NCBI GenBank assembly: GCA_002633005.1 | Contig: NMRA01000137.1 | Span: 682,001 to 746,000 of the forward strand | Direction of reading: 5' to 3' | Source of the DNA: Phoronis australis | Lineage: Eukaryota > Animalia > Phoronida | Length of the DNA: 64,000 bases | Shown: positions 1 through 64,000 of the stretch, one piece after another | How the letters are laid out: each line of letters begins with the position of its first letter | Position numbering within the stretch: position 1 is the first letter of the stretch | The notes under the pieces: model-generated | The model's input: the letters and a program-made list of their open reading frames with translations, nothing else | The model's database searches: none | What the model was told of the DNA's origin: nothing | Made by a program: the position numbers and the translations under genes

Positions 1-507
1 CACCAAGTTCAGCCAGGTGCTTTGTGGATGCCTTTCACAGTTGTCTTTAAAATCCTATTTTGTCACACCCTTTGCTAGATAATGCAGTAATACCCTGAAG
101 TGTCTAGTTTTCTAAAGTTGAGTTAAGTTTCATTTGATTATCTGTTTTCAATTACCGGGGTAATTAAAATTTGTTGAAATATAATTGCAAAGATTCTTTT
201 ATATTCTTGATACTGTCCTTTTTCCATTACTGAAAACCCCCACTGCACTGCTAAAATTTTGCCATTTATTGCTTCATGACAAGTGTACGACATTGACAAT
301 AATAGAGTAAAAAATTCCCTTAATTTTCTTGAAACATTTTTGTATTTGACCATATTTATCTTTACCGCGTGTTCATTTCAAACTGTTCGTGCCAGATTCC
401 GTAGCTATTAATTCATTGCAAAATTTTGACATTTCTTGGCACTTCATGTTGTTCCCTGTTCAAATGTTCAAATTTATATCATACCTGGTGATGTTTTCTT
501 TTGCCAG

Positions 508-3500
508 ACTTAACATACCGGCCTCAAGGCAACCTTTGGTGTTTTCACCCAGCACAGACATGGGCCTTACAGATATTGAGATGGCAAATGAGATGATGGA
601 AGATTTCTACGATGACGACGAGAGATCCTATGAGATGGACTACGAGGTAAGAGTAATTGATGGTGTGTAATTCACCCTACCCCAAAATTTTGGTCATCTT
701 TGAAGCCTGTAGCTTGTTAAGTTTGAAATGACTGCTGGAAGGGGAATTGTCGTTTTTTTATCGTGGAAAGATTGAGATTTCCGCATTCTTAGGTACGGTA
801 TGTCTCAATTTAATAGGAAACCTTCTACAAGCAACTCTTTAGTGTAGCGAGAGAACAATATGTCTTTTTCTTGACCCAATTTCTATTTGTGGTGTGCTAG
901 TCCATAGGCATGAAGCACAATTTCTTTCATTCATTTCTTGAAGTGTTCAACGTTTTTGCTCAACAGCGGGAATTTGCATGATCGTGTCGAAGAATTTCTT
1001 ACTAAAAATGCTGGAAAATATCATTCAAAAATGCAAAATACTGTCCACCAACTATCCCAGAGCCATCTAGGCACAAGGTGCATTTCATCATGTTGTTGCT
1101 TTATCGCAGACTGGCTTATTGTCAGATAAAAGTGATGCTGTGACATCTACTTCAGAAAAAAAGCATATCTTGTCAAAAGTCAGACATTCACACTTGATGG
1201 AATAAAACAAAAAATAGAATTTTTTCTTTTGGTAATATGGCTTGCAGTATGACTGCATGACATAGGCATTGGAAAAATGTGTATGATGTGTTTATACTCA
1301 CCATATTAAAATCTTTTGATTTTTCTCGTAGATATGTCCAAAACTTATATGAGATCCCAGAGCACTAGAATCAATGCAGGAATAAATTTTCAATGTCCCA
1401 TTATTAATATGATTGGTATTGATGTCTATCTGCAGGGCTTGTACTCAATGAGTGTTCTGCACCTATTGACCTGCGGAAAAATATATTATGAAATTTTCTG
1501 TCATGTCTAGTGCTTACTATTAGGGTGCTGAACTACAGTATAAATTTTCGATGTCTCGTCATAAGGGTATCGTAATTGTAATGTCCATCTGCAGATTTGC
1601 ACCCTGTGACCTTTCTGCACCCAATGACCAATGGAAAAATATATGAAATTTTCTGTCTTTTCTAGTGCTTATTATTAGGGTGCAAAACACCAGTATCATT
1701 TCATGCAATAATTTTCAGTGTGTCGTCATAAAGGTATCGTAATATTAATGTCTATCTGCAGGCCTTGCACTCGGTGACCTGTTTGCACCTGTTGACCTCC
1801 GACTTTTATTCACATGCACTAATTATGACTGTTGCTGTAATGTCATAACAGTAACGTTTGCAAATGCAAAACCTGGTTCCTTCTCACCAGTTACAAGCAA
1901 TAACAATTAACCAAGATTTGAACTTACATCAGCCTGCATAAGGAATCCACACTAACACAATATACCAGCACAGTTATTAATTACATTTTGTACTTGCTCA
2001 TAAAGGATTATTAGACCTTGCTTTGGCATAATACAAGTCTTTATCAGATGATTTATCTTCTCTGAGTAATTATTGGCTAAAGGTGAGGCAAGATCTGCTG
2101 GCCCATGAATTTCAGTGCAATGGATCTTGTTCTCAGATGAGGAGTTTGGGTCGATGTCTGTTGTTCCACTCTTAAAGTGGCTACAAACCTTACGTTTTGT
2201 CCAAGAATTGAACTTCTGACTCAGCGCTATAAAATGGATCTCATTGTGTTCTTTACTCATCTCTGATTAAATCAGAAATAAATTTTATGGTTGTGCAAAG
2301 ATCTGACGTTTCTATGCCTTGAGATCGCGCTCGGCGCAAGAAATGACACGAGGAGGTTAGCCATTTTATTGAGGCTGATCTTGTACAATAGTGACTTGTC
2401 AGTTCTTTTGAAGCCTTGAAATCACCTCTAATTTGGAGCTATTCGAAACCAATGTCATAATGGTAATTGGTCTTGATCAGAAGTTGTTTTTGTGACGGAA
2501 GTCTGGTTTGTAGTCACCTCAGAGGAGTTAGAAGTTGCGCACTGCAACAATGTCCTGAAATGTGGCCATCTTTAACGCTATAAAATCTCACTTATTTCAG
2601 ACAAATATTACCAAAATTGGTTGTTATTCATTTTTCAAAGGCCTTTAACACTGATGTGAGTGACCAGTTTCTCTGAACATTGTCCACTGGCACAGTTATG
2701 GTGTAGAAGCTTACTTTGTGCTATTTATCTATAATGAAAAAAAATTGACAAATTTTAACTCGTCTGCCATATTGTGTCGTCTGCCATATTGTGTGGTCTG
2801 CCATATTGTGTCGACTGCCATATTGTGTCCCAGATGTGAGTTGACGTAAGGCAACTCCAAAAATGTCACTTGGTACGAAACCGGACAAATTTGGGGAAAA
2901 GTGCATTCAAATTAAAGTTCAAGTTAATGTCATTCAGCTGCAGTAGTTGCTTATACTAAGCCTCGGGCTCCTGCAGTTATCTGATTTCTCTTGACTTTTT
3001 TGTAAACTTTGATGTTAGTGTTTAAAAAAATGGCAAAGTGATTTCTCTGCCTGCCTTGCTCCAGTGAACCACACACAATGTAAAGGTCACCCTCTCAAAT
3101 CAATAACACTTGATTAATCCTATTGTGGTGAGCGACCATTTAGCCTGGGTCGAGGGCACTTCAAGACTGATGGATTAAACCGGATTTCCAATAACTTATT
3201 AAAGTTCATAACGTTTGACTTCTGTAAGTCAACTGTGCTAAGCACCTCATTAAGCTGAAGAGGCGATAAGAAGTCCTGTATTTATTCTATGTTGTGACAA
3301 TATCTGAATACGCTGCCGTCGTTTCGTAGTTGCCTGTTACCGGCCGTGTACAAGAAAGAAATTTGAATTTCCTCAACTCCATCCTCTCTGCTTTGTTCGG
3401 ATGCCAAGAGCAAACTTGGTACCGACTGAGGGTCAACTAAAATGAGCAGGAATGTGGCACTGGGAGGTGTGTTGCTCTTATGCCACTGCCAATGCCTGTA

Positions 3501-6500
3501 TTACGATTTGTTACATCTTTTTAATAATTGTTATGGTCATAGTTAAATTTGGTAAGTTGTATGCAGTTTTGCCAATATGCTAATGCCTGGTTACACGTTT
3601 TCACTGCAAAAGGACCATAATAGAAGAAGAAAATGAAAATCGCATCGACCTGGTTTGTGACGAATTGCACAAATGAACCCCTGAACTCAAGAACAAACTT
3701 TATGCGTTGGCATTAATATGCTGGCTTTGTTCATCAGGACAGTTATTGCCACTGGGAGTTGGTGCACTCCACTTTTTACTGGGTGGTCCATTAAACCTGC
3801 CCTCTTCTAAGTGGTTTAAAATGAGTTATGTGCCCTCCCATGTTTGACTTGGCAACCAGATACTAATTTCTCCTGTGCTTTATTATGGGCCACATCAGTC
3901 ACAAATCTAAAACCTCTGTACTTGTGCCCAAATGAATTACGGATTACGCATTTGCTAGGTGGTGACCATGTAGCACCCAGTGGCATGGCCTTTCTATTTA
4001 AAAAAACTCAGATATATTTAGTCATGCTTGAGTCTTTCCAGGTGCCAGTAAAATTAACCTCTGTTGAATATATAAAATGCCTATGCCCTTTTCACCTTGT
4101 ATTAAGGAAAAACACACAAGCTTCATTTACTGACCAAAAACTTCATTATTGTTGTTCACAATAGAGGTTAGTGCCCTCTTTCATCCTGTCAGTTATTTTG
4201 TGTGTGTTTGGCTTTTGAAAATAAAATCAAAAACCAGTCCGCTACACTGATGACAATGTATCTTTCCAAGTAATTGGGCACTTAAAAAATTTCTATGTTC
4301 TTCCCTTTCACTTTTTAAGCACATACGGCCGATCAATTGTATAATTTGTTTTCCAGTTTACAACACTGACACTGAAAATAAGTTAAATATGTGGATTGTT
4401 ATTAACTGAGACCTGAAAAATATTGCACCCATTGACCTATGCTTGCAACTACTGAGTGCAGAATATTAGTATCCCTACCAGTGAGTTAATAACAAGAGTT
4501 GACCTATAATGATGTTAATTGACCGTTCATACGCTTTTTGTCATCCCTTTTATTGTGTTGAGTGCTGCGGGCTACTTGCATCTATCGCTAGGGCTTCCCG
4601 CTTGGAAGAAATAAAAGTTACCTGGTGAAGCCGGCAAAAGTGTTGTGTACGCATTGCCTGAAGCCCCCCAGCCTGTTTTTTCTCCGTTAGTTCGACATTC
4701 TGCTGTTGACATTTGTGAACTTGCTAGGTTGGAGACATGGAGTGACACCATATTGGAGGGTTTCTTGTGTATATAAGGTCTACATAAAAGGGTAATGGTC
4801 TTTTACAGGGGTCCCATGTTTTGAGAACTATTTTTTCCCGTTGAATAATGAATGGGCTTCAGACTGGTTCACTGTTCTAAGAAACTGACATGATCAAACA
4901 GCATACAGATATTAACTTTGTGATAAAAATATCTGACACGGTTGGAAGCTGCTTCCACCTGGGCGAAGACTATGAAAACACCTGGTATAAAATAAAAGAA
5001 TTTTGGAACAATTCACCGTTTTTCCAGTCCATTAATTCCTGACTTGGCTTAAGTTCTTACAATACAAGGCTGAGGTCTATGGTACCAACCCACAGTGGTA
5101 TCAGTGCTACAAGCTTTATAAAGATGTAACAAGGTTGCAACTTCAGTCCTCTACTGACATTGTGAAGCTAACAGACACATTGAGCTGTGTTGTTCATTTC
5201 TGCATCAACTAAATACAGCAAGCCTGAGCTGTTTGTCTAAAGTCAATGTTTAGTTTGATAATTACACTCTGGTTGTTAATTAGTTTGCCCAATTATAGAC
5301 ATTTAATGCAGTGGCTCAGTGCAAACAGACAGGGTAGGTAAGGGGTGTGATCAATCATAAACTGTAATTAAGAGCCGTCTTAACAATGCTTGACACTAGC
5401 CTGGTGTTTAATCTCCAACTGAGCTTTTTGGCTTGAAAAGTCTATGCTCTGGCTCGTAAACATCGTAACTATGGTGACGGGAAAGATGAATCACTATTTT
5501 TCCAAGTGCAGATTCACAAAATTTGATATTTATTTGAATAGCTGGCGATGCTCCTTTCGAGTTTTGGCACCCGTGTAATAGCTAATTTCCTAATTACAGA
5601 AAGCTTATGACAAAATAGTAATGTAAGTTCAATGCTTTGCTTTGTGAAAGCTCACATGACGTACGACCGTGAATCATAATTTGTCAAACACAGATTCGCA
5701 GAAATTATTGTTTGTTTTATTACTATGGACATTGTTTTTTGTGTTACTATGGACACTGTTTTATGTTATAGCTCATGCAGAGTCCTGATTTCCCAATTGC
5801 AGAACAGTTGATAAAGCAGACCAGACTTTTTCTTAAAGCACCATTATTTTCCTATCCATTATATTTGATCAATTGAATTAATAGTTTAAGCTAATTTACT
5901 GGAATGCTTCATCATTGCACAGTTGACACCAAGTGGATACATTTACCTTGTGTTCAACATTCACAGTAACAGACTGTAACTTATTAGTACCAAATGCACT
6001 CTGTCTCTTGTGAGCTTGATAGTTTGGGCGACAGACTGATCACTTACATCAAAGACAATTACTGCATCAACCATGGCCATATGTGCTAGTATTTATCCAC
6101 AGGCAATGAAGGCCAACTCTTGACATAATTTTTCAACTGTCCTTACTTTTGTCTTGGCTGGTGGAATTGTGTAAGAATCTTGACTTTTTGGAATAATGCT
6201 TAAATTGAAATTAAATTAAATTATTAAGAATACTTTCACTAGCATTACCACTACTACTACTACTACTACTGCTACTACGTACCACTAATAAAAATAGCTA
6301 CAGCAAAACAACGCATGTTGTCTTTTGACCACACTGGGACTCCACTTTTAACAGGTAAATAGCTATTATATTTTTTCTCATTGTTGATTGCCAAGCAGTG
6401 GAAATTTGAAGCATCAAGATAGGTATGGTAATTACTTTAGAAGTCAGTAGTGCGGTCCAACAATGATGGGGACTGATGGGTAGTGTTTGAGCTCTGTGGC

Positions 6501-9500
6501 GAATATGTCTCCCGCCACAGGACCCCTTTTCCAGACTGTTTATCCAAGTCATTCCAACCATTAAAGTGTAAATTTAAATTCTTAACAACACCTGAAACCC
6601 TATTATTATATAGCAGACATGTCTAATTGAAGATATTTTAACAAGCTCTAGGCTTGGCACACTTAATGAGCAGTTTAGACTTATGTGATTAACCAACCAG
6701 TAAGTAAAGTGTCCTGGTCTTATTAATATGTGGTGAAAGTGTGCATATGTCATTGCCATTTGTGCTTGAGGTTCAGAGCACAAGGGCACTAGACTGAACT
6801 AGAGCTATATTCTGTATTCTGACCAACTACTCAGCCAGGCTGTTATGATTATCCCCATCAGTACTCCTTGATTTCTAGCGAGATTTGACAGCAGCGCCAC
6901 CTACCGAATTTAAGCTTAAGCAACTGTCGTTTTATAATGGCTATTATTTCTCGCTAATGCACCCTTCTTTGGGGTTACAACTGCGCTATGGTTGCAACAT
7001 TTAAACCAGTTTTAAATTGTTCAGAAAACCAGTTAGTTGTATCAGCTTTGGCGTGAACAGGGTATTTGAGTTCATGCTTATTTTGACTATCAAAGTAAAG
7101 TTGGCTTAAAATCTATCGCTCCTAAGTTCCGTTTAGACATCATCTTTTGGCCCGGGGCAACTGACACGGAGCAAATTGACCCATGTCAAGCGGCCGTTTA
7201 CACACACAACTCACTAACCATGGCAAGACGGAAATTAAAGGCTGGAGAGACTGGATCGCACATGCACAGGTTTACAAATGACGAGAGCTGCAGAGACAAA
7301 GAACCCGTACGTAGGTCATTGCACAAGCACAGTAGAGATGATCCTTTCCGCCTTGCTCCAGTTTCGCGTTTAGACTTATAATTGACACGGCGCAAGATGT
7401 TCGGGCGCAAATTGCTCTACCTCACGGGGACAAAGATTTGTCACCGCTGTGTCAATTTGCTCTGAGTCAGTCCCTTTACACGCTGGAACAACTTGTTCCC
7501 TGTCAGCTGATCCGTGTCAACTTTGTAAGTGTAAACAGCACTCTAGTAAAACAGATGTGATGATTATACATTTGTTCAAGACCCGTAAGTGTGTATGTAA
7601 CTTTTGTTCACTGGTAAACTTGAGAACATGAGAGTACTGGTGATTTCTTGGAATACCTGTTTTGTGTTCTGATGGAGGTAAAGTGAACATGTTGAAGGGC
7701 ATTAGTCACATATAAGGGTCTCCAATTTTGAGAACCAGTTTGGAGACAACTGGTTCTCAAAATACAAGACCTTTGAAAGTGACTATTACCAGTAAAAGTC
7801 AGTTATAGGGGTCTCAGATTTTGAGAACCAGTTTGTGGTCGTTATTCAGTAGATCAAATTGATTCTTAAAATGTATTATCTACTTCCAGGAGGTGCTTCT
7901 TCACCGGAGCAACAGCGAGGTGAAGATAGGTTTAACATTGTGCTATGGCTCAGTTGATGAGACGAACACTGATATCTTTATTAAAGAAATTGAGCCCTAC
8001 AGTATCGCGGCGCAAGATGGACGTATCCGTGAAGGCGATCAAATACTACAGGTGTGTTTAGAAGTTGGGTACTGTTAAATTGATAGAAGTTAAGTGTGTC
8101 CTTATGGGCATTGCCTATATCCAAGTTATCGCCCACCCCCACACCCGATTTTCCGTTATTCGTATCAGTGCATAAATTGACACAGAACAGCTATAAACTG
8201 CATGATTAGATTTTAAGGGACTTAAAAACAACTTTGCCTTAATAAAATCATACTTGTTTATCAGAAAGCACGATACTCGGTTAAATGGTGCTGTTTTTGC
8301 AAGTGCAGTATTTTTTGAACAGATGTTTATTTAATGCTGTTTTTATAGCCTGTAATTACTGGTAGGGTGATACCCTTGCCTGTGTTGTAAAAATTCACCT
8401 TTCAAGTTGTATCAGATGACCGGTCTAGATTACCGTTTATTGTTGAAAATGTGTGTGAGTTTACTACCTGTTGAAAACACACTCCACTGGTCATCACGCT
8501 GTGACGGGATGATTCGTATAATTTATTGGGGACAAGTGAACCGAGTTTGTGTAAATTGTTAATGTCATTTGGTGCGGATTGTCTGCACGCTGTATCACTT
8601 TGCCAAATTATAGTGGTGTACGTAGTTGGCGGAACAGCTGAACTGCATAAAAATCCCCGAGAAATTGTGGTATTTTCAATTACAACTGTTAACCAGTTCT
8701 CAGAATTTTTTACAATGTAACATGATTTTTTAACACATTCTTGAAATGTGTGTGGTCTTATGATACATGTATTCAAAAGTGAGTGAGGTGCAATTTAAAA
8801 CTGCTGGAAAGTGAAATTGCGTTCATAGTTCACTGAGTAGCTAAACTTCTCAACTGCTATAGCATGATTTTGTCTACAGCTCTTACTCATATTGTATGTA
8901 ATATTTTTTCAAATGAATTGAGCGTAGAGACTGGAATTGCCACATAAGTAGGCATTTCGTTCCTCTGATTGATGTATTGTTACTATATATTGTTTTAAGA
9001 TGAGCTTTCCACTTCGTTAGTGGAATCTTATCGAGAAGCAATTCAGTTTAATCAAGCTTACCCCCAAATGATGCTTTTTTGATGCATCATCAAATGTGTT
9101 CAAAATAACCAGAATTTTTAAGAGTTTTTTATTTCTAGTGGTGCACTAACAAAAAGCCCCCCCCTGTTGAATGGCGGTGAATCTTGATCGTTAATGAATT
9201 GTCAGCAACAAATGCATACAAATACATCTGGGATGGTAATTCATAAATTGATTTGTATTTAAATGATATCTTTTTCTTGTTGAAACTGTTTCTCTTCTAA
9301 ATTGGCGAAAACAATTGAGAGTGTCTTTAAAACATCTGCGTCACATTTTTATAATTGAGACATTTTCTCCTTGGTTAGTTTTAATCTGCTTTGGATTTAG
9401 TTGCATTATGTCCTAACCAGGGCAAAACTATGGCATAATCACGGCTTTGTTGAATCAAATCACTCTAAATAATGGGTAATTAAATTAAGTTCTTGCCCAG

Positions 9501-12500
9501 CCACTACTAACTGCAGGCTCACGCCATCTCTGGTTCGTGTTATGCCTTTGATCATGTATTGACTTTCACACACCATTAGGGCGAATGAAGCCCTCAGAAG
9601 GATTGATATTGTCAAAGACAAGCTACCAAATTACCCCCATCAATGACATGTTACAAGTTACTCAAGCAAGAAATTAACTTTTTTACAAATACTTGTGAAT
9701 CACGCCAATGCTCGACTGGTTTCATCTCGGCTTGCTTTGTAGAAAGCTAAACGCTACAATTTAGGTTTCATAACCTTTTGATGTTTTGTAATACAACACT
9801 GAAGTGTGATGAAAATGTCTTATCGCATGCGAGGAAATTGTTATTTTCAACACCTTTAGTAAGGTAACACAATCTCTGATTAAAGGTGAATTGGCTTAAC
9901 TGTGTTCTCACGAAATTGAATTGCTATTTTTCACCCAAACTAATTGAAAGTAACCAAAACATCAACATCGTTGCATGTCAATGCTGGTTATTGCCGTATT
10001 GAATTTCAGCCTGTCCATTGGATGTTATTAATTAAGTTTTGACTAAATCAGTTTTCAAATATGTAAAAATTTGTTGTAATTAATGGGTTTTTAGAATGGT
10101 TTTCAATGGGTGACTTGATATCTACGAGGTGGTGCTCAGAAATAAAGGTCCTTTTTCACATCTGAAAAGATTGGGAACAGAAAGCTGTTCACCAGTGTGA
10201 GAACATTCACGTGATACGAGACTCTCGTGATTTGCCTGAATGTCGGCATTTATGAGGGGGCTACTTGCTTCACTTGCAACACCTAGTGAATTTCGTGTCC
10301 CCACATGCTGGCGTGTGAAAGCACTGATCCGCCAAACATGCCGAAGTTTTGATTTGGTAGCTTGTTTGTCTTGTTGGTTTATGCGTAGCATTCGTATCCG
10401 AGTGCTGAGATATTACTGGTCTCCTTTCGTGTGAAAGAACTAGGACTCGTACTTGACCAAGAGTACTAAGACGATGTTCTCGTTGATTTGGTTTATGTAG
10501 TTTTAATGCAAATCAATTTTGTTGTAAAACGAGCAATACATCTCGTACTGTAATTTTTTATAATCACTGTAAAAAGTCAATGGACACTTTTTTGTGTTTA
10601 TTTTTATTTGTTTCTGTTGAAACACTCAGGGAGTACAGGTATGCTTCAAGCAGGTGTCAACTTTTTTTGTCTTCTTTGTCACTTTCTTGCTCAACATGGT
10701 GAATGCTGGATATTCTGTTTATCAGTACGCACTTCATAGTGCTTACACTGGCACAGCCATCTGTAGGCCCAGGATGGCATGAATAAGTCTTCTGTTGTCA
10801 ACATGGGTGCAGATTTCCTGGAAGTCTTGGCTACTTAGGCTTTGCTGAGTAATTTCCTGCTAAAACTTCTTTAGCTACTAGCAGGTGGTTGGGGTTTGGT
10901 GGTGTTGGCATCAATCCATCAAACAGAGTTCTCATTCTCAATGTCTTTTTCTGCAGTAGTGGTAGAGCAGGTGGTTTTATCACATCAGCATTGTGCCTTT
11001 GAAATGTGTCTTTTTTGAATGAATTCCTATCTTAATGTTTTTGAGACCAAGGGTCATTTGTAACTATGGGTAGTCAGTTCCAACCTGTAGCGTGGGAAAG
11101 ATTTGATTATGGTTTCTGAGTCCTCTCTCTCCCCTGTTTAGTTGGCAGGTGGAGACATCTGGTGAGTGAAGTTGTAATTGCCCATTGCTAAGTTTTTTAA
11201 TTACTTTTGTTTTACAGATCAATGGAAAAGATGTTCATAGCCGTGAAGAAGCCATCCAACAGTTTTCTGAGAACAGATCAGACATTTCGTTGCTTCTCGC
11301 CCGACCTCAGTTACAGGTAAGTTAAATAATCGGTCCTACTCTGAGAATCTTTCTCCAATTTATCCTGGATATAATGACTTGGATATAATGACTTGCATAT
11401 AATGACTTGTTTTCCTGGTATCATGTATTACGCTTTGTATCTGTTGCATGAAATAAAAATAAAATTACAAAAACTGACCCCCTCGTTAAATTCACACTAG
11501 AGGAAAGACAGTCTCACCGTGCTTTGTTGATTTTGATTTATCTGAACACTGATGTGGGTGACTTGTTCCCACACTACCACTGTTAATTTGCTCAGGCCAC
11601 CTGGGCTTACCTTAACAGTTTTCCAAACACCATGTACAGTTAATGATGATGGTGATGATATGTCGCAATAACGGGAATAACATGCCATGTTGTTCTTTCC
11701 TGGTTATCTAATCTAGGGACTTCCACTAGTGTTTAGTTTAGGAGACCACACTCAGTTGGCCAGTGGTTACAACCTCACAGGATTACATGTTAAATTCTTA
11801 TTAATGGTTATCCTTTGTGCTGTAATTACTATTTGGCACTGCCAAAATACTGTATGTGTTTATTAAGTGATAGTACAGATTGAATTCTACATTATCAGTG
11901 AGAGTAGATCGCAGTAGCAGAAAATGCCATGGTTACAGGTGCATCTAATACCGCCGAAGAAGACCACTAGCTTGTGGGGGGTCTCAATCTCCTCTCTTGG
12001 GAAGTCGAGTCACACGAATGAGCCATTCTTGAAATAAATACATTTTAGATACCAAAGTGGTCTTAAACATGCTCATACCAGTACCTAAATCCCCCAAACA
12101 AGACCCACTGAGGCAGCTCACGAATTCTCAATCTTGTGGTGGGCGGATCCCTGGGGCTTCTAATGTTGTTTGTAAGGTAACCTTGTTAAGAAAGTTAACA
12201 TCTTTGAGCTATGCACAAATAATGTGTTCATGAGAAAGTGTCTTGGTAATACCTCTTCCTTTTTTGTCCAGAGTCTTATGTCCACCTTAAGTTACTTTTA
12301 ATTTTTTGATCGAGTGTCTGTAGTACGACTTCGTTATTTGCTGATTTTTTTCCATTTTTGAAAAAACTTAAGTTCGCTGAATTTTTAACGTGCTTCTTGG
12401 TCCCCTCTAACTCTACAATACAAACGACTGAGCAAACAGTTTTAACATTTTTGTTGAGAAATTAATTTAAATAAAATTTAACGATTTCACCATATTGTGT

Positions 12501-14195
12501 TCTAAATTTGTTTAGCATATAGCCGCACCGGACGTTTTTGTGACTGAGTGGGCTTTGACTGAGTGGGCTTTGACTGAGTGGGCTTTGACTGAGTGGGCTC
12601 TTCAAATGTTGAAGCCTTGAAGGCTCCATCAAGCTCAACACAAAAAAGTTGGGTCGCTGGGGCCATGTGGAATTAATTACCTCTTGAATTATAGGGCTCG
12701 AGGTCTGCCAACAGATGTTCTTTACATATTTTTCAGTTTTTTAACTTATTTCTCTGGATAAACACATGGACTTTGATGTTCCCTGTTTCCGCGATTGCCT
12801 TCTAAATTCAGTACACGTGGAATAGATTGAGTAATCTTTGGTCCCGATAAACTAATTCTTCAGAGCTGGAGGTGGCAAGTGGTGACACAAAGAATTGTGG
12901 GTAACAGGTGCCTTGGTTATCACATAGCCATTACATGTGTTCGCAATTATGTGTAATAATCACTTATGTGTAATAACACATCACATTCATTTTTATGGTT
13001 TGCATTAGGTATTTTCTAAAGTCCCTAAACGATGGAAATAGACCTTCGCCGACCTGCTTATTGTAGTTATGTTGTTATCTCCTGTTGCACTGTACTTTGA
13101 TGTTATCATTAAACAAAGACAGAAACATAAGACTAGTAGGGGGGTTACTTATGTGGATCAGTTTTTCCACTAAATTGAACTCTATATAGGTGTTTCGTGT
13201 TTAATTTAATTTTTCGTGTTTTTTTAAAATTTTAATGTTAGTGTTACAACATCTCTGCAAAAGGGTTTATGAACAATCTATGAGAAGGTGACTTTTTGGT
13301 AGAACATCTTTATTTGCAAGTCCCTTTTAACAGTGATAACTCTTAAAAGTCGTGGATATTTGTTGAGCTGATTCTTTAAAAGGTGTTCTAATTTCACAAA
13401 GTCACCCCCCACAAAGTAGTTCAGTGCTCCCTGTAGCTGAGAGGATGAAACGTTATCTCGCTACTTCCTGTTCTATAAGGTTACTGTCCAATGGTATCAG
13501 TGATCATTATCCAGTAGGTGGAACATCTTAGATTCTGCTGGTAATTTGTCCCTAGAAGTAACAAGCTGTACCAGGCTGGCTGGTCAAACTGTGGCTTTCT
13601 CACCACTATGTCTTACACAGACTGCTAAAATTTGGATTGTTGTGGCACGGTGGCTCACCTCAGCCAGTTCTGGTCTTTTTGAAAGATATTAAAATTTTCG
13701 CCACAAAATGTTTGATGTGGTTAACCATGTCCTAAAAACAGACTTTGGATTCTTCTCGGATCTTCTCGGTCAGCTTTTGTGTACAGTATTACGCAAATTG
13801 ATATGGATGGATTTATGGCAGTAAAACTAATGTTGTTTCAGTGCATCTATCGCTGTGTAAGGTGTGACCACCTGAGTGTATTGCATGACTTTTTTAACAT
13901 CTGCTTCATCAATCAATAGCTGTTGGAATTTGTGGTAGTAAAACTGAATTTGATGGCTTTTGGAAAAGTAATCATTAAATGTTGATACTCAAATTTTGAA
14001 AGGCTAGGCTTTTAAAGGACACTAGTTGCCAAGACAACTTGTGCACGTCATTTGTTTGCATTGAAAAGAACCAGGTTACTTTATCCCTTTTTAAGAATAT
14101 AGTAGTGGAGAACATCATCAGCTTTGATTATTGCCTGGGTCAAAGTGATTGTAGTTTTGTTATGGTAACTCTTGTCATCATGTGCAACAAATAAG

Positions 14196-14226
<31 letters not shown>

Positions 14227-17200
14227 NNNNNNNNNNNNNNNNNNNNNNNNNNNNNNNNNNNNNNNNNNNGGGGGGGGGAGGGGGGGGGCGTTCCTTGTTA
14301 TTTTTGTATGTTGAAAAACTGGCATTCACGACATTGTTGAAAGATTTTGAGAAATGGGAAAGCACACAATTTTAGCTTTTATTTTTGGCCGAAATTAGTT
14401 AGATTTCACACATCCAGAAATGAGTTTGATTCAATGAATAATTCGTTCTCTCCACTAAACACTGACAATTCTGACGACAAAGCATACACACCATTACCAG
14501 TTCTTTAACTATGCAGTGAAGCAATTTTATACCAAAATCTAGTTTTCTCATTCTCAATAGAGTCTAGAGCAGCCATGGAGTGCAGCTTGGTATTTTTATG
14601 GGCTTTTTGTCCTAATTTAAGTTCATCCAACAAGATTACCATAGTTTATTATTTAGCATTATCTGCCAGCCTCACTGGTGCCATTCCAGGGTCTTGTTCT
14701 AGTGGACAGGGGTGTGTTCCTTTGATATCATGTGCATCTCAACTTTGACACTAAGTAGCTAATAGTTCAGAAACAGCTTGGATAGTATTTGTCATTTTTG
14801 TCTCACATTCCACTGCCTTGTGCTTTGATGTGGTGTCTTGTGTTGGTCAGCCAGCCTATCAGTAAGCACCAGTGATTAAGGAAAACAGAGAGATATTGCT
14901 GCCCTTTCCTATGTCAAGACACTGTCAGAAATTCCGTTTAACCTGTCTTAAGGCCTTTTCTTATCAAGTTAAATCTGGCGAAGCATTCTAGTAAACTGCA
15001 ACTTGAACTTCCCCACTAGCTTCTGCGCTTCACAGGCAGTTATCGCTAGTTGCTGCTAGCTTTATTGAAGGTGTCAAAAGGTAGCATAATATGACCCTCA
15101 CCATTGTCACAGAAGTGATCCCTGCTGATAAATTAAATGGGACACCAAAGTTGAGTATTCTCGCTTTGACGCTATGCTGTTAAACTCCACCTGTTTACTA
15201 CATAGTGAACAGGAGTGATTAAGCTTCTGACTCTGTTTTACCTTCTCTTGTAAGTGTTCCTCGTGATGGTTTTGTTATTTACGTCAGCCTGTGTCGATGG
15301 TGATTTTATGTACTTTCGCTTTACCACTAACTTTAAAACCTGAAAAATTAATATCAGTCTGCACTAAAAGTATCCTTTAACCTGATGATGTCTTGAAATT
15401 AATGTTTCTTGTTTCTCATTGTTTAAATCTTGTCATTCCTCAGTTCCTCAGTGCAATGTGCTGATGCCATGTAGCACTGTGGCTTTCCTGGCCATGCTTA
15501 AATACCAGGCTTAACAGCTTAGCAAACCTATGGCATACTTTTGTGTATGTAGCATTAAAACACAACAACCTTTGTTTAGATTAATCTAGATCTCGTTTCT
15601 GCATTACTTACTGTTGATGGACTGCATCGAAAGCTTTTAAAAATCAATAAAGATCTCAAAGAATGGACTTAAAGCGGTTCAGGTCTTACAGCGGCACTTG
15701 AAATTTTTTCACGACCTTCAATAAGCATCACAAGGTTTTCCCTAAATCTTGATACCCTTGATGTTATTGTTAATTACTCTCTTTGATGAGTGTGTTAGGT
15801 ATTACATGACTGGAAGTCAGTGATTGGATTAAAGAGATGCCTTTGGACTTACCATCTTTCTGTTTGTTTTGCCTTGAACACTTCAAAGCCTGCAATGCTG
15901 CTGGTGTTACAGTCTAGCTGTGATCTAATGCCTATTTCCATTATACACAGTCAACATAGTAATTATCACCTAGACATCAAACTTAACTGACCAGAGAGAC
16001 TATTGTGAGTCAACCACCTTTTTTTCTATAGCACAACTAAACGAAAGTACGGTGAAATCACCACCAGTATTGGACACAGTATGTCGGACAAATGAAATTT
16101 TATTTCATAATTTTTTTATAAATGGTGGGTAGTTCTAAGATGATACTTTGCCATGTTCAAGTTTTGTATTATGGCTTCCAACAGAAAATTGTGATCATTC
16201 ACAGCAATGTTACAAGTCTTTGAAAAATGAAGAATTGCAATTTTGAATTAGTTTTGTCGGAAATTGGTGCGAGTTCACCTTCAGATACTGCTGCAGCTCT
16301 GTTGATGTCAATATTTTTTTGAAAAAAATGACAAAGTTGAAGATATTTTTATACATGGTTTGGGGAGGCGGATCAGAGGTGTACATCCAAGACACAAATA
16401 TGCGATCTCAATGCTTCTTTTCTGCAATTGGTGATCTTTATTCGGGTCTCCGTTTCTTAACAAATGATTCTACGGTATTTGTATTTCTAATAATAAATGA
16501 GTCTAACTCGTGCATTCATTCAAAAAGTGGCCAATTCATTTCACATCCCTTTAGATTATATAGGGACCAATCCAACTGATGGTTGTTTGTCATGGGTTCC
16601 AGTTAATCTCTGCAGTGTCTGGTTTGTTATTCCATAATGTCCATGGTAAACACAGATGATTCCACCATCCATTAAGGGAAGGCCCTTGATGGCACTCAGT
16701 TATTTGGTAATTAGCAACTTCAAAGAAGTGTCCCCTATGAAATTACCAGACCCATACTCCATGTGGTTCACTGGACAGGCAAATAAACCTTGGATATATG
16801 CTTGGAAGGTGTGTCAGCTGCTTATAAAAAGGTCCCTGGTTGATCTATGGGCATCAGATAGAAGTTGGATACTGGGCAAGGCAGTCTGGATATTAGTAAT
16901 TGAAATCGTTGGTCCAGTCAAGACGTGGAAAGAGATCGTAGTTGATACTGGCGGACATTGTTGATGATTTGTTGTATTGGCTCGTTCATTTGTCAATGGG
17001 AAGAAAAATTCATGTCTGGTTGGTTGCTGATTGGAAAAGTTAACTGTGGAAGTTATGTAAAGCATTTGCGAAGTGGTGATTTTCTTTTCCAGCAAGTCAA
17101 AGTTTTTGAAAAAGCAACTCTGTTGATCAAATCAAGGTGATTACATATATCACTGTTTTGAGAAAGCGTTCTTTGGAATCACAGTCTTGAACTGCTACAC

Positions 17201-20200
17201 ATCTTTGCACCAGTTGGGGAAAGCAACCCGAGAAAAATTAACACTTACTTTTAGGTTGTGTTGAAAGGATTCCTCTGAAATTCTGGCCGGATTCATCTTG
17301 AGAAAACAAGACTCCGTTATCCAGCTTTGCTGATTGGGTTTTCATACGACACGTGCACGCTGATATTATTGAAGTCCTGGTTACCGATTGGAAGACCAGC
17401 TGTTACTGCACACTTTTTGGTTTGACCTGATCTCAGCAGGAGTGCCCCTATAAAGTTGTTGGTTCTTGCTTGGTGGTTCCACAATCCAACACTTGTTACT
17501 CTTGTGAATGGACGTTTGATCACCATTGCCTAGTGAGTAACCGCCGAATGGAGATCTCGCGTAGGACGACCGTGTCGGATTCTAAATCTGCGATAAAGAA
17601 ACTCAAGGCCAACATGTATTGCATGTTCTATGCTTGCATTCAGAAAAATTGCCCAGAGAAGGTAATGATGTGGAATTATTTTGTCAGCAATTTTCATTTT
17701 CCTTGTCTCTGTCATAATTACTGGATTTTTTCATAACTTTTTGGTTTACCTAATATCGTTTCTTATTGTGGCGGTTTTTATCAGAAAACTGCAATTTGTT
17801 TCAGTTTCCACAACACCGATGCTTTGCTAATCACACAACGATACATGTATGACTAAGTAATAGTGACCAGCAGCAGCTCTAAATCCTCATTTGACCACTG
17901 TCTACTTGTGGTCACTGGTGCTAAATACTTCCTTTGATTTCATTAGAGGAAATGCTTATGTATTTGAGTTACATAAGAAATGTGAAATAAAATGTTATGT
18001 TCCATTATGCTCCATGTGTTTAGTGTCATAACATCAAGTCAGGAAGAAGCGCTTGGGATGAGAACTTAAAATCAATTCTCAAAACAGAGCAAGGGAAATT
18101 AAGCTCACGCGCGCATGAATGGACAGCTAAAGTGTTAGTCATCGCGGATGTGCAGATTTCAAGTGTGTGCGCCGTAAATCCATTTCCTGTCTGTATTTTT
18201 ATAAAAAGCAATTACGCTCTCATAATCGGTGGTTGTAATAATGCGTGTTGTTGACCAGCCAGTAATGGAATATAGTAAACTAGCTTCATTTTGGGGGCCT
18301 CTTATTCAACTTAACGTTTTAATTGCACTAATTCTTCGCTTATTTGACTCTGAACATTGCTGACAAGGGAAATTGTATTTTGTAAATTTTCTCCACAAAA
18401 TTTACTGGTTTGCAGTGTGTAGATGTCATAACACAAGATGTGACAAAAGTTTCCATTATTCGTAGCAAAGGTTGCTGGCCTTTGAAAAATAGAAAATCGC
18501 GATTTTGGCAATTGCTTTTAAGTGACAAAAGTGGTGAGTTGTCATATTTTGATCGAGTACGTTGTAAAATATTCCATGTTGAGGCCCATAATCCACTAGC
18601 CTGTTGTATTAAAATATTTGGTCAAATATTAGCCAACCAATTTATTAAAAGCAGTCACTTGTGTCTACATGTATGTAAACATCATGGTATTAGGCAGCTT
18701 GTTTACTTTTTACCATATCCACTTGAAGCCTTGTGGTTATGGGGATTAAAAACTTCTTTGAAGTGATCATATAGTATTTGTTTTCTGCATTCTTTGATGG
18801 TCATTGTGGGGTCTTCTTTACATGTGGCTAACCAGCCTTTGTCTCCATCTTTTGTTTTGGACATCTGACCAGTTCCAGCATAGGGTTCACTCCATTCCGC
18901 CTTTGAGTTGTCTGATGTGGCTGTTTTGTTTACCTCCAGCACAGGAGAGCGTGTCTCTTAAAGCAAACAGCTACTTCCTGGTACATATTGTTATTGGAAA
19001 TGACTACTGGTTATGATTCATGTGGTTCTATTATTGTTTGCATAGAACTCCAATGAACACTGTGATTTCAGATGGTAGCTGAGTTACGTCAGAGCACAGT
19101 TGTTACCCATAGTGAACTAAATAAGACAAACAAGTCTGCCTGTCTGGCAACACATAATTAGGTTTCCTTTGTTACTTAACACACAAATGAAAGGTACATG
19201 GTGCAATCTTCCAATTCATCTGTTTAGGATCGTGTTGGATTAACATCTGTTAAGGGTAATAAAACAACCCTCTGAAACTGAAAGCAATTAAGCTACCATA
19301 CAACTCAAAAGTAATTAGACAAAATACCATTTTCGTGTCATAATGGCAGAATCTGTTAACAGTAAAAATTACTGGTAATGACTAATGGCTAACAAAATTG
19401 TAATCACAGAATGGCTTTGCCACTTCTCTATCTGTGACTGCCATAAATGTTGCGCCTACTTTATGTCTTTAGCAGGCTAGTCAAAGTACTAATCTTGGAT
19501 TTGTGTAGTTTTGTGGTAAAATCAACGCCAGCGGCTTCCGTACTCAGATTACAATAGAAAAACTGACGAAAAATTAATGTCTCTGAACACAGAAGTTGGT
19601 GAGGTGGAATTGAAGAATCGCCACTTGAAGTGCAGAAGGTAGTATGTCTTGGGTGCGATGAGTCTGGGTTCAGTGACTGAACAATAGATGGGGTTATTAG
19701 ATGGTGCCTAGCAGGAGTTTACTTTCTATTGTAGTATGATGAAGCATTCATGGAAGAGAGGAACTACTATTTGGATGAACTGCAAATGGATATGATGGAA
19801 GAACATCATCGGCAGAGACTTGCCTTCTTGCAACAGGTGAGCAAATACACATCTTTGTACGTACATTCCAAAATGTTTCAATACTGTCTGGCAGGTACCA
19901 CATGACATTATATGCATCTGTTGGATGCAATACTTGGTAGAAAAGAGGAATATTGAAAGTTTTGCCAATTTTCGGCTACATGAAAATGTTTCTTTTGAAT
20001 TTTCTTCAGTATCAAAGGCAAATCATCTGTGGCCATCAACATTTTTGACTTGACAATTATGACCCCCTTTTCTTTCTAGTACAACGATGAAGAAGGTGGA
20101 ACTACAGACACAGCGACCACGTCAGAGTCTCAGAAACACGAGAAAGACAGTGGCGTTGGACGAACAGACGAGAGCACGAGAAACGACGAAAGTTCAGAAC

Positions 20201-22616
20201 AGGTGAGTCTTGGATGGAGCAAATCAAAAGATAGGTTTTTTAAATCATGGTTAACGCTCTTCAATTTAGGGCCCAACATGGCAGACACATGGAATTGATT
20301 CTATGATTTTTTAAAAAAATTCACGTTGAAACCCCATTTGGTATGGTTTGTATTGTGCAACTGTGGAAAACCTAATAAAATTGATAGAATTTAATATTGT
20401 GGGTAAGTTGTCAACTTTTGAGCCAAATTGAAGAGCTGTTATGGTAATGTAAATGTGGAACACCTTTGCCTATAAGTAACATTGCGATGTCAAATTTATT
20501 CATTGCTTTGTCATTAAGGCTTCTAATGGGACCAGTCTTGGAGACAAGGAAGTCGCCATGGTAACTGAAAGATGTTGTGATACATTACATGTGCAACCCC
20601 ATATTGTCCACCTGTCTTTTTGTTTTGGCTTAGATTGCCACTGTTTTCTGTTGATCGTAAATGATCTGTTGTAGATTGGTACAATGTAGAAGTTATCCCG
20701 TTATTTGGTGTCTGTAATATTAATGTCCATGTCAAACTATTACTTCGTGTGTCATGTATTGTGGTGGTTGTAGAAACGGTGAACCTGAAATTCATTGGGC
20801 TCCCAAGTGAAGCAATGGACCCTCCCATAGAAATGCCTTCATTCAAGTAAATCACATTGGTCTCTTATCACGTACACTCCTCCCATGTTGATGACCTTTT
20901 CTCAGTCCATTCAGAATTTGAAAAGTGGCACCTTAATTTATTAGTGCCACCTAGTGAATGTCAGGTCACTCATAAGGACGTTCTGGGAATAATTGTAAGG
21001 GGAATGAGCGTATTTGCACAATGGTTAAGTTGTTAAAAAGTAGTTGTGTAAGTACCATTGTTGCAATTATGATCATCACAATTTTCTTTGGTAGTTGTGC
21101 AGTTTTTGCAAAGCTGTCGATGGACTTTGAAATGTACTAATCCTTCCTTGCATTTCAGGAAATCTACGACGGTGAGTGCATGTCTCCTCATACTCTGTCC
21201 AAGTTTGAGCCAGACAACCCTGAGCTTCACTACAGTAATGACAGCTTTACGTCCATGGAGGGGGAGGAGAACGAGATATCGACCGAGGAGTGTGACAAGT
21301 TCCGCAAAGTTCTCGAACACCGATGCAAGACAGTCGAGGGATCGCCTCGCCGCTGTGTGCCGACATTGCCACCACCGCCAGCAATCGATCAGGATATTTA
21401 TGAGCAGGAGCTTGAGCGATTGGATAAAGAAATGCAGGACATTGCTTTGGAGTGCGAGCAGATTGTTGACCGTCGTATGGCTGACCAACAGCTGGCCAAG
21501 GTCCAGTCGGACGCTGTCAAAGCAGAGTGCCACAGAAGTCCTCGACTGGTGCCCCGAATGGGTATCCGGTCAAGTGTAAAACATGCCGGTCCAACCTCGA
21601 CATCAGCCGACAGTAGCGTAACAGGGCAGGCGCTGTCGTCGAAATGTGACAATAAAATGACTGAGAGATTGAAATCAGAGGACAAAGGTGACTCATCCAG
21701 TGCCTATAATACCGCAGAGAGCTGTCGAAGCACCCCGCTGGGTCTGACGCTGGAGCTCAATCAGGCGTCATCTGAAAACGAGAAGGGACACCGTGACTCC
21801 ATGTTGTGCTTGAATGTTGAACCCGATTTGACCTCAGACAAGGAGAATGAGGGTAGCCGGATAAACAAACCCGCTGCCAAAGTCACAAAGCAATCGTGTG
21901 GCACTCAATCAGACTCGGACACATGTATGCAGATGGGCGACTCAGAATCACTGACGGACATTTACGCCCGCTGCGCCGACGTCATGTACACAAACGAGGC
22001 GAACCTAGCGCACACAATCTCTGTACAGCAAAAACTCTTTGAGCAACAGCTGTTGAAACGAGCTGAGGCTCAGCATAGGCGGTCCTCAAGGAGTAGTTCA
22101 AGGGCAGGTGGTGGTAGTCTGTCCAATCAAGAGTCAGCTAACAACTTAACGGACAACCCCGAAAGCCAAATGGAGTGGGTAGTAAAAAAGCGGGCAGACG
22201 GTTCGCGTTATATTACGCGGCGGCCGATACGGAACAAGATGTTGAAAGAACGCGCAAAGAAGATCAATGATGAACGATGCGGGATGACGACAGATGACGA
22301 CGCAATGAGCGAACTCAAGACTGGTCGTTATTGGTCGAAGGAGGACCGGAAGCGCCACCTGGAACGAGCTAAGGACCAAAAGCGTCGCAAGGAGTTCATG
22401 ATGAAAGCGAGGATGGAGACTTTGAAGGAACAGACAGTGGAAGGTGATGCGAAAAAAGAGATTAACATCGTGGAACTGAGTCATCGAAAAATGATGAGAC
22501 ACAAGGGAAAACGTGTTTTTGATGATTTCACCACGGTGCAGGAAATGATGGCGCACGGCAGTAAAGTGCCGGAGGGAAAAACATACAATCCTTTGTTATC
22601 AGTGACTACAGTGTAG
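508..22616 (+). CDS. PDZRN3: PDZ domain-containing RING finger protein 3/4-like (LNX3/4 family), 3' part of gene; exons 508-646, 7890-8051, 11218-11316, 19735-19836, 20080-20202, 21159-22616
   Basis: All six exons have ag/gt boundaries and join in frame. PDZ domain [20 protein letters not shown]...[12 protein letters not shown]|[16 protein letters not shown]...LLLARPQLQ. Family hallmarks: GTTDTAT...[48 protein letters not shown]...[27 protein letters not shown] and C-terminal LLSVTTV*. The RING and first PDZ exons lie upstream of the window. A single invertebrate gene would be co-orthologous to PDZRN3/PDZRN4/PDZD4. Confidence 0.93.
1385..1799. repeat. Degenerate tandem repeat, ~160-170-bp unit, ~2.5 copies
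   Basis: Recurring ATGTCYATCTGCAG..TGCACC..TGACC..GGAAAAATAT..GAAATTTTCTGTC..TCTAGTGCTTA..ATTAGGGTGC. Confidence 0.8.
2762..2829. repeat. 17-bp minisatellite x4 (GTCTGCCATATTGTGTC)
   Basis: Directly visible. Confidence 0.9.
7125..7542. mobile_element. MITE family A copy 1 (PIF/Harbinger-like, 3-bp TSD CTA)
   Basis: ~420 bp; termini AGTTCCGTTTAGAC / GTGTAAACAGCACT flanked by CTA; internal TGACACGGAGCAAATTGAC repeats; closely similar inverted copy at 57033-57455. Confidence 0.75.
7698..7853. mobile_element. Two adjacent degenerate copies of MITE family C just upstream of the PDZ exon
   Basis: ATTTTGAGAACCAGTT...AACTGGTTCTCAAAAT hairpin plus a second half copy with GTTATTCAGT shared with 59812-59933. 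Confidence 0.6.
12541..12600. repeat. 15-bp minisatellite x4 (TGACTGAGTGGGCTT)
   Basis: Directly visible. Confidence 0.9.
14198..14288. other. Poly-G tract with 43-N assembly gap (14227-14269)
   Basis: Run of G on both sides of the Ns. Confidence 0.95.
21159..22616 (+). CDS. PDZRN3: Large terminal coding exon of the PDZRN3/4-like gene, ending in class I PDZ-binding motif VTTV
   Basis: Acceptor catttcag|GAA at 21159 is in frame with ORF 21180-22616; conserved C-terminal region and TAG stop. Confidence 0.95.
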   Translation, partial: EIYDGECMSPHTLSKFEPDNPELHYSNDSFTSMEGEENEISTEECDKFRKVLEHRCKTVEGSPRRCVPTLPPPPAIDQDIYEQELERLDKEMQDIALECEQIVDRRMADQQLAKVQSDAVKAECHRSPRLVPRMGIRSSVKHAGPTSTSADSSVTGQALSSKCDNKMTERLKSEDKGDSSSAYNTAESCRSTPLGLTLELNQASSENEKGHRDSMLCLNVEPDLTSDKENEGSRINKPAAKVTKQSCGTQSDSDTCMQMGDSESLTDIYARCADVMYTNEANLAHTISVQQKLFEQQLLKRAEAQHRRSSRSSSRAGGGSLSNQESANNLTDNPESQMEWVVKKRADGSRYITRRPIRNKMLKERAKKINDERCGMTTDDDAMSELKTGRYWSKEDRKRHLERAKDQKRRKEFMMKARMETLKEQTVEGDAKKEINIVELSHRKMMRHKGKRVFDDFTTVQEMMAHGSKVPEGKTYNPLLSVTTV

Positions 22617-24919
22617 ATGGCTATTGTGATTATTTCTCTGTATTCTGGTATGTAGTCTGTGTATAAATGGTTTCCGTAGACCAAAACATTTTAAGATCGT
22701 TCTTGTATCTGTTTGAGAGTCTAATATTGTGTACCTTTAGCCAGTATACTCAATCTGTGCATAATATCATTTGCACTGCTAAGTCTCAAAGTGTTCACTT
22801 GATGGTATTGTGAAAAAGTTCAATTCATCGTTAATGCTGCTTTGCTGTAAGGTTCCTACCACAAGCACGTATCTCTGGGTTGCTAGCCTGAGTAAATAAT
22901 TGAAGGTTGCTTTGCGTGTTGTCTGTTTCACATTTTGTCATCAGGTGGACATTCATCTGTATATTTCAACTAAGGCTGGAAGCGTTGCCGGGATTTGTGT
23001 AAAGCTGTGTACATAGAGATATGGCATTCAAAAACCAAAGACTTGTTTATAACTGTATAGTAAATAAATGTAGTCGTGATGGGTTATGTAAAACTGTTTC
23101 AAAATGAGACTTGTGGTTGAACTCCACTGCAAAGATTTCATGATTTGATCGAGTGCCGAGACTGGATGTCTTGGTGTAAGGTTCTTTGGGGGAGGTATTT
23201 GTATATGGATTATTAGTGTCTGGCATGATTATGATGCGATTTGGACCCACAAATAGTAATAAAAATGCAGTCACATCACATAGTCAAAAATTTTGGAGGT
23301 TTTGAGATATTTTCCCATTCAGGTAGCCAGAGGGCATTTTAGCTCTTGAAACTTGACACTTACAAAATTGTGTGTTAAGGTTAATTGGTGTAGGGTTTGA
23401 GAATGGTTGACTAGGTCCATTTCCAGGTAATTATTTTCAAAGTGCATAGTGATTTCAAGCGTTTTGTAAAATCTAGCCTAATTTTTTCATTACTTTTGAT
23501 TGTGGCATTTTAGTTTTATTTGACTGGGTCCAAAACGTCAGAGTGACATCGTAGTGAACAATTTTGTTGTGTAAAGGAATGATGCTTTGTCATTGCGTAG
23601 TTATGTGCAATATACTGGACACCACTGTGTTAAACATGTTAAGTCTGTATTAAGTGTCCAAAGGGTTTTTCTAGTCACACACAATGTCTGCATCAAGTAG
23701 CACTTGCATAGTGTTTTGACCATGATGTGTTTCACTGTAATGCACTTGGTGTATAAACAGTTCTTCTCATCTGGTATTGTTGGTACTTGAGGCAAGCAAT
23801 GAATATACTTTTATATGTCAAGGGCACCAAAGTTATCATTTCTGAAGCAAAACCATATCGGCATTCGTTCTTCTTACTCTTAGAAAGTTTTTTAAAAGGA
23901 TGCTAAATCCAGATTTCACTTGTTGAAATACTACCCAAGACTTGGATTATTTGAATATTTGAAATATTAAACTAAGTTTTGTAACTTGGTCAATCCTCAA
24001 AAGTTGGGATCAAGTTTGAAAATTCCTTAAACAGTCTCCTACACCGGTGTGACAATCACTTTAGGTGAAATACACAGGAAAGACCACTTTCTAAAAACAC
24101 AACCCAATTTATGACACTGTGGGAAGGCATCTCACTTGAATAATGGTTTTTGCTTTGGGATGGTACCAATGGTGCATCAGCAACTGACAGAGACACCTGT
24201 GAGTGGAGTTGCCAAAACAGATTTAGTTATATTTAGCCTGTAAATAACGTATGCCCTATAATACCCAATGTTATCGTACTGTAAGTAAAATAAGACATTT
24301 ATTTTAGTTGCAAAACTGCAAAACATGAGGTTTATTATGTTTGTTTTAAAACGAGAGTAATTCCAGGATTGGAAACAAAGAATGAGGCACTTAGTACTGC
24401 ATTTGGTGTAAATGTCAGTAACTGTAGTAAGAGTTCAATTTGTCAGATACCCGATAGTTACGTTGGAACTATAACTAAAAGTCTTGAACGCTGACCCTCC
24501 CACAATGCATTTCTTGCTAGATATGAGGCTCATCGTCAGCTTACAATAAGATTTTGTTGCTGCAGTTATTGATGCTTTCATCAGATTCTGATCCGCTTTG
24601 AAGCTACAATTGTTAGGTTACAGCTCCACTCTCTGCATGCTTTGTTCATTTGATAGCAAGTCGTTGTTTTGAACAACCTATCTGCGGCTACTTGTGTATG
24701 ATGCAAAGTTGTTAGTAAGCTAGTAGTCTTCCGATGGTAATCTCACAGATAACTCAACCAGGTATTATTGCATTTCCAAGGTGACTGGCTGTACAAGAAT
24801 GTTAGTCGATTTTTTATGAGCCACGGTATTATTTCATATGAATGGACGGCGATGTAAATGATTTGAAGGAAATGATTATATTATAAATTATTGTTTTGTA
24901 TTTAAGACGAGTCGTTTTC

Positions 24920-24925
24920 AATAAA
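24920..24925 (+). terminator. Candidate polyadenylation signal of PDZRN3/4-like gene (3'UTR ~2.3 kb)
   Basis: AATAAA near the end of the T/G-rich + strand stretch that follows the stop codon. Confidence 0.45.
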
Positions 24926-25426
24926 TCAAGTCATAGTACAAGTGCGAGTTATCTTTTCAAGTTAATGAACATTGTGTTGAAAAAGATAATCTAAGTTCGA
25001 TCATGCTCGATTGTTCAATCCCAAATGACTTGCATTATTATATTATTTCGTGAGCTGATATCAGTGTATACTCCAGATTCAGTTGCAAATGCTGAAAACT
25101 ATACCAAACTTGATTTGGTCTTGGTTATATTTTCACAAAGCATGAGCGATATGAAAAATATGCTCTCATTCTTTTCTAAATTATCATCGTTTGTCTTTGA
25201 GCAACTTAAAAAAAACATCTTTTATTTTCGATAACCCCTAACTCAAAACTGGAACATTATAAAGACAATTCCTGAAGAACAGCGAATGAAGCGCAGCAAG
25301 TTTGATATGACTCTCATTTGCTGTTTCCGTCTTTTGTTCCGAAGTTGGCTAAATCTGGACATTTTTTAAAGGTCCAACACAACCTTAAATGAGGCGAGAA
25401 GAAGAAGACATCACATCAATAAATAC

Positions 25427-25432
25427 TTTATT
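25427..25432 (-). terminator. Candidate polyadenylation signal of the PH-actin gene (3'UTR ~2.6 kb)
   Basis: TTTATT on + (AATAAA on -) near where strand composition switches to A/C-rich on +. Confidence 0.45.
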
Positions 25433-28064
25433 ACGATCAACATGAAATAAAAATAACAACGCATCAAATTATCAGTTTTGACAAGGCAAGACAAAGAGGG
25501 TTAGGTATATTAAAATAACCAATCCAGCTGGCCTGCTACTTGCAGTGACAAACCAGAAGTTAAAGAAATGCTCCTGGGTTAAAACTTATGAGAAGTGTTA
25601 CACAAGTGGTCAATGTTAGTAGTAGGAAAAACTTCAAAACAGATTCCCGAAAAAGTAGAATCAGAAGCCTGTTGAATAAGGAGGCACTCGCCTGAGCTCG
25701 GTTGTTGAACAAAGCGAGTCGGTGCTATCGACCATTACTGATCACTCTCGATATCTAGTTCATTAAGAAATCCAAGATGGCGTCCGACAATTACCTTGAG
25801 CTACGACGACGATTCTAAGTGGTAAATTTTGGAAGTAAACCCTGTAATGAAGGTTATAAATTAATAATTTTATTAAATGACGGAAGCTTACCCATTAATT
25901 ACAGGGTACTGTGTCTTTCTAGTCTCCTTCGAAAGAGCTAACATGTATGACCTTATTTCTTAGATTTGTCAAAGTTTCACAAGATCAAATTGAAAAAAAA
26001 ATGTCCACAGTGAAAATAACAGTTTGTACATAAATTTGTTGACAACTGCTTTCGTGGACACCATTTTGAAACTGAAGCAGTTACGCGGTCGTTAAAATAG
26101 TGAGCCCTCTCTTAAGGCAGAAGCATGCTCTCACTTGATGCAGGCCCACACCACACTGTATTCAACAGGCTTCTCTTAGGGAAGGCTCCTTGCCTCAAAG
26201 ACTGACAGCGACACCTATTGGTCAAACAGGATTTATACCAAAGGACAAATATCACTAAACAAGAGCAGACTGGTACACACATTATAATACATTTTTCTAA
26301 CAAATGGATTGTGTGAAGCAATCTCAAACTGCCATGACTGACATTAAGATGCTAAATAATATTTCATAGTTAAATAGTTGTAATGTAAGCTTTTGTTACT
26401 TGACTACTCGGCGGTAAACATGGAAACCCACAAGACTAGTGACAAATCCTAATTCATGAAATACTTTCAAGCACATGGAATGTAGGTCATACATGCTGTA
26501 AACAAGTATTGGAATGATGTTGAATGAATGGCTACACTGCCTAAAATCCACATCTTTCACCCAATGCTACACAAGCACCTCTTTTATTTGGGTGGCTAAG
26601 CACTACAAATTTAACACGACTTCACTATGCACTGAGCTACAGAATTTACCCATTGTTTTGCCTCCACAAACTTGGTTTGATTCTCACACACTGTAAAATC
26701 TCACTAATTTAAAACACAATATGGTGGACAGGTGAAATATCATTTTTTTCATAAACAGTACCAGAATGATGCTTTGCCATATTCAAGCTCTCTGCCATTG
26801 ATTCCAACAGAAAATACTTCTGATGGCATTCGCAACAATGATCTAAGCCCTTGAAAAATGAAAACATTGCAATTATTTTTGTTCGAAATTGGTGAGATTT
26901 TACTGCAATTATTCCCGTATGTGACTTCAAACATATAAGGGCGCAGGATCAAGGATAAACATTTCTAAATCAAGATTTGAGATGTCACATACGTGATAGA
27001 TAAACTTCCTCACAACAATGCGACAGCTCAATAACAAAACATCCCATAGAAAACCTAGTTGATTTGCGCCACATGACATCATGAACAGACAACCACTTTG
27101 ATTGGTCGATGCATGTCTGTGGTGGCTGCGTCAAACGACGCTGCAAAGCGGCAATTTCTCTTTTTGAGTTACCTAAAGACCCTGTGTTAGTGGTAGGCAG
27201 GCATTCATCAAAATGGCTCTTCTGTGGGAGTGTCTTCGTCTTAGTCTTTGTCAGCAGCTTGTCAGATATGAGCGTTCTGAGGTCATGCTAAAAGTAGATG
27301 CTGGTGGGAGTGCTTTTGGTCCCACTACAATTTTAATGAACTTGTACGTTTATAAGGCAAGGCAAAGCCTGGGTTTATGCCTTTAAAACGTGGAATGTTA
27401 ACTTGGAGTGTACAATATATTCAAAGGTAAAATAAAATGCAATAGATCCCAGCACGGACACTCACGCACTATAAGACATAGAACTTCTAAAAATCCAATG
27501 CTGCGCTCTGTCAATGTAGATTGAGATTTCAAAGTTGCCTTGCAATAAAATAACCAATTGTGGCCTTGATCAGCAGTGGTGCACCAAATAAGCAGTGGAT
27601 ATATTAGCACCAGGCCACATCAGGCTGAGACTGACTTACAGTTGTCAATATTATGCAAAACTTACGACTGAAAATTTAAAATAAAAGAACCATTGTTTCT
27701 TGAATACAATACACGTGTTGTGTGTGCAACAGTAGGTTGTCCACATCACAACTGCACAGGTTGGACACTTCCGGTTGCAGGAACACAATGAAGACTGCCA
27801 ACAACAGCATGTTTCCACCAGCAACTACTGGTACTTCACAACAGAATACCTTGCGCAACTTCAATGAAACATGAGCCCAATCGCAGCAGCATTGTTACCT
27901 GCAGGCAATGGTAAATAACTACAAAAATACCTTGTGCAATGTGATGAAAACACGCATTCAGTGCCATTAATGGCAACAATTTCAATCAGCAGTTGTTGAG
28001 CAGCCTGATACTAAATTCCACCACCTCATCAATGCTACCTTGCTCACTATCTCTCTCTCTGTCG

Positions 28065-29125
28065 TCAACCTTCAAAGTAGTTTTGCCACTTTTGTAATGA
28101 AGAGTCTTTCTTGGTCTTCCACTCATTAGCACTGATAGCAATCTGCTCAAATATTCGTAAGTTAGCAAGGCAACAGGCACCGATGTACGCCGCATGGTAT
28201 CTATACGGATGTGTGTGTACCTGAAATACATTTATGAGCAGTCGCAAGTGAACATCAGAGTAGCAGATCTGGGTCATTATGCAAACAAGGACAGATCCGG
28301 AGGACATCAGTTTATTTGAATTGAGGGAGAGCACTGTTGCCTTAGGTGAATGTTTTGTTATCTGACCATTCATTTCCTCATTTTTCTTCTTGTTACATGT
28401 CACATGAGTGCTATACTTCAGAAGGATCATAAGAATATCACGGTGAAAATAATTGTGAAGATATTCGGAAAACAACCTTTCAAAAATTTCAAATGAAACC
28501 GCATATACACATCGGCTTATTTTTGGAAAGGATATTGTATTTTCAGAAACTGTGTCAAAAAGTTATGACACATTTTAAAGCACATGTTCTTTTCAATGGA
28601 TGTAGTTTATCTCACTACTAAGAATGTTATTCGTACAGACTTTTTTCGCCTTTAACAAACAGCACATTAAAACTGTGCTTCACACTGTGCTAATGTGGTT
28701 ATTTACCAACAAAGTCTAACAATATCATGTTAAATCATAGTCATGTTAGCATAACCACAATTCCCAAAATATAAAATCTTGCCAAAGTAAATTAAATTTT
28801 ACATCAAAACATATCACATACGTATTTTAGAACAATCCATCGTTACAGTTTCTGAAAATAAGCCCATGGGCGTACGTTTTTGGACATTTTTACTGAAAAT
28901 ACGCCTATGGGCGTACTTTGGGTGGGCCTGTTTTCCAGTAGACATGAAGAATGGTTTGATGCTGTTTGCAATGCTTAACTAAGCTGAATGTGTTAGTATT
29001 GCGGTATTCGTTTGGGTCCTGGGCAGTGTACTTCCTTATAATGGGGAGGGGGCTGCTGTCAGACATGAAACCCAGAGAAAAAGACTCTTACAGAGAAGAC
29101 TGCGCGAGCGCGCATGTGTGTGTGT

Positions 29126-29164
<39 letters not shown>

Positions 29165-32100
29165 CATACCGTTCTTTGTCTCACCTGTATGACTAGAGAC
29201 GAGGGCACTAAAGCCTTCAAATCATTATTAAGCCTCTCAGCGAATCCCTTGGTCATGGTGACGCCTCCACTCAAAAAGATGCTTCTATACAACATGCGGC
29301 GTGTGTCCATGGGGCACGCATTGGCAGCGTGGATCACCAATTTAGCCAGGCCCGGGTCATCCACACCCCAGACAGCCTTGTTGAACAGACCCTCCGGGCT
29401 TTTGAACCGGCCTGTGCTTACTGTCAGAGTCCTTAAATAAATAACTATAACAATTACAGTAACTTCACATAGGTAAAGCAGCTGACAAAACAACATGTAA
29501 TTAAACTATTTTATACAAGGTAAAACACCAAGAAATTTTGAGAAGACACAGAAACTAGGTGAAGTTGCATGTCATAGCAACAGTAACACAACAGTACCAT
29601 TTTCTAGGCATACACTCAAATATAACGCTTCTAGTGGTTTCTGGGCTTAACAATAAATATTGTACATTGCATTTTTTTCGTAATAAAGATTTAAAACAGA
29701 TAGACGTGTGACCCAATTTCCCCTTTTGTTAGTAATTTTACAAAAAATATCATAAGTGAACGTCTCCGACTAAACCAACAAATCACAAACAAAGACAGTC
29801 AACTCACTGCGGTCCCTTGAGAGGTACGTCATATTTACGCACATCCACTTTCTTATCACATCCGCTGGTATCCGAGAAAAACTTTGATACCTCCGTATCA
29901 TAGTTGGCTGACACGTAATTAGCCTGCAGACAAAGCGGTTGGTCAGTTTTCATATTGTGATGCCATGTGATGATGAAACAAAATGAATGTGTGAAGCATT
30001 TGATAAATTTTCAGCCTAGTCGAAGATGAAATGATTTGCAACTGAACTGAAGCAGCTTCCACTCCATCCACCTACTCAATGATGGTGAATATTCAACCAC
30101 ACTTCAATTCTAACATGTTGAATATTCACTCGGAGCATATAACCCACACTTGCTGAATATTCACGTTAGGTACATTACTCCTTTGACTGAATATTCACAG
30201 TAAAAACTATGTTGAATATTCATGGAGTCCAAAATTGTAATCAAGTATTTCTTCAAAGCACATTTCTGCTTGACTGGAAATTTATTAAAACCAAATTCAC
30301 TGCCATGATGAATATTCAAAATCAAAAACTGGAAAACAAACGACGAGCAAAAAATAACCTCATGTACACGTAATACGACTATGTATCGCACATCAACAAG
30401 GTTTGAATGAACAAAAGCAGACGCATCATATTCTCCATGACACATCTCAAATCTAGTATTCACCAATATAACAAACAGCACGAACACTCCACTCACCTTC
30501 TCCATACAGTAGCGGATGATGAGTTTGTCGATGTCTGAAAACAGCCTGTATTGCACCAGAGTGGCATTGAGCGTCTCCAGTACCCTCTGGCCCCCATACG
30601 CCTGTTTTGATACTCCCGCTTGCACGACGTAACCTAAACAAATGATTCCTTGTCAGTTTTAGTGTCTGAACGTGACAATAGATGCAGCTAAACCCAATAC
30701 AGCGAAGCGACATTAAAATTTTTTTTGCTTGGCATGGACGTCACATTACTTTACATGGGGAATCTACTAATTGCTTTTGCGGCTAAATACAGCTTGATGT
30801 TTAGCAAACACTTGGTTTGTGTGAAAGCCCTACGCAGCTTCATCTTTAATATCATTATTTTTGTTTGGGGTGGAAACCTCTGTTTTTTGAATAAGCAATG
30901 TTCCCCATAACACATAAAACAATGGACCAAACAGAGTTCACCCATTATTACAATTTGGAAGACACAGACGCTAACTCGATTTATTCCAATTTGAAATTTG
31001 CGATTTCGACTTTACTGACTTGACCTACTTAATCCTGTGAATATTTTATTAACAGAAGATTAGATTCATGGCTATCTCATTGAAGCGTGATTCGCTGAGC
31101 AAGCAAAACATATAACACGCAACTAGCATGTTCTTGACGTAAGAGACTGATCTGTCACAGCAGCAAATGTTCTCTTCGCGGCTTATTTTCAACTCGCCGT
31201 TTACGCGAAATGCTTAACTCTCCTCCAGCCTCACCGTCAGTGACAGGAAGGACCTCTAGCCTCTCTCCCACATCTATGACGATCCCCGAGGTAGCGTTGT
31301 ACGAGTACAGTGCCAACATTGCTTGCGGTACCATACTGACGCCCAGGCAACTCATCTCCTCGATCAACAGCTTCATCAGCTGTGCCTTGATGCGGATACT
31401 GAACTTCTGCGGTGTACTCAAAATTACCTGCGTGAACAAAGTTGACGCGCATTAAATTTTAAGCCGCTTCACTGTTTTCACAGACCAAGAGTGTGTTCCC
31501 TTACGCTAATTTCTGGTGAAAAAAACTTAAGCAAGATCATTCTAGCTCACCACCTTAGTTTTGGGCGAATCAGCTGACACCCATATTAGCAAAGACTAGT
31601 AAAATACAAAATTAATATACAAGCAAACAGATGCAAGCCCATATCAAAGCTGATTTTTTGAACATTCACAAGTCAACAAGTTGTCATTTCTCATCAACAG
31701 CACTAGACCTATATTAATACCAGACTTGTCCTGCATTGGCGGAGGTCACAGCATCAATTTAATGACTGCAGGAGTCGGAATTGTCCAGCAAATAAGGGAA
31801 GAACCAATTCACAATGCATGCCACAATCATCTCCATTTTGCTGAAATAGAAGCCGAGCCTAGATGGCATATTATAATGGCCTAACTGGAAATCCTTGGTG
31901 ACTCAGAAAGCGACATGATCCCAATCTAATGATAATAATTAAAAAGTGACTTAGGCACATCTTGGTGTTTTGGTGGATATTTGATCTGGAGCGCTGGTTA
32001 TTCATTTTTGCCAACCACGCATCATTTGCACTAGGCAGGACTTTCTCATATTCCAATTTAGCGACCTGGAAATTTTGCCTAGTCGCATTTGGCAAGATGA

Positions 32101-34839
32101 CACTGTGCTGAGCCTTGACCCCAGGACCAGATGAAACACACAGCTGGCAGTACTTACCCAGTGCGAGGAGGCACTGACACCCAGATCTTTGAATATTTTC
32201 TTGAACAGACTTGGCATGCTAGACAAATCTATGTTGAACTGGAACGATACAATACACATGTAGACGTAGTGCAAAATACACGGTGCAGGTGTCCTAGCCT
32301 GTATTTTTAACATTAGTTCTGCTGTACTGTGTAATGGGAGACCTTATGTTCAACAGGTGGCGCTAATGAATAAAAGCTCGCAAGGGAACATCAGTGGGCT
32401 AGTGGGAGTACAATGTGACTACTGGAATGTATACACCAACACAACCTTGTAAATTTAAATCGGGCCATTGGCTCATTGATCCCTCGATCCCTGGTGACAT
32501 CTATTGAAAATCTGACTAATGAGCACTGCATACAGCACTTCTAGTGTGCAAATTGTTCACCAAATTCTCTCCCGTCAACGATTACTGATAACACTATGAG
32601 CTGTTTACTGTCACCATTTAAACCCAGTTGTCCCACCTACATTACATCATCGCGATCATACAACAGGGAGAAGCAAACATTCTTACACGTAGACAAAATA
32701 CCATAGGAAGACAAATTCAGAAATCTTGGTCAAATATGGTCACTTTCAAATAATTTTAATTCTGAGGATACACGTAACAAAAAACCATCAAAAGCAAATA
32801 CAAATCTTAGACTGAATAACAAAACACAACAAAACAAAACACGCTGAAGTCAGTTCCTTACCACAATTTCTTTTTTTCTCTACGACAAAACGATAAAGAA
32901 AATTACAAAAAACACAATCTAGTAAAATGCAAAGGAAACGCCCCCCCCCTCAGAAAACACTGAGTAAAATGACAGTGTCACAGTCACACGAATAAACAAA
33001 GACAGTCCATGGAGTAGTTCTACTTACTGGGTCACTGAATGGCTGATGGCATGATAACAAACATTGGATAAGAACATGTTATATCAAATTGAAAATTCAT
33101 ATTTCAAATGTCCATCCATAAATGCAAAAGCATACTTCCAGTATTTCTGGTCCTGTTTCACTGCAACAGCACGCTAAACCATTGGATGTTGGAGTTTTCC
33201 TGCAGTAAAACAATCTAGCTCTGGCTGAATTACTGGCTAGACTGCCAACAGGAGTCCAAATAAACGTGATCAATGTTTCAGTGCAGCAGTACTCAACTTC
33301 AATTACACCACACATGATAGAACTTAACAACAGAGACTGGAAAGTATTACAATCCAAACAGAAACAGTGAAAAACAAAATAAACAAATTATTGGCAAGTT
33401 TCTTCACCACTATGTCTCCTCTTGGCACATTATTTTCGGCTATAATGAACAATGGCTTGTGAGAATCGGTAGATCCCCAAGATGGACTCGTTGGAAAGAC
33501 TGGCACACCGAGGCACTGACTGTGACAAATCAAACACTGGCAACTAGTGACTAAAACCAGGAACTAGAGATACAACAGGTTTATCTGTAGGTGAGAACCA
33601 TGTCGATAATACAATATATATAATAATAATAATATATACAACATATACAACTGTTAAAAGAGCTTCAAACGGAATTAGTTGATCTGAACATCGCTTATAT
33701 ATGTCACGGTACCCTTTATCTTGCAATCTTCTACCAAATCGCATTGCTAAAAATCTCCTTAACATCCATCCTATACCTTTTCTACTGTGATGGTGGGCAT
33801 TATTGGACGGGAGAGCGTGTACTTTTTCCGTGTTGCTGGCTTGAATGCCTCGAAGCCCCAGATATGCGTTGACCCAGGGGAAGGCGACTTCCCTTTTTTA
33901 GTCTTCTCTGTTGCCACGACTGCAGGGAAAAACAGCGTAGGCAAAGATGCTGAAAAACAGAATTTCCATTTTCACTGGTATTGAAAACCACTTCAAACCT
34001 GCATGGCATGGCTTAGGTCATGAATAACGAGCTTTCATCGGCGACCACGTGTGAATTGTTTGCTGTGCCCATTGAAGGAATACATCGTTTCTAATGATTT
34101 GTGTAATTACCAAAACATTAGAAACTCATGGCACTTAGTACTTCGTTAATATGCTTGTATAATTACCGCTGTCACCAAGAGGTTTCTTAATCAGGGTACC
34201 TGATCTAAGGTCTTATTATATGGAGTAGACCAATAACACAGTAGCAATGGCTTCACCACAATTAAACACGGGCTAAAATAAATTGATATATCGTGGACTG
34301 AAACTGGCTATCTGAAACTGAATTCTTCTTTAAGCTAAATTAGGAGCATGTTTACATGAAGAAATACAATAAAAATCAGCCAAAACAAACGTGTTGGGTT
34401 TTGATTCTCTGGAAGACATTTTTGAATGGTTTCAGTGACTCTTTGAACTGTGGTAGATAATTGGCTTATGAGATGTGATGCTGAACAAAAGTGCACAAAA
34501 ATGCTTAACTGCGGACTACATTGATATCTAGATTAGCTTTGATTTAGAAACCGCTCATCATTTTGAGTAGAAACTGCGTGGAAGGTTTTGGTCATGTTAT
34601 GGACAAGTAACGATGTTCATGAAATGCTAACATATCAAGACAGACACCAGCTGAAAGGCTGCGTAGGCTTACTGCGCATCTGTTCATTCCTTAAAGTGAG
34701 TGGGACGGTAAGCCCTTAGTAGGACATTAGCATGAACAGTCATAATCAGTAATTTTTTTGAAAATTGTTCATACTTACGTTGAGCTCCTAGGATGCCAGC
34801 TCTTATCGACGTGCTGCCAAGATCTACGACTACAACTTT
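28065..34839 (-). CDS. Actin-fold (actin-related protein) domain, 8 exons
   Basis: Phosphate-1 VVVVDLGSTSIRAG (actin DNGSGMCKAG); VILSTPQ...PQAMLALYSYNATSGIVIDVGERLEVLPVTDGY (actin [34 protein letters not shown]); RFKSPEGLF; CPMDTRRMLYRSIFLSGGVTMTKGFAERL (actin CDIDIRKDLYANxVLSGGTTMYPGIADRM); C-terminal PYRYHAAYIGACCLANLRIFEQIAISANEW (actin [30 protein letters not shown]). Confidence 0.93.
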
Positions 34840-37800
34840 CTGCAATGAAAATAAAGGTCAAAATCTTTAAAACAGCAATTACTCGGAAATTATAAACTAG
34901 TGTTAATGTAATAATGTTAACATCAATTGCCAAGCTGTAGTCCATCCGTCTCTAATGGACTTCAGCTTGGCAATTGATTTTATTATTATTATTCTGGCTA
35001 ATAGGTGACGTTTTAGCCAGAATAACTAATTTTAGTAAGTTTTACTTCCAGTATTAGATTCAAATTTCATATAATTTCTCAACTAGATGTCTCAAATGCG
35101 CCATGCTTCTATACTGATTTACTGACTTAAGGGAAGGGCATCTTTCTTCATGACAGAATTTTCATAGTTTTATGCAATGATGGCTCATTTCCTGATAAAA
35201 ATTGCTCGTTTCACAACCGAAATTTTAGAAATTCATTAATAGGCGTTATCAACAGAAACAGGACTCCTGGACAAGAAATTACATCGAGCAAACACATAAA
35301 AAATCTACACAACTGGATGATGTTTTAGGCATAGGAGAGACTCCCTATGAAATATGACACCCTGTTTTACTCTCTACATAGTTCAAATAGCAAAAATGTG
35401 TCGTAATTTTTCCTAGTAAGCGGTTTTTAAAAATGTACCTAACATCTTACTCTGAGGTAAAAATGTTTTGCTTATTTTAAGTTGCTGGAAATCAATCGCT
35501 GTTGTTTGCCTTTACACTGAACACCTTCCATAACTAAACAAATTGGAAAGATATTGTCAAGTTAACTTGAAAACTATATTCAATAAATCTGCTTTCTTTT
35601 CAAACTTCTAATCAGATGAAATAAACAAACATAATCATACTCATTGCCACAGTCAAGAAATGTCCCCATCCCTTTATACCGACCTTGCTGGGGTGTTTTG
35701 GGGCCTGCAACATAGGCTGAATGTAGGTTGCCTCAGGAAAGTCATAGGTCTGCGTCGTTAGTGACAGCTGCCAGTCACGATATTCCTCGTCCGTCTTAAT
35801 ACGTAGCATCATGTAATGACCTCTCTGGAGCAGAAATGGTATTTAGTAGATTGTTCAGCACTTCACCCCAGGATCAGGAGTTATTTATAATCTGAGTAGG
35901 CAACAAGATATTAACAAATGTCCCAAATCGCTGAGAATAGGAACAATAACAATAACAGGAGTAATAATAATAACAATAATAAAAATAACAACAACAACAA
36001 CAACAAGAATAGTATTAGTAAAAACAACAATAATAATAGGAAAGTAATAGTAAAAACTCAAGTGAGTGACATGGCTTTCGCACTCAGCTCATTAATGAAA
36101 AACCCAAAATAGAAATGTTTTTGAATTGGATTTTTTGTAGAAAAAGTATTCAGTTTGGGTAATTACTGTTAAGTTATTCCAGGTGCGATTCCCATCACCT
36201 TTTTTGTCATAACTTTCGCAATCAGGTGACAACAATGTGACTTCTTTAAAAACATTTCAGAACTGGCTGTGTCACTCAAGATACGAAGTGTGACTGAGAG
36301 TGTGAGATACTGACCAGACTACAAAGGTGACATGAACCCCAATCTCACTGGTGATACTTACGCCATCATTAATTCCAATCATTCTGTTTCCCAACTTATC
36401 TATATTGGCACCCATCAGCTGGAAGAAACCAGCGGCTTTGTCCACTTTGACGTCCTGAAATTAAAAGTAAACAGAATTTTAAATAAATAAGTAATTTTAA
36501 ATCAATTATCTACTTAATTAATTTGATTTCAAACAAATCGATTTCAAACTCTTGAAAATATATGTATTCAATGCGTCAAGTAAAACAACACAATGCAAAA
36601 TCAAAAATTTTGATATTTTCAAAAATAATAATTCATGCCGTATCACTTACATGAACATTAAACATACACAAAGTTGAAATATCTTAAATGACCTTATACG
36701 TGAAATGACTGAATAACAAAGTCTTAACATTTGACAAAACTGGGAAAACAATGTCACATTTACCTGCTCAATAAAATTCAACAAAAATAATATTTTATTA
36801 ACAAAATATTTCAGTTATCATAAGCTGCCAAATAATTCTGGCAAAATGTCTGGCAAAGTCTGTCCAGTATATTTTGAATAACTACTGTAACACACAGTAC
36901 ATTGGGTTTCAGGTTCGATGCACCACCTATGGGTCATAAAATGACTTAATACAATAGAATTAGTGATAGATTTCAGTCTCCCACCGTTTCGACTACGGCA
37001 TTTGTTCATACAAAGTTGCAGAAACAGGAAAATACATACAGACTAATTTTTTGTCAAATATGAACAATAAAACAATTAAAGGAGAATGCCACCCAAAAAC
37101 AACCAATTTTGTATCAATTCAGATCGAGTAGTTCTACTCGATAATGGCACATTCGGTTGTGTTACCTGACACCTGACGGTAGACGGAGGTGTTGAAATTA
37201 CCCAATGACGTCATTGGTTTCACACGCAGTCTGTTCAGCAGTTCATAACATGGGTTTCTGATGTCAGCTTATTGCTTGAATTCATCATTTAACACCAATA
37301 AATCATCAAACTTCGACACAAAACCCTTAAAAATACACAGAGTTCTTATAAAAACGTGTTGTTTTATTTCGCTGTTACGGATTTATTCATGGTATTTCGA
37401 CTCACCGTAGCCTACAAAGTTCGGCAGGCCAATTTTTCCAAGGTCCGTAGCAGGAGTTTGGGGTTTGTTCGGAGATAAATTCGAAGTATTCTTCCGTCAA
37501 ATATAGACAGGAGAACCTAGATCTGTGTTGTTTAGAATTGTGATTTCTTGAGCTCTTAACACACAAAACGCTTGTCATCATGGCCAGTGGCTCGGAACCC
37601 GATCAGGCCCGTCGCGGCCGGACTGACTCGTTATCCCGGCCAGTGGCTCGGAACCCGATCAGACCCGTCGTGGCTGCCGGGACTGGCACGAACATAAACC
37701 AGCTTGAGTTGGAAACTAAACCTCCAGTCATGAAAAAACCATAATAGTAAGCCAAAGAAATAATGTGCACGTAATTATTTATGTGAATTAGCCACGAAAC

Positions 37801-40800
37801 TGAAAATCTACTTACTTGTGGGGGGCCGCGAAGTTGGGTTCCCCCTTCCACTGACCGTTACTGCAAAGGTTGTACAGTAACAATGATTTGTATTTGTATT
37901 TCTAAATAAAGATTCTCCTAACATGTGACCATAGCATACAAAATCGTGTAATTGTTTCATAAAAGTGACAGCTTTCTGTCAGCAAACACTGAATTAGCAT
38001 GCGTTCACACGGCCTCGGTGCCCGGTCAATCACCTTTATTGACGGCACCAAAAGCTGGTAACCCAGAGGTTTATTCATTGCTGGCTTCTCAACATTTGCA
38101 CTCACGAATACTGCAAAGGCATTACAAATTGTACCTAATGAGACAGACTTTGTTTCAGTTTTATATAAGCATTGGTTAGGATGAGAATAATTCATTTTGA
38201 AACAGAACGCAGAATAATAAACGTCTTTATGGCAACTCGCCCGGCGCCAATCCCGACTTAGTCAAGAGCTCATCCGACGAAGACTTCACGGGTCGGATCG
38301 TTAGGTTTCACAGGCTATCGAACTGGAATACACCGATCAAGAAATACTAGAGGGGCGCCGTGAAAATGCACAGGCAACGGAACGTATGGATAGTTCTTTG
38401 GTAAGCCGGAATTCGTCAGAGAAATCACTGTCGACGAAATGCCGGCCACAGACACGGACATGTTTCACGGCCTCACATACTTGCTATTAACAGCGTACCT
38501 TTCATTCTTCACTACCACGAGCCACTTCCTGATTTTGGGCTCTCGAGGGGGAAGTCGAAAAAACAATATACCCGCTTTCTTCACAGCTTCATAGTTCGGA
38601 CAAGCGGGAACAATGCACCGCAATGTAGTGGCATTCACTCTGCAGACGAACCACTGACGTCGCTGCGTCATTTCTCACCTTCCTCACAGGTTAACGCGAC
38701 ACCTCTTGGCAAGGTGAGGTCGACCGTATAAGAGGCGATGTTGACATAGACTGATTAAGACGGTAAAAAAGACTAATTAAATCGGGTGGCATTCTCCTTT
38801 AATAACTAACTTATATTTTCACTTCCAAAGCTATTAAAAATGCAACATCACTAGGAAATTTCTTAATTATTAATAGACTTGCAGTCAACCTCTCGACGAT
38901 TTCTTTTGGGCAAAACACTCAAAGAATTAATGTAGTTATGCTGAAGACAGTCCAAAGCGCAAGTTACAGGTAAGAAAGAACAGGCTAAGGAAATTCAAGC
39001 TATCTGCAAACACCAAGCATGAAATTAGACAGAGAAATCACTAACTTAGTATACGAACATCATGCATGCGTTCAGTAACACAAGGACCTACTCTAGAACC
39101 TCGCTAAAATCTAGCCAAAGTCATGTGTTCTCATTTAAAATACACCGCAATATCTCACGTAATCTCGTGAAGTCTTGCTTTTTAGCAAGGTCCTAGCGTT
39201 ACTAAACGGGAAACAGCTTCTACAACGAAAATTAGGGCCAGGGTGCCATTATTTTACTCAAAATTGAACTTGAAGTTACTTTAACAATTTCTGTTCTACT
39301 TTGGTACGAACTCAAGATATGCGTCTATAATTCTGAGCTTGTATTTGTAATGGTTTATGTCCGACGAATGAGTAATCCTATTTTACACTTGACGACCCCC
39401 AACCATGAAGCTGCGTGATTAAGTCAGAATTTGAAATCTCGTGTTTTTACTCGAAATCCCGAGTTTTTACTAGAGTTCGTAGGTTGAATCTAGCAGTCAT
39501 CAAGTGCGAATTTGGACTACACACTCATTTACAAAAACCATAATAAACTCAAGGACAGAATATTAAATAATAATCAAGAGTTCATATTAAAAGAGAATAA
39601 AAAATTTCAAAAAAATTTTCAATTTCTATTTCAAATAAAATGATTAGACCCCGAGCGCAGAAACATTCACAGTGCAAGTTGAGAATGAAACAGTGAAGTC
39701 AGAGATGGAAAGTGTGTGGTAAAAACGCTAGAACAGATTAACACCAGACTCAGGGCAATACAAACCACTGGCTTTCTCTGAAGGTATCAAGAAAATTGTT
39801 ATAAATATCAACAATAATAGTATTTATTTGTAGTAACTGCACTTTATGGAAAGGAACCAGTCACAAAATTATGCTGAAGGACGCAAGAGAATCGGGATGG
39901 AAAATATGAAATGTGACAAAAATTAGAACACAACAGTTCAAAAATGCCTAAGCTGATTCAAATGATTTATGCACTGTACGAAAATTAACCAGAATTTGTT
40001 ATCATAATACTTAGCATACGGGGAAGGCACTGCTAAGATTACAGATTGATGCAAAAATTTTGAATTCATTATTACTCATCTCAAATATTAGACAAAATTA
40101 AAATGATACAAAAATGCAAAACCTGTAATCATAACATTTTTGAAACTTCACCTTGAACTTCTATATTAAATGAAATTTGACAAAGACAATAAAGTACGCT
40201 AAAATCACACCAATTCTGGACAAAAATAATAGCCAAAATCGATCTTTTTCATTTTTCAAAAGTGCTCCAACACTGTCATGAACACCCATCATTTTCTAAA
40301 CCATTGTCTGATGGTAGCTATGGTACAGAAGTTCAAAAAAGGCAAATTAATATTAATTAATATTAAATTAATATTAATTCTGTGCTATTTACCTTTCATG
40401 AAAAAAATGGAAACACATTTTAGTGAAATGAATGTTCAAACACAATGTCTTCTGTCGGCCATATTGTGACCTAAACTGGTGAGACTTTACATATATGCCG
40501 AATGCAGCTTCGAATTTCAGAGTCAGGACACAAAACAAAGATGCGTAACTTACGTCGTAGTAGAACAGTTTCCCCCCGTTTATCCGGAAGTATTTCCTCC
40601 TCCATGTCTTCAACAGTGTGTCCTTGCTCTTCCCTTCTGGCAACATCTCAGCGTACCCTTCCATTGAAAGGTACTTATGTTGCACCTCTTCAGCATTCTG
40701 AGAGTCAAAGTTAAACCAGAGACATTGTCTAAGCACAACATCAATTAAACGTGTATATATATAGCTTAGTACACTGTTCTGGCTATATCGCCGAATTCCA

Positions 40801-43800
40801 TGCATTAAATAGCTGAGAATTTAAAGCGCATTTAGCTGGTAAAGACCTTGCCTTCAGTGAATGTCTGGCAGAAAACGGTAAGAATCTGATCAGTGGTTTG
40901 TAACAACGTTTCAAAAAAACAACATTCTTTACAGCTCCAGTCAAAGCTAAAAACTTCTAAAGTCTAACTCATCCAACGATGATCCCATAATTGAGTTTTT
41001 CCGCGCTAAAAATGATATAGTCTAAATTCCACATTCATACTATAACCGACCGGATTTCTTAAACAGCACTTCATGCTTGCTAAACATCTCAAACTTTTGA
41101 CAGCAGACAAAGCTTATATATTTAATGGAAATAGTAATCCGGACATTGTTAGAATTTAGAGAACTGAAAACCCCACAGTATATTGAGCAGACATCAAAAG
41201 CAAAAGACGCTCAATTAAACTCACGCTGTGGTTAACCAATTTCAGCTCGTACAGCTTCTTCAGTAAACTCTCCTGAAAAAGAAAATTTATGTCAGAATTG
41301 AGGACCGATTCCCAGTCTAAGTTATTAGCTCTTCGAATATGCTTGCACAGTCTAAAAGAACACCAAAACTATACATTTTTCAACATAACATCATTTAAAT
41401 AATAGTAGCAACATAGTATTAACAATAAATGAAGACAAAACATATGAATATCATATAATCCCCTCAGTTTGGGAAACTATTCAGTGTATTCAGAACACTG
41501 GAGTCTCCCTGTTTTGATCCCAAATAACAACAGTATGGGCAATGGGGTTTCTTCTAAACTACCAGACAACAACTTACATCAACTGACTTCATTTTTTACA
41601 AATTCCAAATAATTTCTTTACTATGCATCAAATCCAAAAGCCAACCAAAGACTATTGGTTTCATACACAGGGTGGCAAGTACAGATGGAAACTGCAACAC
41701 TCACAGGGTCCCAGTCCTGTAGCGTGACTTTGTCCGGGACCGTTTCTTCTCCCTTCAAATCCAGCTCCACAGGCCGAATAGGCAGATCTTCAGTAGACAT
41801 CAGGGCAGTGTGACTCACTGCAGGAGATATAGGAATGTTAAAGAGGAAGTTAAACACCACTAGCAAACCTGGGCTGTACATTCATAATATCACTATTGCA
41901 TTGGGACACAGATGACTTTCAGTGGTAGTAATCATTTTGCTTTGATTAACGTATCCATCAATGAGAAATAATTCCAGAACTTAAGTAAAGTGTCAACTTT
42001 TCAATTCTCAATATCTGTACCATGTTTGAATGAACTAGTCGCATTGTAATGCTTCAGACACATAAACTGACTCAGTCAAGTCAATGTATTTAGCTTGTCC
42101 CAAGCACTAACAAACTATCACTTCTATTCAAGCCCAGACATAATTTAACTGAACCAGGAACAATTTAAAATAAACTATATAATATCAAGCAGCCAATCGG
42201 CACAGTGGGAAAATGCATTAAAGTAACATGTACTTCACAATGTTGTTAATTAAATTCATTCAAAATTTAGTTTCCCTCTATCACTCGCTTTCCATCATCC
42301 CACGACCTTTGACACACTGTCAACACAACCTTTGAACCACCATCACAATAACATATCCGTTGACGTTACAGTAAATCAAGGATACCTGAAATGTCCGGAA
42401 GCCAGTTTCTCACCATAGACACCGTGTCAACAGACGGTTTGGGATTGAGTCGGATAGAAGACGTAGAGGCTAAGCCTCTGTGTCCAGCAGAAATCCCCAG
42501 CAGAGCCAATTGTTCCTTAGACATTGTGTCAATGTCTGTAACAAATTCGCATTTTGGTCACTAGAGGGCGAATTTGTCAGTGCAGACAGAAGATGATGCA
42601 CCAATGGGGATTCAAACCAAACACAAATGCCAACACAACACCTCCACTTGAACTGCATTAAATTTCAAAGAAAATTTGATCAGACTACAGTTTTGCAATT
42701 GACAAAACATTTTAGAATGAGGAGAAAAGAAATTTGTAAGGACAATGGTTACTCACTAGATGACGAAATAGAATAAAATTAGAGTTACATGTAGCTTAAA
42801 CAATGACAAGAGATTTTGTTCTTTTACAGAAAAGCTTAAGTGGTGTGCGTTTTGGAACAAAACAAATGTTTCGTTATTCACCAATGAATGTCCTTTCATC
42901 TACCTCAATTTGGAAAAGAAAATCCATTACAGGCAAATAAGATCTGAATTAGTAGCATTTGAAAATTGTTTTGACAAAGAGAAAGACCGGTGACATGGGT
43001 TGAGGCGACAAGTTGTGCCGATCTAATATCAAACATGAAACGGGAACCACAACACCAACTCTAAACAAAAGGAAACTAGAAAAGACATAACAGAACCTTG
43101 AAACACCAAATAACCTCGCATGCGTCGTTTTGGTTTGACAGAAGTTTCCGAAGCCTTCGGACTGACCATCGGATACAGCAAACCCGTTGGCTTCTTCTCA
43201 AGCACTGATGGCTTTTCCATACGATCCATCTTTGAGAAATGGTGACTCGGCACACGTATGGCGTCTTTTCCTTTCCCAAAGGAACCTTCGTGATCCAGCT
43301 GATAAGAGGACGAGTCTTGAATCAGACCGCGGTCCAAGCCGAAGTTATCCTTGTCGCCACTAAAACTGGTCCCCGACATTCCTCGACCAAGCTTGCTACT
43401 GGCACCACCAACAAAATTAGGGCGGTCACTGCCAAGGCCAGCAGGAGTCCCCGCGATGGATGGAGCATCATCATACGAACTCTTTCTCCATTTATTCCAG
43501 GGCATAGTGATACCCTGGCTGAGGTTTCGTAGCTTCCCCATCAATGCCTCGCCCAGGGCACCAAAGTTAACGGAGCCAATATAAATGGATCCAATATGGA
43601 TGTCCTTGCCACCAGCATTACCAGCTCCTCTTCCTGCCGTTTTCCCCCCTCTCCCTCTAACATTTTGTTTTCCCGAAGTATTTGCCGTAGGTGATCCCCG
43701 GCCACGCCCACCTCCCCTACCCGCTGTACCACCACCCTTTCCTCTTCCCCTACTTGAACTAGTACCACTAGCTATACCTTTGGGTGATGTCTGACCACCT

Positions 43801-46038
43801 CTGCCTCTCCCCTTTCCAGCACTGCTCCCTCCCCGTCCTTTATCAATGCTAGTTCCACTACCAGACCCTTCAGATGAACCTTTCCCACCTCTACCCCTAT
43901 CCCTTCCTATACCACCTCCTTTTACACCCCTACCACCTCCTTTTCCATTCCCAGCAGTAGTACCAGTGCCACCTCCTTTGCCAGACCCTTTACTGCCCCT
44001 CCCCCTACCCCTTTTTCCGCTAATAGCTCCTTTCACCAATCCCTTATTGCCCCTTCCCTTACCCCTTTTTCCACGAACACTAGCTCCACTACCAACCTCT
44101 TTGGGTGTCTCTCTACCACCACCGCTAGTTGAAGACCCAGTAGATGCAAGTGAAGATGAACTCACGCCAGTTCCACTGCTGCCAACACTAGATGCACTAG
44201 GTGTTCCAGTACCCTTCCCAGATGATCTACTCCCACTACCTTTACTTCCTGTAGTTGGTGTGCTACTGACACTTGACAGGCCTGAGCTAAAACTGACCGA
44301 TTTCTTCGCACCCACACTTCTGACAGACTTCTTCCCTTCTACCATAAAGTCCTGCCCTTGTTTTCTCGTGTCCAGGAAATCTGCAGGTTCCAAATCAACA
44401 CGATCTTCCCCAACTTCTTCAGGCTCTTTCATCTTCACTTTCTCTTGCTTGTTTACAGGGATTTGTTGCTTCTTCTCTCTGGAAACACGTTTATGTCCAG
44501 CAACGGGACTAGTTCCACTTTTCCTCTGTCCAGATGAGAGGTTAGTATCTGGCTTTTCATTGTCAACTCGCTTCTTTTTTTTAGGCCTATCTCCACCAGT
44601 TACACCTTTCTTACTTGCCAAACTGGTTTCACTGCCTGCTTTATCTGGAGCTTTTCCTGGAGTCTTACGAGCCTTAGCTTTCTTTTCTATTGGACTACGT
44701 CCACTGCGATCCTTCCCATGTTCTTTCCCTCTCTTGCCCTCCTCAACCTCACTTCCACTGCTATCGCTATCTTCATCTCCCGTTTTGTCATCTTTAACTG
44801 TTCCTGTACCTTTGCCCCTACGTCCTCCCTTTTTACCCCGTAAGCTGGAAATATCAGTTTCATCTTCATCATCACTCTCTCCTCCTGCATCCGTTCCTCT
44901 ACTGCCCCTGCCAGAACCTTTTTGTCTTCTTCTACCAGCACGTCCTGTAGACCCCACACTGGTTCTGCTGCCAACACCTCTACCCCTATTTCTCCCACTG
45001 CCTCGTTTCGCAACTGAGCCTCTTTCTGCCTTAGGGCTACCTCTGCCTTGTCCTCTTCCAACACCTCTATCCCTACTTCGTCTCCCACCCATACCTCTTA
45101 CACTACCCCTACTTCTTCCACTGCCTCGTTGCGAAACTGAGCCTTCTTTCGTCTTTGGGGTACCTCTGCCTTTTACCCTTCCAACACCTCCTTCACTCTT
45201 TTGTCTACCTAATCGGACACTATCCTCACTATCAACTTCATCAAGACCTTTGTCACTTACGCTCTTTTTTGGACCTCTTCCTCCTCTGCCCTTCCCTCTA
45301 ACACCTTTTCCACTTTCCTGCTTACCTTCTTCATCATCTCCCACACTGTATGAAGTTGAAGATTTTGTTTGTCCAGAACTATCAACAGTTAGGTTTATAT
45401 TAACATTAATTGGTGGCATGTCCTTAGCTTTGTTTTTCTTTTTCTTGTCATCATCACTACTTGAACTACTGCTGCTACTACTGCCACCCTTATTCTTTGG
45501 AGGGTTCGCCCAATTCCAATCATAACCAGAATTGGCCATGTCACTTACGTCTTCAAAAGATGGCCCTTCTTCACCAAAACCCCAATCATCAAACTCTTCA
45601 TCATAAAAACCTCCTTTCGAATCAGGACCTCCTCTTCTCATTCTTCCACGAGACCTCCCTCTCCGAACACCATTTCTTCCCCTCCCTTCACCTCTTCTCC
45701 CCGCTCGATCTTTTCCCCTAAGTCTGGTAGCGCCACTAGTAGAACCTCCTCTTCTACCTCTTCCTCTGCCTCCACGAGATCCTCGTACACTAGGGCTCTT
45801 AGTTTCATCAAAGTCATCATAACTGACATCACTTGAGTCTTCCTTTGAAGAACGTCCTTTTCTGCGCTCCTTGGATTTCGTTCTACCTCCAGGTTCTTCA
45901 GAATCCTCATCGTCTTCATCATCTGTCCACCTCGATGGACCTCCTTTTCCACCCCTGCCTCTCCTTATACCCAAATCGCGACCTCTGCCATGACGTCTAC
46001 CACGAGACCTACTTCGCTTGGGTCCCATAGGCATTCCC

Positions 46039-46084
<46 letters not shown>

Positions 46085-49000
46085 TGTAATAATCATCTTC
46101 ATCATAATACATTTTTGAGTGACTTCCCTTCCCTCCACGATTCCCTCTCCTATTTCTCAATCTACCCCGAGATCTCTTACCTTTCGGACTTTCATTGTAG
46201 TCATTAAAATAATCACTTTCATCATCCCAACCTTCATCCCAACCCCTATTCCTACCACGATCCTTTGCCCTCAATTTACTCCTGGACCTACGTGGCCTTC
46301 TTCCTCTTCCAGCCCTCCTCCCACCTTTCCCTATGTCCTCATCACTATCTCCATCTGAACTGATGACTTCCACTGATTCAGACAATATCTCAAAATCATC
46401 ACCAAGGCCTGGAGGTTTCTTCCCCTTTTTCTTCTTCTTCCCCCCCACAGTAACATCAGTTGACTCGAAAAGAACCTCATAGCCCTTAGGAAGACCCTTA
46501 GGTTTTTTGTTGTAATTTGTATTGAGCTCACTTTTGTTCAGACATCCACCATCCACAGAGTCTGGTAACGATGCATCACTTCCAAGTTGACCACCAGCTG
46601 GTTCAGCATCTCTCTTGGCAAGTTCAATAGTCGGCATGACAGCAACGGGAAAGTCATCAGAAAATTTACCAAAACCAGTTTCAAGTCTGTTCATGTCGAC
46701 TGTTTCTTCAGTGAGGAAAGATTGTGGACCACCCACCTCAGCCTGGGCAAGAATAGATGGTCTAGTCCTTGATTTGCCCCTTGTGTTACCGCATGTTTTC
46801 TTCTCATTCTTGCTTTGATCTACCACTATCAGCTCGTTGAGAAGAGTGACACTTTCCTCCTCAGCAAGTGCTTTCTCTTGCACAGATAAAGAGTTGGCAC
46901 CAGATGGAGCCACTTTATCTTGCACTAGCACATTATTATTTCTCCTGGTACAATGAGAGTCACTATTTTCCTTCACTTTTACGTCGCTACCCTGTTTAAA
47001 AATGGGCACGGCAGAACTACTTTTCTTAACATTGATGTCAACAGTTTTAGACGTAGGATTATTTTCAGGTTTGCTCAGCATCGCCAGTGCATACGGAGTT
47101 AACACATTTTCTTTTTCTATAACAAATTCTTCTGGAGGTGGCCTTGACATTATCTGACTCTTGGATACTGATGATGCCTGTGAAGAATGGCTGTTAATTT
47201 CAGTCTGTGTTTCTGAGACGCCATTACATCCATGATTATCTGTTGCTGGTGAGGCAGCCATGGACTGCTTGGATTTGGAATTTTGCTGAAACAAAGTATG
47301 AATCAAGATGAAACAGCAGAGCAAATAATCAATGACTTTGACTCAACCAAAGTCACTACTCAACTTTTGAACATTTTATCAACAAGTGCGAGATTATTCA
47401 GTAAATAAAATTGAGAGCGGTTTCTGCGATTGTCCACGCTGAACCCCATGTTGTGTGCCACTTGTACAGCCTTAAAGTCCACTTGACTAAAATACTTCAA
47501 GTTTTGATCCACCTGATTAAAACACTTTATGCTCTGTTTTATTAGTAAAGCCAGAAAACCCACCTGATTAAAACACTTCATGCTCCGTTTTATTAGTGAA
47601 GCCAGAAAACCCACCTGATTAAAACACTTCATGCTGTTTTATTAGTAAAGCCAGAAAACTAACCTGATTAAAACACTTCATGTTTCGTTTCATTAGCATA
47701 GCCAGCTTGTTCTGGACCTTGACCAGTTCATGAGACACCTCCACGTAAGCAGCCGAACTATGGTCAGTGATCTCACCAATCTCTTCCGTCAGAAGGTTGA
47801 ACTTCTCCTGCTCCGACTTCATCTCTTTCTGTAGGTTTGACACTGTCTCAATTAACTCCTGAAGACAGAGAACGACAATGACACTATTAAGGAGACATTG
47901 GCTGCTCTGGTATTCAGTGTTCCTCGCATCAGAAATTCAAACTTGAGTTACAAAATTCTTGTTCAGGTTTGGAATTCCACGTCCTTACTGTGGAGAGCTT
48001 GTGTGCATTGAACTGGCATCTAAACTCCAAAATGGACGAATTTGCTTAGAAATAACTAATCCTCCAATACTTCAAACTCATTGAATAGGTTTTTAAATTT
48101 GGTGGAAATAAGCCAAACTCGTCGCAACAAAATTCAAAGTTGAAGCAGTGACGAGTCAAAACAGGTTGTGGAGAACACTGTTAGCAAACATTCCACGCAG
48201 CACGCTCTTTGTATGTGTAGATTGGAATTCTTGTACAGTCTGCTCTTCGGGTCTGAAATGTCTTGGATTAAAACGATAGCACGATTTTATAGAGTGGCAT
48301 CCATTTGTTACTGATTGGAACCTATTTTACTTATAGTGGGGTACATTAGCATTTGCTATTTTACATTGTTGTTCAAGTGACCCCCTGGAGTTTTACATTT
48401 CACTTCTGCAAGAGGATTCCCCACTGTAAAATGAAATAACACATCATGAAACGTTCAAGGTATGTTTCATAACTCATTGTAATGAAAAAGTTGATGGTTA
48501 CAGAACACAGAACAGTATCAGTAAAGGGCACATTCTTCTAATCACTCACAACACTGTGACCTTTGTATGCAAAGACTGGCATAGCTGGAGACATCATGAC
48601 CAGACATAGGAGAAAGACAATCTTTAATGCGATACACAAAACAAATATTATAATGGATAAACAAACTTGTTGACTTGGTCATTACTGAGTGACCAGTCCA
48701 CAGAGACAGCTGAACCAGCCCGTGCATTTAGAAGAGTGTAGACTAGTAGCTACAAGCTGAGCTGTCATACTCAAGTGAATTATAGCTCAGCTCACAGCTC
48801 AATGCAGGTGCTCAATAAACTACTACAGCCATTTATATTAAACAGTGTTAATGTAGTGCACAGCAAGAAAGATTAGCTGCTGTCAGGTAGGGCAATGATT
48901 GTTTTTCACAAGCTTCTGAAGGTAATTGGCTAAGCACTTAGTTCACTTAACCTGCATGCTATGAAGATTTGCGCACACCAGGTAAAAGAAAACCACCAAG

Positions 49001-49358
49001 AGAGACATCTGCTTTACCGTCTTGCGAGGTAAAATCCTTACAGTTCATTTTGCCGAGACAGTAAGCCATGAATTGAGCCAACCTTCATTTGAGACAAATA
49101 GTTCTTCACGTGCGCTTCTCTTCACAGTATGATTGAGATGGCTGTCAGGAATAATGTAATTGGAAAAATTAAGAGACTGTCTATTTATGGAAGGCATTGC
49201 TAGTCAGATGTCCCCTCTAGCTGGCTTTCGTCATAATTTTTGTTCAACTGTCTACCGGCTTCACCCACCTTCATCTTCATACCGTTGATAGCTTTATCAA
49301 AATCACTCTCCGAACACCTCAACAGAGGCGCAAACTCAGGGTCCACTGAGGTGCCCAT
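28065..49358 (-). CDS. Giant PH-domain / actin-related protein, ~2102 aa (coiled coil - low-complexity IDR - PH - actin fold). Coding exons: 49358-49269, 47858-47664, 47285-43115, 42535-42386, 41817-41705, 41272-41225, 40697-40554, 36454-36362, 35824-35684, 34839-34779, 33949-33777, 32238-32158, 31427-31235, 30633-30497, 29923-29808, 29431-29185, 28220-28065
   Basis: Every listed exon has AG/GT boundaries with matching phases; total 6309 nt including TGA. ATG sits in strong context GCCATGG, and the upstream exon has stops in all three frames. The PH and actin exons are secure; the junction to the giant exon (donor GAG|gttatt at 43115) is less certain. Confidence 0.78.
29115..29161. repeat. 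(TG)n microsatellite in the last intron of the PH-actin gene
   Basis: Directly visible. Confidence 0.95.
35684..40697 (-). CDS. PH domain, 3 exons (40697-40554, 36454-36362, 35824-35684)
   Basis: MEGYAEMLPEGKSKDTLLKTWRRKYFRINGGKLFYYD|DVKVDKAAGFFQLMGANI...|RGHYMMLRIKTDEEYRDWQLSL: beta1 EGY, beta2 WRRxYF, beta3 LFYY and C-terminal helix with the invariant Trp. Confidence 0.88.
35942..36038. repeat. Imperfect (AAC/AAT)n microsatellite
   Basis: Directly visible; intronic. Confidence 0.85.
37080..38798 (-). mobile_element. Kolobok-type DNA transposon (non-autonomous or decayed) with frameshifted THAP domain
   Basis: TTAA TSDs (37076-37079, 38799-38802) and perfect 15-bp TIR AGGAGAATGCCACCC. On -: RCIVPACPN...FFRLP...KW / frameshift / HVRVCGRHFVDSDF = THAP C2CH signature (~38620-38420). 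Internal ~56-bp tandem duplication at 37582-37690. Confidence 0.85.
39062..39215. mobile_element. MITE family B copy 1
   Basis: ~150 bp with CGTTCAGTA..AGGACCT termini; reverse complement of 51112-51266. Confidence 0.7.
43115..47285 (-). CDS. 4171-nt giant exon encoding ~1390-aa low-complexity disordered region (RG/RGG, Gly/Ser, Lys-rich and poly-Asp blocks)
   Basis: Uninterrupted ORF 47324-43029; acceptor tttcag|CAA (phase 0) and donor CGAG|gttatt (phase 1) match the phases of the flanking exons. Confidence 0.8.
47480..47700 (-). repeat. ~51-bp tandem repeat x4 duplicating an exon end plus its splice donor
   Basis: Unit CTAAT(A/G)AAAC..CATGAAGTGTTTTAATCAG|GT(G/T)(G/A)GTTTTCTGGCTT; exon-end positions at 47664, 47615, 47564 and 47513. 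Confidence 0.9.
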
Positions 49359-49889
49359 GGCTACCTGAAACAAAGGCGTTGTTTGTCATCTGGCAATTTC
49401 ATCAACAGGAAAAGTTTGAATTAAAGGCATTGTGTCACTGTGACAATTTTATCAATAGACAAAGTCCAATAGAATAAGGTAAAAAGTACCGGTAACTCTT
49501 TTCAGTTATTTCACACAGACATGTGTATGGTACTCATTTCTTCAATTCATGTACCGTCTACAGTGTGGGCGTCTTGACCTCAGAACACTAGAAGATGTTT
49601 AGTTTGCAAACATAAAATAATTTTCATATCTAGAGATTTGTTTAAGCATACTTGCTTAAAAACCATATAGATTCACTTCAAGTCAATACCTCGCCACCGA
49701 TTAAACTGCCAGCTTAAAAACACAGGGAGTGACTGTTAACTCATGGACAGCAGAAGCCCGACCAAATAGTGAAAATGGTGACTGCGCTACATAAGACATT
49801 TGAGTCCTCAAGGGGACCACGGTGGTGTGCACCAGTCTTCTCGCTACATTTATTCAAACACGGTGTTGCATCTTGTTTAAAATGTTTTG

Positions 49890-50010
49890 CACCATGTTTG
49901 GACATCTTGAGCCATGGTTGAAAAGCTCTGAGTCATGTTTGAAAAGCTCTGAGCCATGCTTGAAATGCCCCCAGGCCCATGTTTGAAATCTTAAGCCATG
50001 TTTGAAAAGT
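49890..50010. repeat. Degenerate ~21-bp tandem repeat (CATGTTTGAAAAGCTCTGAGC)
   Basis: Five to six imperfect copies. Confidence 0.75.
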
Positions 50011-50587
50011 CAGAGTTACAAGACGAATGATTGAAATTGTGTTGCATAGTGGTACACGTATTTTATCATTTCAAGATGAAAATAATGTGACGTGCTGAGT
50101 GAAAATAATGAGTCACTAACTGTTGTTTTAGTGAATCAACGGAAAGGAAATTAGGATACAAAGAACACCATACAGAATTTCCACCCCAAAATATGTATCA
50201 ACGGTCAGAAATGCTTGCCTTGGCTTGCGGAGTTGCCCGCGCGAAGTTCACAACGGTGGTGTCATCTTTCCAACAGTTGTGAAGCCATTTTACCCCCACG
50301 GCATAGATGGAGTAACAAGGCAAATTTTTGCATTTGATGCCGAAAAACATCATTTTCTTTTAGGTAGACTGACAGATTTCTATGAATTTGGTGTCACTGT
50401 GAAGCTAAGGCAACACTCTAAACATTATAAAGCAAACCGTGTATCTTTGAGCCGTACATCACAGGGTGAAAATTGAAACTGAAAATGCAAATTTTCAAGG
50501 TAAAATGAGATGTTGATTTCTGGGAGTAATATATCTGCTTACACTAAACCCAAACTCTTACCACTCAACACCAGGTGATCCACTTAC

Positions 50588-50669
50588 CTGTGCCTACGTC
50601 ACCTTATCTCTGATTCACTGCGTCTTCAATGCTATCTGCGATTCTACTTCCTCATAAAACGATAATGCA
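50588..50669 (-). other. Putative non-coding 5'UTR exon of the PH-actin gene
   Basis: tttcag| acceptor and CAG|gtaagt donor; stops in all three frames. Confidence 0.6.
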
Positions 50670-51111
50670 CTGAAATGAAAACAACATCTTATTAACAGGA
50701 TGGTCTTAAAACAATATGTAAACTAATAACTCAAAATACCAAAATCTTTTTCCTTAGAAGTCAATATGGTGGAATGCAGAATTTTTACTTCATTTAATTT
50801 AACAGTATTAATACATCTGGAATGTGGTTGTAAAGTAACCCCTCCATCGATGAACTGAGCTTTTAAAAAATGGAATATTGCACAAGTTTTGCAATACTGT
50901 TACTTTTGCCCCCCATTTGACAAAACCTCACAGGTCATCCATTACTTGATATTACCAATGTAGAATGGTCGCAACTCATCTAAAATTTTCAACTCATACT
51001 ATTTGATGAAAGCTGGGTGTAAAGCTCACGAAAACATCGATGGCCATAGTTGCCATGACACTTGTGCAGCTTTTGAGAAAAAAGAACTTCAAAAAAAGTT
51101 ATGAGGACATC

Positions 51112-51266
51112 GGCCTCCTGTTCAGTAACGTTAGGACCTCGCTAAAACGCAAGACTTTGCGAGATTACGTGAGATATTGCCGTGTATTTTAAATGAGAAC
51201 ACGTGACTTTGACTAGGTTTTAGCTAGGTCCTAGCGTAGGTCCTAGCGACTACTGAACGCACGCCA
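51112..51266. mobile_element. MITE family B copy 2
   Basis: GGCCTCCTGTTCAGTAACGTTAGGACCT...AGGTCCTAGCGACTACTGAACGCACGCC; internal part is the reverse complement of 39062-39215. Confidence 0.7.
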
Positions 51267-52298
51267 GGTTTCACTAAGTCAGGCCCAGACCAGAATAAAT
51301 GCTGTTTCCTTTGGCTAAATGTAGAGTATTATGTGTGAAATACAACAAAATGAAATAACCTTTGCAGTCACAATAGTGCCATTGCCAATCAGGGAAAATT
51401 TTTTGAAGTTTTTGGCATTGGGATACAATTTGCCAGGATACTGGTTTCCACGAAATTTTCTAGGACCAAATCGAAGGAAAATTTATTCACAATTTAGACA
51501 TTTGTTTTCTCAGTTGAAATTCAAAGTCAAACTGCTCTTGGCCAAGTGGCAATTTTGCATCATGTGCTCTGACACTTTAATTATCAAACAGGCATTATCA
51601 GTCGCAAATGTCTGGGGAGGGCATTTTCAAGGTCTGCCGATGGCAGGGAATACAGAACTTGCTAGAATCTCAATCACTATTAGGTCACAGTAAGCAAATT
51701 CGTGAAAATGACCCCTGCAACGATTCTGAAATACATGGAAAAGCAGCCACCCTGTGCTAATCAGGTAAAAAATTACTGTACTGCAAAGACCCAAACACAG
51801 GTCAATCAGCAGTAATGGGATTTAAAGTGCCCTCATTTTAAGAACCAGTTTTATGCCCATAATTCAATGGAGAAAACTGGTTCTCAAAATGAAGACAGCG
51901 TGTAATAGGCTGTAATAGGCGACTACAACAGATCAATCAATCCAACATTCCAATGTGTTCAATGACACAACTGCACTCCTTGTAACAGTGATCAGCAAGC
52001 CCCTGAACAGAGAGAGAGAGTGAACCTGTGTAAGAGTTCAGAGCAAAGTAAAGACCCTATTCTAGAACACAATGAGAACCATTGTACAACTACCTAAATG
52101 CAGGATACCTCAATTATGCAACAATGTTTGGAATAAAAAGGATGGGCTCTTGAACAGGCTGTTCAATGTAGTCCAATCTTGATTTAACAATTTCCTGACC
52201 TGAATTTGCATTGTTCAACTTCAGAACAGACCACAGTCCATGAAAATTAAGGATAAGTAGTCCTATATGATAATTGTACATGCTCAGTGGATCCTCAC

Positions 52299-52343
52299 CT
52301 GTGCCATCTCACTTGGCACCGCTCTTCATCACAAAGCTATCCA
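52299..52343 (-). other. Putative upstream 5' exon of the PH-actin gene
   Basis: tcttttcttgtag| acceptor and CAG|gtgagg donor; ends ATG GCA CAG. Confidence 0.4.
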
Positions 52344-55300
52344 CTACAAGAAAAGACCCAGCCTATTGATTGCATGACAGGTCACCATTGATTAACAACA
52401 GGACTTTATTTCCTGTCACACCTGTAACTGATATTCAATTCAACTTTGTATCCAACCCTCAAACAAACAGTAAACCACAACAGACTCCCTTGCAAATTTG
52501 GCAGGTATTCTTATTTCCCAGCAAGACACTCCGTCCATCAAAATGTATTGTCAAGCGCGCTCCCCCCCCCATCCGAACTTAAAAGAACATATATGTCCCC
52601 AGTTTATTTCCTTTTGTACTCAATATCGACAGAGTATTGATGTCGAATCTAGGCAGTATTGGTTTCGTTCTGATTTTCAAATGCTGGTACCCAACCTAGT
52701 AATACAGAATTCTCATAAAACTTTGTTTATTAAACTGATGTTCCCTTTTATAGTTTTACATGCAGAGTACAATCCAAATGAATAAGTTACCATTGTTTTC
52801 TGTCATGGTTTCTGGAAAACACAAAAACATACCGGTATGTTTCTGTTTCTGCTTTGAATGCCCCTTTTCTACTGATGCCGTGATGACAATGTCTTTAGGA
52901 GTTGTCAGTGTGAACATTTAACTTTGGTCCTGGATCAAAGATAACAGGGCCAGTTATGTGTGCAGTAAACAGAAGGATTTAATAGTAGAGCGTTGATGCT
53001 TGGGCGCTGTATGAGCAGTTAGCTTCTGTCTTATTGCAAACGGGACAAAATCCCGCCATTTTTCAGTCGACCTCAAACGTTGCCTTATGCATCATCCTAC
53101 TGTTTCCTACGATAACGACAGGCGTCGCCTACCATGTAGTTCAATGCCGTTAACTAGCGACGCTGGTATGAACGATTTAACTAACTTTGTAGTTTACAAT
53201 AATGCATCATACTGAAGTTGGAATGAATGGGTCTAAAGAGATTCATTTCGCACGTCACAAAGGTGCATTCGCATTCTTTTAAGCAATGAAATTTCTACAT
53301 ATCCTATCCTATGTAAACATGTTGCCGATGTATTCATAAATAATTGACAATTAAACGTGAAAACAAAATAGATGACCTTGCACGAATGACGTACCTTCCG
53401 GGTCGGGTTCACATAGCTTGCATCAGGCAATCTTGTAGTTCCCAGCACCATGTCACTATACTAATACTGGTCACGGTTCAGCGATCATTTTTGCCAAAAA
53501 ACTGGTTCTTAAAACCATTTAGCAACATTCAAGATACAATATATTGTACTTGTGCTTGTAGCTTGTTTGGCCAAACATAAATAAAGCAATAAAGATTTGT
53601 CATTACCAGCCTGCATATTTCACTTGCTTTAAATCAAATTGATGGTTTTAATAACACTTGGATTAGAAGACACAAGAAACATCAAAAACACCCACGAGAA
53701 AACAATAAGCCATCGTCCACCATATCCACCATATGTTACATGAACCACCAATATTACTCTTTGCAAAATGTTACAACAGACACATAAGACGGTATGCACT
53801 CTATAACTCCAAAGTCATTATGACAACTCACTCCATTCACAGTTCACGTGCATACACATGCAGATTTCTTTAAATGACAGGTGGATAAAGGCAATCTTTG
53901 ACCACTTTATCCCAACAGACCTCTGCACTGCCCCAGTCCAGGATCAATTGCAGACAATAAACAAAGGTGGCCCATTTTACAATCTAATGACTGACATCGA
54001 TAAGATAGCTATGATCCAATGGAATCAATAGGTACCTACACCTGATCTAGTTAAGGAGTATTAATATTTGATGTATACTTACCTGACAAGCGAGTAGCTG
54101 GGGTGATTAATTTTTTATGGGAGAACAGTATTAAACATTCTTCCTGGAGTAATAAACGATCAATACACCATGTCGATCAGATAAGCACACAATGTACAGT
54201 GACTGGTATTCACTAACAGGTTGTCCTCTGAATATTTACCTTCTACCTACTCTCATTGTTTATTTCACTGTTTATTCAGATTCCACCAGTTCATTTCACC
54301 AAGTGTCAGAGACAAAACCTCTCAAAAATTTTAACTTGTTTGTAGTGCCTATTGGTGATTTGCTTTACAATTGCGCAACGAAAGATTGAAAATTATACAG
54401 GGACTATGGGCGAGTGCACAAAACCTGTACAACAGACAGTACAGTGGTGTTTTCAGTCAACTTTGTGTTAATGAAAGGCTGCTATCAAACTACAGTGATT
54501 TCAAAAAAGTGAAATTTCAAAGTAAAATGTTCAATTTGCAAATGATTCTTCTTTCCTGATGAAAACTCATCACATCATGCTTTGTGAGATGCTATATATT
54601 TTTATTACAATTCCGTGTTTGTACAATCGAGTTGAACCGAGAGATGAATTACAGCTTTTTATGCCATTTACAAATCTCGAACCAAATTACCTTTTCTCGT
54701 TTGTTTCCATTAGTAACTTGTAATAAAAATTGCCTCAGGTGCACCTTGCAAATACTTTAAGTGTCCGGCTGCACATAGCTTAAGACACATGGTCTTCATT
54801 TTTCAGGTCAAGTCAACTTACATCAGCACTTTAAACCATTTCTTTACCCATAAGTACCCCGTACGTCAAAACCAACTTACAGAGCACCGAAAACCTGACA
54901 GTTGAGGTTGGAAATCGGTTCAAAATCATTTCAGATGAGCTAACTCACAGACTGCAACCTAGACATGGATTATGTACATAGAATGGGTATTGAGTGGAGG
55001 AAATGCAACCCAGAATGGATTCTTTTGACAGTTTGTGTTTACAAACCTGAGTGCCCAATGGTCACATCATCACCACCTACAGTATCTCAACACTATTCTA
55101 TCAATCATTTTTACAATACAAAACCTTCTAAGAGCACCATACAATAACACATGGGATGCGCACTGCATGTAACTTTTGCTAAGAGAATTATAGAGCAAGT
55201 GCTGCAGAGATCTTTTGTACCGTGTAGAAAAGTAAGGAGTCATTTGAACATCCCGTTAAAGGAAAGGGTAATTTGATGACATGGTGGTAATAAAGAATTC

Positions 55301-55420
55301 AATACTACTCTGTTCACAAACTGGCTAAAATGAAAGTGAATTAGATAGCACTTTCTCTATTAGCAAGAATGTCAGTAACATGGAGGTTTGGAAGGGTAAC
55401 TTTCGCACAGGCGGTTCGAA

Positions 55421-56000
55421 TCACTCCAAAACTGTTGGGGGTTTTCGCGAGCAATTTTGTAGCCACAACGCTTACTTCAAAAGGCACACATAGGCAGGGG
55501 TAAAAGGACTTTGTTTTTCATCACATTAATCAATTTATGATGGAGTGAATGCCACTTTGGCATCAGTTTTCACTTTAAAGCGACTTGGCGAAAATGGCCC
55601 CCTTGTAGACAGCTCGTCGGTTTGGCTAAAACGCTAGCTGAAAGTTCAAACATTTTTGCCACTCATATAAACCTATTGTGGGTAAACGCTAGTGTTTTTT
55701 CAGGTACACTTTCACCAGTAACAAAAATGCCAGACATGCAAATGGCTACAAGTCCCATTTTTACTGGTGCTCTAATTGTGACTCAAGTCACCCCAAAACT
55801 GTTGGTGTTTTTGCTTGCACTTTTATAGCTAGATCTCTTACTTTAAAAGACACACAAGCATAGGGGTAAGGGTCTTTATTTATCATTGCTTTTATCAATT
55901 TATGGCTGAGAATGAATCTGTTTTGACATCAATTTTCATTTAAAAGCGATTCGGTGGTGAGAATTTATCTCTTGTGGACAATCATTTGTTTGGCTAAAGC
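55421..56000. repeat. Diverged direct duplication (~220 bp at 55421 and at 55788)
   Basis: TCACYCCAAAACTGTTGG..CTTACTTYAAAAGRCACAC..AGGGGTAA..ATCAATTTATG..CATCARTTTTCA..AAAGCGA..GTTTGGCTAAA in both copies. Confidence 0.7.
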
Positions 56001-57032
56001 GATATCGTTTCAGGCTTCATATTGGTCCAAGTAATCACATGCAATGAGTTTGGTCAGCTCCTGCCTCCCACAGGCTGGTGACTGTCACGTGTCTTCGTCT
56101 ATAGGCGTTTTTCTTTGTTTCCAAACTCACCTGTTTCAGTTGAATTTCTTTGTGTCAGCTACACAGATGAATGTGTTCAAACTCTCATCAGTTTTACCCG
56201 CACAACCACCTCCTCTCCCTTTAGCACCATATTGTGCCTCTGTGTTGCAACAGTTATTGCCAATCTTTCCACAGATTTTTTACCATTTATAATTCCTTTT
56301 CATTCTCATTTTTAGTACTTACTTATTAATGTTGTGATAATAGATAACTTTCTTCCATCAACCGTACTCAATGAGCTTGTGACACACATAATTTCAGAGT
56401 TGGTACATATGTTGGTCACTAAGTCACTACATGTTGAAGTGAAGATACTGTACCTAAGCCCCTTTCCCACTAATTTCCATTCTTTTGCATTACAGGAGTA
56501 CCAGACAATTCGACATCTTATATTCAGTCTTGGACTGATGGTAAAAGCAGAAGTTTTATTGACTGGAAACAGTTGAGATTTTTAACCAGTATGCTTGCCC
56601 AAGGGAAACACAGATCAGCTGTACGTGAAAGTTATAAATTTAGGAGGGATGTGAAATTGGGACTGTTGAGACTGAGCAAGCACAAATCACTAGACAAGTG
56701 CTCCAGACGTTTAATAGCTCAGCGGCTCTGGAAAACCTGGCCACAGATCCATATTCATTGCAACCTATTTGTACCTTCACCTCCTGAACACTGAACACAA
56801 TTTGCTGGTGCCCCATGTAATATGCTCAAAACTACCCATCATGCAAAGCTGTTGTTGGAAGACATGTACTAATGTGATTACGCAATGCATAACAAGGTAG
56901 CTGGTGGTAAATTTAATAACATTTTCCATCCTTCAAGAAAAATGTGCCACTGAGAGTCACTAAGACAAAAGGGAGGCACTACAAAAAGCAACCCTTTCAT
57001 AGAGGTTTGTACCCATAACAAAATGCTTCTTA

Positions 57033-57455
57033 AGTCCCGATTACACTTCAAAAGTTGACACGGATCAGCTGACACGGAACAAGTTGTTCCAGTGTGTAAA
57101 CGGACTGACACGGAGCAAATTGACACCGCGGTGACAAAATTTTGCCACCCGTTTGTGAGGTAGAGCAATTTGCGACCAAACAACTTGTTCCAAGTCAATT
57201 ATATGTCTAAACGCGAAAGTTTGGCAAGGCGGAAAGGATCATCTCTACTGCGCTTGCCTAATGACCTATATATGGGTTCTTTGTCTCTGCAACTCTTGTC
57301 ATTTGTAAACATGCGCATGTGCGATCCAGTCTTTCCAGCCTTTAATTTCCGTCTTGCCACGGTTAGTGAGTTGTGTGTGTAAACGGCCGCTTGACACAGG
57401 TCAATTTGCTCCGTGTCAGTTGCACCTGGCCAAAAGTTGATGTCTAAACGGGACT
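57033..57455. mobile_element. MITE family A copy 2 (inverted relative to copy 1)
   Basis: TIR AGTCCCGATTACAC / GTCTAAACGGGACT; ORF-track peptides 7198-7410(-) and 57170-57382(+) are near identical because of this repeat. Confidence 0.75.
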
Positions 57456-59508
57456 TAGGTCAACTTTTAAACAACCAATTTTCACTTCCCTTGCTCATAG
57501 TATTCCTGCCCTAGGAGTCTGGCCCTTGTCTAAGACACAGACAGGGTGAACTGCTACTTGTGCTTAAGGACATGTCATGTTACCAGCTGCCATGGATGAC
57601 ATGTCAACATTGATTGATTGATCATAACCAGATAACAGGTTTAGCATAAAAAATGTCAAACCTTATTAATTCTGATATTCATTCAGCTATGGTCTTACAC
57701 ACAAAGGCACAGAAAGGCAAACAGGTCATCTGTGCTCAGAAACACTTTATGTCTCAGGACACAAGATTTGGTGTTAAATTTCACCTCATTTATGTTTCAA
57801 CCTTTATTATAGAGTACTTACCGGTACTATGGGCTCAGATGTTTAGTCTATCTGAGCTATGGGCTATGAATTAAAAAAAACTTTAGAATCCCAAGCAGAT
57901 GGAATGGTGTTTTTTACTGCACAAAGGTGCTGATCAGAGTCAGCGGTTGATTCAGAATTTCAAAAATCGGACATCCAAAATTCGCGTTTCCCAGTTTCTT
58001 AGGGATAAAGTGCAAAAAAGTTTATTACAACCCCAAATCAAATTGCGATATAGTTTGGTGCCTACTACTGGGCAGACGTGGTTCAGCAGTCGCACATCCT
58101 TTTTCTAAAACCAACATTTTATTCTGGACAGGCCAATGAGCTCCCAGAGCTGCTGTTAACAAGTTAAAACATACCCGTGCTTATGTGCCTTTTACATCCT
58201 CACATTTGTAATGACCAAATAAAAAGTAGAAAATTACAACTTTGACTATTATTTTTCACCAAATTATGTCAAAAAATACACTTTAAATCTCACCAATTTC
58301 AGGAAAAATATTGCTAACCTTGTTTGTTTTTCATTTTTCACGGGATGCTTCCACTGAAGTGAATGTCCCAAGGTTTCTGAAAACGTCCCACGGTAGCTAC
58401 GGTGTAGAATTTGCAACTGATAAAGCTTATGTTTTGAAGAACTTCTCTTTAACGAAAAAATTTTCAAGGACAAAAATAATTGCCTAAAATGCCCTTTTAT
58501 CATTCAGCAACTGGGCTTCTAACAGTATTGTGGATGTTTGTAATTTTTCAAAAAATTGTCTGATGGTAGGCTGTGGTACAAAACTAGAACATGGAAAGCC
58601 ATGAAACTTGAATATATTTTATGAAAAAAACATAAAATAAATTTCACTTGTCGGCAATATATTGCGTCCTCAATTGGTTATATTTTAATGTATAATCAAC
58701 TGATATTTGCTGATGATCTTGTGATTTTCCCTTCAACCATAAAATTCCCGTCACAGGTGAGTGAGGGGTTGTACTCAAGACACCAAGTGAAGAGCACAGC
58801 TCACACTAAATCCTGACCTAGCAAAGTTGTCATTTATTATAGAGAATGGATGATAATTACCATGGCAACATAAAAAGACACTGAAACCAAAACACGTTTT
58901 TCCTGTTCTGCAGCCTTGATAAGTATTTATCTAAAGCTGACGTCACAACATAATTACATTGTGAGAAGAAACACACAGAGGTGAGGCTGCGCCATACAGT
59001 ACCAAAGGAGAATTAATAAATTATAAAAATCTAGTCTCTCTTCTTCTCAGCAGGCAGAACTCTCTAAGTAGGAACTATGATATTAACGCTAGAGTGACAA
59101 AATTCAACTTTTGATAAAGACAACTTTGGCTGCCACAAAGCAGTAGGGTGATCTTTCAGTTTCGGAAAAATCCTCTGTTGATTAGTGATAACATAAAAAA
59201 CACAAACATTCAATCAAGAAATGGACACCCGAGAATAACCACGTTGAAACACCAATCACACAAGAGCGATGACTTATTGACATAAATATGCAAAATCATT
59301 TCTAAGGTCAACTGAGTTTACGACAAGTTTTATACTGCCAACTGCCTAGTCTATTTTCAGACTACCTTGACACAAAAAGCTTCCCCTTTAAAAATATTAA
59401 AATCACACGAAACTCCCTCAACTGGCCAAAAAATCCCCAGCTCAAGGTTTGGCTCACTTGTAACTCAAACAGGCCATGATTCAAAACAGCACAAAATGTT
59501 TTGGCTAC

Positions 59509-59592
59509 TTGATGCAGAGGGGTGGAAGGGGTTCTATTGATGCTGATCGGTTGATGCAGAGGGGTGGAAGGGGTTCTATTGATGCTGATCGG
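59509..59592. repeat. Perfect 42-bp tandem duplication
   Basis: TTGATGCAGAGGGGTGGAAGGGGTTCTATTGATGCTGATCGG x2. Confidence 0.9.
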
Positions 59593-59811
59593 GAGATAGA
59601 TTTTCTCCTCATCAAAAAAATTTCCCTCTCACAATAAACAGACTTTGCCCATCAGGCAAACGAGTGCTCTGATAAAGTTACTACATACTAGGTTTACCCA
59701 GGCGAAAGTTTGTTCATTCTTCTCTGTTCAGTCTCTACTATAATAAATTTGAGGTAGGTTTTTGCTTCTAAAAGCCTTAGTGCAAAGCTGTATTTATATA
59801 TTATAACTTTC

Positions 59812-59933
59812 GGCATTGGTCGGACATAGCGGTCCCGGATTTTGAGAACCAGGCAATCACGGAATAACGAGCCCGTTATTCAGTGGATGAAACTGGTTCT
59901 CAAAATCAGGGACCACTATATCCGACCAGTGCC
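59812..59933. mobile_element. Palindromic MITE family C (GAGAACCAG / CTGGTTCTC core), most intact copy
   Basis: GGCATTGGTCGGACATAGCGGTCCCGGATTTTGAGAACCAG...CTGGTTCTCAAAATCAGGGACCACTATATCCGACCAGTGCC; degenerate copies at ~4806-4870, 7698-7771, 7805-7853 and 51826-51898. Confidence 0.7.
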
Positions 59934-60609
59934 ATGATATTCTTCGTACAGCCAGCTCGCTATTTTTTTGCTATATCAACCATTACCACTCAGGAGCTCA
60001 AAACTAACAGCTGACTAGTACTAGTATGCCCTATAGCACTGGTCAGATCTAGCGGCTCCTAATTGTGACAAAAATAATCACTGAATACCAAGCCAGTTAC
60101 TCATAGGATGAATGTGCAGGTTCTTGTTTTAATCAGCATATCATCAGCCACTGTAGTCATCCATCGCTACACAACACACACCAGTCACCAGTTGTATTTT
60201 CAGTCACAGTGGAAATATTAACAATTTGTCTGGTGGGCATGAAAATTCAAAGCTTAGGTCGACAATAACTGTCTTACTTTTACTGGTTACTGATGTTAAC
60301 ATTTAGGCGTAACTCACAACTGTGAACAGTCATTAGTCAGATCACGAGACGATTTGATCTGATCAATGGTGAATGACTGAATGAGTTCATCTGATCAAGT
60401 GACTTAGACTTTGAAGTCAGATTTAGCATTGATTTAGCTGATTTTCCAAGAACTTGGACCACTCTCAGATGGACCACTGAATGCAACTCTGGGCCATTAA
60501 TCACTGGTGACTCTCATCACAACAATACGGCCTGCTTCGAACAGTCAGACATGGAACATCAAGTACAATTTACACACCTGTGATGATAAGGACAGACAGT
60601 AAACATCAA

Positions 60610-60944
60610 CTTCCCAGGTCGCGCCGAGAACTTCTAATATATCGCGTTTTCGACGATAATTTGCGAGATGGAGTCTACCAATTAATTTAGGGGCGTACTT
60701 CTTGTTTAAGGTCCGTAATGGTCAAATTGTAATTTGCAGTGTGTAATTTTACTCGTTTTAAAGAATCTTTAAGGATTATTGGCATAATTTAATTTTTTCA
60801 CATCAACCTTACGCACAAAAAACATGGTGAAACAATCGGTGCTGAAGCTGCTTTCCCTTATGGTAAAAAATAGAAGAAAAAACGGACCGCCATATTGGAC
60901 TTTCGTGCGGTTGGTTGGTGTCGTAGGTGAAGAGTCGATAAACA
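60610..60944. promoter_or_regulatory. CpG-enriched promoter region with YY1-type motif CCGCCATATTG (60887-60897); probably bidirectional
   Basis: Local CpG enrichment in a CpG-poor background directly before the PPP4R2 ATG; minus-strand donor GC|gtaagg at 60813/60812. Confidence 0.5.
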
Positions 60945-63900
60945 ATGGAAAATAAAGATGAAATTTTGAGTGCTTTAGATGGTATGTTTGAACGATCTTT
61001 GAGAATTATTAAACGTGTATGTTTTGTGAGGTTTTAGTTTCCTAATCAATGTATTTTATTTCAGAATTTGAGGGAAACCCCCGCACTGAGATCCCACCCG
61101 CGTTGGAAAGATACCTCGTTCACATTGCCAAGACTGGAGAGACGTTGTGAGTATATCCAGAAGACTAATCAAAAAGGTTTGGCGATTTGCCGGTTGAAAA
61201 TTTATAAATGTGAATTGTGAACCCAACTTCCAAGTGTTGGGGTGGTCCTGTGAATTTTTGGTGTCCAAGGAAACCACGGGTGCTTATTTCTCCTCACATT
61301 TTCATTTACTCTTCAGAGCGAGTCTATCCCTCATTCACTCCATGTTGGATCGCTTTCCGACTAGTCTCGTTCAATCTTGTCACTACGTATTGCAATTCTC
61401 AACATCATAGCGCCAGTCTTACGACTGGATTGCTCTGACCTTTTCTTAAGACTGGTGCTATGACTTTGAGAACCGCCACACGTTGTGATGAGACTTGTTG
61501 GAAGGTGAACCAGCATGGAGTGAGTGAGGGTCACGAACCCTTTATCTCTGATGAAGAGTAAATGAAAAGGTGAGCAGGGCTCGACATAACGAGCTAAAGG
61601 TCGCATTTGCGACCTGAAATTTGGAAATGCGAGCTGAGATTTTGGCGAGCTCGCATTAAGTCGCAAAATGCGACCTGGAATTTCCAACGTATGCGAGCTG
61701 AGTTTTTAAACTTCGCGGCAGATACCTGGGAAACACCATAGAGCAACTCGGGTGATTCTGATCGTTATTTGGTTGTTGCCAAATCAAGTTCAAAAGAACA
61801 TTCATGAAAAGCGCTCCCGATGACTTGTAAACATGTCGCATGAACAAGGGAATGCAGAATTGGTCTTTGACACATTTTATTGACCAATACTTTTGGCTTT
61901 TTGCAAATTTCCGGATGTGCCGAAGAAAGTTTCGGACCTCGCCGGAATAACACGTCATAATACGTCAGAAAGCAGCGGTGTTTCTACTAATTCTTAAACG
62001 ACGAAATTACCAAGCTTAGTGCTGGAAAAACATCTATTTTTCATGTAAGGTGTCCTTAATATCAAATTACGGCAACACCCACGGCAATATGCCTGATTGC
62101 ACTGCGGCACTGGTCGGTTCCACTGTTAGTGCCGGAAAGCGGTCCCGGCAGACGATCGTCGTGACTTGGAAAAATGCGTCTCGTTTTTTTATCGTGAAAG
62201 ACAGCAAATGTGAAAATGACATCCGAATTAATCGCCAAACGACGGGCATGTCTTTACGCGCTTTCGGCATAGTAGAAACCCACACCGTCGTTGTTGTGAA
62301 ATTTGCAGTGAATTGTTTCCGCGTATCAATGTCATTCAGCGAGTAGGGCAACGTTTCACGAATTTCTTCCGACAGGATGTTTTTTCAAACGTTAAGTTGA
62401 AAAGTTTGGCCTGCGAACAGATGGAAGGAATTCGCACTCAGCAGAGTTATCAGTCTTTGTATCCTTAACGACTTTGATGACAGTCATATAGCAAGTCAGT
62501 CCTAGAAAAGTCGCGGATATTTTTTCAACATGTATTTTCTTCTTTTTCACGTTGCACACTTAGCCAATCGAATGCATGTGTCGGTTAGAGAGCACTGATT
62601 TAACTTTCACGTCGGCAACTGCCTTGCGCTCCAGGGTCTTTCACTGGATGGCGCCAGTGAAGAATGGTAACGCGGTGCATTCATGATATGCTTGTAAGAA
62701 CTCAGTTTTGCGACATGAAGAGCATAATCTAGGCATTTTCTTATGACGTAAAAGCCAATTTTGGTCCGTAAAAATGGTGGGAAATTTTCGCGACCTGTAA
62801 TTTATGATTGCGAGCTGAATTTTGAAAATGCGACCTAGGATTTTGGCTTGGTCGCAAAATGCGACCTGGCAATTTTCATAGCGTCGAGCCCTGGTGAGTG
62901 GAAATTAGCGCCTTTGAAGGAAACTATCCACCGTTACATGATTACTCTAGTTAGTCAGCTAGTTGGTTAGGCGGCGCTATCGTCTCTTATAGGCGCTTCA
63001 TACACCTGAAGGTTTTCAGTGAATTATGCCTCACACTGATTAATCCGTCTAAGTCACGTTGCTCTAGGTACCTTTTGCGCATGGGGGGACACCTTAGGAG
63101 GCCATCGACGTCTAATTCCTTCCAACTCGAACAAATACTCCTTTAATCAAACTGTACCTCGAGCAGTCTTTCGTTCGGTTGCCGAAATTGGCAACTGGTA
63201 GTTTTTACAGTGCAGGTGCCTGGAGATTGACTTCATATCACCGTGTATGCTGCTCAGTAAAGGCAGTGACACTGTCTAGCTAGCTGGTAGCTGTATAGAC
63301 TAGAGAGTACCACTGTCTGAACTGACTCCATTAGAGATGGTGGTCATCCCATGGGCCCTTCATGCACCAAAAGCTTTTTGACAAATTGTGATTAAGCCAT
63401 CAAAGTCACATTGCTATAAGTATCTTTTGTGCACCTTAGGAGGCCATTGATGTCTCGAAATCTTCCCAGTTCAAACAAATACTCCCACAATCAAACTTTT
63501 TTCAAACAGTCCACCGTTCCGTTGTCCAAATCGGCAACTAGCCGTTTTTATACTAGTCGCGCCAGGGGATATGACGTCACATGTTAGCCTCTGTCCGTCC
63601 TGTCCTGTTCCTTTTGGTGCATGAAATAACTTACTACCCATTTTAAACCAACTGGTTTTTGAGTTTTTTTATTCCAAAGTCATTTCCAATTTTGTGTTAC
63701 AGGTGTAGACCAGTTTGTCAGTTGCAGTAAAATCCCACCAGATAATATGATTGATAAGTGAAATTTTATTTTTTTCATTTTTTTCTTGAAAGATAACTCG
63801 CACCAAATTTATTTATTGCTTTACCATGTTCAAACTCTATACCCTGTCATCAGATATTTTTAAATGAGACCATTCACAACAATGTCACAGGCAAATGAAA

Positions 63901-64000
63901 CATGAAGAAATGGCCGTTTCGGCAAATATGTTTGTCCGAAATTGGGGAGCTCTTACTGTATACCATTAAATGGCGAGTCGTATTTACGTTGCAGGTTTCC
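60945..64000 (+). CDS. PPP4R2: Serine/threonine-protein phosphatase 4 regulatory subunit 2, 5' part; exons 60945-60981, 61065-61146, 63995 to beyond window end
   Basis: Spliced translation MENKDEILSALD|EFEGNPRTEIPPALERYLVHIAKTGET|LFP matches the PPP4R2 N-terminus (human ...[37 protein letters not shown]). Canonical sites G|gtatgt, ttcag|AA, TT|gtgagt, ttgcag|G with consistent phases. Not present in the supplied ORF track. Confidence 0.88.
61278..62912. mobile_element. Palindromic MITE (~310 bp without the insert) interrupted by the hAT-like element
   Basis: Left arm GGTGCTTATTTC..CTCACATTTTCATTTACTCTTCA..CCCTCATTCACTCCATG..TCATAGCGCCAGTCTTA is mirrored by TAAGACTGGTGCTATGA..CATGGAGTGAGTGAGGG..TGAAGAGTAAATGAAAAGGTGAG[insert]TGGAAATTAGCGCC. 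Confidence 0.7.
61575..62893. mobile_element. hAT-like (hAT5-type, 5-bp TSD) non-autonomous DNA transposon in PPP4R2 intron 2
   Basis: TIR CAGGGCTCGAC...GTCGAGCCCTG; TSD GTGAG at 61570-61574 and 62894-62898; multiple subterminal TGCGACC/GGTCGCA/TGCGAGCTGA motifs at both ends; CpG-rich. Confidence 0.8.
63090..63582. repeat. Diverged ~150-bp direct repeat (63090-63240 and 63432-63582), probably transposon-end fragments
   Basis: CACCTTAGGAGGCCATYGAYGTCT...AACAAATACTCC..ATCAAACT...CGTTC.GTTG...GGCAACT in both copies. Confidence 0.7.

Follow-up and report, generated by a model that had tools for sequence, protein, structure and literature searches.

A Phoronis australis gene joining a PH domain to a divergent actin fold: a candidate ortholog of Caenorhabditis elegans F42C5.9 from an ancient family of PH-actin proteins

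Canonical actin-related proteins (Arps) are stand-alone actin folds, among which Arp2/Arp3 and the dynactin subunit Arp11 serve as pointed-end templates or caps. The published class tables consulted comprise Arp1 to Arp11 together with lineage-restricted orphans (PMC2441452, PMC7038667). In conventional actin, hydrolysis is reported to be set up by the flipping of His161 (PMC10062479), and the contact between D-loop and W-loop is described as a major long-pitch bond (10.1101/309534).

The C. elegans member of the family considered here is F42C5.9 (UniProt Q20329). In muscle, F42C5.9::GFP is reported at the cell membrane and in filament-like and dense-body-like structures, a localization that stems from an over-expressed C-terminal fusion, as the authors caution (PMC3096668). 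Following a pore-forming attack, the protein is reported to become more abundant, as do Arp2/3, ERM, and drebrin (PMC9704757), and its RNAi is described as weakly changing sensitized neuroblast migration (PMC3651406). It has been treated as nematode-specific and as part of a top-ranked anti-nematode drug-target pair (PMC3083401). No description of the family was found in the open-access literature searched.

Gene model and exon chain

The P. australis gene lies on the minus strand of the window (the whole stretch analyzed, 64,000 nucleotides of contig NMRA01000137.1), to which all coordinates refer. A rebuild from the sequence, independent of the initial annotation, recovered the 17 phase-compatible exons and the open reading frame of about 2102 residues claimed there: the predicted exons run from the ATG at 49358 to the TGA at 28065 (6,309 nt), all introns are phase-compatible with GT..AG ends (16/16), and the predicted protein of 2,102 aa is read in a single frame whose sole stop is terminal. 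Its architecture is that of an N-terminal helical hairpin, a variable disordered spacer, a WDP helix, a PH domain, and an actin fold.

The coding part of exon 1 (49269..49358; aa 1-30) contributes the initial pair of helices to the N-terminal hairpin domain and starts where the relatives start, and exon 2 (47664..47858; aa 31-95) forms an antiparallel helical hairpin whose fold was modeled in relatives. The coiled coil of the initial annotation is better described as a conserved hairpin domain of about 95 aa (model pLDDT 89.4). Pfam gives only weak ZapB/Ada3 matches for it, and Foldseek gives no structural match at E 0.001; in a structure comparison, the best Z of 9.8 was accompanied by many tied helical hairpins (PDZD8, ESCRT-III, HR1, EHBP1), and because this value is under the meaningful level for helices, we claim no specific match.

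The spacer is encoded by exon 3 (43115..47285; aa 96-1485), a 4,171-nt low-complexity stretch rich in Gly, Ser, Arg, Lys, and Asp, whose 3' end is uncertain and whose frame runs on past the donor to a stop near 43030, and by exon 4 (42386..42535; aa 1486-1535), the least supported exon, placed by splice sites and phase only. The open frame of exon 3 spans 1,390 codons, as compared with a maximum of 359 in 200 base shuffles, and contains a long Asp run and tracts rich in Gly, Arg, Lys, and Ser. Its low third-position GC (0.33 versus 0.58-0.61) and internal repeats make it resemble a fast-changing exon; no sequence homology was found for exons 3 and 4. A plus-strand frame of 576 codons (43795-45522) is an antisense shadow of exon 3 and has no Pfam match.

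The conserved WDP motif is located at the end of exon 5 (41705..41817; aa 1536-1573), and the WDPxxLLxxLY helix is completed by the 48-nt exon 6 (41225..41272; aa 1574-1589). The PH domain follows in exons 7 (40554..40697; aa 1590-1637; strands 1-3), 8 (36362..36454; aa 1638-1668; middle part), and 9 (35684..35824; aa 1669-1715; last strand and helix, then the linker to actin); a candidate exon near 37400 was discarded, because its sequence is part of an inverted-repeat element and is not needed to complete the domain. The actin fold opens with the phosphate-1 loop in exon 10 (34779..34839; aa 1716-1735) and continues with subdomain 2 in exon 11 (33777..33949; aa 1736-1793), where a K/G/S/P-rich loop replaces the D-loop, and with exon 12 (32158..32238; aa 1794-1820). 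Exon 13 (31235..31427; aa 1821-1884) carries Gln137 and the altered phosphate-2 loop, exon 14 (30497..30633; aa 1885-1930) the W-loop and the equivalents of Arg210 and Glu214, exon 15 (29808..29923; aa 1931-1968) subdomain 4, and exon 16 (29185..29431; aa 1969-2051) the plug with the family motif WGxD and the adenosine loop, before the coding part of exon 17 and the stop (28065..28220; aa 2052-2102).

Scanned singly, exons 13 (E 2.4e-5), 16 (E 2.5e-15), and 17 (E 7.5e-4) match Pfam Actin, and exon 7 matches Pfam PH weakly (E 0.009, under the curated cut-off). The other 12 of the 16 scanned exons, exon 15 included, have no PH or Actin match at E 0.1, as expected of such short pieces, and exon 6 falls below the length needed for scanning. 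Identity of the PH part is 30-50% with those relatives whose PH domain passes the Pfam PH model, and the PH-actin junction (exons 9/10) is spanned gaplessly by all seven aligned relatives, which bears out the placement of the PH domain directly before the actin fold. Equally complete is the spanning of junctions 5/6, 7/8, 8/9, 10/11, and 12/13 to 16/17; five of the seven relatives span 11/12 and none spans 6/7, which adjoins a one-residue gap. Intron positions are common to the P. australis gene and family loci, with identical exon 13 boundaries in 13/13 loci checked (from 43 metagenome or genomic loci of other organisms), and further junctions coincide with tblastn breaks. One locus (L033) has the same exon 2 with AG/GT ends upstream of its PH exons; another (L024) has an intron after WDP as in exon 5.

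The 2,102-aa chain need not be the main product of a real gene if shorter isoforms dominate, be it a PH-actin part with an internal start or a form with a trimmed spacer; exons 1-3 may also end in the stop that lies in frame past the exon-3 donor. The spanning of junctions 3/4 by none and 4/5 by just one of the seven relatives, which leaves both without homology support, would agree with such products, as would the widely varying isoform lengths of relatives (Lineus 759/796/1197, Centruroides 614-930, a Strongyloides cluster 714/970/2103, Caenorhabditis 552/1806) and the presence of the N-terminal domain in just 53 of 187 records. However, exon 2 (phase 0) is incompatible with exons 4 and 5 (phase 1) unless exon 3 intervenes, relatives have a long spacer at the same place (at least 1,000 aa in 20 of 99 upstream regions), and a 507-codon frame at L024 continues into WDP. 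We regard dominance of shorter products as unlikely, though the strongest of the alternatives; it alters the spacer and leaves the PH-actin fusion intact.

Family range, actin fold, and proposed function

When exon 16 was used in a word-based homolog search, none of 90 candidates qualified; a full HMMER search did detect homologs. The PH domain is fused ahead of a C-terminal actin fold in 187 of the 211 recovered actin domains, in agreement with the initial view of a non-classical Arp. Such fusions were presumed rare and are instead represented by at least 187 recovered records, and the unannotated homologs that had been anticipated do exist. Database orthologs bear labels such as "PH domain-containing protein", "actin-2-like", and "uncharacterized". 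The WDPxxLLxxLY motif is present in 172 of the 187 records, and all signature motifs of the family (this helix, PxxR, D[IV]G[DE][RH], WGxD, and RYH) are found in P. australis. The name actl-1 is not applicable to the family, as it denotes an unrelated gene of the IL-17 pathway in the source consulted.

The actin domains of the family, including that of F42C5.9, form a single branch with 100/100 support (89 of 107 rows) in a tree whose outgroup consists of 17 actin-like matches and whose sequences include neither canonical Arps nor animal actins. The branch comprises choanoflagellates, cnidarians, protostomes, hemichordates, and echinoderms; P. australis falls in a lophotrochozoan set of 17 rows (95/90) within a protostome set of 52 rows (100/99). 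Its actin domain is 49% identical to those of Owenia and Lingula, 34% to F42C5.9, and 33% to Salpingoeca, as compared with 26-28% to three actin-like outgroup proteins. Judged from sequence, the P. australis gene is an ortholog of F42C5.9 in a PH-actin family that is, according to the tree, as old as the choanoflagellate-animal ancestor and not nematode-specific, and whose catalytic and polymerization loops are consistently remodeled. Of 116 rows, 85 name a species, and neither these nor the clusters looked up include a chordate or holometabolous insect member; a profile search aimed at chordates and other insects returned only six proteins, all already known, of 7,993 scored.

A model of a Lineus relative (P0027), not of the P. 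australis protein itself, has a pLDDT of 84.9 and a pTM of 0.73 over 759 residues, of which 102 are disordered, suggesting by rough arithmetic that PH and actin are placed as one unit. Its actin fold superimposes on the closest solved fold with Z 43.6 and an rmsd of 1.5 over 343 aligned residues, and its structural identity is 17-24% to solved Arp chains versus 28% to actin. "HC1 actin" was the best PDB match of exon 16 alone, and a special link to it was rejected because the whole domain ranks among ordinary actins.

With actin residue numbers transferred via sequence alignments rather than structure superposition, the nucleotide pocket is kept across the 89 family rows (D/E11 88, G13 88, Q137 88, D/N154 86, G156 89, D/E157 82, R210 85, E214 85, G301 89). 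Gly158 is replaced by Arg or His in 84 rows, the phosphate-2 loop is one residue shorter in all 89, and His161 is absent from all, with Asp or Glu in its place in 72. The D-loop spans 13-15 residues in 81 of 88 members, i.e., 7-9 fewer than the 22 of actin, whereas the pocket that receives a D-loop is kept (L142 79, Y143 75, T148 63, I/V165 82, D/E167 78, Y/F169 76, D288 86, R290 87 of 89). P. australis lacks the short family D-loop and has 22 residues of K, G, S, and P at this position, without the hydrophobic residues of the actin loop, which is a member-specific insertion and no bar to family membership. The missing His161 and the shortened D-loop suggest that the family likely acts as a poorly hydrolyzing, non-polymerizing membrane adaptor or pointed-end cap. 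Many of the retained residues are structural in all actin folds, and their conservation is no proof of a binding surface.

The motif K-Xn-(K/R)-X-R in strands 1-2 is characteristic of PH domains that bind phosphoinositides with high affinity. All its basic residues (K..[KR]xR) occur in 54 of the 86 PH domains of the family, and the motif is degenerate in all named nematode rows and in P. australis (M, R, K), where Met and Lys replace Lys and Arg, which weakens the case for specific phosphoinositide binding by this member. Members of the choanoflagellate clade carry an added SAM domain, and two of them also EH and PX, domains of membrane traffic. The membrane targeting by PH first proposed is plausible, given this motif in the family and the reported localization of F42C5.9::GFP (PMC3096668). 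Both the incomplete motif and the loss of D286 (kept in 4/89 rows) were counted against the explanation preferred below, as were R62 (86/89), D/E244 (52/89), and the reported filament-like GFP structures, which are compatible with self-assembly.

We see roughly an even chance that the product is a membrane-tethered, ATP-binding, poorly hydrolyzing actin mimic that forms no ordinary filaments. WDP helix, PH domain, and actin fold would form one rigid head, which the PH domain would keep on the inner side of the membrane. Into the barbed-end groove, which is retained, either a groove-binding partner or a conventional actin subunit with its D-loop would fit, and the shortened D-loop of the head would block further growth. 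With its groove retained and its D-loop shortened, such a head would, where the cytoskeleton attaches to the membrane, cap or seed the pointed ends of filaments or serve as a docking site for actin regulators; the spacer would link it, as an adjustable tether, to the partner bound by the N-terminal hairpin.

Alternatively, the head might build its own non-canonical membrane-bound filament or co-polymerize with actin, through family-specific surfaces (e.g., the WGxD plug and the PxxR helix in subdomain 2) that would take over from the D-loop. The conservation of R62, D288, R290, and the plug (W 88, G 82, D/E 89 of 89) is in line with this, as are the filament-like structures in worm muscle (PMC3096668) and the reported use of other contacts for polymerization by many prokaryotic actin-like proteins (PMC12050087). 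By contrast, the D-loop is short, His161, K61, and D286 are lost, and a PH domain packed on each subunit would presumably constrain the helix, which renders an own filament rather improbable.

More tentatively, and short of an even chance, the family may represent an overlooked conserved class of Arps of pre-animal origin, with members in lineages as far apart as choanoflagellates, worms, molluscs, and sea urchins and with apparent losses in chordates and most insects; it would provide a self-anchored cortical actin cap or seed, or its own filament, without a multi-subunit complex. A self-anchoring filament cap or seed would, if true, be a new way of linking actin to membranes.

The RG-rich spacer

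Upstream of its PH domain, the P. australis protein contains 64 RG and 11 RGG (the latter in exon 3), a density as in RGG-box RNA-binding proteins, and the net charge across aa 761-1340 is +75. NHL domains often bind RNA. F42C5.9 is listed in IntAct as paired with the TRIM-NHL protein NHL-1 (PMC3083401). These features could speak for a spacer that binds RNA or forms condensates and thereby for a membrane-RNA-cytoskeleton adaptor, as the initial annotation had it. However, with 4.1 RG per 100 aa, P. australis stands alone among 99 upstream regions (next of its 98 relatives 0.98; median 0.16), the spacers of relatives consist of Ser, Thr, Lys, Glu, and Pro and are of any length or absent, as in the 552-aa C. 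elegans protein, and exon 3 has the traits of a fast-changing exon. The RG-rich spacer is thus peculiar to P. australis among these regions and lineage-specific, a scaffold for RNA or condensates is not a property of the family, and such a role is doubtful even for this one protein.

A prediction artifact that fuses two neighboring genes, one with the PH and one with the actin exons, is exceedingly improbable and seems already effectively refuted by the relatives, which cross the junction without a gap, encode PH and actin in single uninterrupted frames on metagenome loci (11/43: L001-L006, L010-L012, and L015, with actin only in L013), and include short Logan contigs that are scarcely longer than the coding sequence (1,881 nt for 529 aa).

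Comparison with known actin-like proteins

Conventional actin and Arp1 are the closest solved folds and share the nucleotide pocket, Gln137, and the length of the W-loop with the family, but identity is only 23-28%, and the family lacks His161, has Arg or His for Gly158 and a short D-loop, and carries a fused PH domain. P. australis accordingly shows neither the high identity, His161, and hydrophobic D-loop of conventional actin nor the stand-alone fold without PH of Arp1 to Arp11. Arp2/Arp3 and Arp11 possibly work in a similar manner, with an actin fold offering its barbed face and ending or starting a filament, but they lack PH and, as stand-alone folds, are assembled into large complexes, and identity to the solved chains, which we take to be Arp2, Arp3, and Arp11, is 20-24%.

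Dictyostelium filactin is likewise a long protein with a C-terminal actin domain, but that domain reportedly bears a high similarity to conventional actin (PMC2441452), whereas identity is about 27% here and the partner domain is PH. The orphan Arps of Drosophila (Arp53D) and mammalian testis also fall outside the classes Arp1 to Arp10 but are reported to be lineage-restricted (PMC7038667), whereas the PH-actin family spans choanoflagellates to bilaterians. A protein of Diphylleia rotans (P0145) has three PH domains ahead of an actin fold but sits on a long branch outside the family and is probably an independent fusion.

The P. australis gene is one more ortholog of an annotated but uncharacterized protein, and its interest lies in the family. 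F42C5.9 and its orthologs have the same WDP helix, PH domain, and actin head, the same remodeled loops, and the same place in the tree; F42C5.9, with 552 aa, is without spacer and N-terminal hairpin, whereas P. australis has both, together with RG richness in its spacer and a 22-residue K/G/S/P loop.

Gene model and continuity of the exon chain

The gene was rebuilt from three-frame translations and then checked by script for splice sites, phase, and frame. This independent reconstruction reproduced the coordinates, exon count, and length of the initial annotation: 17 exons on the minus strand between an ATG at 49358 and a stop at 28065, encoding 2,102 residues, with all 16 introns GT-AG and in phase. 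The product comprises an N-terminal domain (aa 1–98), a low-complexity spacer (about aa 96–1560) encoded mostly by the 4,171-nt exon 3, a short conserved helix (aa 1570–1585), a PH domain (about aa 1598–1695), and an actin fold (aa 1716–2102). In a single-exon scan, three exons matched Pfam Actin and exon 7 weakly matched PH; exon 3 remains open for 1,390 codons versus a maximum of 359 in 200 shuffles. The gene model is real and intact.

Support for the PH–actin fusion is comparative, drawn from the proteins and genomic loci of relatives. A HMMER search with exon 16 retrieved long proteins whose C-terminal part is the same actin fold; most also resemble the PH domain of the window, and several its N-terminal domain. 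The 285 proteins scanned (284 fetched, including isoforms and near-copies, plus the window model) contain 211 near-complete actin domains, 187 of them with a PH domain; these 187 proteins frequently possess the WDPxxLLxxLY helix (172) and in 53 cases the N-terminal domain. The PH–actin junction (exons 9/10) is spanned without gaps in the alignment of all seven close relatives, junction 4/5 in one, and junction 3/4 in none. In 43 metagenome loci, tblastn breaks coincide with the intron positions of the window, and the ends of exon 13 are identical in all 13 loci examined. Because relatives cross the junctions and metagenome loci share the intron positions, exons 1–2 and 5–17 are, by these comparisons, one conserved gene. 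Locus L033 has an exact equivalent of exon 2 upstream of the PH exons, and locus L024 a 507-codon frame leading into the WDP motif; a long, variable spacer exon at the place of exon 3 is normal for relatives. Exon 4 and the precise 3' boundary of exon 3 are predictions.

Upstream lies a likely non-coding 5' exon (50588–50669, minus strand; AG..GTAAGT, stops in all three frames by eye), with an acceptor downstream at 49364. At 47509–47705, a 51-bp unit repeated 3.9 times duplicates the end of exon 2, donor site included, into intron 2; since the initial repeat step measures 49 bp, a read-through leaves the frame and hits a stop. The 4.1-kb intron 7 contains a 1.7-kb element (37075–38803) with perfect 20-nt inverted ends that looks like a non-autonomous DNA transposon. 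A dispersed repeat forms a 129-nt inverted pair (39083–39211 and 51116–51244; 89%), and the ORF list contains a second similar pair (7070–7416 and 57164–57459). Antisense to exon 3, a 576-codon Pro/Leu-rich frame (43795–45522, plus strand) had no match in a Pfam scan and is probably a side effect of Gly/Arg/Lys codon use. The convergent neighbour (about 7863–22613, plus strand), which we take to resemble PDZRN3/4, has a PDZ exon (Pfam E 4.4e-8) and a last exon of 491 codons with a PDZ-binding-type tail.

Range and relationships of the PH–actin family

The family occurs in annelids, nemerteans, brachiopods, molluscs, priapulids, nematodes, chelicerates, myriapods, crustaceans, mayflies, odonates, hemichordates, echinoderms, cnidarians, and two choanoflagellates. 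Chordates and holometabolous insects are absent among the 85 species-named rows (of 116); because the homologue search was word-limited, loss in these groups is only a lead.

In a tree of 107 of the 211 actin domains (isoforms and close relatives excluded), the family contributes 89 rows (a PH domain was detected in 86), which fall on one side of a 100/100 branch, opposite 17 actin-like proteins without PH. Branching within the family roughly tracks animal phylogeny; the window groups with lophotrochozoans (95/90) and is closest to Owenia and Lingula (49% identity). The outgroup was without canonical Arp4/5/6/8 or animal actin, and the tree therefore shows the coherence of the family, not its sister group. 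Introns may have been lost in a 17-row branch; intronless PH–actin frames of 1,609 and 1,013 codons are present in loci L003 (679–5505) and L015 (4537–7575, on a 114-kb contig), respectively. Choanoflagellate-clade proteins (P0062, P0168, P0038, P0073) have a SAM domain before PH–actin, and the near-identical P0062 and P0168 add EH and PX, an endocytosis-like domain set. Outside the family branch, P0145 of Diphylleia rotans combines three PH domains with an actin fold, possibly a second, independent fusion.

The structure predicted for the Lineus relative (pLDDT 84.9, pTM 0.73) has actin as its best structural match (Z 43.6, rmsd 1.5, 343 aligned, 28% identity), with 17–24% identity to solved Arp chains, whose particular Arp is our assignment where the structure title omits it.

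The C. elegans member identified by database lookup is F42C5.9 (Q20329). Published studies place its GFP fusion at the membrane of muscle cells and at filament-like and dense-body-like structures and flag an RNAi phenotype (PMC3096668), list it as 'Actin-like PH domain', a weak modifier of mab-5 gain-of-function migration (80% vs 92%; PMC3651406), and record its increase with Arp2/3, ERM-1, and DBN-1 after Cry5B (PMC9704757). In other work it is a 'foundling' among the hits of an antifungal RNAi screen (PMC4850687), and it is paired with NHL-1 in IntAct, binned as nematode-specific, and given the RNAi classes sterility, lethality, and growth (PMC3083401). Given such listings, the architecture itself has already been noted. 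Literature searches found no paper on the family; subscription papers or supplements could contain a description. 'PH domain' is absent from the accessible text of a recent actin-evolution review (PMC12050087). The window gene is a further member of an ancient PH–actin family, annotated yet undescribed.

Spacer, actin fold, and putative function

The N-terminal domain is confidently predicted as a helical hairpin, for which structural comparison found no specific relative. The RNA scaffold proposed in the initial annotation has a basis in the RG-rich spacer of the window (4.1 RG per 100 aa) but does not extend to the family, as the other values among 99 upstream regions are at most 0.98. RG richness is thus a lineage-specific feature, and any RNA role would be local to the lineage of the window.

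The nucleotide pocket (actin numbering) is kept among 89 rows at D/E11, G13, R/K18, and Q137 (88 each), D/N154 (86), G156 and G301 (89 each), D/E157 (82), and E214 (85). Gly158 is replaced by Arg or His in 84 rows, and all 89 lack His161 and have a phosphate-2 loop shortened by one residue. In actin, His161 puts the attacking water in place (PMC10062479), so ATP hydrolysis by the family is likely to be slow. The D-loop region has 13–15 residues in 81 of 88 rows versus 22 in actin; that of the window is back to 22 residues, but as a K/G/S/P-rich loop. The pocket that accepts the D-loop of the neighbouring subunit, as outlined for actin (10.1101/309534), is kept at L142 (79 of 89), Y143 (75), T148 (63), I/V165 (82), and Y/F169 (76).

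The best mechanism, to which we give about even chances, is a membrane-tethered, ATP-binding, poorly hydrolysing actin mimic that does not build ordinary filaments. Its subunit would accept a D-loop contact but could not donate one, and would sit at a filament's pointed end as cap or seed or, alternatively, act as a monomer that binds groove ligands. Against the cap or seed reading, the kept groove residues are partly structural; this, together with the retention of R62, D288, and R290 and the filament-like GFP signal of F42C5.9, makes it possible that the head forms a private polymer of its own. By rough arithmetic, the pTM of the Lineus model suggests that PH and actin form a single rigid head. 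Of 86 PH domains, 54 have the full lipid motif; those of the window and the named nematodes do not, so membrane binding may be weak or protein-mediated.

What makes these proteins interesting is the family as such and the fact that it can be tested in C. elegans, rather than the window copy. Compared with actin, the family has the nucleotide pocket in common but differs in the missing His161, the replacement of Gly158 by Arg or His, and the shorter D-loop.
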